DNA from: Thermoanaerobaculia bacterium
GTDB taxonomy: Bacteria; Acidobacteriota; Thermoanaerobaculia; Multivoradales; JAIOJS01
Assembly: GCA_963837455.1 (NCBI GenBank)
Contig: CAWINM010000001.1
Location: 2,312,202-2,376,201 of the forward strand
Length of the DNA stretch: 64,000 nucleotides
Direction of reading: 5' to 3'
Every line of letters starts with the position of its first letter. Within the stretch, counting starts at the first letter, position 1. The position numbers and the translations under genes are program-made. This document shows, piece by piece, positions 1 through 64,000 of this stretch. The notes beneath the pieces were generated by a model. The model was not told where the DNA came from. It ran no database searches and saw nothing but the letters and a program-made list of their open reading frames with translations.

Positions 1-988
1 GGAGCGGCTCCCCGGGCTGACCGGGTTGCCGGCCGTGACGCAGTTCGCGGGTGGCGCCTCCAACTGGACCTACCTGCTGCACTATGCCGGCGTCGACCTC
101 GTGCTGCGGCGCCCGCCGGCGGGGACCAAAGCGCGCTCGGCGCACGACGTGGGCCGCGAGCTCCGCATCCAGTCTGCCCTCGCACCCGCTTACCCCTACG
201 TGCCGGCGATGGTCGGGCTGTGCGAGGACGAGACCCTGATCGGGGCGCCCTTCTACGTCATGTGGCGGATCTCGGGGCCGATCCCGCGGCGCCAGCTGCC
301 CGCCGGTTTCGAGTGGACGCCGCCGCGCACCCGTGCGCTCTGCGCCGCGGTCGTCGACCGGCTCGTCGAGCTCCACGCCGTCGACGTCCCGGCGACCGGC
401 CTCGCCGCTCTGGGCAAGGGCGCCGGCTACCCGCGTCGCCAGGTCGACGGTTGGTCGCAGCGGTACGAGCAGGCACGCACCTGGAACGTGCCGACCTTCC
501 GGGGCGTACGCGACTGGCTCGTCGAGCACACTCCCGCCGACGCCGGCCAGTGCCTCATCCACAACGACTACCGCCTCGACAACCTGGTGCTCGACCCGGC
601 CGACCCGACGCGCATCGTCGGCGTGCTCGACTGGGAGATGGCGACCGTCGGGGACCCGCTCATGGACCTCGGGGCCGCGCTCGCCTACTGGGTCGAGGCC
701 GGCGACGACTGGCTCGCCCGCCGCGTGCGGCGGCAGCCCACCCACCTGCCGGGGATGATGCGTCGCGCCGAGGTCGTCGAGCGCTACCTCGGCGCCACCG
801 GGAGACGGGCCGGCGACTGGACGTTCTACGAGGTGTATGGCCTCTTCCGCGTCGCGGTGATCGCGCAGCAGATCTACTTCCGCTACCACCACGGCCAGAC
901 CCGCAACCCGGCCTTCCGCCACTTCTGGGTGCTGGTGCGCTACTTCCACTGGCGCTGCCGGCGGGCGATGGCGCAGGCGCGCGGCTGA
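1..988 (+). CDS. Phosphotransferase-family protein (APH/choline-kinase fold), 5' partial
   Basis: ORF 26..988 has no upstream in-frame stop, so it continues off the window. It has the glycine-rich F.GG.SNWTY motif, the catalytic HNDYRLDNLVLD motif and the VLDWE motif. Confidence 0.7.
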   Translation, partial: ERLPGLTGLPAVTQFAGGASNWTYLLHYAGVDLVLRRPPAGTKARSAHDVGRELRIQSALAPAYPYVPAMVGLCEDETLIGAPFYVMWRISGPIPRRQLPAGFEWTPPRTRALCAAVVDRLVELHAVDVPATGLAALGKGAGYPRRQVDGWSQRYEQARTWNVPTFRGVRDWLVEHTPADAGQCLIHNDYRLDNLVLDPADPTRIVGVLDWEMATVGDPLMDLGAALAYWVEAGDDWLARRVRRQPTHLPGMMRRAEVVERYLGATGRRAGDWTFYEVYGLFRVAVIAQQIYFRYHHGQTRNPAFRHFWVLVRYFHWRCRRAMAQARG

Positions 989-1011
989 GTCGGCGCCCAA
1001 CGCGACGGCGG

Positions 1012-1578
1012 TCAGCGCTCGGCGGCGCCGCTGCGGCTCGGCGCCGCCGCCGCCAGCGGGGCCCACTCCTCCTTGACGATGGCGAACAGGTAGTTGTCCA
1101 CCCACTTGCCGTCGAGTTGGAAGTAGCCGCGGAGGGTGCCCTCGCGACGGAAGCCAAGGCGCTCGAGCACCTTCTGCGAGGCGATGTTGGCGAGCGCGGT
1201 GCGCGCCTCGAGCCGGTGCAGGCGGGTGCGGGCGAAGAGGTCCGAGATCAGCCGGCTGAGGGCGCGCTGCATCAGGCCACGACGCTGGAACGGCGTCGAC
1301 AGGGAGTATCCGCACTCGGCGAGCCCATGCTCCCAGCTGTGGATGACGAGAGTGATCCACCCCGCCGGCTGCCGGTGGACGAGGACGATCCAGTCGAAGC
1401 GGTCGCCGCGGCTGCGCCAGAGATCCTCGGCGTGGCGCGAGGCGAGCTCGGTGCGCAGCTGCGAGGTCGAGAGCGGCGCCAGCGGCTGGTAGCGGCGCAC
1501 CGACTTTTCGGCGCGCCACAGATGCAGGAGAGCGGCGTCCTCCACTCGCGCCGGCCGCAGCTCGATCTCGGCGCTCAT
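1012..1578 (-). CDS. GNAT-family N-acetyltransferase (RimJ/RimL-like)
   Basis: 189 aa starting MSAEIELRPARVEDAALLHLW, with the C-terminal acetyl-CoA binding motif ALANIASQKVLERLGFRREGTL. The long N-terminal extension of ORF 1012..2601 is the GT2 gene read in another frame. Confidence 0.8.
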   Translation of the reverse strand: MSAEIELRPARVEDAALLHLWRAEKSVRRYQPLAPLSTSQLRTELASRHAEDLWRSRGDRFDWIVLVHRQPAGWITLVIHSWEHGLAECGYSLSTPFQRRGLMQRALSRLISDLFARTRLHRLEARTALANIASQKVLERLGFRREGTLRGYFQLDGKWVDNYLFAIVKEEWAPLAAAAPSRSGAAER

Positions 1579-3189
1579 GCTTCCACTGCGAGCGCCCGCT
1601 CCGTGCGCGGCGCCGGGCGATCGGCGGGCCGCAGGGCGAGCAGGAAGAGGTAGCCGTAGCCCTGCAGGAAGAGGTAGAGAAACGGCAGTGAGAGCCACAT
1701 TCCGAGCGCGATGGCAGTGAGGCAGCAGGCGGCGAAGTAGGCGGCGAGGGCGCCCTCGATCCAGAAGGAGAGGCGGCGCCCGCGGCCGTAGCCCGAGCTG
1801 GCGCGCGGGGAGTGCCTCGCGGCGGCGGCCGGTGTCGCCGCGGCCGGGCTTTCCGCATCGCGGTTGCTCGGCAGTGCCGATATGGACGGGGTCCAGTGAA
1901 AGGCTCCGGTGTTCCTCTCGAAACCGTACTTCGGCGTGCGGTGGAAGGTGCCGCCGCGACGCAGCGCGCCGGCGACCACCGCGGCGCTGTTGGTCACCGA
2001 GAGCCCGATGCCGGTCGCCATCAGTGCGGGCAGCAGGCGCAGGCGAGCGCGCCAGGGCTCCCCCACCGCCACCTGGCTGGCGACGTAGAAGAGCAGCACC
2101 GAGCCGGTGGCGACGCCGAAGAGCGGCAGGTCGAAGGCGAGCAGCTGCTGCCAGCCGCTGCCGCGCCGCAGCAGCATGGCGGGGAAGATGAGCGCGGCGA
2201 GAAGCGCCATCAAGGGATAGGAGAGGTTGGCAGTGAGGTGCACGAAGGCCTCGGCGCGCACCCGCCAGGGCAGTGGGGCGGCGAGCAGACGCGGGAGCAG
2301 CTTGCGCGCGGTCTGGATCGAGCCCTTCGCCCAGCGGTGCTGCTGCGCTCTTGAAGTCGGCGATGTCGGCGGGCAGCTCGGCCGGCACCACCACGTCGGG
2401 GAGGAAGACGAAGCGCCAGCCGGCGAGCTGGGCGCGGTAGGAGAGGTCGAGGTCCTCGGTCAGCGTGTCGGCCTGCCAGCCGCCGGCGTCGTCGATGGCC
2501 GGCGCGCCGCCAGACGCCGGCGGTGCCGTTGAAGTTGAAGAAGCACGCCCGACGCGGTGGCGGGCGGTGTGCTCGATGACGAAGTGGCCGTCGAGCAGCA
2601 TCGCCTGCGCGCGGGTGAGCCAGCGAGTCCTCCGCGGTTGAGGTGCCCCCAGCGGGCCTGGACCATGCCGACGCCGGCGGGTCGGCGAACCAGGGCACGA
2701 GGCGGCGCAGGAAGTCGGGCTCGGGCACGAAGTCGGCGTCGAAGACGGCGATCAGCTCGCCGCGGGCGCGACGCGAGGCCGGCGGCGAGCGCGCCCGCCT
2801 TGAAGCCGTCGCCGCTCGCAGCGGCGGAGCATGGTGGATGTCGAGCCCGTCGCGGCGCAGCTCGGCGCGACCGCGCGGCCACGATGGCGCTGGTCGTCGT
2901 CGGTCGAGTCGTCGAGCACCTGCACCTCGAGGCGATCGCGCGGATAGTCGAGCGCCGCGACGGCGCGCATCAGGCGTTCGGCGACGTAGCGCTCGTTGTA
3001 GAGCGGCAGCTGCACCGTCACCCGCGGCCAGGCGGCATCGTCGGGTGCCGGCGGCGGCTGCAGCGGCCGCCGCCGCGTCGACCACCAGTCGGCGAGCAGC
3101 ACCAGACGGTGGCACCCGTAGAAGGCCAGCACCAGCAGCACCCCGTAGTAGGTCGCGAGCACCAGCCGTGCCGGCGTCAGCAAACCCAC
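1575..3189 (-). pseudogene. GT2 glycosyltransferase (cellulose-synthase-like, polyprenyl-phosphate sugar synthase type) with at least 3 frameshifts
   Basis: The GT2 motifs are split over three reading frames. QLPLYNE and LDDSTDD are in ORF 2752..3189, FDADF and FNFNGTAGVWRR in ORF 2210..3493, DLSYRAQLAGWRF in ORF 1012..2601 and the C-terminal TM segment in ORF 1575..2261. The end overlaps the GNAT start by 4 nt. Confidence 0.65.
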
Positions 3190-3247
3190 GGCAGCCCCTT
3201 CGCGCTCGCTTCGGCGTCGTCGTGCCCCTGCTCGGCGAGGTGACCGC

Positions 3248-4583
3248 GATGGCGCTGCTCGCCCTCGCGGGCGACCCGGCGCGGCGACCGCGGCTCACTC
3301 TCGGGCTGCTCGCCGCCGCCTGCCTCTGCCTGGCGGCGCTGGTGCGCGGCGCGGCGCGCTCGCCGCTCTCCGCGGGCGCCGTTCTCGGCGCTGCCGCCCT
3401 CCTGCGCCTGCTGATGCTGCCGCTGCCGCCCGCCCTCTCCACCGACGTCTGGCGATACCTGTGGGACGGCCGCCTGGCGATGCACCACCGCAACCCGTAC
3501 CTGCTTCGCCCCGACGACCCGGCGCTGGCCGGGCAGCGCGACGCGCTCTGGCAACGCCTCGAGCACCGTGACGTGCCGACCGTCTATCCGCCGCTGGCGA
3601 TGGCGCTCTTCGTGCTCCCTGCCGGGCTGGCGCCGCGCGCGGGGATGGTCGCCTGGAAGCTTCTCGTTGCCCTCGTCGACCTCGGGAGTTGCGCGCTGCT
3701 GCTGCGGCTCGCCGACGAGGCGGGCTGGCCCCGCCAGCGGGTGCTCTGGTACGCCGCCCATCCATTGGTGGCGCTCGAGGTCGCCGGGATGGGGCACCTC
3801 GAGCCGATGGGCGTGACGGCGTCGGTGCTGGTGGCGCTGTGGCTGCGCCGCGGGCGGGCGAGCGGCGCCGGGGCCGCAGCGGCCGCGGCCGGGCTCGCCA
3901 AGCTCATCCCCTTCGCGGCGGTCCCGATGTGGGCTCGGCAGGCGCGAGGATTCGCCTCGAGGGAAAGGCGCGCCGACGGCGCCGGCGCCTTCCTGCTGAC
4001 CGCCGTCGGGCTGTCGGCGCTGGCGCTGTGGCCGGTGGCTACCACCGCCGGCAGCATCCCGCCCGGTCTTGCCACCTACGCCCTGCGATGGGAGTTCGGC
4101 GGTCCGCTGCACGAGCCCCTCTGGCGGCTGCTGGCGGCGGCCCGCGCCCCGGAGGCCCTCAAGCACGGGCTGGATCTTATGAAAGAGCGCGTGGGAATGC
4201 ATGCGCTGTGGAACCGCATCTACCCCTGGGCCTACCCGCAGCTGCTGTCGCGACTGCTGCTCGCCGCGGGCGCGGCGGCGCTGGTGGCGCGCTCCTGCCT
4301 GTCGCGGCACCGGCGCTGGAGCGACCCGGTGACGGGCGGCGCCGCACTGTTCGGCGGGCTGCTGTTGTGCTCGCCCACGGTGTATCCCTGGTACCTGCTG
4401 TGGGTGCTGCCCTGGGCAGCGCTCACCGCGCGTGCGCCCTGGCTGCTGGCGGCGGCCCTGGCGCCGCTGCTCTACGTGCCGGCGCTCGTCGGCGTGCCGC
4501 TGTGGCCGTGGATCCACCTGGCGGTGTGGGCGCCGCCGCTGGCGCTGTGGGTGGTGGAACGGTGGCGACGGCCCCCGAGCTGA
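3248..4583 (+). CDS. DUF2029 / GT87-like polytopic membrane glycosyltransferase (polyprenyl-P-sugar dependent mannosyltransferase family)
   Basis: ATG at 3248 (MALLALAG...). The protein is multi-TM and carries [17 protein letters not shown] and [10 protein letters not shown] motifs. The upstream part of ORF 2643..4583 is low-complexity Arg/Ala antisense to the GT2 gene. Confidence 0.6.
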
Positions 4584-5332
4584 GCTGGCGGCTCACCATC
4601 TCCTACCGCGGCGAGCGCTACGGCGGCTGGCAGCGGCAGGAGAACGCGCTGACCGTGCAGCAGGTGATCGAGGAGGCACTCGCCAGCGTGCTCGGCGCAG
4701 CGGTGCGAGTGACGGGCGCCAGCCGCACCGACGCCGGCGTGCACGCCCGCGGCCAGGTGGCGTCGCTGCGCGCCGCCGCCGCGGCCGGCGCGCTCGTCCA
4801 CGGCACCAACGCCCACCTGCCCGAAGACGTCCGCGTGCTGGCGGCGGAGGTGACGCCGCCGGGCTTTCACGCCCGCAAGCACGCGTGGGCGAAGGAGTAC
4901 CGCTACCACCTGCGGCGCGTCGCCGTCCTGTCGCCGCTCGACGCCCCCTTCGCGCTGCGCGTCGACGCCGGCCTCGACGTCGCCGCCATGGCCGCGGCGA
5001 CGGCGCTTCTCGTCGGTCGTCACGACTTCACCGCCTTCGCCAAGAGCGGTGGCAGCGCCCGGGATCCCCACCGCCGGCTCGACCTCGCCGAGTGGCTCGA
5101 GGAAGGGGACGCGCTCACCTTCCGGGTCGTCGGCGAGGGGTTCCTGCGCGGCATGGTGCGGGCCCTCGTCGGCACGCTCCTGGAGGTGGGGCGCGGGCGG
5201 CGGACGCCGGCCTCCTTCGGCGCCCTCCTCGCAGGGCGAACGCGTGGAGAGGCAGGGCCGAACGCGCCCGCGCACGGCCTCGTGCTCGAGCATGTCGGCT
5301 ACCCGCCGCAGTGGTCGCCGCCGGTGCCGTGA
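4562..5332 (+). CDS. truA: tRNA pseudouridine(38-40) synthase
   Basis: GTG at 4562, then RLTISYRGERYGGWQRQ, the RTDAGVHA catalytic-Asp motif and FLRGMVR. The stop is at 5330-5332. Confidence 0.85.
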   Translation: MATAPELSWRLTISYRGERYGGWQRQENALTVQQVIEEALASVLGAAVRVTGASRTDAGVHARGQVASLRAAAAAGALVHGTNAHLPEDVRVLAAEVTPPGFHARKHAWAKEYRYHLRRVAVLSPLDAPFALRVDAGLDVAAMAAATALLVGRHDFTAFAKSGGSARDPHRRLDLAEWLEEGDALTFRVVGEGFLRGMVRALVGTLLEVGRGRRTPASFGALLAGRTRGEAGPNAPAHGLVLEHVGYPPQWSPPVP

Positions 5333-5368
5333 GGCCTCCGTGAGGCAGGCCTGAGGCCACTCTGAGGC
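5330..5368. repeat. Four copies of TGAGGC at exactly 11-bp spacing (5330, 5341, 5352, 5363) in the truA-uppS intergenic region
   Basis: Read directly as tgaggcctccg tgaggcaggcc tgaggccactc tgaggcgggcc. The first copy contains the truA stop codon. Confidence 0.6.
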
Positions 5369-5414
5369 GGGCCGGAAGGGCGCGGGGACTGTGGTACCTT
5401 AACGGGTTGACGCC

Positions 5415-6218
5415 ATGCCGGATCTCGCCCGTCTCGCCGCCGCCGGTTCCCCGGAAGAGCTCCTCGTCAGACGCCTGGACCTGGCGCGGCTGCCACGCCA
5501 CGTCGCCATCATCATGGACGGCAACGGTCGCTGGGCGAAGGCTCGCAGCCTGCCTCGCGTCGAAGGGCACCGCGCCGGCGTGCAGGCCGTCCAGGACACC
5601 GTCGAGGCCGCCGGCCAGCTCGAGCTACAGGCGCTCACCCTCTATGCCTTTTCGGTGGAGAACTGGAAGCGTCCCCGCTACGAGGTGTGGACGCTGATGA
5701 ACTTGCTGAAGGACTACATCAGGCAGGAGCTCGACACACTGGTGGGCAACGACGTGCACCTCGAGGTGGTGGGGCGCTGGCGCGAGCTCGACGCCTCGGT
5801 GGTGACGGCGCTCGAGCGGGCGATCGCCGCCACGTCCCACTGCCGGGGGATGCGCCTCAACATCGCCCTCAACTACTCGGGGCGCTGCGAGATCGTCGAC
5901 GCCTGCCGGCGCATCGTCGCCGACTGGGCGGCGGGGAAGCGGGCGGACATCGACGAGGAGACCCTCGGTCGCTACCTCTACACCGCCGGGCTGCCCGACC
6001 CCGACCTGCTGGTACGTACCTCGGGGGAGATGCGAGTCTCCAACTTCCTGCTCTGGCAGATCGCCTACAGCGAGATCTGGGTGACCAATACCCTGTGGCC
6101 GGACTTCCGCCGGCGCGAGCTGTTCGAGGCGATCCTCGACTTCCAGCGCCGGGAGCGGCGCTACGGTGGCGTCTCTCCCGACGAGGCGGTGCTTGCCCCG
6201 CAGGCGCAGCATCGCTGA
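5415..6218 (+). CDS. uppS: Undecaprenyl-diphosphate synthase (isoprenyl transferase)
   Basis: Motifs HVAIIMDGNGRWA, LTLYAFSVENWKRP and VRTSGEMRVSNFLLWQ. Confidence 0.9.
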   Translation: MPDLARLAAAGSPEELLVRRLDLARLPRHVAIIMDGNGRWAKARSLPRVEGHRAGVQAVQDTVEAAGQLELQALTLYAFSVENWKRPRYEVWTLMNLLKDYIRQELDTLVGNDVHLEVVGRWRELDASVVTALERAIAATSHCRGMRLNIALNYSGRCEIVDACRRIVADWAAGKRADIDEETLGRYLYTAGLPDPDLLVRTSGEMRVSNFLLWQIAYSEIWVTNTLWPDFRRRELFEAILDFQRRERRYGGVSPDEAVLAPQAQHR

Positions 6219-6323
6219 GCGCTGCTGCGGAGGATTCGGTGTCGGCGCCGGCGAGAGGCGCGCCGGCGCCACGCTGCGCGGCCGGCTCTGCGGCGCGGCG
6301 GCGTCGCGGTGGAGGGGGGCGCG

Positions 6324-7151
6324 ATGAGACGGCTGCTGACCGCGGCGGTGGCGGTGCCGCTGGCCTTGCTGGCCACCTTCGGGTTGCCCAACTGGGCCTT
6401 CTTCGTCGTCATGCTGCTGGTCTTCGTCCCCTGCAGCGTCGAGTACGTGCAGCTGCTCAGACCGCAGGCGCCGCACGCCCCCCTGTGGGTCGTGCCGTTC
6501 GCCGTGCCGCCGGTCTCCATCGCTTTGCTCTGGGCGATGACGGCCCACGACCGCGTGCCGCCGGCCGATGCCTGGGTGATCGCCTGCACGCTGCTCGCCA
6601 CCGTCGGCGTCGGGACATTCCTCTTGCTGGGGCGCACCCCACCCGCCGAGGCCGCGACGGCGCTGGGGGTGGTCGGTTTCGGGATCCCCTTCTTTGCCAT
6701 GCCGCCCGCCGTGGCGGCAGTGATGCAGCGGCTCGACCCCTGGCTGCTCTTCCTGCTCTACGCCATCGTCTGGTTGGGGGACACGGCCGCCTACTACCTG
6801 GGGTCCGCGTGGGGTCGCCACAAGATGGCCCCGGTGGTGTCGCCCAACAAGAGCTGGGAGGGGGCCATCGCCGGATTCGTCACCGGCATCGTGGCCACCG
6901 TGGTGTGGAGCTGGTGGCGCCTCGGCGAGGTGCGCCTGCCGCTGCTCGTGGTGGCCGCAGTCACCGCCCTCGCCGCCCAGGTGGGCGACCTCTTCGAGTC
7001 GCTGCTCAAGCGCGGCGTCCACGTCAAGGACTCCGGGCACTGGGTGCCCGGGCACGGCGGCTTCTTCGACCGCATGGACGCCATGCTCTTTGCCGGACCT
7101 GTGATGCTCGGCGGGCTGTGGCTGATCGCGCACGAGGGGTGGGGGCCGTGA
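6324..7151 (+). CDS. cdsA: Phosphatidate cytidylyltransferase
   Basis: ATG at 6324 is preceded by the RBS GGAGGGGGG. The protein is multi-TM with the CTP-transferase signature SPNKSWEGAIAG...GHGGFFDRMD. Confidence 0.85.
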   Translation: MRRLLTAAVAVPLALLATFGLPNWAFFVVMLLVFVPCSVEYVQLLRPQAPHAPLWVVPFAVPPVSIALLWAMTAHDRVPPADAWVIACTLLATVGVGTFLLLGRTPPAEAATALGVVGFGIPFFAMPPAVAAVMQRLDPWLLFLLYAIVWLGDTAAYYLGSAWGRHKMAPVVSPNKSWEGAIAGFVTGIVATVVWSWWRLGEVRLPLLVVAAVTALAAQVGDLFESLLKRGVHVKDSGHWVPGHGGFFDRMDAMLFAGPVMLGGLWLIAHEGWGP

Positions 7152-7167
7152 CGTCCGCGCCGCACTC

Positions 7168-8325
7168 ATGAGCCTCGGCATCGCCGTGCTCGGCGCCACG
7201 GGCTCGGTGGGCAGCAGTGTGCTGCGAGTGGTCCGGCAGCACCGCGAGCGGCTGCGGGTGGTGGCGCTCGCCGCCTACGGCAGCGACCCTGGCAAGCTGC
7301 TGCGGCTGGTCGAGGAGCTGCGCCCGCGGCTGGTCGGCGTGGCCGACGCCACCGCCGCTCGCGAGGTGGCTCGCCTGGCCCCCGCCGGCGTGGAGGTGGT
7401 CCCGGGGGAGGAGGGGCTGCGGGCCGTGGCCACCCACCCGGACGCGGTGCGAGTGGTGGCGGCGATGGTGGGTGCGGCGGGGCTGCGCCCGGCGTGGGCA
7501 GCCGTCGATGCAGGCAAGGACGTCGCCCTCGCCAACAAGGAGTGCCTGGTGGTCGCCGGCCGGCTGCTCACCGCCCTCGCCGCCGCTCGCGGCGTTCACC
7601 TGCTGCCGGTGGACAGCGAGCACGCGGCGCTTCACCAGGCGCTGCGCGGGGGCCGCGCGGAGGAGGTGGAGCGTCTCGTGCTCACCGCCTCCGGCGGCCC
7701 GTTCTGGCAGCGCGAGGCTGCTACCTTCGACGCCATCGCGCCTGCCGAGGCGCTCGCCCACCCGACGTGGAGGATGGGAGCCAAGATCTCCGTCGACTCG
7801 GCGACGTTGATGAACAAGGGGCTCGAGCTGATCGAGGCGAGCCACCTCTTCGCGGTGCCCGCGGACCGCATCGAGGTGGTGGTGCACCCGCGTTCGCTGG
7901 TGCACTCCCTGGTCGAGTTCCGCGACGGCACCTGGCTCGCGCAGCTGTCGGCAAACGACATGGTCTTCCCGGTGCAGTACGCCCTCTCCTGGCCCGAGCG
8001 CTGGAGCAACGAGTTCCCCCGCCTGACCCCCGCGGAGCTCGGCAACCTGGAGTTCTTCCCGCTCGACGAGGCGAAGTTCCCTACCGTCGCCATGGCGCGG
8101 CGAGCGCTCGCCGCCGGCGACAGCGCGCCGGCAGTGCTCAACGGCGCCAACGAGGCTGCCGTGGGGGCCTTCCTCGCCGGCCGGGTGCCCTTCCCGGCCA
8201 TCGCCGGCACCGTCGCGACGGTGCTCGCCGAGCACGTCGCGCAATCGCTCTCCACCCTCGACGACGCCCTGGGCTGGGACGACTGGGGACGGAGGCGTGC
8301 CGGCGAGCTCGTGGGCGGGAGCTGA
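7168..8325 (+). CDS. dxr: 1-deoxy-D-xylulose 5-phosphate reductoisomerase
   Basis: Motifs GATGSVGSS, ANKE, LPVDSEH and NKGLELIEA. Confidence 0.9.
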   Translation: MSLGIAVLGATGSVGSSVLRVVRQHRERLRVVALAAYGSDPGKLLRLVEELRPRLVGVADATAAREVARLAPAGVEVVPGEEGLRAVATHPDAVRVVAAMVGAAGLRPAWAAVDAGKDVALANKECLVVAGRLLTALAAARGVHLLPVDSEHAALHQALRGGRAEEVERLVLTASGGPFWQREAATFDAIAPAEALAHPTWRMGAKISVDSATLMNKGLELIEASHLFAVPADRIEVVVHPRSLVHSLVEFRDGTWLAQLSANDMVFPVQYALSWPERWSNEFPRLTPAELGNLEFFPLDEAKFPTVAMARRALAAGDSAPAVLNGANEAAVGAFLAGRVPFPAIAGTVATVLAEHVAQSLSTLDDALGWDDWGRRRAGELVGGS

Positions 8326-8459
8326 TACTCTGGCCGGCCGGGAAGAAGCCCCGCGTGGGGCGAGGTTCTAGTGGCGGCAGCCTTGCCAACTCCGGAACGC
8401 CGGCTCCGTCCCTTGCCGACGATCCCCCTGCGAACGACCCTCCTGGCCAGCGAGAACCC

Positions 8460-9827
8460 GTGAGCATCAGCGACATCCCCCCGTTTCTCCTCGTCCTCGG
8501 CGTCATCATCTTCGTCCACGAAGGCGGCCACTTCCTGATGGCCAAGGCCTTCGACTTCAAGGTGCTCACCTTCTCGCTGGGCTTTGGGCCCAAGATCGTG
8601 TCGCTCCAGCGCGGCGAGACGGAGTACCGGATCGCCTGGCTGCCGCTCGGCGGCTACGTGCGGCTGGGAGGAGAGACCCCCGAGGAGGCCACCGGCGACC
8701 CTCGCGACTTCCAGAGCAAGCCGCGCTGGCAGCGCATCCTGGTCTACCTCGCGGGGCCGACCATGAATGTCGCGCTCGCCATCGCCCTGGTGGCGGTGGT
8801 GCTCATGCTCGGCTTCCCCGTCCCCTTCCTCAACGAGACGCCGCCGGTGGTGGGAGCCGTCGATGCCGGCTCGCCGGCGGCGACCGCGGGGCTGCAGTCC
8901 GGGGACGACGTGATCGAGGTCAACGCCCACCCGGTGCACGACTGGGAGCCGGTGGCGATGGCGATTCTCGAGTCGCCCGGCCGTCCGGTGGCGCTCACCG
9001 TCGAGCGCGGCGGCAAGCGCCTCCATCTCACGGTGGTGCCCAAGCTGATCCCCCAGTACGACATCGGTGACGCCGGCGTGTACGCCAAGGTCTTGCCTCA
9101 TGTGTCGTCGGTCAATGCCGGCAGCCCGGCGCAGGCAGCCGGCTTTCACGAGGAGGACGAGCTGCGCGCCGTCGACGGACGCAAGCTCGCCACCGAATCG
9201 GAGATCGTTCACTACATCGAGACCCACTCCGGCCGCCGGATCGTGGTGACGGTGCGCCGGGGCGAGCGGCTCGTCGACCTCGCCGTCGTGCCGAGCGGCG
9301 AGGCGGGCGTCGGCCGCATCGGCGTCATCCTGACGACGGCCGTGAAGCTGCCTCCGTGGCCGGCGTTGCGCGCCAGCGCGCGCTACAACTGGGACGTCGC
9401 GAGCCAGACCGTCCAGCTGGTGGGCAAGCTGCTGCGGCGGGAGATGAAGCCGCAAAACGCGCTGCACGGCCCACTGGAGATCGGCAAGCTCTCCGGCGAG
9501 GCGGCGCGACTGGGGTTCCCCTTCCTCCTCCACCTGATGGCGCTGGTGTCGATCAGCATCGCCATCCTCAACCTGCTGCCGGTGCCGGTGCTCGACGGCG
9601 GGCAGATCTTCGTCCTGCTCGTGGAGTCGGGGATCCGCCGCGACCTCTCGCTGCGTCTCAAGGAGGCGATCAACATGGTGGGGCTCGCCTTCATCGTGCT
9701 GCTGATGGTGACGGTGATCTTCTTCGACGCGCGCCGCGCCTGGTTCTCTGGCAAGCAGGAGCCGGCCGCGACGCCATCGCCCTCGCCGGCGGCAGCGGCT
9801 GCACCGGCCCCCAGCACCGGGCGATGA
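8460..9827 (+). CDS. rseP: RIP metalloprotease RseP (site-2 protease, M50 family)
   Basis: GTG at 8460. HEGGH zinc motif in TM1, a PDZ domain (AGLQSGDDVIEVN) and the LNLLPVPVLDGG motif. An alternative GTG start is at 8355. Confidence 0.85.
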   Translation: MSISDIPPFLLVLGVIIFVHEGGHFLMAKAFDFKVLTFSLGFGPKIVSLQRGETEYRIAWLPLGGYVRLGGETPEEATGDPRDFQSKPRWQRILVYLAGPTMNVALAIALVAVVLMLGFPVPFLNETPPVVGAVDAGSPAATAGLQSGDDVIEVNAHPVHDWEPVAMAILESPGRPVALTVERGGKRLHLTVVPKLIPQYDIGDAGVYAKVLPHVSSVNAGSPAQAAGFHEEDELRAVDGRKLATESEIVHYIETHSGRRIVVTVRRGERLVDLAVVPSGEAGVGRIGVILTTAVKLPPWPALRASARYNWDVASQTVQLVGKLLRREMKPQNALHGPLEIGKLSGEAARLGFPFLLHLMALVSISIAILNLLPVPVLDGGQIFVLLVESGIRRDLSLRLKEAINMVGLAFIVLLMVTVIFFDARRAWFSGKQEPAATPSPSPAAAAAPAPSTGR

Positions 9828-9832
9828 CGGCA

Positions 9833-9852
9833 CCGGTGCGCCAGCGCACCGG
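9833..9852 (+). terminator. Stem-loop ccggtgcg-ccag-cgcaccgg immediately after the rseP stop
   Basis: Perfect 8-bp inverted repeat with a 4-nt loop, 6 nt after the rseP stop at 9825-9827. There is no U-tract, which is common in high-GC genomes. Confidence 0.4.
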
Positions 9853-9896
9853 CGGCTAGGCCGTCTTCCTCACCCCGCGAGGCGATCGCCCCACAC

Positions 9897-10745
9897 ATGC
9901 CGTTCCTCGGTGCACACGTCTCGGTCGCCGGGGGGCTGCCGCGCGCCTTCGAGCGTGGCCGCGACCTCGGCTGCACCGCCATGCAAGTCTTCGTCAAGAA
10001 CCCCAACCGCTGGCAGGGGCGTCCGCTCGACGACGAGGAGGTGGCGCGCTTCCGGGCGGCCCGCGAGTCGTGGACCGGGGCTCCACTGGTGGCCCACGGG
10101 GCTTACTTGATCAATCTCGCGGCGGAGGACGGCGAGATCCTGGCGCGCTCGCGGGCCGGGCTCATCGACGAGCTCGAGCGCTGCGCGCGGCTCGGGGTCG
10201 CCGGCCTGGTGGTGCACCCGGGAGCGCACGGCGGCGCCGGCGATGCGGAAGGGGTGCGGCGTGTCGCCGCCTCGCTCGACGCCGTGCTCGGCGAACGGCC
10301 GGCGGATGGACCCCGCGTGCTGCTGGAGACCACCGCCGGGCAGGGGAGCGCTCTCGGCTGGCGGCTCGAGCAGCTCGAGGCGATCCTCGTCGCCAGCCGT
10401 CACGTCGAGGCGCTGGCGATCTGCCTCGACAGCTGCCACCTCTTCGCCGCCGGCTATCCGCTCGACAGCGCGGAGGGTGTGGCGTCGGTGCTCGGCGAGG
10501 CGGTGGCGCGGTTTGGCGCCGACCGTCTCGCCTGCGTGCACCTCAACGACTCGCGCCACCCGCGCGGCTCGCGGCGGGACCGGCACGCCAACGTCGGCGA
10601 GGGAATGCTGGGGAGGGATGCCTTTGCCGCGCTGCTGCGGGCCCCGCTGCTCGCCGCCGTGCCGCTCATCCTCGAGACCCCCGACGACGACCAGCAGGGG
10701 CACGCCCGCGACCTCGCTCTGCTGCGCTCGCTGGTGCCCCGGTGA
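9897..10745 (+). CDS. nfo: Deoxyribonuclease IV (endonuclease IV, AP endonuclease)
   Basis: Motifs GAHVS, AMQVFVKNPNRW, VAHGAYLINLA, VVHPGAH, CLDSCHLFAAGY and CVHLNDS. Confidence 0.85.
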   Translation: MPFLGAHVSVAGGLPRAFERGRDLGCTAMQVFVKNPNRWQGRPLDDEEVARFRAARESWTGAPLVAHGAYLINLAAEDGEILARSRAGLIDELERCARLGVAGLVVHPGAHGGAGDAEGVRRVAASLDAVLGERPADGPRVLLETTAGQGSALGWRLEQLEAILVASRHVEALAICLDSCHLFAAGYPLDSAEGVASVLGEAVARFGADRLACVHLNDSRHPRGSRRDRHANVGEGMLGRDAFAALLRAPLLAAVPLILETPDDDQQGHARDLALLRSLVPR

Positions 10746-10814
10746 CGGCGGGGCGCCCGGGAGTCGCTCGCTGCGGCCCACGGGGGGTCCGCAGCGCCCT
10801 GCTAGACTCGGCCG

Positions 10815-11570
10815 ATGGGGCGATGGCTGCTGCGGGCGTTGCTTCGCCTCTGTTACCTGGTGGTGGTCGGTGTCCTCTTCGTCGCCGCCTCCTACCTCTC
10901 CTTCAGCCTCTTCGTACGGCGCGGCGTGACCCCGGTGCCCAACCTCGTCGGCCTCGACCTCGATACCGCCGCCGAGCGGCTGGGCGACCAGGGATTGCGG
11001 CTGCGCCACCAGCGCGGAACCGACCGCTTCGCCGCCAACGTGCCCTCGGGGAGGGTGCTCGACCAGCGCCCCGGTCCGGGGGCCATCGCCAAGCGTGGTG
11101 GCGTCGTCGACCTGGTGCTGTCGCGCGGGCGCCAGATGACGCCGGTTCCCGACCTGCGCGGCAGCGCGCTGCCGGCGGCGCAGGTGACGCTATCGGCGGC
11201 GGGGCTGGGTGTCGGCCCGCTGGCGCAGATCTTCGCCGATGCGCCGGTGGGGAGCGTGGTGCTGCAGCAGCCCGCGGCCGGCACCGAGGTGGGGCCGGGA
11301 ACGCCGGTGCGGCTGTTCCTCGCCGTCGAGGGGCACCGCGAGACCTACGTCATGCCCGACCTCGTCGACCGCGACTATCGTGCCGTGCGCGCCTTCCTCG
11401 AGCAGCACGGCTTCCGCGTCGGCAGCGTGAAGTTCGAGCCCTACGAGGGCGTCTCGGAAAGCCTCGTGCTGCGGCAGTTTCCGCTCCCCGGCCACCCCCT
11501 GCGGCGCGGCGAGGTGATCTCGCTGGTGGTGGCGGCGGTGCCCGAGCCGTCCTCTCTGGAGGGGACGTGA
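10815..11570 (+). CDS. Membrane-anchored PASTA-domain protein with three PASTA repeats and no kinase or PBP domain
   Basis: An N-terminal TM helix is followed by three repeats of the PASTA pattern (VPNLVGLDLDTAAERL, VPDLRGSALPAAQVTL, VMPDLVDRDYRAVRAFL). Its stop overlaps the rpe GTG start (GTGA). Confidence 0.75.
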   Translation: MGRWLLRALLRLCYLVVVGVLFVAASYLSFSLFVRRGVTPVPNLVGLDLDTAAERLGDQGLRLRHQRGTDRFAANVPSGRVLDQRPGPGAIAKRGGVVDLVLSRGRQMTPVPDLRGSALPAAQVTLSAAGLGVGPLAQIFADAPVGSVVLQQPAAGTEVGPGTPVRLFLAVEGHRETYVMPDLVDRDYRAVRAFLEQHGFRVGSVKFEPYEGVSESLVLRQFPLPGHPLRRGEVISLVVAAVPEPSSLEGT

Positions 11571-12289
11571 GCCGCTCGGCCGGAACCAGCACCGTGCAGC
11601 CCGGACCCGACCTGCGGCCACGGCCGATCAAGCTCGCCCCCTCGATCCTCGCCGCCGACCTCGCCGCCCTCGCCGAGGCGCTGCGCCAGTGCGAGCAGGG
11701 GGGCGCCGACCTGGTGCACGTCGACGTCATGGACGGGCACTTCGTTCCCAACCTCACCTTCGGTCCGCCGGTGGTGGCGGCGTTGGCGCGGCGCACCCGG
11801 CTGCCGCTCGACGTCCACCTCATGGTGGCGAACCCCGAGCGGCTGCTCGATGCCTACCTCGAGGCGGGCGCCAAGTGGGTGTCGGTGCACGTGGAGGCGA
11901 CGCCACACCTCGACCGGCTGTTGACCCACATCCGCTCCGCCGGGGGGCGTGCCGGCGCGGTGCTCAATCCGGCGACCCCGGTGGCGCAGCTCGCCGACTG
12001 CCTGCCGGCACTCGACTACGTGCTGGTGATGTCGGTCAACCCCGGTTTCGCCGGCCAGCGCTTCATCCCCTACGCCCTCGACAAGGTCCGTCGCCTCGCG
12101 GCCATGGTGCGCGCCGCGGCGCTGCCGGTGGAGATCGAGATCGACGGCGGCATCGGCCCGGAGACCATCGCCGGCGCGGTGGCGGCGGGCGCCGACGTCT
12201 GCGTCGCCGGTTCGGCCGTGTTCGCCGCCGCCGACCCCGTCAACCGCATGCGCGAGCTCAAGCAAGTCGCCGCAGGAGCCCTCCGATGA
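11567..12289 (+). CDS. rpe: Ribulose-phosphate 3-epimerase
   Basis: Motifs APSILAADL, VHVDVMDGHFVPNLTFGP, DVHLMV and VMSVNPGFAGQ. An alternative GTG start is at 11594. Confidence 0.85.
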   Translation: MSRSAGTSTVQPGPDLRPRPIKLAPSILAADLAALAEALRQCEQGGADLVHVDVMDGHFVPNLTFGPPVVAALARRTRLPLDVHLMVANPERLLDAYLEAGAKWVSVHVEATPHLDRLLTHIRSAGGRAGAVLNPATPVAQLADCLPALDYVLVMSVNPGFAGQRFIPYALDKVRRLAAMVRAAALPVEIEIDGGIGPETIAGAVAAGADVCVAGSAVFAAADPVNRMRELKQVAAGALR

Positions 12290-13062
12290 GATCCAATCGC
12301 GTCCCCGTCACCGTCGCTTTCCTCCTCGCCGCCACTCCCTGGCTCGCCGGCTGTCACAGCGCCAAGCACGAAGACCCGGTGCTGCGGCTCTCTGCCGCCG
12401 AATCGCTCACCGAAGGGCAGAAGCTGATGGAGGCAGAGAAGTACTCGCAGGCCCGCAAGTACCTCACCCACGCCTTCGAGGTCGAGCCCAACTCCACGTC
12501 CGGCCGTGAGGCGCTCCTGCTCGTCGCCGACTCGCTCTACAAGCAGGGCGGCACCCAGAACCTGGTGCAGGCGGAGGCGAAGTATCGCGACTTCCTCAAT
12601 CGCTTCCCGACCAGCGATCGCGCGCCCTACGTGCAGCTGCAGATTGGCAACTCGCTGGCCGAGCGTGTGGGACGGGCGGACCGTGACCAGAACGTCACCC
12701 ACCAGGCGCAGGACGCCTTCGAGGCCTTGCTGCGCATCTACCCCACCAGCCAAGAGGTCGCGCAGGCGCGACAGCGCATCGGCGAGCTCCGCGCCAAGCT
12801 CGGTGAGCACGAGTTCGACGTGGCGTACTTCTACTTCCGCTACGGCATTCCGCTCGCCACCGCGAACCGCCTCCAGTACCTGCTGGCCAACTACCCCGAG
12901 TACGCCGCCAAGGACAAGGTCTACTACTACCTGGGCCTCGCCCTCACCCGCATGGGCAAGCCCGAGGAGGCCGCCCAGTGGTTCGAGAAGCTCCGGCAGG
13001 AGTTCCCCACCAGCTCGTACGTCGCCGACATCCCCAAGGTCGCCAAAGACGCGCGCGGCTGA
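12286..13062 (+). CDS. bamD: Outer membrane protein assembly factor BamD (TPR lipoprotein)
   Basis: ATG overlaps the rpe stop (ATGA). The lipoprotein signal is LAGC, followed by TPR-like repeats, and the protein has typical BamD length and organisation. Confidence 0.8.
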   Translation: MRSNRVPVTVAFLLAATPWLAGCHSAKHEDPVLRLSAAESLTEGQKLMEAEKYSQARKYLTHAFEVEPNSTSGREALLLVADSLYKQGGTQNLVQAEAKYRDFLNRFPTSDRAPYVQLQIGNSLAERVGRADRDQNVTHQAQDAFEALLRIYPTSQEVAQARQRIGELRAKLGEHEFDVAYFYFRYGIPLATANRLQYLLANYPEYAAKDKVYYYLGLALTRMGKPEEAAQWFEKLRQEFPTSSYVADIPKVAKDARG

Positions 13063-13937
13063 TCGCCGCACTGCTCGCCGCGGCGCTCGTCGGTTGCGCC
13101 TCGGTTCCGAAGCTGCCCGGTGAGCGGCGCGACGACCAGCTGGCCGAGCTGCAGGCACGGGTGCTCGAGCTGTCGCAGAAGGCGGCGGTCCAGGAAGTGG
13201 AGCTGTCGCGGCTGCGGCAGCAGGTGGTCTCGCTGGAGGCCAGGCTCGGCGGGCCGCCGGCCGCTCGCGGCAGCGCGCAGGGGATGGCAGCGCCGCCGTC
13301 CCCCGCCGTCGCTCCCCGCGCCACGCCCCCGGGGGCGCCGGCGCCGACCCGCGCGCCGGGGCGCGGCGCGGCGTCGCTCGAGGAGAGCGAGCTGGCGGTC
13401 GACGAGCCCGTGGCGCCACCGGTCGCGATACCCTCGGCCGCGCCTCCCCGGCCCGCGGCGGCCCCGCCGGCGCGGCCTGCCGGCAGCGCACCGGCCACCC
13501 CCGCGGCGGCCGGCACCGGGTCGACACCCGGCGTCGCCGGTGAAGGCGGGCCGGTGCCGCAGGAGGCCCAGACGGTCTACGACGAGGCCTACACCCTCTA
13601 CCACCAGGGGCGCTACGAGCAGGCCGAGGCGCGCTTCGAGGAGTTCCTCGCCCAGAGCCCGGCCAGCGAGCTCTCGGACAACGCCCAGTACTGGATCGGT
13701 GCCGCCCGCTTTGCACGTGCCGACTATGCGGGCGCCCTCGCCGCCTTTCGCCGCACGGTGGAGCGCTACCCGGACGCCAACAAGGTCCCCGACGCGCTCT
13801 ACAAGATGGGCCAGACGCTCGAGGAGCTGAAGCAGCCCGGGCAGGCCCGGGCGGTCTACGAGGAGCTGGTGCGACGGTTTCCCGACACCGCTGCCGCCAC
13901 CCTGGCGGCGGAGCGGCAGGCGAAGCTGCCCCGCTGA
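12978..13937 (+). CDS. ybgF: Tol-Pal associated YbgF/CpoB-like protein (coiled coil plus C-terminal TPR)
   Basis: Lipoprotein-like LIAALLAAALVGCAS, a coiled coil, a Pro/Ala linker and C-terminal TPR (YTLYHQGRYEQAEARFEEFL...AQYWIGAARF). The start is uncertain. The ORF track starts at a GTG at 12978 that overlaps bamD. Confidence 0.65.
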   Translation: MVREAPAGVPHQLVRRRHPQGRQRRARLIAALLAAALVGCASVPKLPGERRDDQLAELQARVLELSQKAAVQEVELSRLRQQVVSLEARLGGPPAARGSAQGMAAPPSPAVAPRATPPGAPAPTRAPGRGAASLEESELAVDEPVAPPVAIPSAAPPRPAAAPPARPAGSAPATPAAAGTGSTPGVAGEGGPVPQEAQTVYDEAYTLYHQGRYEQAEARFEEFLAQSPASELSDNAQYWIGAARFARADYAGALAAFRRTVERYPDANKVPDALYKMGQTLEELKQPGQARAVYEELVRRFPDTAAATLAAERQAKLPR

Positions 13938-13986
13938 GCGGGGCCTCCGGCGCCCTGTACCCCAGGTTCTTCAAGCTTTGCTTGAA
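13929..13986 (+). terminator. Two hairpins at and after the ybgF stop: ccccgc-tga-gcgggg (13929-13943) and cttcaagc-ttt-gcttgaag (13968-13986)
   Basis: Both are perfect inverted repeats. The first encloses the TGA stop at 13935-13937. Confidence 0.4.
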
Positions 13987-14003
13987 GTGGTCGGGCCCAA
14001 AGC

Positions 14004-14033
14004 CTTGACAGGACGAGGCGGACTCGCTTACCG
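14004..14033 (+). promoter_or_regulatory. Putative sigma70-type promoter for the LysM gene: TTGACA (14004-14009), 18-nt spacer, TACCGT
   Basis: Perfect -35 hexamer and a weak -10, about 55 nt upstream of ATG 14090. The RBS GGAGGA lies at 14076-14081. Confidence 0.3.
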
Positions 14034-14089
14034 TTGAGTTGATTTCTGGTCACTTGCGCTGCCGCCGGGTGCTCGGAGGAGGTCTCGCC

Positions 14090-15298
14090 ATGACGTGCCG
14101 TCATCGGAGTGGGCTCGCAGCAATCGCTCTCATCCTGTTCGGGGCGATGACGGCTGCGGCGGCGGATCAGCCACCGCGCACCCTGCACAAGGTCGGCGAC
14201 CACTGGACCGCCTGGGATCCGCCGACCGACCTGCCGGCGGGGGAACAGACGTACACCATCGTGGCCGGCGACACGCTGTGGGCGATTGCCGGCAAGTACC
14301 TCAAGAACAGCTACCTGTGGCCGCAGCTGTGGGAGCGCAACCAGTACATCAAGGACGCCCACTGGATCTACCCCGGCGACCCGTTGCTGCTCGGGCCGAC
14401 CGAGGTCGCCCCGGTCGAGCAGCTCACGGAGCAGGACCTCGGCGGGGCCGCGGCCACCCCCGGCGGTGCCGCGGGAGCGAACGGCGAGACTGCCGCTGGC
14501 CAGTCCGGATTGCGGGTCGACACCACGGTGGCGCCGCTGCAGCCACTCGGCAGCGAGGACGACATCTACTGCAGCGGGTACATCGGCGACATCGACGAGC
14601 AGTTCGGCTACCACCTCATCGGCTCGGAGTACGACGGCTTGTCGCCCACCCTCGCCGGCACCGGTACCGCGCGGCACCCCGTGCACGGCATCTACGGCAA
14701 CGACACCGTCAAGTACAACCTCAGCGTCGGCGACATCGTCTACGTCGACGGCGGGATGGCGGCAGGCCTCTCGCCAGGGGTCCTCTACAGCATCGTCGGC
14801 CCGCGGGACGTGGTGCGCAACCCGGCCACCCACGACGTGGTGGGACGGGTCTACGAGTACCAGGGCCGCCTGCGATTGCTGACGGTGCAGGACGGGTTCG
14901 CCATCGCCGAGATCGTCCAGGCCTGCGGCAGCATCCTCGCCGGCGCCGGTCTCAAGCCCTTCGTTCCGGAGCCGGTGCCGCTGGGCCGGCGCACTGGCAT
15001 GCGGCCGGCGAACACGCCGGTCAGCGCCGACGCGCTCGCCGACGCTCCGGTGATCCTGCGCGCCAAGGACGACATCGTCAGCATCGGCGAGGACCACGTC
15101 GTCTTCGTGAGCCTGGGAGCCGAGAGCGGCGCGGCGCCCGGCGACGTCTACACCATCTACCGCTCCAGCATCGCCGGCCATCCCCCGATCGTGCTCGGCG
15201 AGCTGGCGCTGCTGTCGGTGCACCCGCGTGGCTCGGTGGCGCGCGTCATCGCTTCGCGCTATCCGATCTACATCGGCGACCGCCTGGAACCCAAGTAG
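14090..15298 (+). CDS. Secreted LysM-domain protein with a large C-terminal domain of unknown function
   Basis: Signal peptide MTCRHRSGLAAIALILFGAMTAAAA, then a LysM domain (YTIVAGDTLWAIAGKYL...LWPQLWERN). Confidence 0.75.
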   Translation: MTCRHRSGLAAIALILFGAMTAAAADQPPRTLHKVGDHWTAWDPPTDLPAGEQTYTIVAGDTLWAIAGKYLKNSYLWPQLWERNQYIKDAHWIYPGDPLLLGPTEVAPVEQLTEQDLGGAAATPGGAAGANGETAAGQSGLRVDTTVAPLQPLGSEDDIYCSGYIGDIDEQFGYHLIGSEYDGLSPTLAGTGTARHPVHGIYGNDTVKYNLSVGDIVYVDGGMAAGLSPGVLYSIVGPRDVVRNPATHDVVGRVYEYQGRLRLLTVQDGFAIAEIVQACGSILAGAGLKPFVPEPVPLGRRTGMRPANTPVSADALADAPVILRAKDDIVSIGEDHVVFVSLGAESGAAPGDVYTIYRSSIAGHPPIVLGELALLSVHPRGSVARVIASRYPIYIGDRLEPK

Positions 15299-15324
15299 AG
15301 CGTCGAGCCCGCGTCGCGTAGGGC

Positions 15325-15627
15325 GTGCTAGACTCGCGCCCTTCTCCGGGACGACGCGGTGTGAGCGACCAGACTCTCAACGGCCATCTCTGCCGCTTGG
15401 TGGCAGAGCTCGTGCGGCAGGGGATCTCTCTCGAGCAGGCGAACCGCGAGTTCGAGCGGCAGTACCTGATCGCCGCCCTGCGCGCCCACGAAGGGAGTCT
15501 CGTCCGCTCCTCCTCGGCGCTCGGAATCCACCGCAACACCTTGCGCAACAAGATGGCCTCGCTGCGCATCGCGCCACAGGACGTGCTGCCCAAGCCCCGC
15601 CCGCGCCGCCGGGCTTCACCCCGCTGA
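15325..15627 (+). CDS. Fis-family HTH DNA-binding protein
   Basis: C-terminal HTH_8 motif (ALGIHRNTLRNKM), as in Fis and NtrC C-termini. GTG starts are possible at 15325 or 15361. Confidence 0.7.
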   Translation: MLDSRPSPGRRGVSDQTLNGHLCRLVAELVRQGISLEQANREFERQYLIAALRAHEGSLVRSSSALGIHRNTLRNKMASLRIAPQDVLPKPRPRRRASPR

Positions 15628-15870
15628 GCCGTCACTGAAGGCGCCGGCGTGGGCGAGCTCGACGCCCTTGCCGCTGCGTTTCCGCCGCGGCCGGCACCGG
15701 AATTGCTGTGCGCGAAGGCGGAGATTCCTGCCTTCCATCCGCCACGGGTGCGGATGATGCCAAATTGACCCACCTCGTTCTGGATGCAAGCCATCACGGC
15801 CTCGAGGAGTTAGGGGCGATGGCCCGGCTAGGCGAGCACGGGGCTCGGCCAGGTGCCCCCGGAGGGAACG

Positions 15871-16640
15871 ATGCACAAACGACCAAGATTTGGCGCCCTG
15901 GTGGCCGCCGGGGTGCTGCTGGTGCTCTTCTGGCCGGCCGGCGCCACTGCGCCGGCCGCACCGGCACTGTCTCTGCCGGTGCCCAGCAGAGAGCGACTCC
16001 GATGCTGGCCGAGCTGGCGCACTGGACGCGCGCCGGCAGCCATGACTTCCCCCTCTTCGGCGAGCGCCCGCTCTCGCTGCAGGTGCAGGACCGTCCGCGT
16101 GGCTTCTCCCTGTTCGACAACGAGCGCGACCGCGGCCGACACATGCTGCTCGCGACGCTGCCGTACGGGACGCTGATCGAGGAGGCGGCCGAGCGCTACC
16201 GCCTCGACAGCCTCCTACTCGCTGCCGTCATCCGCGCCGAGTCGGGATTCGACGCCGCGGCGATCTCGCCGCAAGGAGCGCAGGGTCTGATGCAGCTGAT
16301 GCCGACGACGGCGATGAGCTATGGCGCGCCGCGACCCGAGGATCCGCGTGCCAACGTGCGGGCCGGAGCGCGCTACCTTCGTGAGCTGCTCGGCAGGTTC
16401 GACGACGACCTCGAGCTCGCTCTCGCCGCCTACAACGCCGGCCCCACCGCCGTGCGACGCTTCAGCGGCGTGCCGCCGTATCGCGAGACGCGGACCTACG
16501 TGGAGCGGGTCCTCACCCTCTACCTGGGCTACCACCGCACGCTGTGGCAGGAGGCCCAGCTCGATGAGCTGCTGGGAGATGAGCCGACAGTCGGCGGTGC
16601 GACGATGGAGGGAGCGGCGGAGCCGCCCGCCATTCCCTCA
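15871..16640 (+). pseudogene. Lytic transglycosylase (SLT domain), frameshifted
   Basis: A signal peptide (MHKRPRFGALVAAGVLLVLFWPAGA) is in frame 1 after RBS GGAGGGA. The SLT catalytic motifs (ESGFDAAAISPQGAQGLMQLMP, AYNAGPTAV) are in frame 0, so there is a frameshift near 15990. The C-terminal end is uncertain because frame 0 stays open into tatA on the other strand. Confidence 0.6.
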
Positions 16641-16823
16641 GGCGGAGGGACCGGGCTGGTCCTTGTCGGAAGCAGCGTCGTCCTGCCCGCCGCGCAGCCC
16701 CTGACGAAAATTGCGGATGCCCTGGCCGAGCCCCTTGCCCAGCTGTGGCAGACGCGAGTACCCGAAGATCAGCAGCACAATGGCCAGGATGATCAGCAGC
16801 TCGGGGACGCCCAAATTGAACAT
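16638..16823 (-). CDS. tatA: Twin-arginine translocase subunit TatA/E
   Basis: 61 aa, [45 protein letters not shown] at 16823 with a GGAGGT RBS. Confidence 0.8.
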
Positions 16824-16881
16824 GGCTACCTCCGCGGCGACAGGCTGGCGAGGAGCGCGGCCTCGTCGCACACCGGCCGAG

Positions 16882-17880
16882 TCAGTCTACCAGATCGCCC
16901 AGGAACGCCTCCCACCCCGGCCGCAGGGCCGGACGCAGGGCGCGCAGCTCCGGGACCGCGCCGAACCAACGCCAGGCTCGAGCGAGCGTCGGAGCCACCA
17001 GCCTGAGGTGGCGGTCGAAGCCGCGGCGCGCGAAGTCGCAGTAGTTGCCCACCGCCTTGATCGAGCGTTGCACGACCGCGCGCCGGTAGTCGAGGGCGCC
17101 ACCGGCGCCCGGCAGCAGGGCCGCCACCAGCTCCTCTTCCAGCCACGCCGGCGGGAAGAGGCTGTCGTTGAGCAGCGAGGCGAGGTCGTAGGCGGGAGGA
17201 CCGAGGCGCAGGTCCTGGTGGTCGAGCACCAGCAGCCGGCACGCGGGCTCGCGGTCGTCCCGCAGCATCAGGTTGCGCGGCATGAAGTCGCGATGGCAGG
17301 GGACCGCGCGCTCGCCACTGCCGAGCTCGTCGCAGAGAGCATCGAGGGCGCCGCTGAACGCCGCGGCGGTGTCGGCGTCGCCGACCAGGTTCTGCGGCAC
17401 CAGGAAGAGGTCCCAGGTCTTGCGTAGCTCCCAGCGCAACAGAGCGGTGTCGAGCGCTGGGTTGAGGGAGCGCACGCGCTCGCAGGGGAGGTCTCGAATG
17501 CGCTGCAGGAAGCTCGCCGCCAACCGGTAGATGGGCGCCAACGCGTGCCACGCGGACGCCGCCTGGTCGTAGAGCGTGCGATCGCCGGCGTCCTCGAGCA
17601 GCATCAGCCCGCGTCGACAGTCGGTGGCGCGCACCACTGGCACCGGTACGCCGGCCCCGCTGAGCAGTGCGGTGGTGAGACAGAACCGGCGGCAGCCCGG
17701 GCGCAGCTTCACCGGGTAGTAGGCGACCACCGCGCTGCCGCCTCCCGTGAGGCGAGCGCGAAAGTAGCGCCGCAGGGAAATGTCGCCGGTGAGCGCATCG
17801 AGACCATCGACGGCGAGTCCCCGCGCCGCGAGCCAGCGGCCGATCGACGACAGCGGCGACGACGGCCTGCTGGTGCTCAT
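16882..17880 (-). CDS. Phosphotransferase-family kinase (APH fold), possibly an AmgK-like anomeric sugar kinase
   Basis: Motifs [11 protein letters not shown] and [19 protein letters not shown]. Confidence 0.7.
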
Positions 17881-17934
17881 GGCGCCCGGTTTCTACACCG
17901 GCTCGCCGGCGTCGTCCAGCCCTGCGCACGTGGT

Positions 17935-17963
17935 TTGACAGGTGCGGGGCCGGGGGTTAATCT
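17935..17963 (+). promoter_or_regulatory. Putative sigma70 promoter TTGACA-N17-TAATCT in the divergent region upstream of the small ORF and rlmN
   Basis: TTGACA at 17935-17940, a 17-nt spacer and TAATCT at 17958-17963, about 65 nt before TTG 18029. Confidence 0.4.
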
Positions 17964-18028
17964 GCCTCCGAGTCGCCCCAATGAGCTCTCTTTTCCGCGT
18001 GAGGTCGTAACTGGAGGACCGTCGGTCG

Positions 18029-18310
18029 TTGCTCAACGAGCGCCTGCAGCAGATGCTCTCGGAGTTCCGCAAGGCCCTCTACGAGGCGATCTCGGACTCC
18101 ACGGACGTGCATCGCACCTGGCGCCAGTTGCGCGAGGAAGGCTACTCGCTCTACCTGCTGGTGGACTGCAAGAAGCAGGATAGCCTGGAGGCAGGCGAGC
18201 GCGGTCGGCTGCCGCTGCCTCCCCAGGAGCCGGTGTTCCAGATCAACGGTCCGGACCTCTCCTTCCTCAAGTCGATCGGCATCGATCCCACGCGTCGCCG
18301 GCGGCGGTGA
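18029..18310 (+). CDS. Small hypothetical protein (93 aa) coupled to rlmN
   Basis: TTG start with RBS GGAGGA 9 nt upstream. Codon usage matches the genome and the C-terminus overlaps the rlmN GTG start (GTGA). Confidence 0.5.
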   Translation: MLNERLQQMLSEFRKALYEAISDSTDVHRTWRQLREEGYSLYLLVDCKKQDSLEAGERGRLPLPPQEPVFQINGPDLSFLKSIGIDPTRRRRR

Positions 18311-19383
18311 GGGACGAGCGGCCCGACCTGCTGGGGCTACCGCGCGGCGAGCTCGCCGTGCTGCTCGCCCCCCTCGTCGACCGTCCGTATCGCATCGAGC
18401 AGGTCTACGCGGCGCTCTACGAGCAAGGGGTGACCGACTTCGACGCCATCACCGAGCTCACGCGTCCGCTGCGCGAGGAGCTCGCGGCTCGCTTCCGCAT
18501 CGGCCTGCCGACGGTCGACACCCGCCACCAGTCGCGCGACGGCACGACCAAGTACCTCTTCCGTCTCGGCGATGGTGCCACCGTCGAGGCCGTCGACATC
18601 CCCGATGGTGGGCGCCGGACGTTCTGCATCTCGAGCCAGGCCGGCTGTGCGATGGGCTGCCGCTTCTGCGTCACCGGCTTCTGGGGCGCCGGGCGCGACC
18701 TCAGCGCCGGTGAGATCGTCGGCCAGGTGCTGGCGATGGCTGGTCGGCTCGCGGCGCAGCAGAGCCTCAACCTGGTGTTCATGGGCATGGGCGAGCCGCT
18801 GCTCAACCTCGACGCCGTCGGAGCCGCCATCGACGTGCTCGGCGAGTGGATCTCGCGGCGCCGCATCACCGTCTCCACCGTTGGCGTGGTGCCGGGGATC
18901 CGGCAGCTCGCCGGCTGGCCGCGGAGGCCCAACCTCGCCGTCTCGCTCCACGCGCCCGACGACGAGCGCCGCACTGCGCTGATGCCCGTCAACCGCAGCT
19001 ATCCGCTCGCCGAGCTGATGGCAGCGCTGCGCGACTTCCCTCTCGAACGCGGGCGCCGCCTCACCTTCGAGTACCTGTTGATCGCCGACTGCAACGACGC
19101 TGCCGGTGATGCCGACGCGCTGGTGGGGCTGCTCGCCCGCTGCGGTCTGCGGGGGCGGGCCAAGGTCAACCTGATCCCCGTCAACCCCGATCCGCTGCTC
19201 GGCGAGCTCATGGTGCCACCCTCGGCCGAGCGCGTTGCCGCCTTCTGTCAGCGGCTGCGCACCGGCGGGATGGTGGCGACCGTCCGCCGGCGCCGCGGCG
19301 ACGACGTCGGCGCCGCCTGCGGTCAGCTGCGCGCCTTCGGCCGCGATCCGCGCGGCTTCCGGCGCAGCAACCTCTCCTGGTGA
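18307..19383 (+). CDS. rlmN: 23S rRNA (adenine2503-C2)-methyltransferase, radical SAM
   Basis: Cys cluster CAMGCRFCVTG, then MGMGEPLLN, plus the typical RlmN N-terminal domain. Confidence 0.9.
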   Translation: MRDERPDLLGLPRGELAVLLAPLVDRPYRIEQVYAALYEQGVTDFDAITELTRPLREELAARFRIGLPTVDTRHQSRDGTTKYLFRLGDGATVEAVDIPDGGRRTFCISSQAGCAMGCRFCVTGFWGAGRDLSAGEIVGQVLAMAGRLAAQQSLNLVFMGMGEPLLNLDAVGAAIDVLGEWISRRRITVSTVGVVPGIRQLAGWPRRPNLAVSLHAPDDERRTALMPVNRSYPLAELMAALRDFPLERGRRLTFEYLLIADCNDAAGDADALVGLLARCGLRGRAKVNLIPVNPDPLLGELMVPPSAERVAAFCQRLRTGGMVATVRRRRGDDVGAACGQLRAFGRDPRGFRRSNLSW

Positions 19384-19390
19384 GGGCGCC

Positions 19391-20137
19391 TCAACGCGCC
19401 CACACGAAGGCGATGTTGCGCCCCGCTCTCGCTCCGTCGCGTCGGAAGCTCCACAGCAGCTCGGGGTGGCAGCGGGTGCAGGGGCCGACCAGGCGCACGT
19501 CGGAGACGCCGGCGCCCAGCAGCTGCAGCACCACGGCGCGGCGGAGGTCGAGGTGCGGCCGCCCGCGTGAGCCCGCGCCGACGACCTCGGCGCCGCTCGC
19601 CGCCACCACGTCCATCGCCACCTCCGGCCCCACCTCGTAGCAGCATGGCCCGATCGCGGGGCCGATCCAGGCGACGCTCCGTTGCGTCGTGGCGGGCGCT
19701 CCCGCAGCCTCCCGCAGCCGCGCCAGGGCCGCCGGCACGACGCCGCCGACGATCCCGCGCCAGCCGGCGTGAGCCGCTGCGACGCGAAGCGTCGTGCCGG
19801 CGAGGTGGGCGAGCAGCACCGGCACGCAGTCGGCGGTGATCACCGACAGCGCCAGGGCCTGGGCAGCGGAGACGAGGGCATCCCCTTCCCCGTGGAAGCC
19901 CGCGGAGCACGCCGCCACCACCCGCGCCGAGTGCACCTGGCGCAGTGCCGCCACCGGCGGCGCCGACGGCTCCACGCGGGCGAGGGTGTCCTGCCGCGAG
20001 CGCTCGAGGCCGCGGCCGACGAATCGCACCTCGACTCCCAGCTCGGCGTCGCTCCACAGCGGGTAGCCACCGGCATCGCGCTGCGGGCCGGCGGCGGAGG
20101 TGACGGGCCCCGCGGGCATGGCCGCGAACGCTAGCAC
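19391..20137 (-). CDS. pgeF: Purine nucleoside phosphorylase / laccase-domain protein YfiH (PgeF)
   Basis: Motifs QVHSARVV, ADCVPVLL, HAGWRG and CTRCHPELLWSFRRD. An alternative start is at 20119. Confidence 0.8.
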   Translation of the reverse strand: MLAFAAMPAGPVTSAAGPQRDAGGYPLWSDAELGVEVRFVGRGLERSRQDTLARVEPSAPPVAALRQVHSARVVAACSAGFHGEGDALVSAAQALALSVITADCVPVLLAHLAGTTLRVAAAHAGWRGIVGGVVPAALARLREAAGAPATTQRSVAWIGPAIGPCCYEVGPEVAMDVVAASGAEVVGAGSRGRPHLDLRRAVVLQLLGAGVSDVRLVGPCTRCHPELLWSFRRDGARAGRNIAFVWAR

Positions 20138-20201
20138 GGCGGCCCGAGCGCACGGAGGGTAAACTAGAGGCGCCCCACCATCGACGCCAGCGACTCCAGG
20201 G

Positions 20202-20909
20202 ATGATCCACTTCTACCGGGTGAGCAAGCACTACCCCGGGGGGCAACGCGCCCTCGACGACGTCAGCTTCCAGATCGAGCGCGGCGAGTTCGCCCTGCTC
20301 ACCGGGCCCAGCGGCGCCGGCAAGACGACGTTGCTGCGGCTCATCTTCCGCCAGGAGGTCCCCACCGCCGGGCAGATCCTCGTCAATGGGCGCAACGTCG
20401 CCTCGTTGCCGCGGCGGAAGATTCCCTTCCTCCGCCGCACCATGGGGGTCGTCTTTCAGGACTTCCGCCTCATCCCGCGAAAGACCGTGTTCGAGAACGT
20501 GTGCTACCTGCCGCGGGTGCTCGGGCTCGACCGCCAGCGCCAGAAGCGCCTCGCACACGACACGCTGCGCCGAGTGGGGCTGGCGCACCGCATGAAGGCG
20601 TTCCCGCTCGAGCTCTCGGGCGGCGAGCAGCAGCGCGTGTCGATCGCGCGTGCGCTCATCAACCAGCCCGAGATCCTCGTTGCCGACGAACCCACTGGCA
20701 ACCTCGACCCCGAGATGGCCCGGGAGATCTTCGAGCTCTTCCTCGAGATCAATCGGCGCGGCACCACCGTGCTCATCGCCACTCACGACGCCCGCCTGCT
20801 CGAACGGCTCGACAAGCGGGTGCTGGGGTTGCGTGCCGGTCAGTTGCAGGAGGACTCGGCGGTGAGCCTGGCCGCCGTGCGGCCACTGTCCGAAGCCGTC
20901 GGCGGGTAG
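20202..20909 (+). CDS. ftsE: Cell division ATP-binding protein FtsE
   Basis: Walker A GPSGAGKTT, ABC signature LSGGEQQRVSIARAL and Walker B ILVADEPTGNLD. Confidence 0.9.
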   Translation: MIHFYRVSKHYPGGQRALDDVSFQIERGEFALLTGPSGAGKTTLLRLIFRQEVPTAGQILVNGRNVASLPRRKIPFLRRTMGVVFQDFRLIPRKTVFENVCYLPRVLGLDRQRQKRLAHDTLRRVGLAHRMKAFPLELSGGEQQRVSIARALINQPEILVADEPTGNLDPEMAREIFELFLEINRRGTTVLIATHDARLLERLDKRVLGLRAGQLQEDSAVSLAAVRPLSEAVGG

Positions 20910-20913
20910 AGCG

Positions 20914-21807
20914 GTGGCGGTCCACCGCGCCTTCGTCTATTTCTTCCGCGAGGCCGCCGTCAACCTCGCTCGCAGCTGGAAGATCAGCCTGGTCGCGGTG
21001 TCGACCATCGCCGTCTCGCTGTTCATCGGCGGCGCTCTGCTGCTGCTACTCGGCAACATCGAGCGCTTGATCGCCGGCTGGCGGAGCGAGGCCAAGGTGA
21101 TCGTCTACCTGCGCCCGGGAGTGCCGCCCGAGCGGGCCGAGGGAGTGCTCGACGAGCTGCGGCGGCCGCCGTGGGTGCGCGGTGTGGCGACGGTGAGCGC
21201 GGCGCAGGCCCGGAAGCGCTTCGAGCGCTACTTCCCGAGCGTCGCCGACCTCGTCCACGGCTGGCAGGACGAGCCGCTGCCGGCCTCGTTCGAGGTCGCC
21301 TTCGACCCCGCTCGGGTCGAGTCAGCCGCCTTCGACGCCTGGTTGCGACGGCTCCGCGAGGCGCCGCCGGTGGGAATGGTGGACGACGACCGCGACTGGG
21401 TGCGCCAGCTCGAGGCGGCGCTGGAGGTGATCGGCGCCGTCGGTCTGGCGCTGGTGGCGGTGCTCATGCTCGCCGCTGTGTTCACCATCGCGAGCGTCAT
21501 CCGACTGACCGCGTACCTCTACCGCGACGAGATCGGCATCATGCGGCTGGTGGGGGCGACCGAGCTCTTCATCCGCGGGCCGTTCTACGTCGAGGGTCTG
21601 CTGCAGGGGCTGCTCGGCGGCACGCTGGCGGTGAGCAGCCTCTACGGTACCTACCGTCTGCTGGTGCCCCATACCCCGCGCAGCTGGCTCGCCGGTGCCC
21701 TCACCAGCAGCTTCCTTGCCCCGCGCGACCAGGTGTTGCTGGTGGCGCTCGGTGCGCTCGCCGGCGTCGTCGGTGCCGTCTCCTCGCTGCGACGCGAGGA
21801 GGTGTGA
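20914..21807 (+). CDS. ftsX: Cell division permease FtsX
   Basis: GTG start 5 nt after ftsE. Four TM segments with a periplasmic loop. EIGIMRLVGAT is typical of FtsX. Confidence 0.85.
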   Translation: MAVHRAFVYFFREAAVNLARSWKISLVAVSTIAVSLFIGGALLLLLGNIERLIAGWRSEAKVIVYLRPGVPPERAEGVLDELRRPPWVRGVATVSAAQARKRFERYFPSVADLVHGWQDEPLPASFEVAFDPARVESAAFDAWLRRLREAPPVGMVDDDRDWVRQLEAALEVIGAVGLALVAVLMLAAVFTIASVIRLTAYLYRDEIGIMRLVGATELFIRGPFYVEGLLQGLLGGTLAVSSLYGTYRLLVPHTPRSWLAGALTSSFLAPRDQVLLVALGALAGVVGAVSSLRREEV

Positions 21808-21828
21808 CGGCAGGCGAGGCCGCCATCG

Positions 21829-23085
21829 TCAGTGGTAGGACTTGACGGAGACGTGCGCCTCGAAGCCGCCTGACGGGCGCAGCGAGTGGGCGACGATGCC
21901 GGTGAGCAAGAACGAGTAGTCGCGGAACCGTACTGCCGCCTCGAAGCCGAGGCCGGAGTCGAGGGCGTAGTTGGCGAAGTCGCCGTAGATGTGGCGGTCG
22001 AATCCGGCGTTTCCCACGCCTGTATAGAAGACGCCGTAGATCGACTCCCAGCGCAGCTTGAGCGCCTGCCGCTCCTGCTCATCGAACCAGGGGACGAACA
22101 GCTCGCTGGTGCCGTAGAGGATTTCGGTGCCGCGGCGAGTCTCGCTGAGGCCCTTGAGCGCGTTGCGGCTGTCGAGCCGGAAGAGCTCGGTCTGCGGGAT
22201 GCCGAAGCGATCCCCCTCGAAGTCCAGCTCGCCTTCGCGGATCCGCACCCGATGCGGAAACGTGCCGCCGTGCAGCCGGGTCACCAGGAACGTCTGCCGC
22301 GGCAGGTCGAAGCGCTTGAGCGCGTCGAGCTCGATCTTGAGGTAGTCGAAGTCTCCCCACAGGTAGTCGAAGCCCCAGGTGGCGGCGCCGGTGATGCCGG
22401 CGCCCCAGGGGCCGATACGCCGGTGGGCGGTGAGCAGTTGCTGGACCTCGGCTCGATTCTCGCCGACCACCGCGTTGGAGCGGGGATCGTCTGGAGTGCC
22501 GAACTGGTGGCCGAGGCGCACGAACGTGTTGGTGCGGTTGCTGGTGAGCGCGAGTTCCTTCTTGTTCGAGCTGATGCGGTCGACCTCGGCGAGCAGGAAG
22601 CTGCGGCTGTAGTAGTCCCACGGCTGCTCGATCAGGAAAAGAGTGCCGCGGGTGCGGAAGAAGTCATTGGAGAGCTGCTCGACGCCGGCGAACTCGATGG
22701 CGTCGAAGAGGCCGAGGCGATAGGTCCGCCGGTAGCCGTAGTAGCGATAGCGGAGGAAGGCGGTGATGTCTCCCTTGACGAAGTTGTACTTCACCTGCCC
22801 CTCGAAGAAGGCGTTGCGCAACGGGCGGTCGAGGCGAAGGTCGAGGTCGCCCTCGGGGAAGTAGACGTCGAGCTTCGGCCAGACGTGCTCCTCCTGGTCG
22901 CGCCGTTCCGCCGCGGAGGGCTCGCCCGCGGGTGCGGGAGCGGCAGGGGACGCCACCGGTGATGGCTCCACCGCCGGCGTCGGAGGCACCGGCAGGGGCA
23001 GCCCCCACGCGGCACTACCAGCAGAGGCCGTCAGGGCCAGCACGAAGAGGCTCGGCCCTCGACGCCAAGCTGGCTTGCCGGGCAT
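21829..23085 (-). CDS. Secreted hypothetical protein, probable outer-membrane beta-barrel
   Basis: ATG at 23085 with signal peptide MPGKPAWRRGPSLFVLALTASAGSAAWG and alternating aromatic and hydrophobic segments. The upstream part of ORF 21829..23652 is a spurious Arg-rich extension. Confidence 0.55.
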   Translation of the reverse strand: MPGKPAWRRGPSLFVLALTASAGSAAWGLPLPVPPTPAVEPSPVASPAAPAPAGEPSAAERRDQEEHVWPKLDVYFPEGDLDLRLDRPLRNAFFEGQVKYNFVKGDITAFLRYRYYGYRRTYRLGLFDAIEFAGVEQLSNDFFRTRGTLFLIEQPWDYYSRSFLLAEVDRISSNKKELALTSNRTNTFVRLGHQFGTPDDPRSNAVVGENRAEVQQLLTAHRRIGPWGAGITGAATWGFDYLWGDFDYLKIELDALKRFDLPRQTFLVTRLHGGTFPHRVRIREGELDFEGDRFGIPQTELFRLDSRNALKGLSETRRGTEILYGTSELFVPWFDEQERQALKLRWESIYGVFYTGVGNAGFDRHIYGDFANYALDSGLGFEAAVRFRDYSFLLTGIVAHSLRPSGGFEAHVSVKSYH

Positions 23086-23132
23086 GCGGCACACCGGGAT
23101 CGGGGCTGGCGAGCGGCGCGCCGCGCCCCGCC

Positions 23133-23954
23133 TCAAGCGACGGCAAGGAACTGCTGCACGCGAGTGAGGAACGACTTCGCCTGGTTCGGCCCCAGCGCTG
23201 AGGAGATCGTCTTTTCCTCGGCGCGGATGAGATCGAGGATGGCGTCGACGCCGCGCCCCGCCTCGAACTCGGCGCGCGAGAGGCGGTACACGTTGTCGAG
23301 CTCGTAGGCCTTGTCGTGGTTGGAGAGCAGCTGGCGAGCCTGCTGGTGAATGCGGTCGGCGAGCCCGGTGAGGTCGCTCTCCGACATCCCCTGCAAGCGG
23401 TCGGTGTGGAGCTTGGCGAGATCCTCCTTGAGCTCGACCAGCCCGGAGGTGATCAGGCCGTAGAGGATCTTGCAGGTCTCGAAGGGGCTGGTGCCGAGGC
23501 CGACGGCGATCTCCTCGATCGAGCGCCGCTCGTCGATCTTGCAGATGAGCGCCCACTCCTGCGGGGTGAAGGAGACCGAGGTGTTGGAGCTCTTCTGAGT
23601 GAAGACGGGCACCAGGCGGGTCGAGGCGATGCGCTTGGAGAGCACCTGCCACTCGTCGATGCGGCGCGCCGCCTCCATCAACAGGTTGGTGTTGGACTTC
23701 TGGATCGACAGCGCGGGCGCCGGCTGGCCGGGCGTGAACACGAACTCGCCCTGCGGCCAGATGGCGAGGTCGTACACCGCCTCCTCACCGACCAGGTCGC
23801 CCACCTGCGCGTGCACGATCTGCCCATCCTGCAGGTAGATGAAGCCCGCCTCGGTGCCGTTCTTGAGGGTGAAGACGCCGGTCTTGCCCGACACCGACAC
23901 CAGCTGAATGATGTCGGGGAGCGGCAGCTCCTTGAGCGAACCCTGGAATGCCAT
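23133..23954 (-). CDS. DUF4388-domain protein
   Basis: N-terminal LKELPLPDIIQLVSVSGKTGVFTL, typical of DUF4388. Confidence 0.75.
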   Translation of the reverse strand: MAFQGSLKELPLPDIIQLVSVSGKTGVFTLKNGTEAGFIYLQDGQIVHAQVGDLVGEEAVYDLAIWPQGEFVFTPGQPAPALSIQKSNTNLLMEAARRIDEWQVLSKRIASTRLVPVFTQKSSNTSVSFTPQEWALICKIDERRSIEEIAVGLGTSPFETCKILYGLITSGLVELKEDLAKLHTDRLQGMSESDLTGLADRIHQQARQLLSNHDKAYELDNVYRLSRAEFEAGRGVDAILDLIRAEEKTISSALGPNQAKSFLTRVQQFLAVA

Positions 23955-24100
23955 GCGAGATTAATGGATCCCGAATCGGATCAGCAGATTGTAGTACACC
24001 GCTGCGGTCCCCTTGCGACCTGCCCGCCTGCCGCGAGCCCGCCCCATTCCTCTTCCGGCGACAGCTCGGCATGTTAACACCGCGGACGAGCCCTTTTTCC

Positions 24101-24628
24101 TCAGCTCCTTGCCCCCGCCGCCGCGGTGGCCCGCCGCAGCGGGCGGCGAGCGGCGAAGCACAGTGCCACCGCCAATGCGTCGGCGGCATCTGGACGCAGG
24201 GCTCCGGCGCCGGGCAACAGCATGGCGACCATGCGGGAGACCTGAACCTTGCCGGCGCGGCCGTTGCCGGTCACGGCGCTCTTGACCTCGGCTGGCGAGT
24301 ACTCCTCGATCGCCACCTCGCGCGCGGCGAGGGTGGCGAGCAGCGCGCCGCGCGCCTGCGCGAGCACGATCAGTGAGCGCGAATTGACGCCGTGGAAGGG
24401 CTCCTCGAGAACTGCCACCGCCGGGCGCCAGCGATCGACCAGCGCGCCGAGCTCGCTGGCGAGCCGTCCCAGGCGGTAGGGAAGCGCGGCCTCCCCTGGC
24501 GGCTCGATGCAGCCGCAGGCGAGAAGCCGACAGCGTGGCCCGGCGACCTCGACGCACCCCCATCCGGTGGTGCGGCTGCCAGGATCGAGGCCCAGCACGC
24601 GCAGCGGATCGCTCGCCTCGCTCGTCAT
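24101..24628 (-). CDS. ruvC: Crossover junction endodeoxyribonuclease RuvC
   Basis: Motifs RVLGLDPGSRTTGWG, AVLEEPFHGVNSRS, YSPAEVK and DAADALAVAL. Confidence 0.85.
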   Translation of the reverse strand: MTSEASDPLRVLGLDPGSRTTGWGCVEVAGPRCRLLACGCIEPPGEAALPYRLGRLASELGALVDRWRPAVAVLEEPFHGVNSRSLIVLAQARGALLATLAAREVAIEEYSPAEVKSAVTGNGRAGKVQVSRMVAMLLPGAGALRPDAADALAVALCFAARRPLRRATAAAGARS

Positions 24629-24774
24629 CGGGACCGCCCTCGATCATAGCCGACGCCGGTGCGTCGCGGCGGCGGCCGAGGGACGCGTAGCGACGCCGTT
24701 GCAGGCGTTTGCATTGACTGCGCTGGCGGCGGGTGCTACAAAGAGGAACCATTTTCAGCTTGGAGTCAGCCCCA

Positions 24775-27700
24775 TGTCCCTGATCCTCGTCATCGAGCAG
24801 GAAGCTCCGTACGCCGAGCGGATCAAGGGCGCGCTCACCGCCGAGGGGTGGACGGTGGAAGTGGTCGACGGTCGCGAGGCGGCGGTGGCGGCGGCAGCCA
24901 ACGGCGCGCCCGACCTGGTGCTGGTGAGCACCGCCGCGCCGGGAGCTGACGAGGTGTTGCGGTCGTTCGCGCGCGCACATGGCGGACCAGGCGCGATGGC
25001 GCTGACGGCAGCCGGTGCCGCCACCCCTGCGGGCGCCGACGGCGCTCTCTCCAAACCTTTCACCGACGAGCAGCTGCGTGTGTCCGTGCGCCGCTGTCTC
25101 TCACGCGGCCAGAAGGCAGCCGCCGAGGCGGCAGCCGCGAGGGCAGCCTCCGCGGGGGCGCAGCTCACTTCCCAGGATCTCTTCGGCGACCTGCTGGCCG
25201 AGGTCGAAGAGGAGGCGTTGCGGGCGGCGCGGCCGGCGCCGGCGCGTCCCGAGCCCGATATCGACAAGCAGCTGCAGCAGACGCTGTCGGGCGTCCTGGA
25301 TGCGAGTGCCCGTCCGGCAGCCAGGCCGGCGTCGGCGGCCCCCGCGACGCCCCACTCGGACCCCGCGCCGCAGCCGACACCCATCGCGCCTGCTGTTGCC
25401 GCCCCGACTACGGCCGCCGCCTCGGCGTCGCCGCCCGTCGCGGCCCCACCGCCCCCGGCGCCCAAGCCGGCACAGCCTTCCCGACCCGCCGCTGCGGCCC
25501 GCGCCCGCGCGGCGGATGCCGCGAGCGGGGAGATCGACGTGCTGCTCAGCCAGACGCTGTCCGGTCTCGGCGTGGCGACGCGTCCGCGCCGGGCGGCGCC
25601 CCATCCGGCCGCCGCGCCCAAGGCTGAGATGCCACCCGCGGCCGTGCCCGCGGCAGCCCACGAGGAGCCCCCCGGGGCCCAGGCCGTGGTGGTCGAGACG
25701 CCCGAGGCGGAGCCGCCCAAGCTCGAGCCCGCGGCGGCCGCCGCGGTGCCGCCCGAGCCGCCTCGTCGCGAGCGCGGCCGTCGCCCGGCCGAGGTGCCTC
25801 CGCCGGTGGTCGTGTTCTCTCCCGTCCCCGACCTGCCGCCGCCAACGGGGGGCTTCGCCACCGTGCGTGTCGAGACCGCACGGCCGGTCCCGCCCGACCA
25901 GTTCGGGCAGTACTCGTTGCTCGATCGCGTCGCGGTGGGCGGCATGGCCGAGGTGTGGAAGGCGCGCATGAAGGGGGTCGAGGGCTTCCAGAAGACGGTG
26001 GCGATCAAGAAGATCCTGCCCCACCTCACCGACAGCGTCGACTTCGTCACCATGTTCATCGACGAGGCCAAGCTGGCGGCCCAGCTCAACCACCCCAACA
26101 TCATCCACATCTACGACCTCGGCAAGCTCGAGGACGACTACTACATAGCCATGGAGTACGTGGAGGGGAGGGACCTGCGGTCCATCCTCAACACCGCCAG
26201 GCGGCGCGAGCAGCCGCTGCCGACCGGCCTCGCACTGCTCATCGCGGCGCGTCTCGCCAGCGCCCTCGACTATGCGCACCGCAAGCGCGACTTCGACAAC
26301 CGTGAGCTCGGGCTCGTGCATCGCGACGTGTCGCCGCAGAACGTGCTGATCAGCTACGAGGGTGACATCAAGCTCTGCGACTTCGGCATCGTCAAGGCGG
26401 TGGCCAAGGCGAGCAAGACGCAGATGGGCGCGCTCAAGGGGAAGCTGCAGTACATGTCCCCCGAGCAGGCGTGGGGGCGGGTCGTCGACGCGCGCTCGGA
26501 CATCTTCTCCCTCGGCGCGGTGCTGTTCGAGATGCTCACCGGTCGCCGCCTGTTCGCCGGCGAGAGCGAGATCTCCGTGCTCGAGGCCGTTCGCGAGTGC
26601 CGCGTGCAGTCGGTGCGCGAGGTCGAGCCCGGCACCTCCGAGGCGGTCGATGCCATCGTGCGGCGCGCCCTCGCCAAGGACCCCGACGACCGCTACCAGA
26701 CCGCCGGCGAGATGCAGAAGGAGCTCGAGAGCGTCCTCTACACCTTCAAGCCGACTCCCAGCCAGGAAGAGCTCGGCGCGCACATGCGACGCCTCTTCAG
26801 CGAAGAGTTGGGTGAGACGGGAGCCACCGACGGCAAGGCGGTGGGTTCGGCGGCCTCGGTGCCGAGCCCCGGGGCCGAAGTCCCGGCGGTGGCGCCGGTC
26901 GGTGGCCTACAGGAGGGCGGCGAAGGGGGGCGCAAGCGTCCGTGGCTGGTGCCCGTTGCGGCAGTGCTGGTGCTCGGCGTCGTCGGAGTCGTCTTCTGGC
27001 TGACTCGTGGCGGCTTCGCTCCCACCGGCGCCGCCGATCGGGCCGCTGCCGCCGCGGCGCCGGCGGCCGCGCCGGCGCCGGCCGCCTCCGCGCCGGTTGT
27101 CCCGGCGCCGACGCCGCTGCCTGCCGCGGCGCCTGCCGACACCGCCGAGATGCAGCGGTTGGTGCAGCAACAGCTGCAGGCGAAGGAAGAGCAGCTCAAG
27201 CAGCAGCTCGAGGAGCAGCGACGCCAGATCGCCGCCCAGCTCAAGAGCGAGCCGGCGCCGAGCGCTGCCTCCTCTCTCAAACCGTCGCCCACGCAAGTCG
27301 CTGCGGTCACGCTGCCGCAGCCCTCTACGGCCCCGACGCAGATCGTCGAAGAGCCGCCGGCAGCGCCTCCAGAAGCCGAGACGGCGGCGGCCGAGGTGGC
27401 CTCCGCTGTGCCCGAGCCGAGCGCCGCGCCGGCGCCTATCGCCGCCGTTCCGGTGGCCCCTCCCCCGCCTCCCAAGCCCGCCATCAACGAAGGCGACCTC
27501 GTCGAGCCCGGCACTCCCGGGCTGACTCCGCCGGCGTTTGTCAGCGTCGAGAAACCGGAGTATCCTGCGCTCGCCAAGCGCTTCGGCGTGCAAGGCGTGG
27601 TGGTGGTTTCGGTCCTGGTCAACGAGCGGGGAGCGGTCGAGCAGGCGCGCATCGTCAAGGGGGTCGCCCAGAAGGTGGGGATCAACGAGGCGGCGCTGGC

Positions 27701-27791
27701 GGCGGCTCGGAGCGCTCGGTACCGGCCAGCCACCGTCGGTGGCGTGCGCGTCAAGACCTGGGCGAATCTCAGCATTCCGTTCAAGCTCTGA
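24775..27791 (+). CDS. Multidomain protein: N-terminal pseudo-receiver, Hanks-type Ser/Thr kinase, TM helix, Ala/Pro-rich spacer and C-terminal TonB-C domain
   Basis: The receiver-like domain has S where the phospho-acceptor Asp should be (PDLVLVSTAAPG) but keeps LSKPF. The kinase has VGGMAEVW, VAIKK, HRDVSPQNVLI, DFG and SPEQ. The TM helix is PWLVPVAAVLVLGVVGVVFWL. The C-terminus is a TonB_C domain (EKPEYPALAKRFGVQGVVVVSVLVNERGAVEQARIVKG...RYRPATVGGVRVKTWANLSIPFKL). Confidence 0.8.
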
Positions 27792-27806
27792 GGGAGGAGC
27801 TCTGCG

Positions 27807-28043
27807 ATGTCGACCCTGAGCGATCAGCAACGCAAGTTCTACGAGAACACCCTGCAGGTGACCAAGCAGGAGATCAACGACCTCGATCGGCAGATCGAGG
27901 AAGAGCTGGCCAAGGTCAAGGAGCGGCTGGCCCAGCTGCAGAATGGCAAGAAGGCGGCGCGACAGATGTACGATGCAGCTTGCTTGCGTCTCGAGATCCC
28001 CAACGACCTCGCCGAAGAGGAAGGCGCCGAGGCCGAGGTCTGA
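27807..28043 (+). CDS. Small coiled-coil hypothetical protein (78 aa)
   Basis: Strong RBS GGGAGGAG 8 nt upstream. The protein is charged with heptad-like repeats. Confidence 0.5.
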   Translation: MSTLSDQQRKFYENTLQVTKQEINDLDRQIEEELAKVKERLAQLQNGKKAARQMYDAACLRLEIPNDLAEEEGAEAEV

Positions 28044-28110
28044 GCGCTCCTGCAGCGGCCCCCCCTCGCGCTGCCGCCGACCAGGACGAGGGGCGCCGCG
28101 CGGCTCTGTG

Positions 28111-28963
28111 ATGGCCTGGTTCCGCAAAGAGAGGAAGCCAAAGGCGGTGCGGCGCGGCCGCACCGGAAGCCCCATTCCCGAGGGGCTGTGGACCAAGTGC
28201 GAGGGGTGCAAGGAAGCGATCTTCAGCCGCGAGCTGGAGAAGAGCCTCCAGGTCTGTCCCAAGTGTGGCTACCACTTCCGGATCGACTCGGCAGCGCGCA
28301 TTCGCCTGTTGCTCGACGAGGAGAGCCCGCGCGAGCTGCTTGCCGCCCTGCGCCCGACCGATCCGCTCGGCTTCGTCGACTCCAAGCGCTACCGCGATCG
28401 GCTCAAGGTCTACCAGCAGGAGGTGGGAGTCAGGGACGCGGTGGTCGTCGTGGAGGGCCACCTCGATGGGCAGGAGGTGTTGCTGGCGGCGATGGAGTAC
28501 CGCTTCATGGGCGGCTCGATGGGGTCGGTGGTGGGAGAGAAGATCGCCCGCGCCGCCGAGATCGCCGCCGAGCGCCGCGTGCCGTTGCTGGTGGTGTCGG
28601 CCTCGGGCGGCGCGCGCATGCAGGAAGGCATCCTGTCGCTGATGCAGATGGCGAAGATCTCGGCCGCGCTGGCGCGCTTGCGCGCCCGGGCGCGTGCCGT
28701 ACATCTCCGTGCTCACCGATCCGACCACCGGCGGCGTCACCGCCTCCTTCGCCATGCTCGGCGACCTCAACATCGCCGAGCCCGGAGCCCTGATCGGTTT
28801 CGCCGGGCCGCGGGTCATCGAGCAGACCATCCGCCAGGAGCTGCCGGAGGGGTTCCAGCGCAGCGAGTTCCTGCTCGAGCACGGCTTTCTCGACATGGTG
28901 GTGCCGCGTCACGAGCTCAAGGCGACGCTGGCCCGCTGTCTGCGCCACCTGCACGCCGCCTAG
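28111..28963 (+). pseudogene. accD: Acetyl-CoA carboxylase carboxyltransferase subunit beta, one frameshift near 28690
   Basis: N-terminal zinc ribbon CEGCKEAIFSRELEKSLQVCPKCGYHFR. The carboxyltransferase domain runs through ORF 27943..28983 and then continues in ORF 28694..28963 ([23 protein letters not shown]...). Confidence 0.7.
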
Positions 28964-28985
28964 CCCTCGCCTCGTGGCGATGATC

Positions 28986-29003
28986 GGGAGGTAACATCCC
29001 TCC
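28986..29003 (+). terminator. Hairpin gggagg-taacat-ccctcc after accD
   Basis: Perfect 6-bp inverted repeat, 23 nt after the accD stop. Confidence 0.3.
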
Positions 29004-29052
29004 CCGGCTCGGGTGAACGCGCCGCTGCGCTCGGGCCGTCAGACGGTGTGCC

Positions 29053-30387
29053 ATGCGTTCCGCAGACGCCATCCTCGCCCGGCTCGAGCCGCTGGGCATG
29101 CGCCTCGACCTGGCGCCATTCCGGCGGCTGCTGTCGCTGCTCGGAGAGCCGCAGCGGGTGTTGCCGGCGGTGCTGGTGGCGGGGACCAACGGCAAGGGGT
29201 CGACGGCGGCGCTGCTCGCCGCCATCGGCTGCGCCGCCGGGTACCGCACCGGCCTCTACACCTCGCCTCACCTCGAAGAGCCGCGCGAGCGCATTCGCAT
29301 CGACGGCCTCTCTCTCGCAACTCTCGAGCTCGATCGGCTGCTGGAATCGGTGATCGTGGTGGCGGGCGACGCGCTGCCAACGCCCTTCGAAGCGTTGACC
29401 GCGGCGGCCTGCATGGCATTCGCAGAGGACGGCGTGGAGCTCGCGGTGCTCGAGGTTGGCCTCGGCGGCCGTCTCGACGCCACCAACGCCGTCGAGCCGC
29501 TGCTCTCGGTGGTGACGCCGATCGCCCTCGACCACCAGGCGCAGCTCGGCGGCACGTTGGCGGCGATCGCCGCCGAGAAGGCGGGCGTCTTCCGCCGCGA
29601 CCGCCCGGCGCTCGCCTGGGGCGGCGATGCGGAGTCGACGGCGGCGCTGCGGGCGGCAGCGGATGCCTGCGGTGCCGGGCTCAAGCTCGGCGTCGAGGCG
29701 GTCGAGATCGAGGGCGGGGGCGCCGACGGCGACGGTGGACAGCGTCTCGACCTGCGGACCGCGACCGCTGCCTACCGGCTGCGGCTGCCGCTCGCCGGCC
29801 GCCACCAGCAGCGCAATCTGGCGCTCGCCGTGCTGGCGGCGGAGCGTCTCGCGTCTCTGGGGCTTCCGCGCATCGACGGCGAGGCCATCGCCAGCGGGGT
29901 CGCCGGGTGCCGCTGGCCGGGGCGGCTCGAGGCGGTGGAGATGCCGTCGGGCCAGACCGTGCTGCTCGATGGCGCGCACAACCTGGCCGCCATCGCCGCG
30001 CTTGCCGAGCACCTCGGCGACCGCTACGGCGCCTGGGATCTCGTCTTCGGCACTCTTGCCGACAAGGACGCCGTGGGGATGGCCGCCCTGCTGGCGCCGC
30101 TGGCGCGACGGATCTTCCTCGCCCCTCCCGAGTCGCCGCGCGCGATGCCGCTCGCCGCGCTCGCGGCGGTGCCCGCGCTCGCCGCTGCCATGCCGACCTC
30201 GGGAGTGGGCCCGGCACTCGAGCGGGCGCTCGGTGACGGCGCCCCGGTGGTGGTGGCTGCCGGCTCTCTCTACCTCGTTGGCGAGGCGCGCCGCTGGCTG
30301 CAGCGGCGCCACGGAGTGCCGCCACCGGCGGCCGAGGTGCCGACCTGGGAGCGCGGCGCCGGCGACGCGGTCCGTGGCGGAGCGTGA
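29053..30387 (+). CDS. folC: Bifunctional folylpolyglutamate synthase / dihydrofolate synthase
   Basis: P-loop VAGTNGKGST and Mur-ligase-family motifs (VLEVGLGGRLDATN, LDGAHN). Confidence 0.85.
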   Translation: MRSADAILARLEPLGMRLDLAPFRRLLSLLGEPQRVLPAVLVAGTNGKGSTAALLAAIGCAAGYRTGLYTSPHLEEPRERIRIDGLSLATLELDRLLESVIVVAGDALPTPFEALTAAACMAFAEDGVELAVLEVGLGGRLDATNAVEPLLSVVTPIALDHQAQLGGTLAAIAAEKAGVFRRDRPALAWGGDAESTAALRAAADACGAGLKLGVEAVEIEGGGADGDGGQRLDLRTATAAYRLRLPLAGRHQQRNLALAVLAAERLASLGLPRIDGEAIASGVAGCRWPGRLEAVEMPSGQTVLLDGAHNLAAIAALAEHLGDRYGAWDLVFGTLADKDAVGMAALLAPLARRIFLAPPESPRAMPLAALAAVPALAAAMPTSGVGPALERALGDGAPVVVAAGSLYLVGEARRWLQRRHGVPPPAAEVPTWERGAGDAVRGGA

Positions 30388-30394
30388 CCGTCAC

Positions 30395-30450
30395 GGAGAG
30401 GCGCCGCGGGGGAGCGCATGCCTCGCGAGTTGTTCTGCGGCGCCTCTTCC
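30395..30450. terminator. Long imperfect inverted repeat (ggagaggcgccgc ... gcggcgcctcttcc) between convergent folC and glyA
   Basis: Arms of 13 to 14 nt at 30395-30407 and 30437-30450. A candidate bidirectional terminator. Confidence 0.35.
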
Positions 30451-30512
30451 GCGGTGCCGTTCGCCGGTGCGCGCCAGCGGAGCGTCGGGGAGATGCCGTC
30501 GCAGGCCCGCGG

Positions 30513-31776
30513 CTAGCTCAGGGGGTCGTAGAGCGGAAACTGCAGGCAGAGGCGGCGCACCTGGTCCGCTACCGCGGCACTGCTGTGCTCGCTCTCGGCA
30601 TCGGCGAGCGCCTCGGCGATGAGGTCGCCGATGCGGTCCATCTCCGCTCCACCCATGCCGCGGGTGGTGACGGCGGGGGTGCCGATGCGCACGCCGGAGG
30701 CCACCAGCGGCGGGTTGCGGTCGTAGGGGATGGTGTTCTTGTTGACAGTGATGCGAGCGCGCTCGAGCGCCTTCTCGGCGTCCTTGCCGGTCAGCCCGCG
30801 CGCCGCCACGTCGACGAGGAAGACGTGGTTGTCGGTGCCGCCGGAGACGATGCGGAAGCCGCGCCCGCCGAGGCGTGCGCCAGCGCGCTCGGCGTTGGCG
30901 ACGATCTGCCGCTGGTAGCTGCGCGAACTCCGGCGCCGCCGCCTCCTTGAAGGCCACCGCCTTGGCGGCGATGACGTGCATGAGCGGGCCGCCCTGGATG
31001 CCGGGGAAGACGGCGCGATCGAGGTCCTTGGCGTGCCGCTGCTTGCACAGGACCATGCCGCCGCGCGGGCCGCGCAGCGTCTTGTGCGTGGTGGTGGTGA
31101 CGAAGTCGGCGTGCGGCACCGGCGAGGGGTGGAGGCCGGCGGCCACCAGCCCGGCGATGTGGGCGATGTCGGCCATCAGCAGCGCGCCGACCTGCGTCGG
31201 CGATGGCGCGGAAGCGCGCGAAGTCGATCGTGCGCGGGTAGGCGCTGGCGCCGGCGACGATCAGCTTCGGCCGGTGCTCCCTGCGCGAGCGCCGCGATCG
31301 CGTCGTAGTCGATGCGCTCGCTGTCGCGATCGACGCCGTAGGCGACGACCTTGAAGAGCGTGCCGGAGAAGTTGAGCGGCGATGGCCGTGCGTGAGGTGC
31401 CCGCCGTGGGCGAGGTCCATCGCCAGCAGCGTGTCGCCGGGCTGCAGGCAGCGCGAAGTAGACCGCCATGTTGGCCTGCGCGCCCGAGTGCGGCTGCACG
31501 TTGGCGTGCTCGCGCGCCGAAGAGCGCCTTGGCGCGGTCGATCGCCAGCTGCTCGACGACGTCGACGAACTCGCAGCCGCCGTAGTAGCGCTTGCCCGGG
31601 TAGCCCTCGGCGTACTTGTTGGTGAGCACCGAGCCCATGCGCCTCGAGCACCGCCGCGGCTGACGTAGTTCTCCGAGGCGATCAGCTCGAGCCCGTCGTG
31701 CTGGCGGCTGGCGCTCGCGGGCGATGGTGTCCCAGATCTCCGGGTCGGCGGCCTCGAGGTTGCGGCTGTCGAGCAT
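30513..31776 (-). pseudogene. glyA: Serine hydroxymethyltransferase with at least 3 frameshifts
   Basis: ATG at 31776 ([15 protein letters not shown]...[20 protein letters not shown]). The domains continue in alternating frames: [16 protein letters not shown] in ORF 31176..31499, [14 protein letters not shown] in ORF 30391..31176 and the C-terminus in ORF 30513..30809. Confidence 0.75.
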
Positions 31777-31831
31777 CGGGGTCAGGGGTTCGGTGGGGCG
31801 GGTGCGCGCGTCGGCGGCAGGCCCGACGCGC

Positions 31832-32020
31832 TCAGTCTTGCGGCGCCTCCGGGGTGGGCTTGGCCTCCTCGCGCTTCCTTCCGCCGCTCTTCTTGGCGGC
31901 CGGCTTCTTGGCCGTCTTTGCCTTCTCCTGCGCCTCCGCCCGGGCGGCGCTGCGGCGGCGTTGCAGCCGCTTGGCACGGCGCTGGCGGCGCCGTTTCAGC
32001 TCGCGATCTTTCTCACGCAT
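31832..32020 (-). CDS. Small highly basic Lys/Arg-rich protein (62 aa)
   Basis: ATG at 32020, [23 protein letters not shown]...[15 protein letters not shown]. Confidence 0.45.
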
Positions 32021-32090
32021 GGTGCAACCTCTCGCATGTGGGGAGTGAATGCATGTCGGCGCGACAGCTTGTCGCAGCCCCGGTGCCAGG

Positions 32091-32832
32091 TCAAGGCGGC
32101 GGCGTTGTGGCCCCACCCTGGGCGCGCCAGCCCGGCACCCACGCTTCGATGCCGCTCTTGGGCCACTCTGTCTGCACGCCGAGGAGGTCAGCCAGCAGGC
32201 GCGGCACCCCGCGCAACTCGGGCTCCCCAGGCACGCGTTGGGAGCTCAAACCGCTGGCGGCAGCGATGAACAGCGCTGGATCGTGCTCCAGCGCGGAGCG
32301 GATGCCGTGATCCGACATCACCACCAGGACGTCGTTGGCATCGAGCGCCTGGTAGAGCTGGCGAAGGCGCAGGTCCATGTGAGCCTGGCTTGGCGATGCT
32401 GCGCACTGCCACCGCCGTGAAGGAGGGCACGCTCGAGAGGACGGCGCGCACGCCGTTGCCGGCGAGGGCATCGAAAGTCGGTAGGTCGCCACGGGCGCGT
32501 CCGAGGTCGACGAATCGCCAATTGGCGCAGTCCAGGATGACCACGAACAGCCGGTTGCCGCCGCTCGCCGGCCGCTGGTGAAGTGGCGCCATGGATGTCG
32601 AGCTGGAGGTCGCCAACGCACGCGCCACGACGGTGGCGACCGCGGTGCCGTCGGCACTCGGCCGTGCAGCTCCCGATCCGCGAAGATGACCGTCGCCGTC
32701 GCGCAGCACCCAGTGCAAGGGCCAGGTGTCGGTAGGGCGTGCGACCACCACTCGTCCCGAGGGCGGAACCGGCAGGCTGAGGTAGGGCATGTCGTGCGGG
32801 GCTGCCGGCGGAGGCGAGACGAGCAGACGCAT
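32091..32832 (-). pseudogene. Alkaline-phosphatase-superfamily protein (nucleotide pyrophosphatase/phosphodiesterase-like), frameshifted
   Basis: RLFVVILDCANWRF...SSVPSFTAVA is in ORF 32188..32985 and VVMSDHGIRS in ORF 32091..32657. The start is approximate. Confidence 0.5.
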
Positions 32833-33058
32833 CCCGGGTTGCGGCGAGGTGACGCGGAGTCTCGATCGCGCCCGCACGAGCCGTAGCCAGCTCTGCCGCG
32901 CTTCCTCGCTCTTGCGCCGAGTGCAGGAAGCTAGTCGGCCGGTGCCCGCCGACAACCGGCGGCGAGCAACGCCGCGGCGAGCCACCAGCCGACGTGCAAG
33001 GAGCGGAGCCGGCAGGACCGAGCTCGACTCGCGTGGCGCGTCCTGCCAGTCCGGGCAG

Positions 33059-34628
<1,570 letters not shown>

Positions 34629-34754
34629 CGTGCGCGCCCCTCCGGTGTGGGGGCGAAGGATACCGCAGCGGGCGCGACGGTACGGTGGGGTGGCGCTCGC
34701 GCTCGCCGCGCCTTGGCACGGCGCGCACAGCGTTGCGAGCCGTACAATCCGCGG

Positions 34755-36068
34755 ATGCCGTTTGGCGAGCTCGACCGCCCTGCCCTCGCCCGGGCGCTGG
34801 CGCAGCTCGCCGAGGGGCCCGAGGACCTCGTCGACGCCCTTCTCGAGCGCGTCGAGGTAGTCGAGCTGCCACCCGCCGGCGAGCCTGCCGGCGTCCGTCT
34901 CTGGCGCGAGGAGGGCCTGGCGGTGCGCCTCTGTCGCGGCGAGCGCAGCTGGCTCGCCAGCCGCGACCGCCTCGATCGCGACGCCTTCGTCGATGCCCTG
35001 CGGCAGGTGGCGCGGGTCCATCCGCGGGCGGTGCCGCCCCCACCGGCGGTGCTGATCGCGCCCTGGGGACCGCTCCCTGGCAGTGCCGAGCTCGAGGCTT
35101 TCCCGCGGCTGCTCGACCGCGCCTTGCGCGACAGGCGGGTGGCGTTCCCCTACCGCCTCGGCTTGCGCCGGCATCACCGAGACCTGCAGGTGGCGACTCC
35201 ACATCTGGCCCCGGCTCCCGAGCGCGAGAGGTACTACAGCTTTCGCGTCGAGCTGCCCTGGGGGAGTGTCGGCGGGCTGCTGCCCGAGCTCGACGACGAG
35301 GCGGCGGAGGGGCTCGCCGGCCGTCTGGCCGACGGCTTCCGGGCGCGCGAGGCGGCACCTCCATCACCCGGTGTCACCACCGTGCTCCTGGCGCCGGCGG
35401 CGGCGGCCACCCTGTTGCACGAGGCGGTCGCCCACGCACTCGAGGCCGACACCCTCGCCGCTGCCGGCGCGCCGGAATCGGCGCACGGGGTGCGGCTGTC
35501 GCCGGCCGCCCTCGACGTGCTCGACGACCCCGGCGGTGCGCCACGTCCGGTGCGACGCCGCACCGATGACGAGGGGACGCCGGTGTTGCCGCGTTGGCTA
35601 CTGCGCGGTGGTGTCGTCGACCAGCCGCTCGCCGACCAGCGCTGGGCGCGCCGCCTGCCGGGCCTGCAGCCGGGCGCGGGGAGACGCGATAGTCGGCACC
35701 GGCTGCCGGCACCGCGCTCCACGTACCTGCGCCTTCTCCCTGGCGAGGCGTCGCTCGAGGAGCTGCTGGCTCGTGCCGGCGATGGGCTCTACCTGGTGGA
35801 GCCCCGGCGGGGCCGGCTCGACGTGGCCAAGGGCACCTTCGCCCTCGGCTTCGCGCATGGGCGTCGGATTGCGGCCGGCGCCCTGCACGAGCCGGTGGGG
35901 CCCTGTACCCTGCGGGGCCGCATCGTCGACCTGCTCGCCGGTGTCGAGGGGGTGGGCAGCCGGGCGGTGGCCGCTGGTGCCGGCTGGTGTGCCAAGGGGG
36001 GGCAGCGGCTGCCGGTGTGGGCGGCCGTGCCCGAGCTGTTGCTCGCGGGGGTCGAGGTGGAGTCCTGA
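34755..36068 (+). CDS. tldD: TldD-family metalloprotease (peptidase U62)
   Basis: HEAVAH (HExxxH) motif, the right length and the canonical adjacent tldD/pmbA pair. Confidence 0.75.
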
Positions 36069-36093
36069 GGGGGTCTCCCGGGGTGCGGGGGGC

Positions 36094-37395
36094 ATGACGG
36101 AGCACACGGAAGTCGTGCTCGAGGCGTTGCGGGAAGCCGGGCTGTCCGAGGCCGAGGTGTATATCAAGGAGGGGCGCAGCCGCCGCCTTGCCCTCGGTCT
36201 CGCCGGTCCCGAGCACCAGGTAGTGGTCGAGGAGGGCTGGGCGGTGCGCGCCGGCGATCGGCGCGCCGGCTTCTTCGTGGCGGGCACCGGCAAGCCTGCG
36301 CCAGAGGGGCCCTGGCCGGAGCCCCAGGGCTTTCCAGCACCCTTGCCGGGAGCCGCGCCGGTGCTGCGCTGGACGGAGCCGACGGATCTCGGCACCCCGC
36401 TGGTCTCGGAGCTCGAGGCCCAGGCGCTGCTCCACGCCATCGACGAGGCGCTCGCCGCCGAGCTGCCGGGGGCGCGGCTCGCCGAGGCCGTGCTCGAAGA
36501 CGGCTCGAGCGCCTCGACGCTGGCGAGCTCCCACGGTGTGCGCGCCCGCTGGCGTCAGCGGGTGGCGCGGGTCCGGCTGGTGGCGACCCTGCCCGACGCC
36601 GGGGTGAGGGCGACGCTCGAGCAGGGCGCCCGCGAGGCCCGGCGGCTGCAGCCGAGGAGCCTGGCGCGGGCCCTTGCCGATCGACTGGCGGTGCGGGCCC
36701 GGGGCGCGGTCGCCGACCGCGAGGTCGGTGACGTGGTGCTCGCCCCGGCAACGGCGGCGCGGTTGCTCGCCGGGCTCCTGCCGCTGCTCGTCGGGCCGGA
36801 GGGGCGGCAGCTGGTGATGCCGCTGCTCGCCGAGGGCGGGCGGCTGGGCTCGACGCTGCTGTCGGTGGTCGACGACGGCCGACTGCCCGGCGGGCTCCTG
36901 GCCAGCGCGGTCGACGGAGAGGGGGTGCCGACGCGTGCCGTGCCCTTGATCGAGGCTGGCCTCTACCGGCAGCCCCTGCTCGCCTGGTGGCAGGCCCGGG
37001 GCAGCGGCGCGGTGGCGAGCGGCTGCAGCCTGCGGTCGAGCTTCCGCGACCTGCCGCGCCCGGGCCCGACCCACCTGTTCGTGCGCCCGCAGGAAGGGGT
37101 GCGGCCGGCGGCGCTGGTGGCGGCGCTCACCAGCGGCTGTTACCTTCTCGACGCCGATGGCGCCGGCAGCTTCGACCTCGCCGCCGATCGCTTCGCCCTC
37201 CCCGTGTGCGGCTTCCACCTTGCCGCCGGTGCCGCGCGCCGGCCACTCGCCGCCGCCTGGCTGTGCGGCGCGATCAGCAGCCTGCTGCAGGGCATCAAGG
37301 GCGTGGCGCGCGACCTCGCCTTCCTTCCCCTCACCGGCATGATCGGCAGCCCGACGCTGCGGGTGGCGGGGCTCGAGGTGCGCGGGCAGCTCTAA
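36094..37395 (+). CDS. pmbA: PmbA/TldE-family protein (peptidase U62 partner)
   Basis: ATG at 36094. Paralogous U62 fold without HExxxH and a glycine-rich C-terminus. Confidence 0.7.
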   Translation: MTEHTEVVLEALREAGLSEAEVYIKEGRSRRLALGLAGPEHQVVVEEGWAVRAGDRRAGFFVAGTGKPAPEGPWPEPQGFPAPLPGAAPVLRWTEPTDLGTPLVSELEAQALLHAIDEALAAELPGARLAEAVLEDGSSASTLASSHGVRARWRQRVARVRLVATLPDAGVRATLEQGAREARRLQPRSLARALADRLAVRARGAVADREVGDVVLAPATAARLLAGLLPLLVGPEGRQLVMPLLAEGGRLGSTLLSVVDDGRLPGGLLASAVDGEGVPTRAVPLIEAGLYRQPLLAWWQARGSGAVASGCSLRSSFRDLPRPGPTHLFVRPQEGVRPAALVAALTSGCYLLDADGAGSFDLAADRFALPVCGFHLAAGAARRPLAAAWLCGAISSLLQGIKGVARDLAFLPLTGMIGSPTLRVAGLEVRGQL

Positions 37396-37462
37396 GGTCC
37401 CGCCGTGGCACAATGCGCGCCCGGTAGCGACCCCTCTCACCCCGGCCACGGGAGCGACCCCC

Positions 37463-38536
<1,074 letters not shown>

Positions 38537-38549
38537 GCGGCCTGCGGCC

Positions 38550-39506
38550 TCAGCCCACCATCTCGTCGATGTGCTGGCTGATCTGGCCGCTGCTGCGTAC
38601 GCCGGGCACGTAAATGCCCGCTGGCGGCGGCGGCGCCGGCGGCTCCTCCTCGTCCATCTCCTGTTGCTGCTGCTCCTGCTGCAGCTCGAGCTGCTGGCGC
38701 AGCAGGTCGGTGTAGCTCGGATTGTCGTTGGCCTGGACGCGCCCGCGGCTGTTGCGCGCCGTGCCGGTCACGCTGCCGGTCTGGCTACCGGCCGGGAGGT
38801 CCTGCGGGCGCAGGACGCGCGGGGCCGCCGGCGGTGGCGCCGCTGGCGAGCGCGAGCCAGCGGCCGAAGGAACGGCGGTGATCGTCTCGCTGGCGGTCGG
38901 CGTCGCGGTGGGCACAGCAGCCGGCGGTGGCTGCGGCAGCAGCAGCTTGGCAATGTGCCGCGGATCCTCGTAGGCCCGCGGCGCCTCCATCCCCTGCGGT
39001 CGTTCGTGCTCGGCGAGCAGCAGCGCCTGGGTGGTGAGCTTGCTCTCGATCACCTGCGGGTTGACGTCGCCGAAGGAGAGGCGTGGGTCGAGGACGAAGG
39101 CCCGCGCATAGGCGCGCACGGCGGCATCTCGAGAGCCGCGCGCCTCGTACATCGAGCCGAGTTGGAACCACCCCCAGGCGTCGGTGGGCATCAGCTCGAC
39201 GACCTGGCGGAAATGATCCATCGCCGGCCGCTCCTCGCCGGCCTGGCGCAGGAGCAACCCGAGGTTGTAGTGGGCGCTGAGCAGCTTGGGGTCGATCTCG
39301 AGCGCATTCTCGTAGGCCTGGCGGGCGTCGTCGGTGCGGCCGGCGAGCTGCCGGAGGTTGCCGAGGTCGTTCCAGGCCTCGGCGGTCGGCTGTCGTTGCA
39401 CGAGCTGCGTCTGCGCGGCGAGCGCGCGCTCGATGCTCGGGGGCGCCACGGCCGCGGCGGCGATGGCGACGAGGACGATGACGGGGATGATCAGGAGCTT
39501 GCGCAA
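38550..39506 (-). CDS. Secreted TPR-repeat protein
   Basis: Signal peptide MRKLLIIPVIVLVAIAAAAVA, four TPR-like repeats and a Gln/Glu-rich C-terminus. Confidence 0.7.
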   Translation of the reverse strand: MRKLLIIPVIVLVAIAAAAVAPPSIERALAAQTQLVQRQPTAEAWNDLGNLRQLAGRTDDARQAYENALEIDPKLLSAHYNLGLLLRQAGEERPAMDHFRQVVELMPTDAWGWFQLGSMYEARGSRDAAVRAYARAFVLDPRLSFGDVNPQVIESKLTTQALLLAEHERPQGMEAPRAYEDPRHIAKLLLPQPPPAAVPTATPTASETITAVPSAAGSRSPAAPPPAAPRVLRPQDLPAGSQTGSVTGTARNSRGRVQANDNPSYTDLLRQQLELQQEQQQQEMDEEEPPAPPPPAGIYVPGVRSSGQISQHIDEMVG

Positions 39507-39515
39507 GCGGGTTCC

Positions 39516-40241
39516 TCACGATCCGCCGCCGGCAGCAGCGCCGACGGGCTTGGCCTTGAGCTTTACCTTCCCCTCCTCCGTCACCACCCGGAACTGCACG
39601 GCTGTACAGCCGGTCTTGTCGCGGATCTGGGACACCTGACGCTGCAGGTAGGTGCGGAAGGTGTCGAGATCCATGGTGGCGCCGCGCGGGTTGCGGTGCA
39701 CGAGACCCTGGAACAGGGCCTCGACGGCGTCGGGCTCGAGCTTGCTCCCCACGACGACACCGGCGTCCACGTCGTGGCCGGGCGCCTGCCGCGCCGTGGG
39801 GCGCACCGCGACCTTGCCCTCCTCGCGGGCGCGCAGGCGGCGGGAGAACATCTCGGAGTAGCTGTTGAACTGAGCCTCGAGCGAGCCGAAGCGGAAGCTG
39901 TCGACGGTGCGCCGCAGGTTCACTCCCCGCAGGCGCCGCAGCTCGGCCTCGATCTCGTCGCGAAGGGGGGTCGGGGGTAGCGGCAGGTCACCGGCGAAGT
40001 AGCGGTTGAAGTCGACCTTGAGCTGCTGGATGCGACGATCGAGGCGATCGAAACGTGGCTCGAGGTCCTCCTCGATGCCGCGCTGTGCCTGCGGTTGCTG
40101 GGCGGCGCCTGGCCGCGCAGGCGGCGCGCCGCGACCCGCCGCAGGAGAGACCAGTGGCCGCGACGGCAGCGGCCTGCCGGTGGGGCCGTTCCCCCCGGGA
40201 GGGCGGGGGCGGCCGGCGGGAGAACGGGGCGGCGGGCTCAT
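39516..40241 (-). CDS. Hypothetical protein with a Pro/Arg-rich N-terminus and a conserved C-terminal domain
   Basis: ORF with normal codon bias, 10 nt from the TPR gene, co-directional. Confidence 0.5.
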   Translation of the reverse strand: MSPPPRSPAGRPRPPGGNGPTGRPLPSRPLVSPAAGRGAPPARPGAAQQPQAQRGIEEDLEPRFDRLDRRIQQLKVDFNRYFAGDLPLPPTPLRDEIEAELRRLRGVNLRRTVDSFRFGSLEAQFNSYSEMFSRRLRAREEGKVAVRPTARQAPGHDVDAGVVVGSKLEPDAVEALFQGLVHRNPRGATMDLDTFRTYLQRQVSQIRDKTGCTAVQFRVVTEEGKVKLKAKPVGAAAGGGS

Positions 40242-40312
40242 CGTTGGCTGGTTCGGTCACTCCGGCGCAGAGCCAGGGCAGGCCCCGCTCCGCTAGAATC
40301 CCCGGCTACGCC

Positions 40313-43048
<2,736 letters not shown>

Positions 43049-43151
43049 GGGGGTTCCCACAGGCACCGCGGGCGCCCGCTCGAGGCGGCAGGGCACCCGC
43101 GGGAGCCTCGAGAGCCGTCCGCTCGCGCCGAGCGCTCCGACCGCAGCGCGC

Positions 43152-45800
43152 TCAACCCGGAGCCGGTTCCACGCGTGCCAGTGCCTTCAGCACCTTGTCG
43201 ATCGACGAGTGACCGGGTGGATAGGCCTTGCGGTAGATGCCCAGGGCTTCCTGGTAGAGACCGCGTGCCTCGTCGCGCGCGTGCCGCCGTTCGAGGCAAT
43301 CGGCGAGGTCGAAGAGGGCGTCGCCGTAGGGCGGGTCGTTGGCATCGACGGCCTTCCGCGTCATCGCCAGCGTGCGCCGGAAGGTGTCCTCGGCCTCCGC
43401 CAGTCGCCCTAGCCCGACGAGCGCCTGACCCACGAGCCCGAGGCTCTGGGCAACCTGGGCGTCCACCCCGTCCGCGGAGCCGTGCTCGCGGATCTCCAGG
43501 GCGCGCCGGAAGAGCTCGAGCGCCCGAGCGGGTTCCCCCAGCGCCAGCCGGCACCTGCCCTCGTTCAGCACCGGATAGGCGGTATAGCGATGGTCGGGTC
43601 CGAGCGCCGCGGAGAAGATCGCGGCCGAGTGGGCGAACAGGGGAATGGCTTCCGTACAGCGGCCGCGGTCGATCAGCAGGTTCGCGAGCGAGTTGAGCGC
43701 CGTGGCGTACTGCGCGTGCTGCTCGCCCCACGTGCGGCGCACGAGATCCACCGCCCGGGTCAGCACCGGCTCCGCTTCGTCGAAGCGCTCCTCGGCGCGC
43801 AGCAGTGCACCGAGGTTGTCGAGTGGTAGGGCGATCAGGGGGCTGTCCTTCCCCGAGCTCCGTTCCAGGATCTCGATGGCGCGGCGGTAGGCAGCTTCGG
43901 CCGCCGGGTACTCTCCGACGTCGTCGAGCACCAGCCCAAGATTGTTCTGCCAGCGCCCGGTCTCGTCGCCCTCGACGCCGAGGGTATGCGCGATCGCGAG
44001 GGCGCGCTCGAACTCGTGCCGCGCGGCCGGCGGGTCTCCCTGGTAGCGCAGCACCACACCGAGCGCCGAGTGGGATCGCGCCACGTCGAGGTCGTTCGAC
44101 CCCAGGTCGCGCTCGCGGATGCGCAGGGCCTGCTCGAGATTCCGGCGCCCGTCGTCCAGGCGGTCTAGATAGCGGTCGAGGCTGCCGAGCTCGTAGAGCG
44201 CCTCGGCGGTCGGCAGGCTCTCGTCGCCGAACTGGCGATGGCGTTGCGCGAGCGCCTGCTCGAGGAGGGGACGGGCGTCCTCGTAGAGCCCGAGGTCGCG
44301 CTCGACGCCGCCGATCGCCAGCCGCAGCGTGGCCTGAACCTCCGGCTCGGCGGCGAGCTCCTTGTCGATCCGCTGCGCGCCGCTCACCAGCACCTCGCGA
44401 GCCGTCAGCTGGGCGCCGCGAGTGTGCGCCGGGTCGGCCTGCTGGAAGAGGTGAGTGAGGAAATCCGAGACGTGGCGAGCGGTCGCCGCCTGGATGCGCG
44501 CCTGGTCGCGCTCGGCGCGCGCCACTCGTGCCTCGTAGGCCACCGCCACCAGTCCAGCCGCCACGGCGAGGAGGACGCCGGCGCCCGCCGCCGCCGCCGC
44601 CCGGTGGCGCAGCACGAGCTTGCGGGTGCTGTAGAGGCGGCTGCCCCGTCGCGCGCTCACCGGCCTGCCGTCGAGATACGCGCCGAGGTCGCCCGCGAGC
44701 TCGGTGGCCGACCGATAGCGCGCCTCGGGGTCGACACGCAGCGCCTTGAGCACCACTGCGTCGAGATCGCCGGCCAGCGATCGCGCGCGCTGGCGTACCT
44801 CGCGACTCGTGCCGGGCGACTCGAGCAGCTTGCGGCTGGGTGGTCGCGTCGTCTCCCGCGCCAGCTCCTGCGCCAGGCCGGCGGGGGTCGCTGTGCTCCG
44901 CCGGTGCGGCACCTCGCCGGTGAGCAGCTCGTAGAGCAGCACCCCGAGCGCGTAGACGTCGACCGCGGTGGTGACCGGCTCGCCGAGGATCTGCTCGGGT
45001 GCCGCATACTGCGGTGTCAGCAGCCGCGACTCGCTGCGCGTCAACGCCTCCCCTTCCTCCTCCTCGAGCACCTTGGCGATGCCGAAGTCGAGCAGCTTCA
45101 CCCGTCCGTCGGCGGTGACCAGCAGGTTCGAGGGCTTGAGGTCGCGGTGCACCACCAGCCGCCGGTGGGCCGCATCGACCGCCTCGCAGACCTCGACCAT
45201 CAGGCGGAGCCGGGACCGCAGGTCGAGGGCGCGCTCGGCGGCGTAGCGGGTGATCGGCACGCCGTCGACGCGCTCGAGCGCGAACCAGGGCAGCCCTTCC
45301 TCGGTCACGCCGCCGTCGAGCACCTTGACGATGGCCGGGTGGTCGAGGCTGGCGAGCAACTGGCGCTCACGCAGGAAGCGGCGCTGGAGCTCGGGGGTGT
45401 CGACGCTGCGGCGCAGGACCTTCACCGCCGCCTCCTGCGCGAACGTGCCGTCGGCGCGCTCGGCGCGGTAGACCGTCCCCATGCCCCCCTGGCCCAGCGG
45501 CTCGTGGAGCTGCCAGACCCCGAGCCGCTGCCCGTTCCAGCGCATGGCGTCCGCCGCCCGCGGGCCGGTGGGGACCCCCTCGCCGAGCGCCGCCACGAGC
45601 GCCGCCGCCCCACCGTCGAGGAACGAGCCGCCAACGCCGTCGGCGCGCAGCAGCTCCTCGAGGTCGCGGGCCTGGGCGGGATCGGTGGCGCGGAGCTCGG
45701 CGAGCAGCTTCTCGCGCTCCGGCAGGTCGAGCTCGAGTGCCCTGGCCAGCAGCTCGCGGGAGCGCCTCCAGGCCGCCTCGGGGGGCGGATCGGCGCTCAC
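43152..45800 (-). CDS. Ser/Thr protein kinase with TM segment and C-terminal TPR array
   Basis: GTG at 45800 overlaps the sigma-factor stop (GTGA). The kinase has [33 protein letters not shown] and APEQ, then a TM helix and about 9 TPR repeats. Confidence 0.8.
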
Positions 45801-46405
45801 GCGGAGGAGGCGAGCATCCCCAGCTCGCGGTGCAGGAAGGCCCGCGCGGTGCGCCAGTCGCGCTTGACGGTGGTCGGCGAACGCTCCACGAGCTCGGCGA
45901 TCTCCTCGACGGAGAGACCGCCGAAGAAGCGCAGCTCGACAATCCGTGCCTGCTCGGCGTCCGCCGCGGCCAGCCGCGCCAGCGCCTCCTCGAGGGCGAG
46001 GACGTCGATGGGTGCGATCGGCGTCTCCTGCGCCACGTCGACCACCCAGCTCACCGGTTGGCCGCCGCCGCCGCGCTTGGCCGCCCGGCGCGCCCGTGCG
46101 TGATCGACCAGGATGCGCCGCATCGCCTGCGACGCCACCGCAAGAAAGTGGCCGCGGTTCTTCCATGCGACGCGGGTCTGATCGACCAGTCGCAGGTAGG
46201 CCTCGTGCACCACCGCCGTGGCCTGGAGCGTCGAGCCGGAGCGCTCGCGGCGGAGGTGCCGCGAAGCGATCGTCCGCAGCTCCGCGTAGACGAGCGGCAG
46301 CAACCGCTCGAAGGCGCCGGTGTCGCCGGCGCTCCAGGAGACCAGCAGCCGGGTCACCTCGCCCCGTTGCGGCTCCGACTCGACGTCGCCGCGATCTCCG
46401 TCCAT
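45797..46405 (-). CDS. ECF-type sigma-70 family factor (kinase-associated ECF subfamily)
   Basis: Sigma2 region (HEAYLRLV) and sigma4 (LSVEEIAELVERSPTTVKRDWRTARAFL). It sits immediately upstream of, and is translationally coupled to, the kinase. Confidence 0.8.
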   Translation of the reverse strand: MDGDRGDVESEPQRGEVTRLLVSWSAGDTGAFERLLPLVYAELRTIASRHLRRERSGSTLQATAVVHEAYLRLVDQTRVAWKNRGHFLAVASQAMRRILVDHARARRAAKRGGGGQPVSWVVDVAQETPIAPIDVLALEEALARLAAADAEQARIVELRFFGGLSVEEIAELVERSPTTVKRDWRTARAFLHRELGMLASSA

Positions 46406-46616
46406 GGCTCGGATGACGAGCCAGCTTAGGAGCCCGGCCGCCGGGTGTCAATCGAAGCGGCGACGAGGCTCATGCTCCTCGGGTCCGGTTGGGCGGCTGG
46501 CGATCCTCCCGGGCGAGGCGGCTCGATGCCGGCGGTCGACTCGGTCCCCGCGGCCCGCGCCGAAGCGAGTGGCCGCCTACCCGGTGCGACGGGCGGGGCC
46601 GAGTCAGGTCGGGGGC

Positions 46617-48341
46617 TCAGCCGAAACGGTCGCCGGCGAAGCTGATGCGGGCGGTGGTTCCTCCCGCCGGCCGCGGCTCGAGCGTGAGGGTGCCGCCGTG
46701 CAGGGCGACGATGCGATGGGCGAGGGCGAGGCCGAGCCCGACGCCACCGGGGCGATCGGAGGCGAAGGGCTGGAACAGGCGCTGGCGCATCTCTGCCGAC
46801 ACCCCGGGGCCATGGTCGCGGATGGCGATCTCGAAGGCGCCGTCGCGCCAGCCGGTCTCCACCTCCACCGGCGTCGTGGCGCCGCTGCGCTGCTGGGCCT
46901 CGAGAGCGTTGCGCAGCAGGTTGCGCAGGGCCCGCTCGAGTAGCTGGGGGTCACCCGGCAGCACCGCCGGCGGCGTCGGCTCGGCTCGCAAGGCCAGGGC
47001 CGCGCCGTCGAGGGCGGGGTCGGCGGCGGCGTGCCGCACCAGCGCCATCAGGTCGACGGCGACGAGCCGCGCCGCCGCAGGATGGGCAAAGCCGAGAAAG
47101 TCGGTGACCACGCGCTGCAGCCGCTGCGTCTCGCCGCGCAGCTCGACGAGGTACTCGCCGCTGCTGGGGCCTCCGCCGTCGCGCTCGAGCAGGGTCAGAT
47201 AGCCGCCCAGCGTGGCGAGGCCGTTGCGCAGCTCGTGGGCGACGCCGGCAGAGAGCTCGCCGAGGTGTGCGAGGCTCTCCGCGAGCCGTGCCTGGTGCCC
47301 CTCGCGCTCGCTGGCCGTCAGGTCGGCGAACAGCACGAGGTAGCCGAGCAGCTCCCCACCAGGCCGCCGCAACGGGGTGACGGTGAGGCCGATGCGGTGG
47401 GGTTCGCCACCGGCGACGACCTCGCATTCGCGGCGCTGCAGCGCCTCGCCGGCGTCGATCGCCCGCTGCAGCAGCGCCAGCAGCTGGGGCTGCCCGGCGA
47501 GCAGCTCGGTCATCGGTGTACGAGGGGGAGGTGGTGGGCCCAGCAGGGTCGCCCCCGCAGGGTTGAGGGCCAGCACCTGCCCTTCGCGATCGAGCAGCAG
47601 CAGGCCGCTTTCGAGGCTCGCGGCCAGGGTTCGCTCGAGCACCACCAGCTCCTCGCTACGATCGCCAGCTCCCTCGCGGACGCCGCCAAGGGCCCGTTCG
47701 ATGGTGGCGAGGAGAAAGGCCGCTTCGTCCTCGGCTCCGCTGGCGCCGAGCTCGCGGGCACGCCGTAGCAGCGTCTCGTAGGGGCGCAGCAGTTGGCGCA
47801 GGAAGAAGAGGACCCACAGCAGCACCGCCACGCTGGCGCCCAGCGCGGTCCAGGTGAGCACCCCGAGGGCGCGGCGCTGACCGTCGAGCACCGGAGCCGC
47901 GAGGTCGAGCCGCAGCCAGCGCCGCGACGCGCCCCCGCCCAGCGGTACGAAGGCACTCACCACACCCCGCGCTTCCTCGCTGGGGCCCACCGCGATGGCA
48001 CCGTCGGGAAGCTTGCCGCCGAGGGGAGCCGCGAAGGGGCCCTCGAGCGGCTCGCCGACGGCGGCGACGAGCTGACCGCCCGGCGCGGCAACGGCGAGGC
48101 GGAGAGCCGCCGGATGGTAGCCGCGCAACGCGTCGGCGCCGGGAAGCTCGCCGCCGGCCAGCCGCTGGGCCGCGGCGCGAGCCGTCACCAGCGCCTCCCG
48201 CTGGCGATCGAGCAGCAGCAGGCGAATGCCGTTGCGGTAGGTGAGCACGGTGAAGCTGGTGAGGACGAGCAGCAGCACCAGCGCCACCGGGAGCATCACC
48301 CAGGCATCGCGCATCGGGCTGGGCGCTGCCGGTTGGCTCAT
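46617..48341 (-). CDS. Sensor histidine kinase (HisKA plus HATPase_c) with an N-terminal TM and periplasmic sensor
   Basis: ATG at 48341 overlaps the pilD stop (ATGA). H-box ELSAGVAHELRNGLATL, N-box LRNLLRNALEA, and G-boxes DHGPGV and GGVGLGLAL. Confidence 0.8.
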   Translation of the reverse strand: MSQPAAPSPMRDAWVMLPVALVLLLVLTSFTVLTYRNGIRLLLLDRQREALVTARAAAQRLAGGELPGADALRGYHPAALRLAVAAPGGQLVAAVGEPLEGPFAAPLGGKLPDGAIAVGPSEEARGVVSAFVPLGGGASRRWLRLDLAAPVLDGQRRALGVLTWTALGASVAVLLWVLFFLRQLLRPYETLLRRARELGASGAEDEAAFLLATIERALGGVREGAGDRSEELVVLERTLAASLESGLLLLDREGQVLALNPAGATLLGPPPPPRTPMTELLAGQPQLLALLQRAIDAGEALQRRECEVVAGGEPHRIGLTVTPLRRPGGELLGYLVLFADLTASEREGHQARLAESLAHLGELSAGVAHELRNGLATLGGYLTLLERDGGGPSSGEYLVELRGETQRLQRVVTDFLGFAHPAAARLVAVDLMALVRHAAADPALDGAALALRAEPTPPAVLPGDPQLLERALRNLLRNALEAQQRSGATTPVEVETGWRDGAFEIAIRDHGPGVSAEMRQRLFQPFASDRPGGVGLGLALAHRIVALHGGTLTLEPRPAGGTTARISFAGDRFG

Positions 48342-49111
48342 AGCAGCCGAGCGTAGCGGTCGAGGAGGGCCGGGCCGGCGAACACGGCAACACCGGCGCC
48401 ACCGGCGAGGAAGACGCCGAAGGGGAGGCGGGAGCCGAGGTCGAGGCGGCCCAACGCGATCAACGTCAGACCGACGAGCGCACCGCCGAGCGAGCCGAGG
48501 AAGACGGTGATGAGCACCCCCTGCCAGCCCAGAAAGGCTCCCACCATGGCGAGCATCTTGACGTCGCCGAGACCCATGCCCTCCTCGTGGCGCAACAGCA
48601 GCCACGCCTGCGCCAGCAGCCATAGGCCCGCACCACCGAGCGCAGCGCCGAGCAGCGACTGCCGCCAGTCGATCCAGTCGGCCCGCAGTGAGATGAGAAA
48701 CCCGATGGCGAGGCCGGGGAGGGTGATGGCGTCGGGGAGCAGGAAGTGCTCGTAGTCGATGAGGGCGAGGGCGATGAGCGCGGCGCCGAAGGCCGCCGCG
48801 GCGAGCGCGTGCCAGGTGACGCCGAAGGCCTCGAGACTGCCGACGAAGAGCGCCCCGGTGGCGGCCTCGACGAGCGGGTACCGCCAGGAGATCGGCGCCC
48901 GACAGCTCCGACAGCGCCCGCGCAGCAGCAGGAAGCTCAGCAGCGGCAGGTTGTCGCGCACCCGCAGGAGCGCCCCGCAATGCGGGCAGCGCGAGCGCGG
49001 CAGCACCGTCGACTCCTCGCGTGGCAGTCGATGGATGACGACGTTGAGATAGCTGCCGATCACCAGGCCGAGGAGCCCGGCGTAGACGTCCACCAGCACC
49101 CTGAGGGTCAT
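48338..49111 (-). CDS. pilD: Prepilin peptidase (A24 family, type 4 prepilin-like leader peptidase)
   Basis: N-terminal tetra-Cys motif (CPHCGALL...CRSCRAP) and membrane-domain motifs LALIDYEHFLLPD and GLGDVKML. ATG at 49111 overlaps the stop of the upstream membrane protein. Confidence 0.85.
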   Translation of the reverse strand: MTLRVLVDVYAGLLGLVIGSYLNVVIHRLPREESTVLPRSRCPHCGALLRVRDNLPLLSFLLLRGRCRSCRAPISWRYPLVEAATGALFVGSLEAFGVTWHALAAAAFGAALIALALIDYEHFLLPDAITLPGLAIGFLISLRADWIDWRQSLLGAALGGAGLWLLAQAWLLLRHEEGMGLGDVKMLAMVGAFLGWQGVLITVFLGSLGGALVGLTLIALGRLDLGSRLPFGVFLAGGAGVAVFAGPALLDRYARLL

Positions 49112-51483
49112 GCCGGCGATTCTACGGTCGACGAGGGAGCGCCGTGGGTCGGGCCGGCGGGGCGGCGCCGCAGTGCCACCAGGGCGGCGCCGAGCAGGGT
49201 CAGCCCGGTGCCGGCGGCGCCCAGTCGCACCCAGGGGTCGTGGTAGGCGAGCCGCAGGGTGTGCTCTCCCGCCGGCAACGCCACGCCCACCTGCCCGAGG
49301 CTGGTGGGGCAGGTGGGCACCGGGGTGCCATCCTCGAGCCGTGCTTCCCAGCCTTCGTCGAAGGTGAGGGCGGCGACCAGGAAGGCGGGGCCTGTAGCCC
49401 GATAGCGCAGCCGCACCTCCTGGCGCTGCCGGGCCGCGAGGACGTGGGCCGGCGCGTAGGCGGCCGCCGGTGCGGCGGCTCCCACGCAGAGGTCGGCGGT
49501 GGCGAGGTCGAGCGTCGGCAGCGCCGCGGTGGCCTCGGCAGCGGTGGCCACCCCGGTCACCGAGCCGACGAAGCGGAAGCGCGGCAGCCGGCGGGGCTCG
49601 GGCAGGAGCTGGTACGGCTGCGGCGGCTTCCGCGTCAGGCGGAGCTCGCGCACCAGCTGGCGCGGATCGCGTCGCAGCACCAGGGTGCTGACGTCCCAGG
49701 CTCCCAGGAGGCGGTCGACGGCATCGCGATTGGGCCAGGCGGCCTCGAGCTGCGCGAGGGAGTGGCGGGCCCAGGAGGTCAGCATCAGGTCGTAGTCGTG
49801 GTGCAGCGCGTACTCGAGACCCCACAGATTGGCGACGTAGGGGTCGAGCCGCTGAATACGCTCCCACAGCTGCTGGAAGCCGCGTGGGCCCCGTCTCAGG
49901 CCGATCTCGGGGCGGCGGTCGAGGTCGGCGCTGCTGAACAGGCGTCCGCCCTCGGCACGCGCCGGCGCGACCGCGGGTGGAGGGGTCAACACCTCGGTGG
50001 CGGGCAGCGTCGGCTCGAGCCCTCGGCCGTACCACCAGAGGTCCATTGCGAGCAGCGCCAACGCCGCGACGGCGGCGCCGCGACGGCTCAATCGGGTGCC
50101 GCCGAGCAGGACGAGGAGGAGCGTCGCGCCCGCGGCCAGCAGGAGTGCCACCAGCGCCTCCCGACGGAGGAAGGCGAGGGCGATGGCGAGGGCCCGCGGT
50201 GACGGCGGCAGGCCGCTGTGGCCCCGGATGAACCCCTCACCCACGGCGGGGCGCGCCGCGAGCAGCACGGCGAAGAGGGTCGCCACGGCAGTGACGATGG
50301 CGGCCAGCGCCGCCGGCAGATACGCCCGCTCGCGCTCGCCACGCTCGCGGCTGCCGAGCAGGTGGTGCCAGCCGAGGGCACCGGCGAGTGGCACCACTGC
50401 GGCGGTGAGCACGAGGAACTTCTCCGGGTAGCGCACCACGGACAACAGGGGCACGTGGCGCAGCGGCTCCCACAGTGGGTCGTGGCGGCCGAGCGCGAGC
50501 AGGGAGCCGAGGACGGCCGCAACCCCCCACGAGGCCCGATAGGGGATCGGCCAGCGCAGCAGTGCGGCGACCGCGAGCACGGTGAGCAGCAGGCCGGAGT
50601 AGAGCGCGACGACGTAGGGGAAATCACGATCGTGCAGTCCCCAGCCTAGCCACAGCCCCTCCTCGTCGCGCATCGGATCACCCCAGAAGCGCGGCAGCAC
50701 GAAGTCGACGAAGCGGGCTGGCGGGCTGGACCACAGATCCGCCTCAGCGGCCCTGAGGCCGGTGCCGCGAGCGGTGCCTCCGAGGCGGTGCAGGGTCGGG
50801 GCGAGCTGCACGGCAGCGATAGCGGCTGCCAGCACGCCGATGGCCAGCAAGCGCGCCAGGCTGCGGCGCAGCCGCGCGAAGGGGCCGAGGGCGAGGGCGG
50901 CGAGGGCCAGGCCCGAGATCAGCACCGCGACGGGCTCTCCCGCCAGCAGCTGCAGCGCGAGGCCGAGGGCGGCGAGCAGCGCCTTCCCCCCCCAGCGACC
51001 CGCACGCGGGGTGGCGAGCGCCGCCTCGCCCGCCGCCAGCACCCAGGGGAACCAGGCCATGGCGCAGTAGAAGTTGAAGGTGCTGGTGAGCGAGAGGAAC
51101 CAGCTCGAGGCGGCGAAGCCCATGGCGCCGAGGGCGGCGGCGTCGCGACCGGCTCCCAGGCGTCGCAGCAGCAGCCAGGCGCCGGCGAGGGCCCAGGCCG
51201 CGTGCAGGATCACCAGCCAGGCGAGCGCGTACGGGACCGGCAGAGCCAGGGCGAGCCAGCTGGGGGGATAGAAGGCCGCGTAGTTGGGATTGGAAAGGAT
51301 CGGCTGTCCGCCGTGCACGAAGCGGTTCCACTCCGGCAGCGCACCGGCGTGCACGAGATCCGCGACCACCTGCCGCAGCGGGAGGTGAAAGAAGGCGAAG
51401 TCGCGGACCATGAGCACCCGCCCGGGGAGAGCGAGTGGCACCAGCAAGACGGCGAGCAGCAACGCCCCCGGCAGCAGCGGCAA
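49108..51483 (-). CDS. Large polytopic membrane protein with a C-terminal extracytoplasmic domain, GT-C-like (YfhO-like) putative glycosyltransferase
   Basis: 791 aa. About 13 predicted TM segments are followed by a soluble domain of about 330 aa. It is a paralog of the protein at 62261.. (shared R-D..L...L, NPN.A.FYP and W..LRRLG.D.AA.G motifs). TTG start at 51483. Confidence 0.55.
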   Translation of the reverse strand: MPLLPGALLLAVLLVPLALPGRVLMVRDFAFFHLPLRQVVADLVHAGALPEWNRFVHGGQPILSNPNYAAFYPPSWLALALPVPYALAWLVILHAAWALAGAWLLLRRLGAGRDAAALGAMGFAASSWFLSLTSTFNFYCAMAWFPWVLAAGEAALATPRAGRWGGKALLAALGLALQLLAGEPVAVLISGLALAALALGPFARLRRSLARLLAIGVLAAAIAAVQLAPTLHRLGGTARGTGLRAAEADLWSSPPARFVDFVLPRFWGDPMRDEEGLWLGWGLHDRDFPYVVALYSGLLLTVLAVAALLRWPIPYRASWGVAAVLGSLLALGRHDPLWEPLRHVPLLSVVRYPEKFLVLTAAVVPLAGALGWHHLLGSRERGERERAYLPAALAAIVTAVATLFAVLLAARPAVGEGFIRGHSGLPPSPRALAIALAFLRREALVALLLAAGATLLLVLLGGTRLSRRGAAVAALALLAMDLWWYGRGLEPTLPATEVLTPPPAVAPARAEGGRLFSSADLDRRPEIGLRRGPRGFQQLWERIQRLDPYVANLWGLEYALHHDYDLMLTSWARHSLAQLEAAWPNRDAVDRLLGAWDVSTLVLRRDPRQLVRELRLTRKPPQPYQLLPEPRRLPRFRFVGSVTGVATAAEATAALPTLDLATADLCVGAAAPAAAYAPAHVLAARQRQEVRLRYRATGPAFLVAALTFDEGWEARLEDGTPVPTCPTSLGQVGVALPAGEHTLRLAYHDPWVRLGAAGTGLTLLGAALVALRRRPAGPTHGAPSSTVESPA

Positions 51484-51542
51484 AGCGCGCGCGAGACGAG
51501 AGCCGCGAGGGGCGATCGCGCGCTCCTGGCCGCGCCGCGGCG

Positions 51543-52061
51543 TCAGTTGCTCAATCGCTGCGGCCAGCGGACGAAGAAGCCGTCGACCCAGACGATGTCC
51601 TGGGAGTAGTCGGTCGGCTCGAACGCGCCGGGAGTGTAGGTGTCGGTCTCGAAGCTGTTCCCCTGGCCGGCGCTGCGCACCGCCATCACGGACGCCCCGT
51701 GGGGGTCGGCGGTGTCGAGGTAGTAGTCGTAGGGTTTCTTCCAGCCGTCGAGCAGCGGAACGTCCTGGATGTAGGTGGGCACGATCTGCTTGGCGAGGTC
51801 GTCGCGCCCGATCGGCGAGTAGTCGGAGATGGCAACAGTGGTCACCGCGGCCCCTGCGGCGGCGGCACCTACCTGGTCCGTGAGCCAGCCCATCATCGAC
51901 CCGCCGACCAGCCGGCAGTCGGCCATGGTCTTCTTCTGCTTCGCCTTCTGCATGGCGTCGAGCAGGTTGGGTATGAGCATGGCTGCCAGCAGGCCAATGA
52001 TGGCCACGACGATCAACAGCTCGATCAGAGTGAATCCCCTCTCCCGGAACGCTCGACGCAT
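51543..52061 (-). CDS. Prepilin-type (class III signal peptide) pseudopilin, GspG/PulG-like, paralog 1
   Basis: MRRAFRERGFTLIELLIVVAIIGLLAAM with Gly at -1, Phe at +1 and Glu at +5, then PNLLDAMQKAKQKKT. The C-terminus ...FEPTDYSQDIVWVDGFFVRWPQ is shared with paralog 2. Confidence 0.8.
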   Translation of the reverse strand: MRRAFRERGFTLIELLIVVAIIGLLAAMLIPNLLDAMQKAKQKKTMADCRLVGGSMMGWLTDQVGAAAAGAAVTTVAISDYSPIGRDDLAKQIVPTYIQDVPLLDGWKKPYDYYLDTADPHGASVMAVRSAGQGNSFETDTYTPGAFEPTDYSQDIVWVDGFFVRWPQRLSN

Positions 52062-52121
52062 CTCAGGTCCCCCTTGAATTGGGAATTGCGGATGGGACCA
52101 TTGCAAGCGGCGAGCCAGAGC

Positions 52122-53561
52122 CTAGCGGGGCGGGAGCGACCAGGCCCGCACCACGCGACGCATCCTCTCGATGCCGCGGTCGAGCTCGCGCAGGGGGATG
52201 CGCTCGTCCGCGCCATGGATTCCCAGCAGGTCCTGGGGTTCGAGGGCAAACGGCGAGAAGCCATAGGCGGCGATGCCCCGCTGGCGGAAGAGCCGAGAAT
52301 CGGTGAAGCCTGGGGAGAAGAAGGGCACCACGGGGGCCTCGCTGCGGAGAGCCGCAGTGAGAGCACGGTGCAACGGAGTGTCGGTGGGGCTGGCGGGGCA
52401 GGGGGGAGAGGTGAGCAGGACCCGTGCCTCGACCTCCTTACCGAGGAGGCTCTGGATCTCCGCCAGCATGGCTGGGCCGTCGGTGTCGGGCAGCAGGCGC
52501 ACGTCCACGCGCGCCGTGGCCCGCGGGGGCACGACGTTGATCTGGGTGGCGCCGGTGAGCACGTTGACCTGGATGGTGTCGAGGAAGAGGTTCTCCATGC
52601 CCGGCAGCAGGCCGGTGCCCACCGGTCCTTCGGGGCGGATGAAACGGTCGGGGTCGGCGAGCATCGGCTTCCAGAACTTGTTGTGCAACGGAGCGAGTGC
52701 CTGCAAGTAGTTGCGAGCCGCGGCGCTGACCCGCCAGCGCAAGGGGCGGGCGAGCAGACGGTCGAGGGCCCGGATCAGCTCGTGGGTCGCCGAGTGGGGA
52801 TTGAACCCGGCTCCATGACCGCCGCGCCCCTCCGCCGTCACCTCCAGCCAGAGCGGACGCTTTTGTGCCACCTCGATACCCCACCAGAGCAGGCGACCGT
52901 TGATCCGCCTGTTCGAGCCCCCCTCGTTGATCACGCCGGTGACGCCTGCGAACAGCTCCGGGTGGGCCTGCAGGAGCCAGGCGGTGCCCTCGCCACTGCC
53001 GCGCTCTTCGTCGGCGACGGCCATCAGCACGACGTCCCGTGTCAGGGCGTGGCGCTCGCGGGCGGCGTCCAGGAACGCAGCGAGCTGGGTGATCCCCAGG
53101 CTCTTGTCGTCGAGCGCGCCGCGGCCGAAGAGGCGCCCATCATGAACCTCGCCACCGAACGCGGGGACGTGCCAGCCCGGCCCGGGAGCGACCACGTCCA
53201 TGTGGTGCAGCAGCAGCAGCGCCGGCCCGTCGACCCCGGGCCGTGCCTGGAGGCGCGCCCACAGGCTGGTGCGGCCCGCCGGCGAGACCACGCGCCGCGA
53301 GGCGATGCCGTGCTCGGAGAGCAGCTTCTCGAGGAACGCCGCCGCCCGCTGCTCGTTGCCAGGGGGGTTCGTCGTGTCGAGCCGCAGGTACTCCTGGAGC
53401 CAGCGGGCGGGCTGGGAGAGGGTCCTGGCGTCGGGGGCCGCGGGGCCGTGGCAGCAGAGCAGGCCGGCGAGCAGCAGGGGAGCGAGCCGGCGCACGTCGC
53501 GACTGTAGCAGCGCTGGGGACGCCGGGGTTCATGGGGAGGGATCCAGGTCAGGTGGGCCAT
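52122..53561 (-). CDS. Secreted M20-family metallopeptidase (ArgE/DapE/CPG2-like), paralog 1
   Basis: ATG at 53561 with signal peptide LAPLLLAGLLCCHGPAAP. Metal-binding motifs LLLHHMDVV, GRGALDDKS and DEERGS, plus the dimerisation domain. Confidence 0.8.
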   Translation of the reverse strand: MAHLTWIPPHEPRRPQRCYSRDVRRLAPLLLAGLLCCHGPAAPDARTLSQPARWLQEYLRLDTTNPPGNEQRAAAFLEKLLSEHGIASRRVVSPAGRTSLWARLQARPGVDGPALLLLHHMDVVAPGPGWHVPAFGGEVHDGRLFGRGALDDKSLGITQLAAFLDAARERHALTRDVVLMAVADEERGSGEGTAWLLQAHPELFAGVTGVINEGGSNRRINGRLLWWGIEVAQKRPLWLEVTAEGRGGHGAGFNPHSATHELIRALDRLLARPLRWRVSAAARNYLQALAPLHNKFWKPMLADPDRFIRPEGPVGTGLLPGMENLFLDTIQVNVLTGATQINVVPPRATARVDVRLLPDTDGPAMLAEIQSLLGKEVEARVLLTSPPCPASPTDTPLHRALTAALRSEAPVVPFFSPGFTDSRLFRQRGIAAYGFSPFALEPQDLLGIHGADERIPLRELDRGIERMRRVVRAWSLPPR

Positions 53562-53633
53562 CTCGGTACCGGGATGCAGTAGGGGGTGGAAGCGCCGCTG
53601 CCCTGGCGGTCGGCCGAACGAGCGGAAGGCGAG

Positions 53634-62260: not shown

Positions 62261-64000
62261 ATGGTGGCGCTGCAGCTGCTCGCCGTTGGCACGCTGGTCC
62301 TCGGCCGCGACACCCTCTACCTGCGCGACGTCCTCACCACCCACCTGCCGATGAAGCAGGCCGAGGCGCAAGCCTTGCGCCGCGGGGAGCTTCCCGAGCT
62401 CGACGTCCAGCGGGGGGGTGGCCAGCCGCTGCTCGGCAACCCCAACGGCGCACCGTTCTACCCCGACACGTTGCTGTGCCTCGTGGCGCCGACGCGCTGG
62501 GCCGTCAACGCCCACTTCTGGCTCCATTTCCTGCTGGCTCCATGGACCTTCGCCTGGCTCGCGCGGCGACTCGGTTGCGATCCCGACGCCGCCTGGGCGG
62601 GCGGCGCGGCCTACACGCTCTCTGGCTTCCTGCTCTCGCAGCTGAGCTACTACGACTTGGTGGCGGGCGCCACCCTCGCGCCGGCTCTCGTCGCCGCGTG
62701 CCTGCTGGCGCGCGACGGCGCGCTGGCGGTGGCCCGTCGCAGGGGTGCCGCGGCAGCCGGGGCCGTGTGGGCCATGCTGCTGCTCGGCGGGGATCCGGCG
62801 TTTGCCGCGCTGGCGATGGTGGCGGCCCTCCTCGCTCTGGTGCTGGCGCCTCGCCCGTTGGCGGGCGAGACAGCAGGCGCAGGCGCCCCGCCAGGCCTCC
62901 CGGGAGCGCTCGACGGCTGGCCTTCGACCGGCGTCGAAGGGACCGTGGCGATCGCCGCCGCCACTGCCGGTGCGTCGCAGGGCAGGTTGCCGTTGCGCCG
63001 CACCGCCGCGCGGTGGTTGCCGCTCGCGCTCGCCATCGCCGCCGGCACGGCGCTGGCGGCGCCGCAACTCAGCGAGCTCCTACGCATCCTCTCCGCCTCG
63101 ACGCGTGGCGTGCGCGGCTACGACGCGGCGGCCCGGACTCTCGGCAGCTGGGATCCCCGCCAGGCCCTCGAGCAGCTGCTGCCGCTCGCCTTCGGGCGCC
63201 TCGACCGTACCGCCGCCGGCGGTTTCTGGGGCTACCGCTTCCACACCGGGGCGCTGCCGTTCTTTCTCACCCTCTATCCTGGCCTGCTGCCGCTAGGGCT
63301 CGCGGTGGCGGCCGGCCGCCGGCGCGGCGCCGCCGTCGGCTGGGTCCTCGTTGGTTGCGGCGTGCTGCTCGCGCTCGGCCGCTTCGACCCGCTCGTCGCC
63401 GCGCTCGCAGCACTCCCCGGCGGCGGCCTGCTGCGCTTTCCGGTCAAGGCCTGGCTGCTGGTGGCGATCGGTCTTTCCGTGCTCGCCGCGACAGGCTGGC
63501 AGCGGGCGGTGTCGGCGGGCGAGCCGCGTGCGCGGCGGTGCCTGCGGGCGACACTGCTGGTGCTGGCGGCCGTCCTCGCTCTTGGCGCCCTTGCCGCCCT
63601 GGCCGCCAGGCCCGCGCTTCGGGGCTGGATGGTCCGCCAGCTCCCTGGCAATGCACCGCCGCAGCTGGTCGCCGGCGAGGCGACGCGCTGGGGGACCTTG
63701 GCTGCCGGGCTCGCGGTATTGGCGGTGGTGCTGGCGGCGCTTCTCTGGCGGCCGTCACGGCACCTTGCCGCGACGGCACTCGCGCTTCAGGCAGCGGCCC
63801 AGCTCGCGCTGCTCGCGCCCGCCACGCTGGCCCGCGACAGCGTCGCGCCCTATGCGCGGGCGCCGGCGTTCGCGGACCTGCTACCGACAGGGACGCGGCT
63901 CGCGCACGGTAGCCTCGGCAGGCTGTTCGGCCCGGTGCGGCGGCGCCCGCCGCCGGATGGGGACGGTCGCTGGCTGGCACGCCAGGGCGCCGCCGCGGGC
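62261..64000 (+). CDS. Large polytopic GT-C-like membrane protein, paralog of 49108..51483, 3' partial
   Basis: An open frame (frame 2) runs from 62204 to the window end and is not in the ORF track because it has no stop. I translated it by hand as ...LGRDTLYLRDVLTTHLPMKQ...NPNGAPFYPDTLLCLV...WLARRLGCDPDAAWAGGAAYTLSGFLLS... The start is ATG 62261, with an alternative at 62204. It is divergent from the UbiA gene. Confidence 0.5.
   Translation, partial: MVALQLLAVGTLVLGRDTLYLRDVLTTHLPMKQAEAQALRRGELPELDVQRGGGQPLLGNPNGAPFYPDTLLCLVAPTRWAVNAHFWLHFLLAPWTFAWLARRLGCDPDAAWAGGAAYTLSGFLLSQLSYYDLVAGATLAPALVAACLLARDGALAVARRRGAAAAGAVWAMLLLGGDPAFAALAMVAALLALVLAPRPLAGETAGAGAPPGLPGALDGWPSTGVEGTVAIAAATAGASQGRLPLRRTAARWLPLALAIAAGTALAAPQLSELLRILSASTRGVRGYDAAARTLGSWDPRQALEQLLPLAFGRLDRTAAGGFWGYRFHTGALPFFLTLYPGLLPLGLAVAAGRRRGAAVGWVLVGCGVLLALGRFDPLVAALAALPGGGLLRFPVKAWLLVAIGLSVLAATGWQRAVSAGEPRARRCLRATLLVLAAVLALGALAALAARPALRGWMVRQLPGNAPPQLVAGEATRWGTLAAGLAVLAVVLAALLWRPSRHLAATALALQAAAQLALLAPATLARDSVAPYARAPAFADLLPTGTRLAHGSLGRLFGPVRRRPPPDGDGRWLARQGAAAG

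What the first reader, a model, noticed from the sequence alone, without database searches (positions are those of the whole stretch)
24775..27791. Pseudo-receiver, Ser/Thr kinase, TM and TonB-C fusion protein
Seen in the sequence: a single intact 1005-aa ORF encodes four parts. The first is a CheY-like domain whose phospho-acceptor position is Ser (PDLVLVSTAAPG), while the T and K positions are kept. The second is a complete Hanks kinase with HRDVSPQN in place of HRDLKPxN. The third is one TM helix. The fourth is a long Ala/Pro spacer ending in a canonical TonB C-terminal domain. Established knowledge: TonB_C contacts the TonB boxes of outer-membrane transporters, and pseudo-receivers such as FrzS act as protein-interaction modules. 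Inference: this is a transmembrane signalling kinase whose periplasmic end is a TonB-like probe, which could couple the occupancy of an outer-membrane receptor to cytoplasmic Ser/Thr phosphorylation, as an alternative to ECF/anti-sigma cell-surface signalling. The architecture is rare and, to my knowledge, functionally uncharacterised.
Basis: partly seen in the sequence, partly recalled or inferred. Interest (0 to 1): 0.65.

Follow-up and report, generated by a model that had tools for sequence, protein, structure and literature searches.

The report
Membrane kinase with TonB-like periplasmic arm

Summary
Window 24774-27791 (+), one base before the stated start, is one 1005-aa ORF. It encodes a CheY-like pseudo-receiver, a disordered region with three conserved short motifs, a PknB-like kinase, one TM helix, a periplasmic coiled coil, a Pro/Ala spacer and a genuine TonB_C domain.

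The architecture is not rare. More than 116 full-length homologues exist, and relatives occur in hundreds of species genomes, mostly Thermoanaerobaculia.

- A 78-aa single-helix protein (27807-28043) follows the kinase in every locus that reaches past the kinase stop.
- The catalytic-loop Lys-to-Ser change is paired with a Thr-to-Lys change in the P+1 loop.
- TonB_C is accessory: it is absent in at least six lineages that keep the kinase and the small gene.
- The TM helix lacks the His that neighbouring stand-alone TonB proteins all carry.

Gene context gives only circumstantial support for a link to TonB-dependent uptake. A BtuF/HmuT-type ABC importer follows the module in two clades. A TolQ/ExbB-ExbD-ExbD-TonB cluster lies nearby in 19 of 35 loci. 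Neither is in this window.

Best reading: a non-energised TonB-like probe on a conserved signalling kinase. The function is untested. It is a new variant of a known kind, of moderate interest.

The parts
24774..27791 (+). Whole gene: 1005 codons plus stop (pseudo-receiver, IDR, kinase, TM, coiled coil, spacer, TonB_C)
   Evidence: ORF and frame. An identical protein, P0001, is on a 2.56-Mb public contig, and more than 116 full-length homologues exist.
24629..24773 (.). 145-bp divergent intergenic region between ruvC (-) and the kinase gene (+); GGAG about 10 nt before the ATG
   Evidence: Sequence read directly. No sigma-70-type match was found here.
24774..25148 (+). Pseudo-receiver (aa 1-125): CheY-like fold, Ser52 in place of the phospho-acceptor Asp, Gln9 in place of the second acidic residue, alpha4 deleted
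   Evidence: Pfam at 26.5 bits, below cut-off. PDB receiver hits down to E=2.4e-9, with alignment. Column counts. AF2 pLDDT 93-97, with strand 4 running to strand 5 and no helix between.
25164..25217 (+). Conserved motif M1 (aa 131-148), LTSxDLFGDxLAEVE; T132, S133, F137, D139, L141, E143 invariant in alignments A1/A3
   Evidence: Conservation profile and invariant columns. Predicted helical, pLDDT about 61-67. Present twice in L075.
25257..25298 (+). Conserved motif M2 (aa 162-175), (D/E)xxLxQTLSGxL; T170 and G173 invariant
25530..25571 (+). Conserved motif M3 (aa 253-266), IDxLLSxTLSGL, a second copy of the TLSG motif; T261 and L262 invariant
25902..26738 (+). Hanks-type kinase domain (aa 377-655), closest solved relative M. 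tuberculosis PknB
   Evidence: Pfam E=3e-41. NCBIfam PknB_PASTA_kin over the kinase and juxtamembrane region, E=1.7e-87, below cut-off. PDB PknB E=2e-50. Foldseek top hits are PknB at 38-43% identity.
26319..26342 (+). Catalytic loop HRDVSPQN (aa 516-523): Ser520 replaces the catalytic-loop Lys
   Evidence: Aligned to PknB HRDVKPAN. 118 of 120 homologues have HRDVSPQN and 2 have HRDISPQN. Also seen in outgroup kinases L078, L079, L081.
26379..26465 (+). Activation segment DFG...SPE (aa 536-564): invariant Thr549 aligns with PknB Thr171; Lys557 replaces the P+1-loop Thr (GT to GK)
   Evidence: Alignment to PknB. Invariant columns T549, K555, G556, K557. The other kinase in the window has the canonical HRDLKPSN with a Thr in the P+1 loop.
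26943..27008 (+). Single TM helix (aa 724-745), Ala/Gly-rich, conserved LWxAIAA start, no His
   Evidence: AF2 helix 727-745. Column counts, with 111 of 116 lacking His. In contrast, 18 of 18 stand-alone TonB neighbours carry a TM His.
27141..27245 (+). Periplasmic coiled coil (aa 790-824), kept even in TonB_C-less relatives
   Evidence: AF2 helix 790-824, pLDDT 77-87. TonB_C-less forms end just after the equivalent helix.
27246..27485 (+). Pro/Ala-rich spacer (aa 825-904)
   Evidence: pLDDT below 50. Linker composition 24% Ala, 20% Pro.
27486..27788 (+). TonB C-terminal domain (aa 905-1005) with the YP motif (Y930, P931) and terminal strand IPFKL
   Evidence: Pfam 54.8 bits, above cut-off. 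TIGR01352 at 46.9 bits, above cut-off. Significant PDB matches are all TonB chains. AF2 pLDDT 93-97. Invariant columns.
27807..28043 (+). Partner gene: 78-aa protein forming one long helix (aa 6-62) with an acidic tail, 15 nt after the kinase stop
   Evidence: Present directly downstream in all 70 species loci that extend past the kinase stop, at 43-97% identity, with gaps mostly 9-65 nt. 3123 relatives. No Pfam, NCBIfam or PDB family. AF2 mean pLDDT 89.5. Called as a gene in the public record.

Best explanation
What it is. The gene encodes an envelope-spanning receptor Ser/Thr kinase. With the 78-aa helical protein encoded 15 nt downstream, it forms a conserved two-gene signalling module of Thermoanaerobaculia and related Acidobacteriota.

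Shown:
- The topology is a cytoplasmic pseudo-receiver, a disordered region with three conserved short motifs, a PknB-like kinase, one TM helix, a periplasmic coiled coil, a Pro/Ala spacer and a bona fide TonB C-terminal domain.
- The kinase keeps all catalytic residues except the catalytic-loop Lys.
- The kinase domain and the small partner are conserved as strongly as core housekeeping enzymes.
- TonB_C is an accessory add-on.
- The TM helix lacks the His used by genuine TonB proteins of the same lineage.

Inferred mechanism:
- The TonB-like arm is not energised by ExbBD. It acts as a passive reach-out probe across the periplasm.
- It binds, by beta-strand addition, a TonB-box-like segment of an outer-membrane or periplasmic partner. 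The most likely partner is a TonB-dependent transporter or its uptake machinery.
- Engagement changes how the coiled-coil/TM dimer packs or clusters. This drives trans-autophosphorylation on activation-loop Thr549.
- Lys557 in the P+1 loop takes over the role of the missing catalytic-loop Lys, so the enzyme is active.
- The pseudo-receiver, the DLFGD and TLSG motifs and the small helical protein serve as docking or regulatory elements, or as substrates, that carry the signal onward.

In this particular genome no transporter gene is adjacent, so the partner is unknown.
For: Domains and topology.

Family size and vertical inheritance:
- More than 116 full-length homologues.
- Shared synteny ruvC | kinase - small gene - accD - folC.

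Small partner: present in 70 of 70 loci that extend past the kinase stop, with gaps mostly 9-65 nt and no terminator-like site between the genes.

Purifying selection, as median identity to the window protein: kinase 67-72%, small protein 69-74%, AccD 65%, RuvC 55%, FolC 48-50%, TonB_C 45-58%, N-terminus 33-39%.

Kinase probably active:
- VAIK Lys, alphaC Glu, HRD Asp, Asn, DFG and SPE are all invariant.
- Thr549 aligns with PknB Thr171.
- The Lys-to-Ser change in the catalytic loop is paired with GT-to-GK in the P+1 loop. The same pair occurs in three outgroup kinases. The other kinase in the window has the canonical pair.

Passive probe rather than energised TonB:
- 111 of 116 TM helices lack His.
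- 18 of 18 neighbouring stand-alone TonB-like proteins have a TM His.

Link to TonB-dependent uptake:
- A BtuF/HmuT-like binding protein, FecCD and an ABC ATPase lie directly downstream in 23 loci of two separate clades. All of these have TonB_C-bearing kinases.
- A TBDT-like OMP lies upstream in clade B.
- A tolQ/exbB-exbD-exbD-tonB cluster lies one gene away in 19 of 35 loci.

Precedent: GltG and GltJ of Myxococcus combine cytoplasmic signalling domains, one TM helix, a disordered linker and a periplasmic TonB-C domain (PMC11135422, PMC11761067).
Against: - No experiment exists for any member.
- No TBDT, ExbB/D or binding-protein gene lies in this window. Its clade shows only housekeeping synteny.
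- TonB_C has been lost or gained repeatedly while the kinase and small gene persist. The core function therefore cannot depend on it.
- The importer association is seen in only two clades and could be inherited synteny.
- The loss of the catalytic-loop Lys could mean low or altered activity. The compensating role of Lys557 is inferred from alignment only; model coordinates could not be inspected.
- The N-lobe of the AF2 model has low confidence (pLDDT below 50 for residues 374-409).
Confidence: 0.45

Rival explanations
1. General envelope or cell-cycle kinase, a functional analogue of PknB/StkP. The periplasmic arm is only a tether or ruler to peptidoglycan or the outer membrane. The signal is envelope state or growth, with no link to TonB-dependent transporters.
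For: - Housekeeping synteny in the window's clade and most others: ftsE, ftsX, PatA_N, ruvC | kinase, small gene, accD, folC.
- The kinase domain is as conserved as essential enzymes.
- The best NCBIfam and PDB matches are PASTA kinases PknB, Stk1 and StkP.
- TonB_C-less relatives keep the coiled coil, the kinase and the small partner.
- The nearby motor genes score better against TolQ/TolR models than ExbB/ExbD models.
Against: - The TonB_C domain keeps the YP motif and the terminal strand, and passes curated TonB cut-offs.
- Operon-like linkage to a BtuF/HmuT-type importer occurs in two clades, and only with TonB_C-bearing kinases.
- There is no PASTA or other peptidoglycan-binding domain.
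Confidence: 0.3
2. A true energy-transducing TonB/TolA paralogue. The TM helix plugs into an ExbB-ExbD or TolQ-TolR motor, the arm pulls on outer-membrane partners, and the kinase is a cytoplasmic add-on that reports or controls motor work.
For: - The C-terminal half has the full TonB layout of TM anchor, Pro-rich spacer and TonB_C.
- A tolQ/exbB-exbD-exbD-tonB cluster lies one gene away in 19 of 35 readable loci.
- The order kinase::TonB_C, small gene, binding protein, permease, ATPase in clades B and C recalls tonB-exbBD-hutBCD operons of Vibrio. That comparison is from my own knowledge.
- The N-terminal half of the TM helix (LWxAIAA) is fairly conserved.
Against: - The TM helix has no His in 111 of 116 members, whereas all 18 stand-alone TonB neighbours keep it.
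- Those clusters already encode their own TonB.
- The window and 15 other loci have no such cluster nearby.
- TonB_C is dispensable in many lineages.
Confidence: 0.15
3. Catalytically dead pseudokinase scaffold. Loss of the catalytic-loop Lys abolishes phosphotransfer, and the protein only organises partners across the envelope.
For: - Ser replaces the conserved catalytic-loop Lys in all 120 homologues.
- The receiver domain is also degenerate.
- Bacterial pseudokinase families do exist (bioRxiv 10.1101/2025.01.12.632604).
Against: - The three residues used to define pseudokinases (VAIK Lys, HRD Asp, DFG Asp) are invariant, as are the Asn, alphaC Glu and activation-loop Thr.
- The substitution is paired with a new invariant Lys in the P+1 loop, and the pair is shared by a wider kinase subfamily.
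- The extreme conservation of the active-site region fits catalysis.
Confidence: 0.08
4. Assembly artefact: two genes (a kinase and a TonB) joined by a sequencing error.
For: The same assembly has an apparent frameshift in accD 0.9 kb downstream.
Against: The same about 1000-aa architecture is found in more than 116 proteins from independent assemblies and sources, with continuous alignment through the TM helix and spacer.
Confidence: 0.01

Closest known systems
PASTA-type receptor kinases PknB (M. tuberculosis), Stk1/PknB (S. aureus), StkP (S. pneumoniae)
   Same: - The kinase domain is the closest solved relative (E=2e-50, about 40% identity).
- The layout of kinase, juxtamembrane region, single TM helix and extracytoplasmic sensor is shared.
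- An activation-loop Thr-Gln aligns with PknB Thr171.
- Like PknB, it is conserved and sits among housekeeping genes.
   Different: - There are no PASTA repeats. The sensor is a coiled coil plus TonB_C in a diderm periplasm.
- It has an N-terminal pseudo-receiver and a roughly 250-aa disordered region with conserved motifs.
- The catalytic-loop Lys is replaced by Ser, with a Lys in the P+1 loop.
- There is an 8-residue insert before HRD.
- It has an obligate small helical partner gene.
TonB (energy transducer of the ExbB-ExbD-TonB system)
   Same: - The C-terminal domain passes the curated TonB_C and TIGR01352 cut-offs, and its significant PDB matches are all TonB chains.
- It has the N-in/C-out single TM anchor and a Pro-rich spacer long enough to cross the periplasm.
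   Different: - About 720 cytoplasmic residues precede the TM helix.
- The TM helix lacks the conserved His that stand-alone TonB proteins of the same lineage keep.
- exbBD is not adjacent in this window.
- The domain is dispensable in sister lineages.
GltG and GltJ (AgmX) of the Myxococcus xanthus Agl-Glt gliding machinery
   Same: The domain logic is shared: cytoplasmic signalling or interaction domains (FHA-FHA, or ZnR-GYF), one TM helix, a long disordered periplasmic segment and a TonB-C-like domain. They work next to a TolQ/TolR-like motor (PMC11135422, PMC11761067). The relatives studied here often lie near a tolQ-like gene, two exbD/tolR-like genes, a TonB-like gene and PatA_N and TPR genes.
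   Different: - There is no sequence relationship outside TonB_C.
- The cytoplasmic part here is an enzyme (a kinase).
- No glt genes are present, and the host class is not known to glide.
Cell-surface signalling (FecA-FecR-FecI type: TBDT, anti-sigma factor, ECF sigma factor)
   Same: It is conceptually similar if the TonB_C arm reads the state of an outer-membrane transporter and passes it across the inner membrane through a single-pass protein.
   Different: - No ECF sigma, anti-sigma or STN-domain transporter lies nearby.
- The output would be Ser/Thr phosphorylation.
- The contact would be with a TonB box rather than a signalling domain.
- All of this is hypothetical.
Pseudo-receivers (for example FrzS of M. 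xanthus, the N-terminal domain of KaiA)
   Same: It has a CheY-like fold without the phospho-acceptor Asp and with an incomplete acidic pocket, presumably used for protein contacts. The named examples are from my own knowledge.
   Different: It is fused to a Hanks kinase. Helix alpha4 is deleted in the window's clade. No partner is known.

Membership tests
Hanks-type (eukaryote-like) Ser/Thr protein kinase | Match to the Pkinase profile above the curated cut-off | tested here: met
   PF00069 at 141.9 bits against a cut-off of 31.7.
Hanks-type (eukaryote-like) Ser/Thr protein kinase | Catalytic triad: VAIK Lys, HRD Asp, DFG Asp (plus alphaC Glu and the catalytic Asn) | tested here: met
   K412, E431, D518, N523 and D536 are invariant in 40 aligned homologues and align with PknB.
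Hanks-type (eukaryote-like) Ser/Thr protein kinase | Catalytic-loop Lys of HRDLKxxN | tested here: not met
   Ser520 is at that position in 120 of 120 homologues. A Lys appears instead at the P+1-loop Thr position (K557, invariant).
Hanks-type (eukaryote-like) Ser/Thr protein kinase | Phosphotransfer activity | not testable with these tools
   Needs an in vitro kinase assay.
PASTA kinases (PknB/Stk1 equivalog NF033483) | Extracellular PASTA repeats and a whole-protein score above the cut-off | tested here: not met
   294.8 bits against a cut-off of 450. The match covers only the kinase, juxtamembrane region and TM helix (model positions 8-356 of 563). There is no PASTA hit in Pfam.
TonB family (energy transducer) | C-terminal TonB_C domain | tested here: met
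   PF03544 at 54.8 bits (cut-off 24.6). TIGR01352 at 46.9 bits (cut-off 27.1). The significant PDB matches are all TonB chains. AF2 pLDDT 93-97.
TonB family (energy transducer) | Pro-rich periplasmic spacer after a single N-in/C-out TM anchor | tested here: met
   TM helix at 727-745. The linker has a median length of 176 aa, with 20% Pro and 24% Ala.
TonB family (energy transducer) | TM helix with the conserved His (SxxxH) needed for coupling to ExbB/ExbD | tested here: not met
   No His in 111 of 116 TM segments. 18 of 18 stand-alone TonB-like neighbours in related loci have it.
TonB family (energy transducer) | Short cytoplasmic N-terminus and an exbB/exbD partnership | tested here: not met
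   About 720 cytoplasmic residues precede the TM helix. There is no exbB or exbD in the 64-kb window. A physical partnership is not testable here.
Response-regulator receiver domain | CheY-like (beta-alpha)5 fold | tested here: inconclusive
   The Pfam score of 26.5 is below the 30.2 cut-off. However, more than 50 PDB receivers match, with E down to 2.4e-9, and AF2 gives a confident alternating beta/alpha fold that lacks alpha4.
Response-regulator receiver domain | Phospho-acceptor Asp (D57) and the acidic Mg pocket (D12/D13) | tested here: not met
   Ser52 is at the D57 position. The family column is S/N/A/G/T, with Asp in 3 of 116 homologues and 3 of 60 species loci. The D13 position is Q/S/Y.
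Response-regulator receiver domain | Conserved Thr/Ser (T87) and Lys (K109) | tested here: inconclusive
   Thr78 and Lys94 are present in this protein. In the family the Lys is kept (94 of 116), but the Thr position is mostly L/V/M.
Cell-surface signalling (TBDT / anti-sigma / ECF sigma) | Adjacent ECF sigma factor, FecR-like anti-sigma factor and a transporter with an N-terminal signalling domain | tested here: not met
   None is seen among the genes scanned in the window, in L001, in L008 or in L082.

The most novel reading that the evidence does not exclude
A third route of trans-envelope signalling in diderm bacteria. A non-energised TonB C-terminal domain on a long arm samples TonB boxes exposed by ligand-loaded outer-membrane transporters, or another outer-membrane or periplasmic partner. 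It converts that occupancy directly into cytoplasmic Ser/Thr phosphorylation. The kinase has moved its catalytic Lys from the catalytic loop to the P+1 loop, and it signals through a pseudo-receiver, short linear motifs and an obligate 78-aa helical partner.
Probability: 0.25. Interest if true: 0.8.

Novelty: new variant of a known kind. Interest (0 to 1): 0.55.

Why it matters
- **Sensor domain.** Transmembrane Hanks kinases are well studied in Gram-positive bacteria, where PASTA domains read cell-wall fragments. Much less is known about what such kinases sense in diderm bacteria. Here a whole class of Acidobacteriota keeps one such kinase as tightly conserved as core enzymes. Most members carry a TonB-type domain as the periplasmic end.
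- **Signalling route.** If that domain reads outer-membrane transporter state, it would be a phosphorylation-based counterpart to sigma/anti-sigma cell-surface signalling.
- **Kinase chemistry.** The paired Lys-to-Ser and Thr-to-Lys exchange is a simple, testable case of an active-site residue being relocated. It is shared by a wider bacterial kinase subfamily that includes myxobacterial STAND kinases.
- **Small partner.** The always-present 78-aa partner gives a concrete first handle for experiments.

Tried and rejected
- **Literature.** Searches for HRDVSPQN and related strings, for TonB_C with Pkinase, for TonB C-terminal domain with protein kinase and Acidobacteria, and for the DLFGD motif gave nothing relevant. 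The 2025 atlas of bacterial STKs does not mention TonB or a receiver-linked family in its main text, and no supplement is held.
- **RNA elements.** Rfam found no riboswitch or other RNA in L008, L065, L023 or window 15000-36000. A cobalamin riboswitch link to the BtuF-like operon is therefore not supported.
- **Small protein.** It has no Pfam, NCBIfam or PDB relative beyond generic coiled coils. JGI's 'ElaB/YqjD/DUF883' label on some members is not backed by any profile hit.
- **Rosetta-stone idea.** I tested whether kinases carry TonB_C only where the neighbouring exbBD-tonB cluster is missing. The pattern is not complementary: 12 loci have both. The association is weak (Fisher p=0.047, not corrected for phylogeny).
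- **Foldseek on the full-length model.** It returned only kinases, as expected.
- **Structure job on alignment A2.** It was redone with alignment A4.
- **Promoter and terminator scan.** It gave nothing useful in this 72% GC DNA.
- **Active-site geometry.** I could not inspect model coordinates, so the Lys557 geometry is untested.

Full report
**1. The observation**

The ORF listed by the tool runs 24507..27791. The biologically sensible start is the ATG at 24774 (MSLILVIEQE...), preceded by GGAG. This gives 1005 codons plus a stop. An identical protein is on record from a 2.56-Mb public contig.

The domain calls are as follows.
- Pfam finds Pkinase at residues 386-644 (E=3e-41).
- Pfam finds TonB_C at 927-1005 (54.8 bits, cut-off 24.6).
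- Pfam finds Response_reg at 4-105, at 26.5 bits, just under its 30.2 cut-off.
- NCBIfam adds TIGR01352 (tonB_Cterm), above its cut-off. Its best overall match is the PknB/Stk1 PASTA-kinase model, covering only the kinase, juxtamembrane and TM part.
- The receiver call is secured by phmmer against PDB. More than 50 receiver domains match, the best being CarR at E=2.4e-9.
- AlphaFold2 on a 40-sequence alignment also supports it. pLDDT is 93-97 for residues 1-115, with alternating strands and helices.
- The last 105 residues match 13 TonB chains in PDB; the only other match, a thioredoxin, is not significant at E=0.79. They fold with pLDDT 93-97.
- The model also gives a TM helix at 727-745 and a periplasmic helix at 790-824.

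**2. Details of each part**

*Receiver*
- The alignment to CarR and MtrA puts Ser52 at the phospho-acceptor Asp, Gln9 at the second Mg-binding Asp, Thr78 at T87 and Lys94 at K109. There is a 6-residue gap where helix alpha4 should be.
- In 116 full-length homologues the acceptor column reads S58 N42 A6 G5 D3. In 60 species loci it reads S37 N7 T7 A3 G3 D3. The domain is a pseudo-receiver throughout the family.
- The Thr is specific to this protein, since the family has mostly L/V/M there. The Lys is kept in 94 of 116.

*Cytoplasmic disordered region*
- The region between receiver and kinase (median about 225 aa) is Pro/Ala-rich and poorly conserved.
- It holds three short islands with invariant residues: LTSxDLFGDxLAEVE (131-148) and two copies of a TLSG motif (162-175 and 253-266).

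*Kinase*
- The alignment to M. tuberculosis PknB (E=2e-50) shows every catalytic residue in place except the catalytic-loop Lys. The loop reads HRDVSPQN against PknB's HRDVKPAN.
- In the same alignment the P+1-loop Thr of PknB (IGTAQYLSPE) is a Lys here (LKGKLQYMSPE). Thr549 aligns with PknB Thr171.
- Ser520, Lys557 and Thr549 are invariant in the family.
- The same Ser/Lys pair occurs in three outgroup kinases with other architectures, from Binatota, a 'Deltaproteobacteria' MAG and a Myxococcaceae STAND kinase. The second kinase in this window has the canonical Lys/Thr pair.
- I infer that the Lys has been relocated and the enzyme is active. This rests on alignment only.

*TM helix*
- It is Ala/Gly-rich with a conserved LWxAIAA start.
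- It has no His in 111 of 116 members.

**3. How common it is**

The protein search returned 120 listed hits. Of these, 116 are at least 900 aa long, and nearly all carry Pkinase and TonB_C. They are named 'TonB family protein' in Thermoanaerobaculia or Acidobacteriota MAGs.

Of the 80 loci kept, 77 belong to the family, each from a different assembly. Most are Thermoanaerobaculia. Some are labelled Holophagae, Holophagales or Ca. Sulfomarinibacter.

A profile of the N-terminal module finds 159 cluster representatives at E<=1e-30, and the match is always at residue 1. The architecture is therefore taxonomically restricted but common and conserved, not rare.

**4.

Fifteen bases after the kinase stop lies a 78-aa ORF (27807-28043).
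- tblastn finds it directly downstream of the kinase in all 70 species loci that extend that far, at 43-97% identity. This holds even where all other synteny is lost.
- Gaps are mostly 9-65 nt, and no terminator-like site intervenes.
- It has 3123 relatives, all about 75-80 aa and all 'hypothetical'.
- It has no Pfam, NCBIfam or PDB family.
- It is predicted as one long helix (residues 6-62, pLDDT 90-98) with an acidic tail.

Median identity to the window protein across loci ranks as follows:

| Protein or region | Median identity |
|---|---|
| Small protein | 69-74% |
| Kinase domain | 67-72% |
| AccD | 65% |
| RuvC | 55% |
| FolC | 48-50% |
| TonB_C | 45-58% |
| N-terminus | 33-39% |

The conserved core is the kinase plus the small protein.

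**5. TonB_C is accessory**

- Ten of the 70 species loci, plus L082, encode kinases that end right after the conserved periplasmic coiled coil and an acidic tail, with no TonB_C in any frame. One (L075) ends right after the TM helix.
- On a neighbour-joining tree these forms sit in at least six places, often as sisters of TonB_C-bearing forms. Examples are L020/L026, L053/L006 and L056/L057.
- Among the 150 best representatives of the N-terminal module, 38 have kinase plus TonB_C. Another 45 have the kinase motif but no TonB_C, and many of these are 800-1380 aa long. A Pfam check of six confirmed this.

**6. Gene context**

*This window.* The order is ftsE, ftsX, PatA_N (DUF4388, minus strand), ruvC (minus strand) | kinase, small gene, accD, folC, then a glyA fragment. 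No TonB-dependent transporter, ExbB/D, binding protein or FecCD gene occurs anywhere in the 64 kb.

*Relatives.* They fall into three context types.

| Type | Loci | Gene order |
|---|---|---|
| A | about 40 | As in the window |
| B | 18 | miaB, TBDT-like OMP, rho \| kinase, small gene, Peripla_BP_2, FecCD, ABC ATPase, DUF1800, DUF1501 |
| C | 5 | ruvC \| kinase, small gene, binding protein, FecCD, ABC, accD, folC |

- In type B the outer-membrane protein has CarboxypepD_reg plus a barrel, with a weak Plug hit in L041.
- The binding protein is closest to BtuF and to haem-binding HmuT (E=1e-23 to 1e-18).
- Clades B and C are each monophyletic and are separated by an A-type clade. All their kinases carry TonB_C.
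- Separately, a tolQ/exbB-like gene, two exbD/tolR-like genes and a roughly 240-aa TonB-like gene lie between PatA_N and ruvC in 19 of 35 loci where that interval can be read. Their scores favour the TolQ/TolR models but stay below the cut-offs.
- All 18 full-length stand-alone TonB-like proteins have a His in their TM helix, unlike the kinase.

**7. Interpretation**

The shown facts fit a PknB-like receptor kinase whose periplasmic arm ends, in most lineages, in a real TonB C-terminal domain.

The arm's TM helix lacks the coupling His that the lineage's own TonB keeps. The domain also comes and goes during evolution. I therefore think the arm is a passive binding probe rather than an energy transducer.

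The importer operons in two clades, the TBDT-like neighbour in one clade and the nearby Tol/Ton motor cluster point to the TonB-dependent uptake machinery as the most likely partner. This is circumstantial, and it does not apply to this window's own neighbourhood.

The main rival is a general envelope or cell-cycle kinase with a tether, which fits the housekeeping synteny and the TonB_C-less forms equally well. An energised TonB paralogue and a pseudokinase scaffold are less likely, for the reasons given under each rival. A mis-assembly is excluded by the orthologues.

**8. Comparison with known systems**

- By sequence the kinase belongs with PknB, Stk1 and StkP, but it fails the PASTA-kinase model.
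- The C-terminal domain is a member of TonB_C. The whole protein fails two defining TonB features, the TM His and the short cytoplasmic N-terminus.
- The N-terminal domain has the receiver fold but fails the phospho-acceptor test.
- The nearest architectural precedent is GltG/GltJ of Myxococcus. These have cytoplasmic FHA or ZnR-GYF domains, one TM helix, a disordered linker and a TonB-C domain (PMC11135422, PMC11761067). There is no homology to them outside TonB_C.
- I found no paper describing a kinase-TonB_C protein.

**9. Verdict**

This is a real, conserved, uncharacterised family: a new variant of the known class of transmembrane Hanks kinases.

Three features deserve experiments: the relocated catalytic Lys, the obligate small helical partner, and the TonB-type sensor arm. 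Interest is 0.55.

Noticed in passing
window 28111-28960 (+): accD appears frameshifted. tblastn with the L002 orthologue matches residues 1-184 in frame 1 (28111-28662) and residues 195-283 in frame 2 (28694-28960). This is either an assembly indel or a pseudogene. It suggests that the assembly carries indel errors.
   Followed up: partly
window 30513-31175 (-) and 31175-34095: Only the C-terminal third of serine hydroxymethyltransferase (SHMT, Pfam positions 298-399) is in an open frame. My GC3-based gene finder called nothing convincing in the next 3 kb. There may be more frameshifts here.
   Followed up: no
window 43152-46469 (-): A second Hanks kinase (1105 codons) with C-terminal TPR repeats and the canonical HRDLKPSN plus a Thr in the P+1 loop. 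I used it as an internal contrast for the Ser/Lys swap.
   Followed up: partly
window 49108-52062 (-) and 54732-57737 (+): Two ORFs of about 1000 aa with coding-like GC3 and no Pfam match at E<=1e-4.
   Followed up: no
window 23133-23960 (-): A PatA_N (DUF4388/PATAN) protein is a conserved neighbour on the far side of ruvC in most family loci (40-76% identity). It has no NCBIfam match. Its relation to the kinase is unknown.
   Followed up: partly
L082 517-3724; also L006, L009, L013, L016, L020, L024-L026, L030, L053-L055, L060, L063, L068, L070, L073, L077: A cluster of a tolQ/exbB-like gene, two exbD/tolR-like genes and a roughly 240-aa TonB-like protein (with an invariant TM His) lies between PatA_N and ruvC. 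It is absent from this position in the window and in 15 other loci.
   Followed up: yes
L078 2442-4602, L079 4004-6197, L081 6848-11891: Outgroup kinases with other architectures (TM plus TPR; an N-terminal extension; a STAND/TPR giant) share HRD[VI]SPxN together with GK in the P+1 loop. The Lys/Thr swap therefore marks a wider bacterial kinase subfamily.
   Followed up: partly
L006 (JAHZIX010000023.1, labelled Deltaproteobacteria): This locus carries the full module and the complete Thermoanaerobaculia-type synteny (ftsEX, PatA_N, Tol/Ton cluster, ruvC, kinase, small gene, accD, folC, glyA). The MAG is probably mislabelled.
   Followed up: no
window 34677-34762 (+): ARAGORN calls a tRNA-Ala(GGC) inside the ORF that matches PmbA/TldD (34095-36068). 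It is probably a false positive, or the ORF call is wrong there.
   Followed up: no
L008 13554-16455 and other clade-B loci: A DUF1800/DUF1501 gene pair follows the BtuF-like importer genes in eight clade-B loci, counting two where the contig ends inside DUF1800. Its function is unknown.
   Followed up: no

Follow-up and report, generated by a model that had tools for sequence, protein, structure and literature searches.

Do the Thermoanaerobaculia glycosylate their type IV pilins with enzymes encoded in the pilin operon itself and, if so, from which lipid-linked sugar? The glycosylation of pilins governs how susceptible a cell is to phages, how it adheres and how immune systems and predators recognise it, and in Pseudomonas the pilin-specific transferases TfpO and TfpW are encoded downstream of pilA. 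To our knowledge, the modification is known mainly from a few Proteobacteria, through O-oligosaccharyltransferases of the TfpO/PglL type or through TfpW. Here we analyse a 64-kb stretch of DNA from a soil acidobacterium of the class Thermoanaerobaculia (the window; G+C content of around 72%) in which a large membrane protein, YfhO1, is encoded between a pilin gene and the gene of the prepilin peptidase PilD. We propose, with a probability of roughly 0.45, that this is a Thermoanaerobaculia-wide type IV pilin expression locus with periplasmic glycosylation enzymes of its own, in which YfhO1 glycosylates the pilins. The evidence as a whole points to a pilin (or envelope) glycosylation system that resembles, without being identical to, the arabinose pilin glycosylation of Pseudomonas.

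The pilin cluster runs in the order M20 hydrolase, pilin, M20 hydrolase, pilin, YfhO1, PilD and PilS-like kinase (Table 1). On reading the sequence, the last three genes form a chain through two ATGA overlaps, one between the YfhO1 TGA and the pilD ATG (49111–49108), which bears out the translational coupling of the 791-residue membrane protein to pilD given in the preliminary description, and one between the PilD TGA and the kinase ATG (48341–48338). PilD carries both prepilin-peptidase domains, and a PilS-like kinase occupies the equivalent position in the related loci L082, L083, L085, L087 and L088. The gap of about 57 nt between pilin 1 and YfhO1 contains no terminator-like fold (folding z-score of 0.06), and the two genes are probably co-transcribed. 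Pilin 2 has its own sigma-54-like promoter sequence (TGGCATGCTCCGTGCT, around 80 nt 5′ of the start) and its own terminator-like hairpin. Sites of the sigma-54 type are not above chance across the whole window (5 found versus 3.5 expected), and the one near pilin 1 is suggestive by its position alone.

Table 1. Features of the pilin, UbiA and YfhO2 region and one further gene of the window.
Feature	Position	Strand	Evidence and remarks
Undecaprenyl-diphosphate-synthase-like protein	5415..6218		Named by sequence reading alone
PAS/HisKA/HATPase sensor kinase, PilS-like	46617..48341	-	Pfam PAS_4, HisKA, HATPase_c; last of the YfhO1-PilD-kinase chain
Prepilin peptidase PilD, 257 aa	48338..49111	-	PF06750 E 8e-34; PF01478 E 1e-20
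YfhO1, 791 aa, pilin-operon GT-C (predicted)	49108..51483	-	
Type IV pilin 1	51543..52061	-	PF07963 E 2e-8
Sigma-54-type promoter-like site	52103..52117	-	TGGCTC-N5-TTGC; 42-56 nt 5′ of pilin 1
M20a, exported M20-family metallohydrolase	52122..53640	-	PF01546 E 2e-22 and PF07687; paired with pilin 1; start codon uncertain
Terminator-like hairpin	53646..53671	-	Directly 3′ of pilin 2; 11 bp, 9 of them G-C, then a T run
Type IV pilin 2, candidate major pilin	53699..54220	-	PF07963 E 9e-11
M20b, membrane-anchored M20-family metallohydrolase	54369..55811	-	PF01546 E 9e-23; first gene of the pilin cluster
Third GT-C, ArnT/Pmt/AftB-like, 553 aa	56076..57737	+	Divergent from the pilin cluster
DegT/ArnB-type sugar aminotransferase	57751..58857	+	PF01041 E 1e-104; operon with the third GT-C
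Fused MFS-like/spermidine-synthase-like protein	58845..61310	-	NCBIfam NF037959 and Pfam Spermine_synth; directly 3′ of UbiA
UbiA-family polyprenyl-phosphate 5-phosphoribosyltransferase (PPPRS/DPPRS-like; predicted), 288 aa	61311..62177	-	
YfhO2, full-length YfhO1 paralog	62204..64000	+	Gene cut by the window end

Both pilins upstream of YfhO1 match PF07963 and TIGR02532, and the N-terminal sequence (RGFTLIELLIVVAIIG) consists of a class III signal peptide, the G/FTLIE motif and a hydrophobic α1 helix. With PilD adjacent, these genes look like type IV pilins rather than the type II secretion pseudopilins for which they had been taken. The two proteins end in ...FFVRWPQRLSN (pilin 1) and ...FFVRWPQKMT (pilin 2) and are not Ser/Thr-rich (11–13%). 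M20a gives generic M20 matches only, below the NCBIfam cutoffs; the pairing of M20 hydrolase and pilin is kept in relatives, as is the position of M20b.

YfhO1 is encoded by a 791-codon open reading frame with GC3 of the coding type throughout. Its start is likely to be the TTG at 51483, since translation from there recovers the first transmembrane helix; in the source annotation the gene begins 24 codons further downstream. The protein is predicted to have about 13 transmembrane helices, a periplasmic β-rich C-terminal domain and a final transmembrane helix. In the AlphaFold2 (AF2) model (pLDDT of 92.5, pTM of 0.91), the predicted fold is GT-C, with a multi-helix membrane core that agrees with solved GT-C enzymes, and the top structure matches are all GT-C glycosyltransferases (STT3, Pmt, AftD, AftA, PglB and ArnT). 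YfhO2, whose open frame starts at the ATG at 62204 and whose full-length product in the source genome has 838 residues (P0121), aligns with YfhO1 by BLASTP at 35% identity over 157 residues (E = 3e-8); the two ortholog families align by hhalign with a probability of 100% and E = 1.2e-70 over 758 columns. The two proteins are thus full-length paralogs, as had been suggested, and the GT-C type assigned to both is supported by a confident model for YfhO1 and by homology for YfhO2. Against a gathering threshold of 28.5 bits, YfhO1 of the window reaches 20.8 bits with the YfhO family PF09586 (E = 1.4e-4, C-terminal part only), and 38 of its 45 orthologs match at E ≤ 0.01 (best 1.1e-10); YfhO2 of the window has no match, and 5 of the 33 YfhO2 orthologs do (best 1.8e-5). 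By sequence, both are distant relatives of the YfhO family rather than clear members. After the first transmembrane helix, YfhO1 carries an invariant RD-x4-HLP motif; the pattern R-D...H-L-P, in a loop that would face the periplasm, is invariant across the 45 YfhO1 and 33 YfhO2 orthologs. This first-loop Asp motif is among 63 invariant columns of the YfhO1 alignment, which suggests purifying selection on residues of the catalytic loop.

The association of this first GT-C with pilins and PilD is strongly conserved and is no quirk of one genome. The gene order is the same in all orthologs examined, from the closer L002, L082 and L085 (76%, 66% and 56% identity) to the more distant L083, L087 and L088 (48%, 45% and 42%), and in L087 the operon runs on into the minor-pilin genes PilW, PilX and PilY1. 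When neighbourhoods were counted over 78 metagenome loci, PilD lay within 600 nt downstream of YfhO1 in 41 of 46 and a pilin lay within 600 nt upstream in 45 of 58, with a further 6 at up to 2.5 kb. Tandem YfhO1 arrays of two to four copies occur in 12 of the 78. Six related loci lack YfhO1 and have PilD immediately after the pilin, so that the pilin system as such can do without it. The pilins of YfhO1 loci share a distinctive C terminus, VRWPQK, in some cases extended by a short Ser/Thr tail, which is absent from five loci in which PilD directly follows the pilin.

The second GT-C gene diverges from that of the UbiA-family protein, on opposite strands across a 26-nt gap, as first noted. The UbiA product exceeds the cutoffs of two NCBIfam models (NF008977, decaprenyl-phosphate phosphoribosyltransferase, 274.4 bits against 234; NF008978, 219 against 207), aligns end to end with the M. 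tuberculosis DPPR synthase 8j8j (Rv3806c; E = 3.9e-36) and contains the motif NDxxDxxxD...HPxKxxRPIAAG. Its catalytic loop N-D-x2-D-x3-D (FNDVRDREADRRHPLKQQRPIAAG) aligns to YLVNDVRDVEADREHPTKRFRPIAAG of 8j8j and corresponds to N247/D248/D251/D255 of ORF15 of Citrobacter youngae (PMC11127046). The UbiA, MenA and CyoE models score it below 30 bits each, so that a grouping with the quinone prenyltransferases, which would have spoken against the original assignment as DPPR-synthase-like, is not seen; a PDB profile search found no family other than 8j8j/8j8k at E = 1e-3. We conclude that UbiA is a member of the DPPRS/PPPRS clade rather than a quinone prenyltransferase, with a predicted phosphoribosyltransferase activity; no phosphatase domain is fused to it.

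The preliminary description proposed a DPPR-derived donor, citing TfpW, which uses decaprenyl-phospho-arabinose. The arabinose part of this analogy finds no support here: tblastn with the M. tuberculosis DprE1 sequence (verified against the PDB; E ≤ 0.01) gave no match in the window and 88 related loci (1.45 Mb of neighbourhood sequence), and the sequence up to 10 kb from UbiA contained none in any of 80 related species. A provisional DprE2 query returned only two weak short-chain-dehydrogenase matches in the same loci. As no DprE1 homolog is linked to UbiA, ribofuranose, or another sugar, is the more likely donor sugar than arabinofuranose; polyprenyl-phosphate ribofuranose is the donor expected when the epimerase is absent (PMC11127046). 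Among the conserved neighbours we recognised neither a phosphatase of the HAD or PAP2 type nor a flippase of the MATE or SMR type.

The proposed pathway would begin on the cytoplasmic face, with UbiA moving ribose 5-phosphate from PRPP onto polyprenyl phosphate. Dephosphorylation and flipping would yield a lipid-linked pentofuranose on which YfhO2, and possibly YfhO1, would draw as donor. Produced alongside pilin 1 and PilD, YfhO1 would then glycosylate pilins in the periplasm before or during pilus assembly, in the role of TfpW or TfpO in Pseudomonas, and the third GT-C, with DegT, may attach or use an amino sugar. Pilins are the best-supported acceptors on the strength of gene order. A more specific version holds that YfhO-family GT-Cs are, throughout the class, pilin-specific transferases between pilin and pilD, that they use polyprenyl-phosphate ribofuranose from a DprE-independent PPPR synthase and that they possibly act on the VRWPQK(+Ser/Thr) C terminus; the chance that all of this is right seems to us low.

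The position of YfhO1 has a close precedent in the group IV pilins of P. aeruginosa (D-Araf pathway PsPA7_6245-6251), where TfpW is likewise a GT-C encoded directly 3′ of a type IV pilin gene and a UbiA-family PPPR synthase supplies a polyprenyl-phosphate pentofuranose donor, as is predicted here; pilA-tfpW is also clustered with PPPRS or the donor pathway, as in the window, in P. indica and K. denitrificans (bioRxiv 10.1101/2020.04.19.049825). By contrast, YfhO1 lies between pilin and pilD, with neither TfpX nor a UbiA-linked DprE1. Compared by description, TfpW combines a DDX motif, placed in the first periplasmic loop, with YX6PFX7P and a C-terminal TPR domain, whereas YfhO1 has RD-x4-H and a β-rich C-terminal domain; with β-rich in place of TPR and RD in place of DD, YfhO1 is unlikely to be a TfpW-type member. 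In Firmicutes, YfhO is a GT-C using C55-P-sugar donors (PMC5836110), and YfhO and GtlB glycosylate lipoteichoic or wall teichoic acid together with CsbB/GtlA and GtcA (PMC5836110, PMC7389260). The proteins described here have in common with these the PF09586 relationship, at a distance, the GT-C fold and an expected C55-P-monosaccharide donor on the outer face of the membrane, but their sequences are very distant, the host is a diderm without teichoic acids, and the partners are pilins and PilD or PPPRS in place of a CsbB-type GT2 and GtcA. Neither a CsbB/GtlA-type GT2 nor a GtcA flippase was found in the window, and a diderm acidobacterium would not be expected to offer a teichoic acid acceptor. 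With the mycobacterial arabinan pathway the locus shares a clear full-length homolog of Rv3806c and GT-C models similar in fold to AftD, AftA and AftB, which are of different families; DprE1 is missing from the neighbourhood, and an Rv3807c-type phosphatase and an Rv3789-type protein were not identified there.

The distribution of UbiA bears on whether these genes form one system. Its regular partner is YfhO2, not the YfhO1 of the pilin operon: a YfhO2-type gene diverges from UbiA in 69 of 80 species loci, and the pair lies within 10 kb of a pilin cluster in about 15 of the 80, around a fifth, and farther than 10 kb from any pilin cluster in the other four fifths or so. Its usual neighbours, named by reading cluster sequences, are LpxK, a lipid A acyltransferase, KdtA and a heptosyltransferase, together with further GT-C, GT2 and GT4 genes. 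L083 and L087 retain pilin, YfhO1 and PilD in a neighbourhood without UbiA and YfhO2, and DegT with its GT-C is a more constant neighbour of the pilin cluster than UbiA and YfhO2 are. The pair may accordingly belong to a separate module, in which UbiA and YfhO2 add pentofuranose side chains to LPS or another envelope polysaccharide, a target suggested by the LPS-core genes beside them in most species, and YfhO1 uses another donor on the pilins, a hexose or amino sugar supplied through a Dpm1/AglJ-like GT2 or DegT; their adjacency in the window would in that case reflect a packing of envelope genes specific to the lineage. The prototype would be the O antigen of Citrobacter youngae O1/O2, made by a three-component pentofuranose system of PPPRS-PRP ORF15, MATE flippase ORF14 and GT136 GT-C ORF12 (PMC11127046). 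There too the gene of a GT-C adjoins that of a PPPRS from the DPPR-synthase clade, with its N-D-x2-D-x3-D loop; here, the GT-C is YfhO-like, UbiA comes without a fused HAD phosphatase, neither a MATE nor an SMR flippase is encoded next to it and the acceptor may be a protein. Against such a separation, the full-length paralogy of YfhO1 and YfhO2 and the first-loop motif common to both make a shared donor class plausible, and UbiA is found right next to the pilin cluster in several distinct arrangements (the window, L002, L004, L030, L047, L049, L080, L082, L085 and L088), more often than random placement predicts. We regard two separate modules as somewhat unlikely. In 47 of the 80 relatives, although not in the window, an AglJ/Dpm1-like GT2 adjoins UbiA–YfhO2. 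In most relatives UbiA is followed by this gene and a GT4, and in the window lineage by the MFS-like/spermidine-synthase-like fusion; an AglJ/Dpm1-like polyprenyl-phosphate hexose transferase 3′ of UbiA fits GT-Cs with polyprenyl-phosphate monosaccharide donors.

The third GT-C raises a further question, that of which enzyme would modify the pilins. Its first periplasmic loop has an invariant PxDDxxIH motif, and with DegT it also flanks pilin genes in the relatives examined; in the loci that lack YfhO1, DegT and a GT-C (of the memb type or the cluster-32 type) still stand beside M20, pilin and PilD. The third GT-C may thus be the real pilin transferase, with YfhO1 an accessory that extends the glycan, as the stepwise elaboration suggested by tandem YfhO1 arrays would fit; or YfhO1 may act on exported M20 hydrolases, whose pairing with pilins is as well conserved as YfhO1 itself, on LPS or on a polysaccharide co-regulated with pili. 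We judge these variants, even taken together, to be distinctly unlikely: YfhO1 is coupled to PilD and directly follows the pilin gene in most loci, exactly the position of TfpO and TfpW, and the VRWPQK terminus goes with YfhO1 and is missing from five loci without it. A last reading, in which the gene order is functionally meaningless and YfhO1 is a membrane protein that is inactive or structural, might be allowed by its sub-threshold Pfam match and by a clade known from sequence and models, but it is highly improbable given an order kept to around 40% identity on dozens of independent contigs, the invariant columns and the confident GT-C model.

If YfhO1 does glycosylate pilins, a different GT-C family built into the pilin–PilD operons of an entire class of abundant soil Acidobacteria would add to the known routes of pilin modification and give a testable role to diderm YfhO-like proteins, which are usually annotated as hypothetical; it would provide the first protein substrate of a YfhO-type enzyme and, with the predicted donor, the first ribofuranosylated pilin. 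The near-universal PPPRS–YfhO2 pair, if it acts as proposed, would bring a new GT-C family and a new phylum into the recently defined three-component pentofuranose systems, and it is a compact two-gene module that can be tested in E. coli.

Other sugar-related genes of the window fared differently. The ArnT-like/ArnB-like pair stands, as a GT-C-fold protein with a DegT aminotransferase; the latter matches PseC, NF008687 (dTDP-4-amino-4,6-dideoxygalactose transaminase) and NF008658 (ArnB-type) at E values of 1e-54 to 1e-57, all below the cutoffs. The gene reported alongside it as GT87 (3168..4583) has a sub-threshold Pfam match only (E = 2.2e-4). The MFS-like fusion 3′ of UbiA is a candidate flippase; it is broken in the window into four pieces by three frame changes and is intact, as a single frame of 851 residues, in L003, L079 and L085.

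A pilin-linked locus built around YfhO1, the 791-aa GT-C-like membrane protein encoded between pilin 1 and PilD, is conserved across a whole class. Gene contexts were compared for YfhO1 orthologues at 76% (locus L002), 66%, 56%, 48%, 45% and 42% identity, and all present the order M20, pilin, (M20), pilin, YfhO1, PilD and PAS kinase, with a DegT and GT-C pair, or the GT-C alone, lying divergently upstream. A scan of metagenome contigs yielded 78 further loci at 38–77% identity. PilD lies ≤600 nt downstream of YfhO1 in 41 of the 46 loci with enough sequence, and a pilin gene lies ≤600 nt upstream in 45 of 58 and within 2.5 kb in 6 more. Tandem arrays of 2–4 YfhO1-like copies occupy the interval between pilin and PilD in 12/78 (L118, L130, L136, L137, L139, L145, L148 and L149 are among them).

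Homologue names assign the source organism to Thermoanaerobaculia (Acidobacteriota). As the G+C content of the window is ~72%, genes were called from third-codon-position G+C, which is good enough for clustering but leaves exact starts unreliable; they were named from Pfam and NCBIfam. The YfhO1 stop overlaps the pilD start (ATGA), bearing out the translational coupling claimed in the preliminary description, and the kinase start overlaps the pilD stop likewise. The observation made in that description is confirmed.

Genes of the pilin–YfhO1 and UbiA–YfhO2 region, in window coordinates
Feature	Coordinates	Strand
PAS histidine kinase	46617–48341	-
PilD	48338–49111	-
YfhO1, 791-aa membrane protein	49108–51483	-
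Pilin 1	51543–52061	-
M20 hydrolase M20a	about 52122–53640	-
Pilin 2	53699–54220	-
M20 hydrolase M20b	54369–55811	-
Third GT-C, 553-aa membrane protein	56076–57737	+
DegT aminotransferase	57751–58857	+
Fused MFS-like/spermidine-synthase-like gene	58845–61310	-
UbiA	61311–62177	-
YfhO2, second large membrane protein	62204 to window end	+

The pilins had been described as pseudopilins, a reading that we do not retain. Matches to the type II secretion model GspG fall below cutoff, and a PDB search matched only the generic N-terminal helix. The context favours type IV pili: in L087 the operon runs on into PilW-, PilX- and PilY1-like minor-pilin genes, which identifies a type IV pilus locus, and in L082, L085 and L088 a sigma-54 response regulator follows the kinase in a PilS/PilR-like arrangement. 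Sequences resembling −24/−12 sigma-54 promoters lie upstream of both pilins (52103–52117 for pilin 1, about 54280–54300 for pilin 2); because a window-wide scan was not above chance (5 matches versus 3.5 expected), these sites are positional hints only, which together with the PAS kinase and the nearby sigma-54 regulator fit PilS/PilR-type control. A strong terminator-like hairpin (53646–53671) directly follows the pilin 2 stop codon; the stretch from pilin 1 to YfhO1 shows no terminator-like fold (z-score 0.06).

YfhO1 and YfhO2, the large membrane protein divergent from UbiA, are paralogues, as originally proposed. BLASTP aligns 157 aa of the two at 35% identity (E 3e-8), and profiles built from 45 YfhO1 and 33 YfhO2 orthologues match with 100% probability over 758 columns (E 1.2e-70), with an invariant R-D-x4-H-L-P common to both families immediately after the first transmembrane helix. 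By sequence, the YfhO1 family is distantly related to YfhO: the window protein scores 20.8 bits against Pfam YfhO, under the cutoff of 28.5, and 38 of the 45 orthologues match it (best E 1e-10). A sequence-profile search of the PDB with YfhO1 returned no meaningful match. The 45-sequence alignment gave a confident AlphaFold2 model of YfhO1 (pLDDT 92.5, pTM 0.91), for which the top Foldseek ranks are all GT-C enzymes (AftD, ArnT, AftA and STT3). The third GT-C, the ArnT/Pmt-like protein beside DegT, has no Pfam or NCBIfam match and finds only AftB in the profile search of the PDB (E 0.26), and it likewise models confidently as GT-C (pLDDT 91.1), with fold matches to Pmt4 (22.8), ArnT (21.9), AglB (21.1), STT3B (20.8) and AftB (18.7). 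The GT-C fold on which the earlier proposal hinged is therefore upheld.

UbiA had been assigned to the DPPR-synthase type, and the assignment stands. Two NCBIfam equivalog models of decaprenyl-phosphate phosphoribosyltransferase match it above their curated cutoffs, with quinone and heme prenyltransferase models below 30 bits. The alignment to the solved M. tuberculosis enzyme 8j8j runs end to end (E 3.9e-36), and the aligned loop, FNDVRDREADRRHPLKQQRPIAAG, holds the catalytic-loop residues that are essential in the Citrobacter and mycobacterial polyprenyl-phosphate phosphoribosyltransferases (PPPRS; PMC11127046). The YfhO2 gene starts, divergently, at an ATG 26 nt from the UbiA start and encodes 838 aa at full length in the source genome. 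Across 80 species-level loci with UbiA homologues 57–81% identical, a divergent YfhO2-type gene, often in two tandem copies, adjoins UbiA in 69. The usual downstream neighbour is a gene for an AglJ/Dpm1-like GT2 that carries C-terminal transmembrane helices (47/80, within L005–L081; for example, L042 10998–11978), followed in 39/80 by a GT4. Reading of the cluster sequences adds genes for LpxK-like, lipid A acyltransferase, KdtA and heptosyltransferase proteins to the neighbourhood; two of the other large membrane-protein clusters match the GT-C-type Pfam PMT_2 and the remaining ones look GT-C-like by sequence. The slot downstream of UbiA is filled in the window's lineage by DegT directly or by the MFS-like/spermidine-synthase-like fusion gene, which follows at 6 nt and whose membrane domain is, speculatively, a flippase candidate.

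Of the 80 UbiA loci, about 15 carry a pilin cluster within 10 kb, and its arrangement varies; in L004, L030, L046 and L047 such a cluster is present without YfhO1 and with a different GT-C-like protein. As YfhO2 accompanies UbiA in 69/80 loci and pilins are nearby in so few, UbiA–YfhO2 and pilin–YfhO1–PilD are two conserved modules, the adjacency of which is recurrent, not universal.

We propose, with a probability of about 0.45, that YfhO1 is a pilin-operon GT-C that glycosylates pilins in the periplasm with a polyprenyl-phosphate sugar as donor, and that the lipid-linked pentofuranose derived from UbiA passes to YfhO2 and perhaps also to YfhO1. The modular distribution, along with the LPS-core neighbours of UbiA, speaks for the main rival, a somewhat less probable reading in which the two modules are separate: UbiA–YfhO2 would act on LPS or some other glycan, and YfhO1 would draw on another donor. 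The paralogy of the two enzymes and the recurrent adjacency speak against it. Less probable again is a further rival, in which YfhO1 acts on an acceptor other than pilin or the main transfer to pilin falls to the Pmt/ArnT-like GT-C.

As to the sugar, a search with M. tuberculosis DprE1, checked against the PDB, found no DprE1 in the window and 88 related loci (1.45 Mb), and the conserved UbiA neighbours include no recognisable phosphatase of the HAD or PAP2 type and no recognisable flippase of the MATE or SMR type. In the Citrobacter work, lack of the epimerase means ribofuranose (PMC11127046); by the same logic, ribofuranose is the default prediction from the UbiA neighbourhoods.

The arrangement in the window would work like the P. 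aeruginosa group IV pilA–tfpW and PPPRS pathway (bioRxiv 10.1101/2020.04.19.049825), and is similar to systems combining PPPRS, a flippase and a GT-C for pentofuranose transfer (PMC11127046). It differs from both in that the GT-C comes from a different, YfhO-like family and is placed between pilin and pilD, and in that UbiA has neither a linked DprE1 nor a fused phosphatase. Among top-ranked full-text literature matches, we found nothing tying YfhO-type enzymes to pilins and no description of this pilin–YfhO1 locus in Acidobacteria.

A common C-terminus, DGFFVRWPQK, marks the pilins of YfhO1-containing loci (window 51543–51575 and 53699–53730; L082–L166), often with a 1–3-residue tail containing Ser or Thr (for example TN, ATP, VST, MSS, LSN or MT; the window pilins end in LSN and MT). 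The motif is absent from the pilins of the five loci in which PilD directly follows pilin without YfhO1. This pattern brings to mind TfpO, which targets a C-terminal Ser, and makes the pilin C-terminus a lead for the acceptor site; it could also stem from shared ancestry.

A gene for a metallohydrolase of the M20 family, either exported or membrane-anchored (M20a and M20b), lies just ahead of each pilin gene, a pairing kept across the class (L002, L004, L030, L047 and L082–L088); the enzyme could deacylate an amino-sugar glycan or be a peptidase that processes pilin. In YfhO1-less loci, the place of the ArnT/Pmt-like GT-C beside DegT is taken by a roughly 600-aa membrane protein (cluster 32; L004 10804–12603, L030 12964–14769, L047 12969–14804), which has no Pfam match, carries a PADDGSYAH motif after the first transmembrane helix and is probably another GT-C.

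The fusion gene is split by three frame changes in the window and intact in L003, L079 and L085. We rejected a pseudogene and attribute the changes to assembly indels because several unrelated window genes are split likewise (1575–3189, 33059–34385 and 40055–43412). The affected set comprises SelA, the sigma-54 response regulator, the fusion, a carboxyltransferase and a GT2, with single-frame intact orthologues in L003, L079, L082 and L085, a pattern that seems to reflect indels introduced in long-read metagenome assembly and not true pseudogenes. The PilS-like kinase and the sigma-54 regulator, adjacent in L082, L085 and L088, are separated in the window by genes for an ECF sigma factor (PF07638) and a TPR-repeat Ser/Thr kinase (43152–46405), so that this pair looks like an insertion.

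The preliminary description had also listed an ArnT-like/ArnB-like pair, which holds given the fold of the third GT-C and the adjoining DegT, and a GT87 gene, a membrane protein (3168–4583) whose Pfam match stays sub-threshold (E 2.2e-4; 21.5 bits, cutoff 25). The genes after it resemble, from translations read by eye, TruA, UppS (undecaprenyl diphosphate synthase), CdsA, Dxr and RseP.
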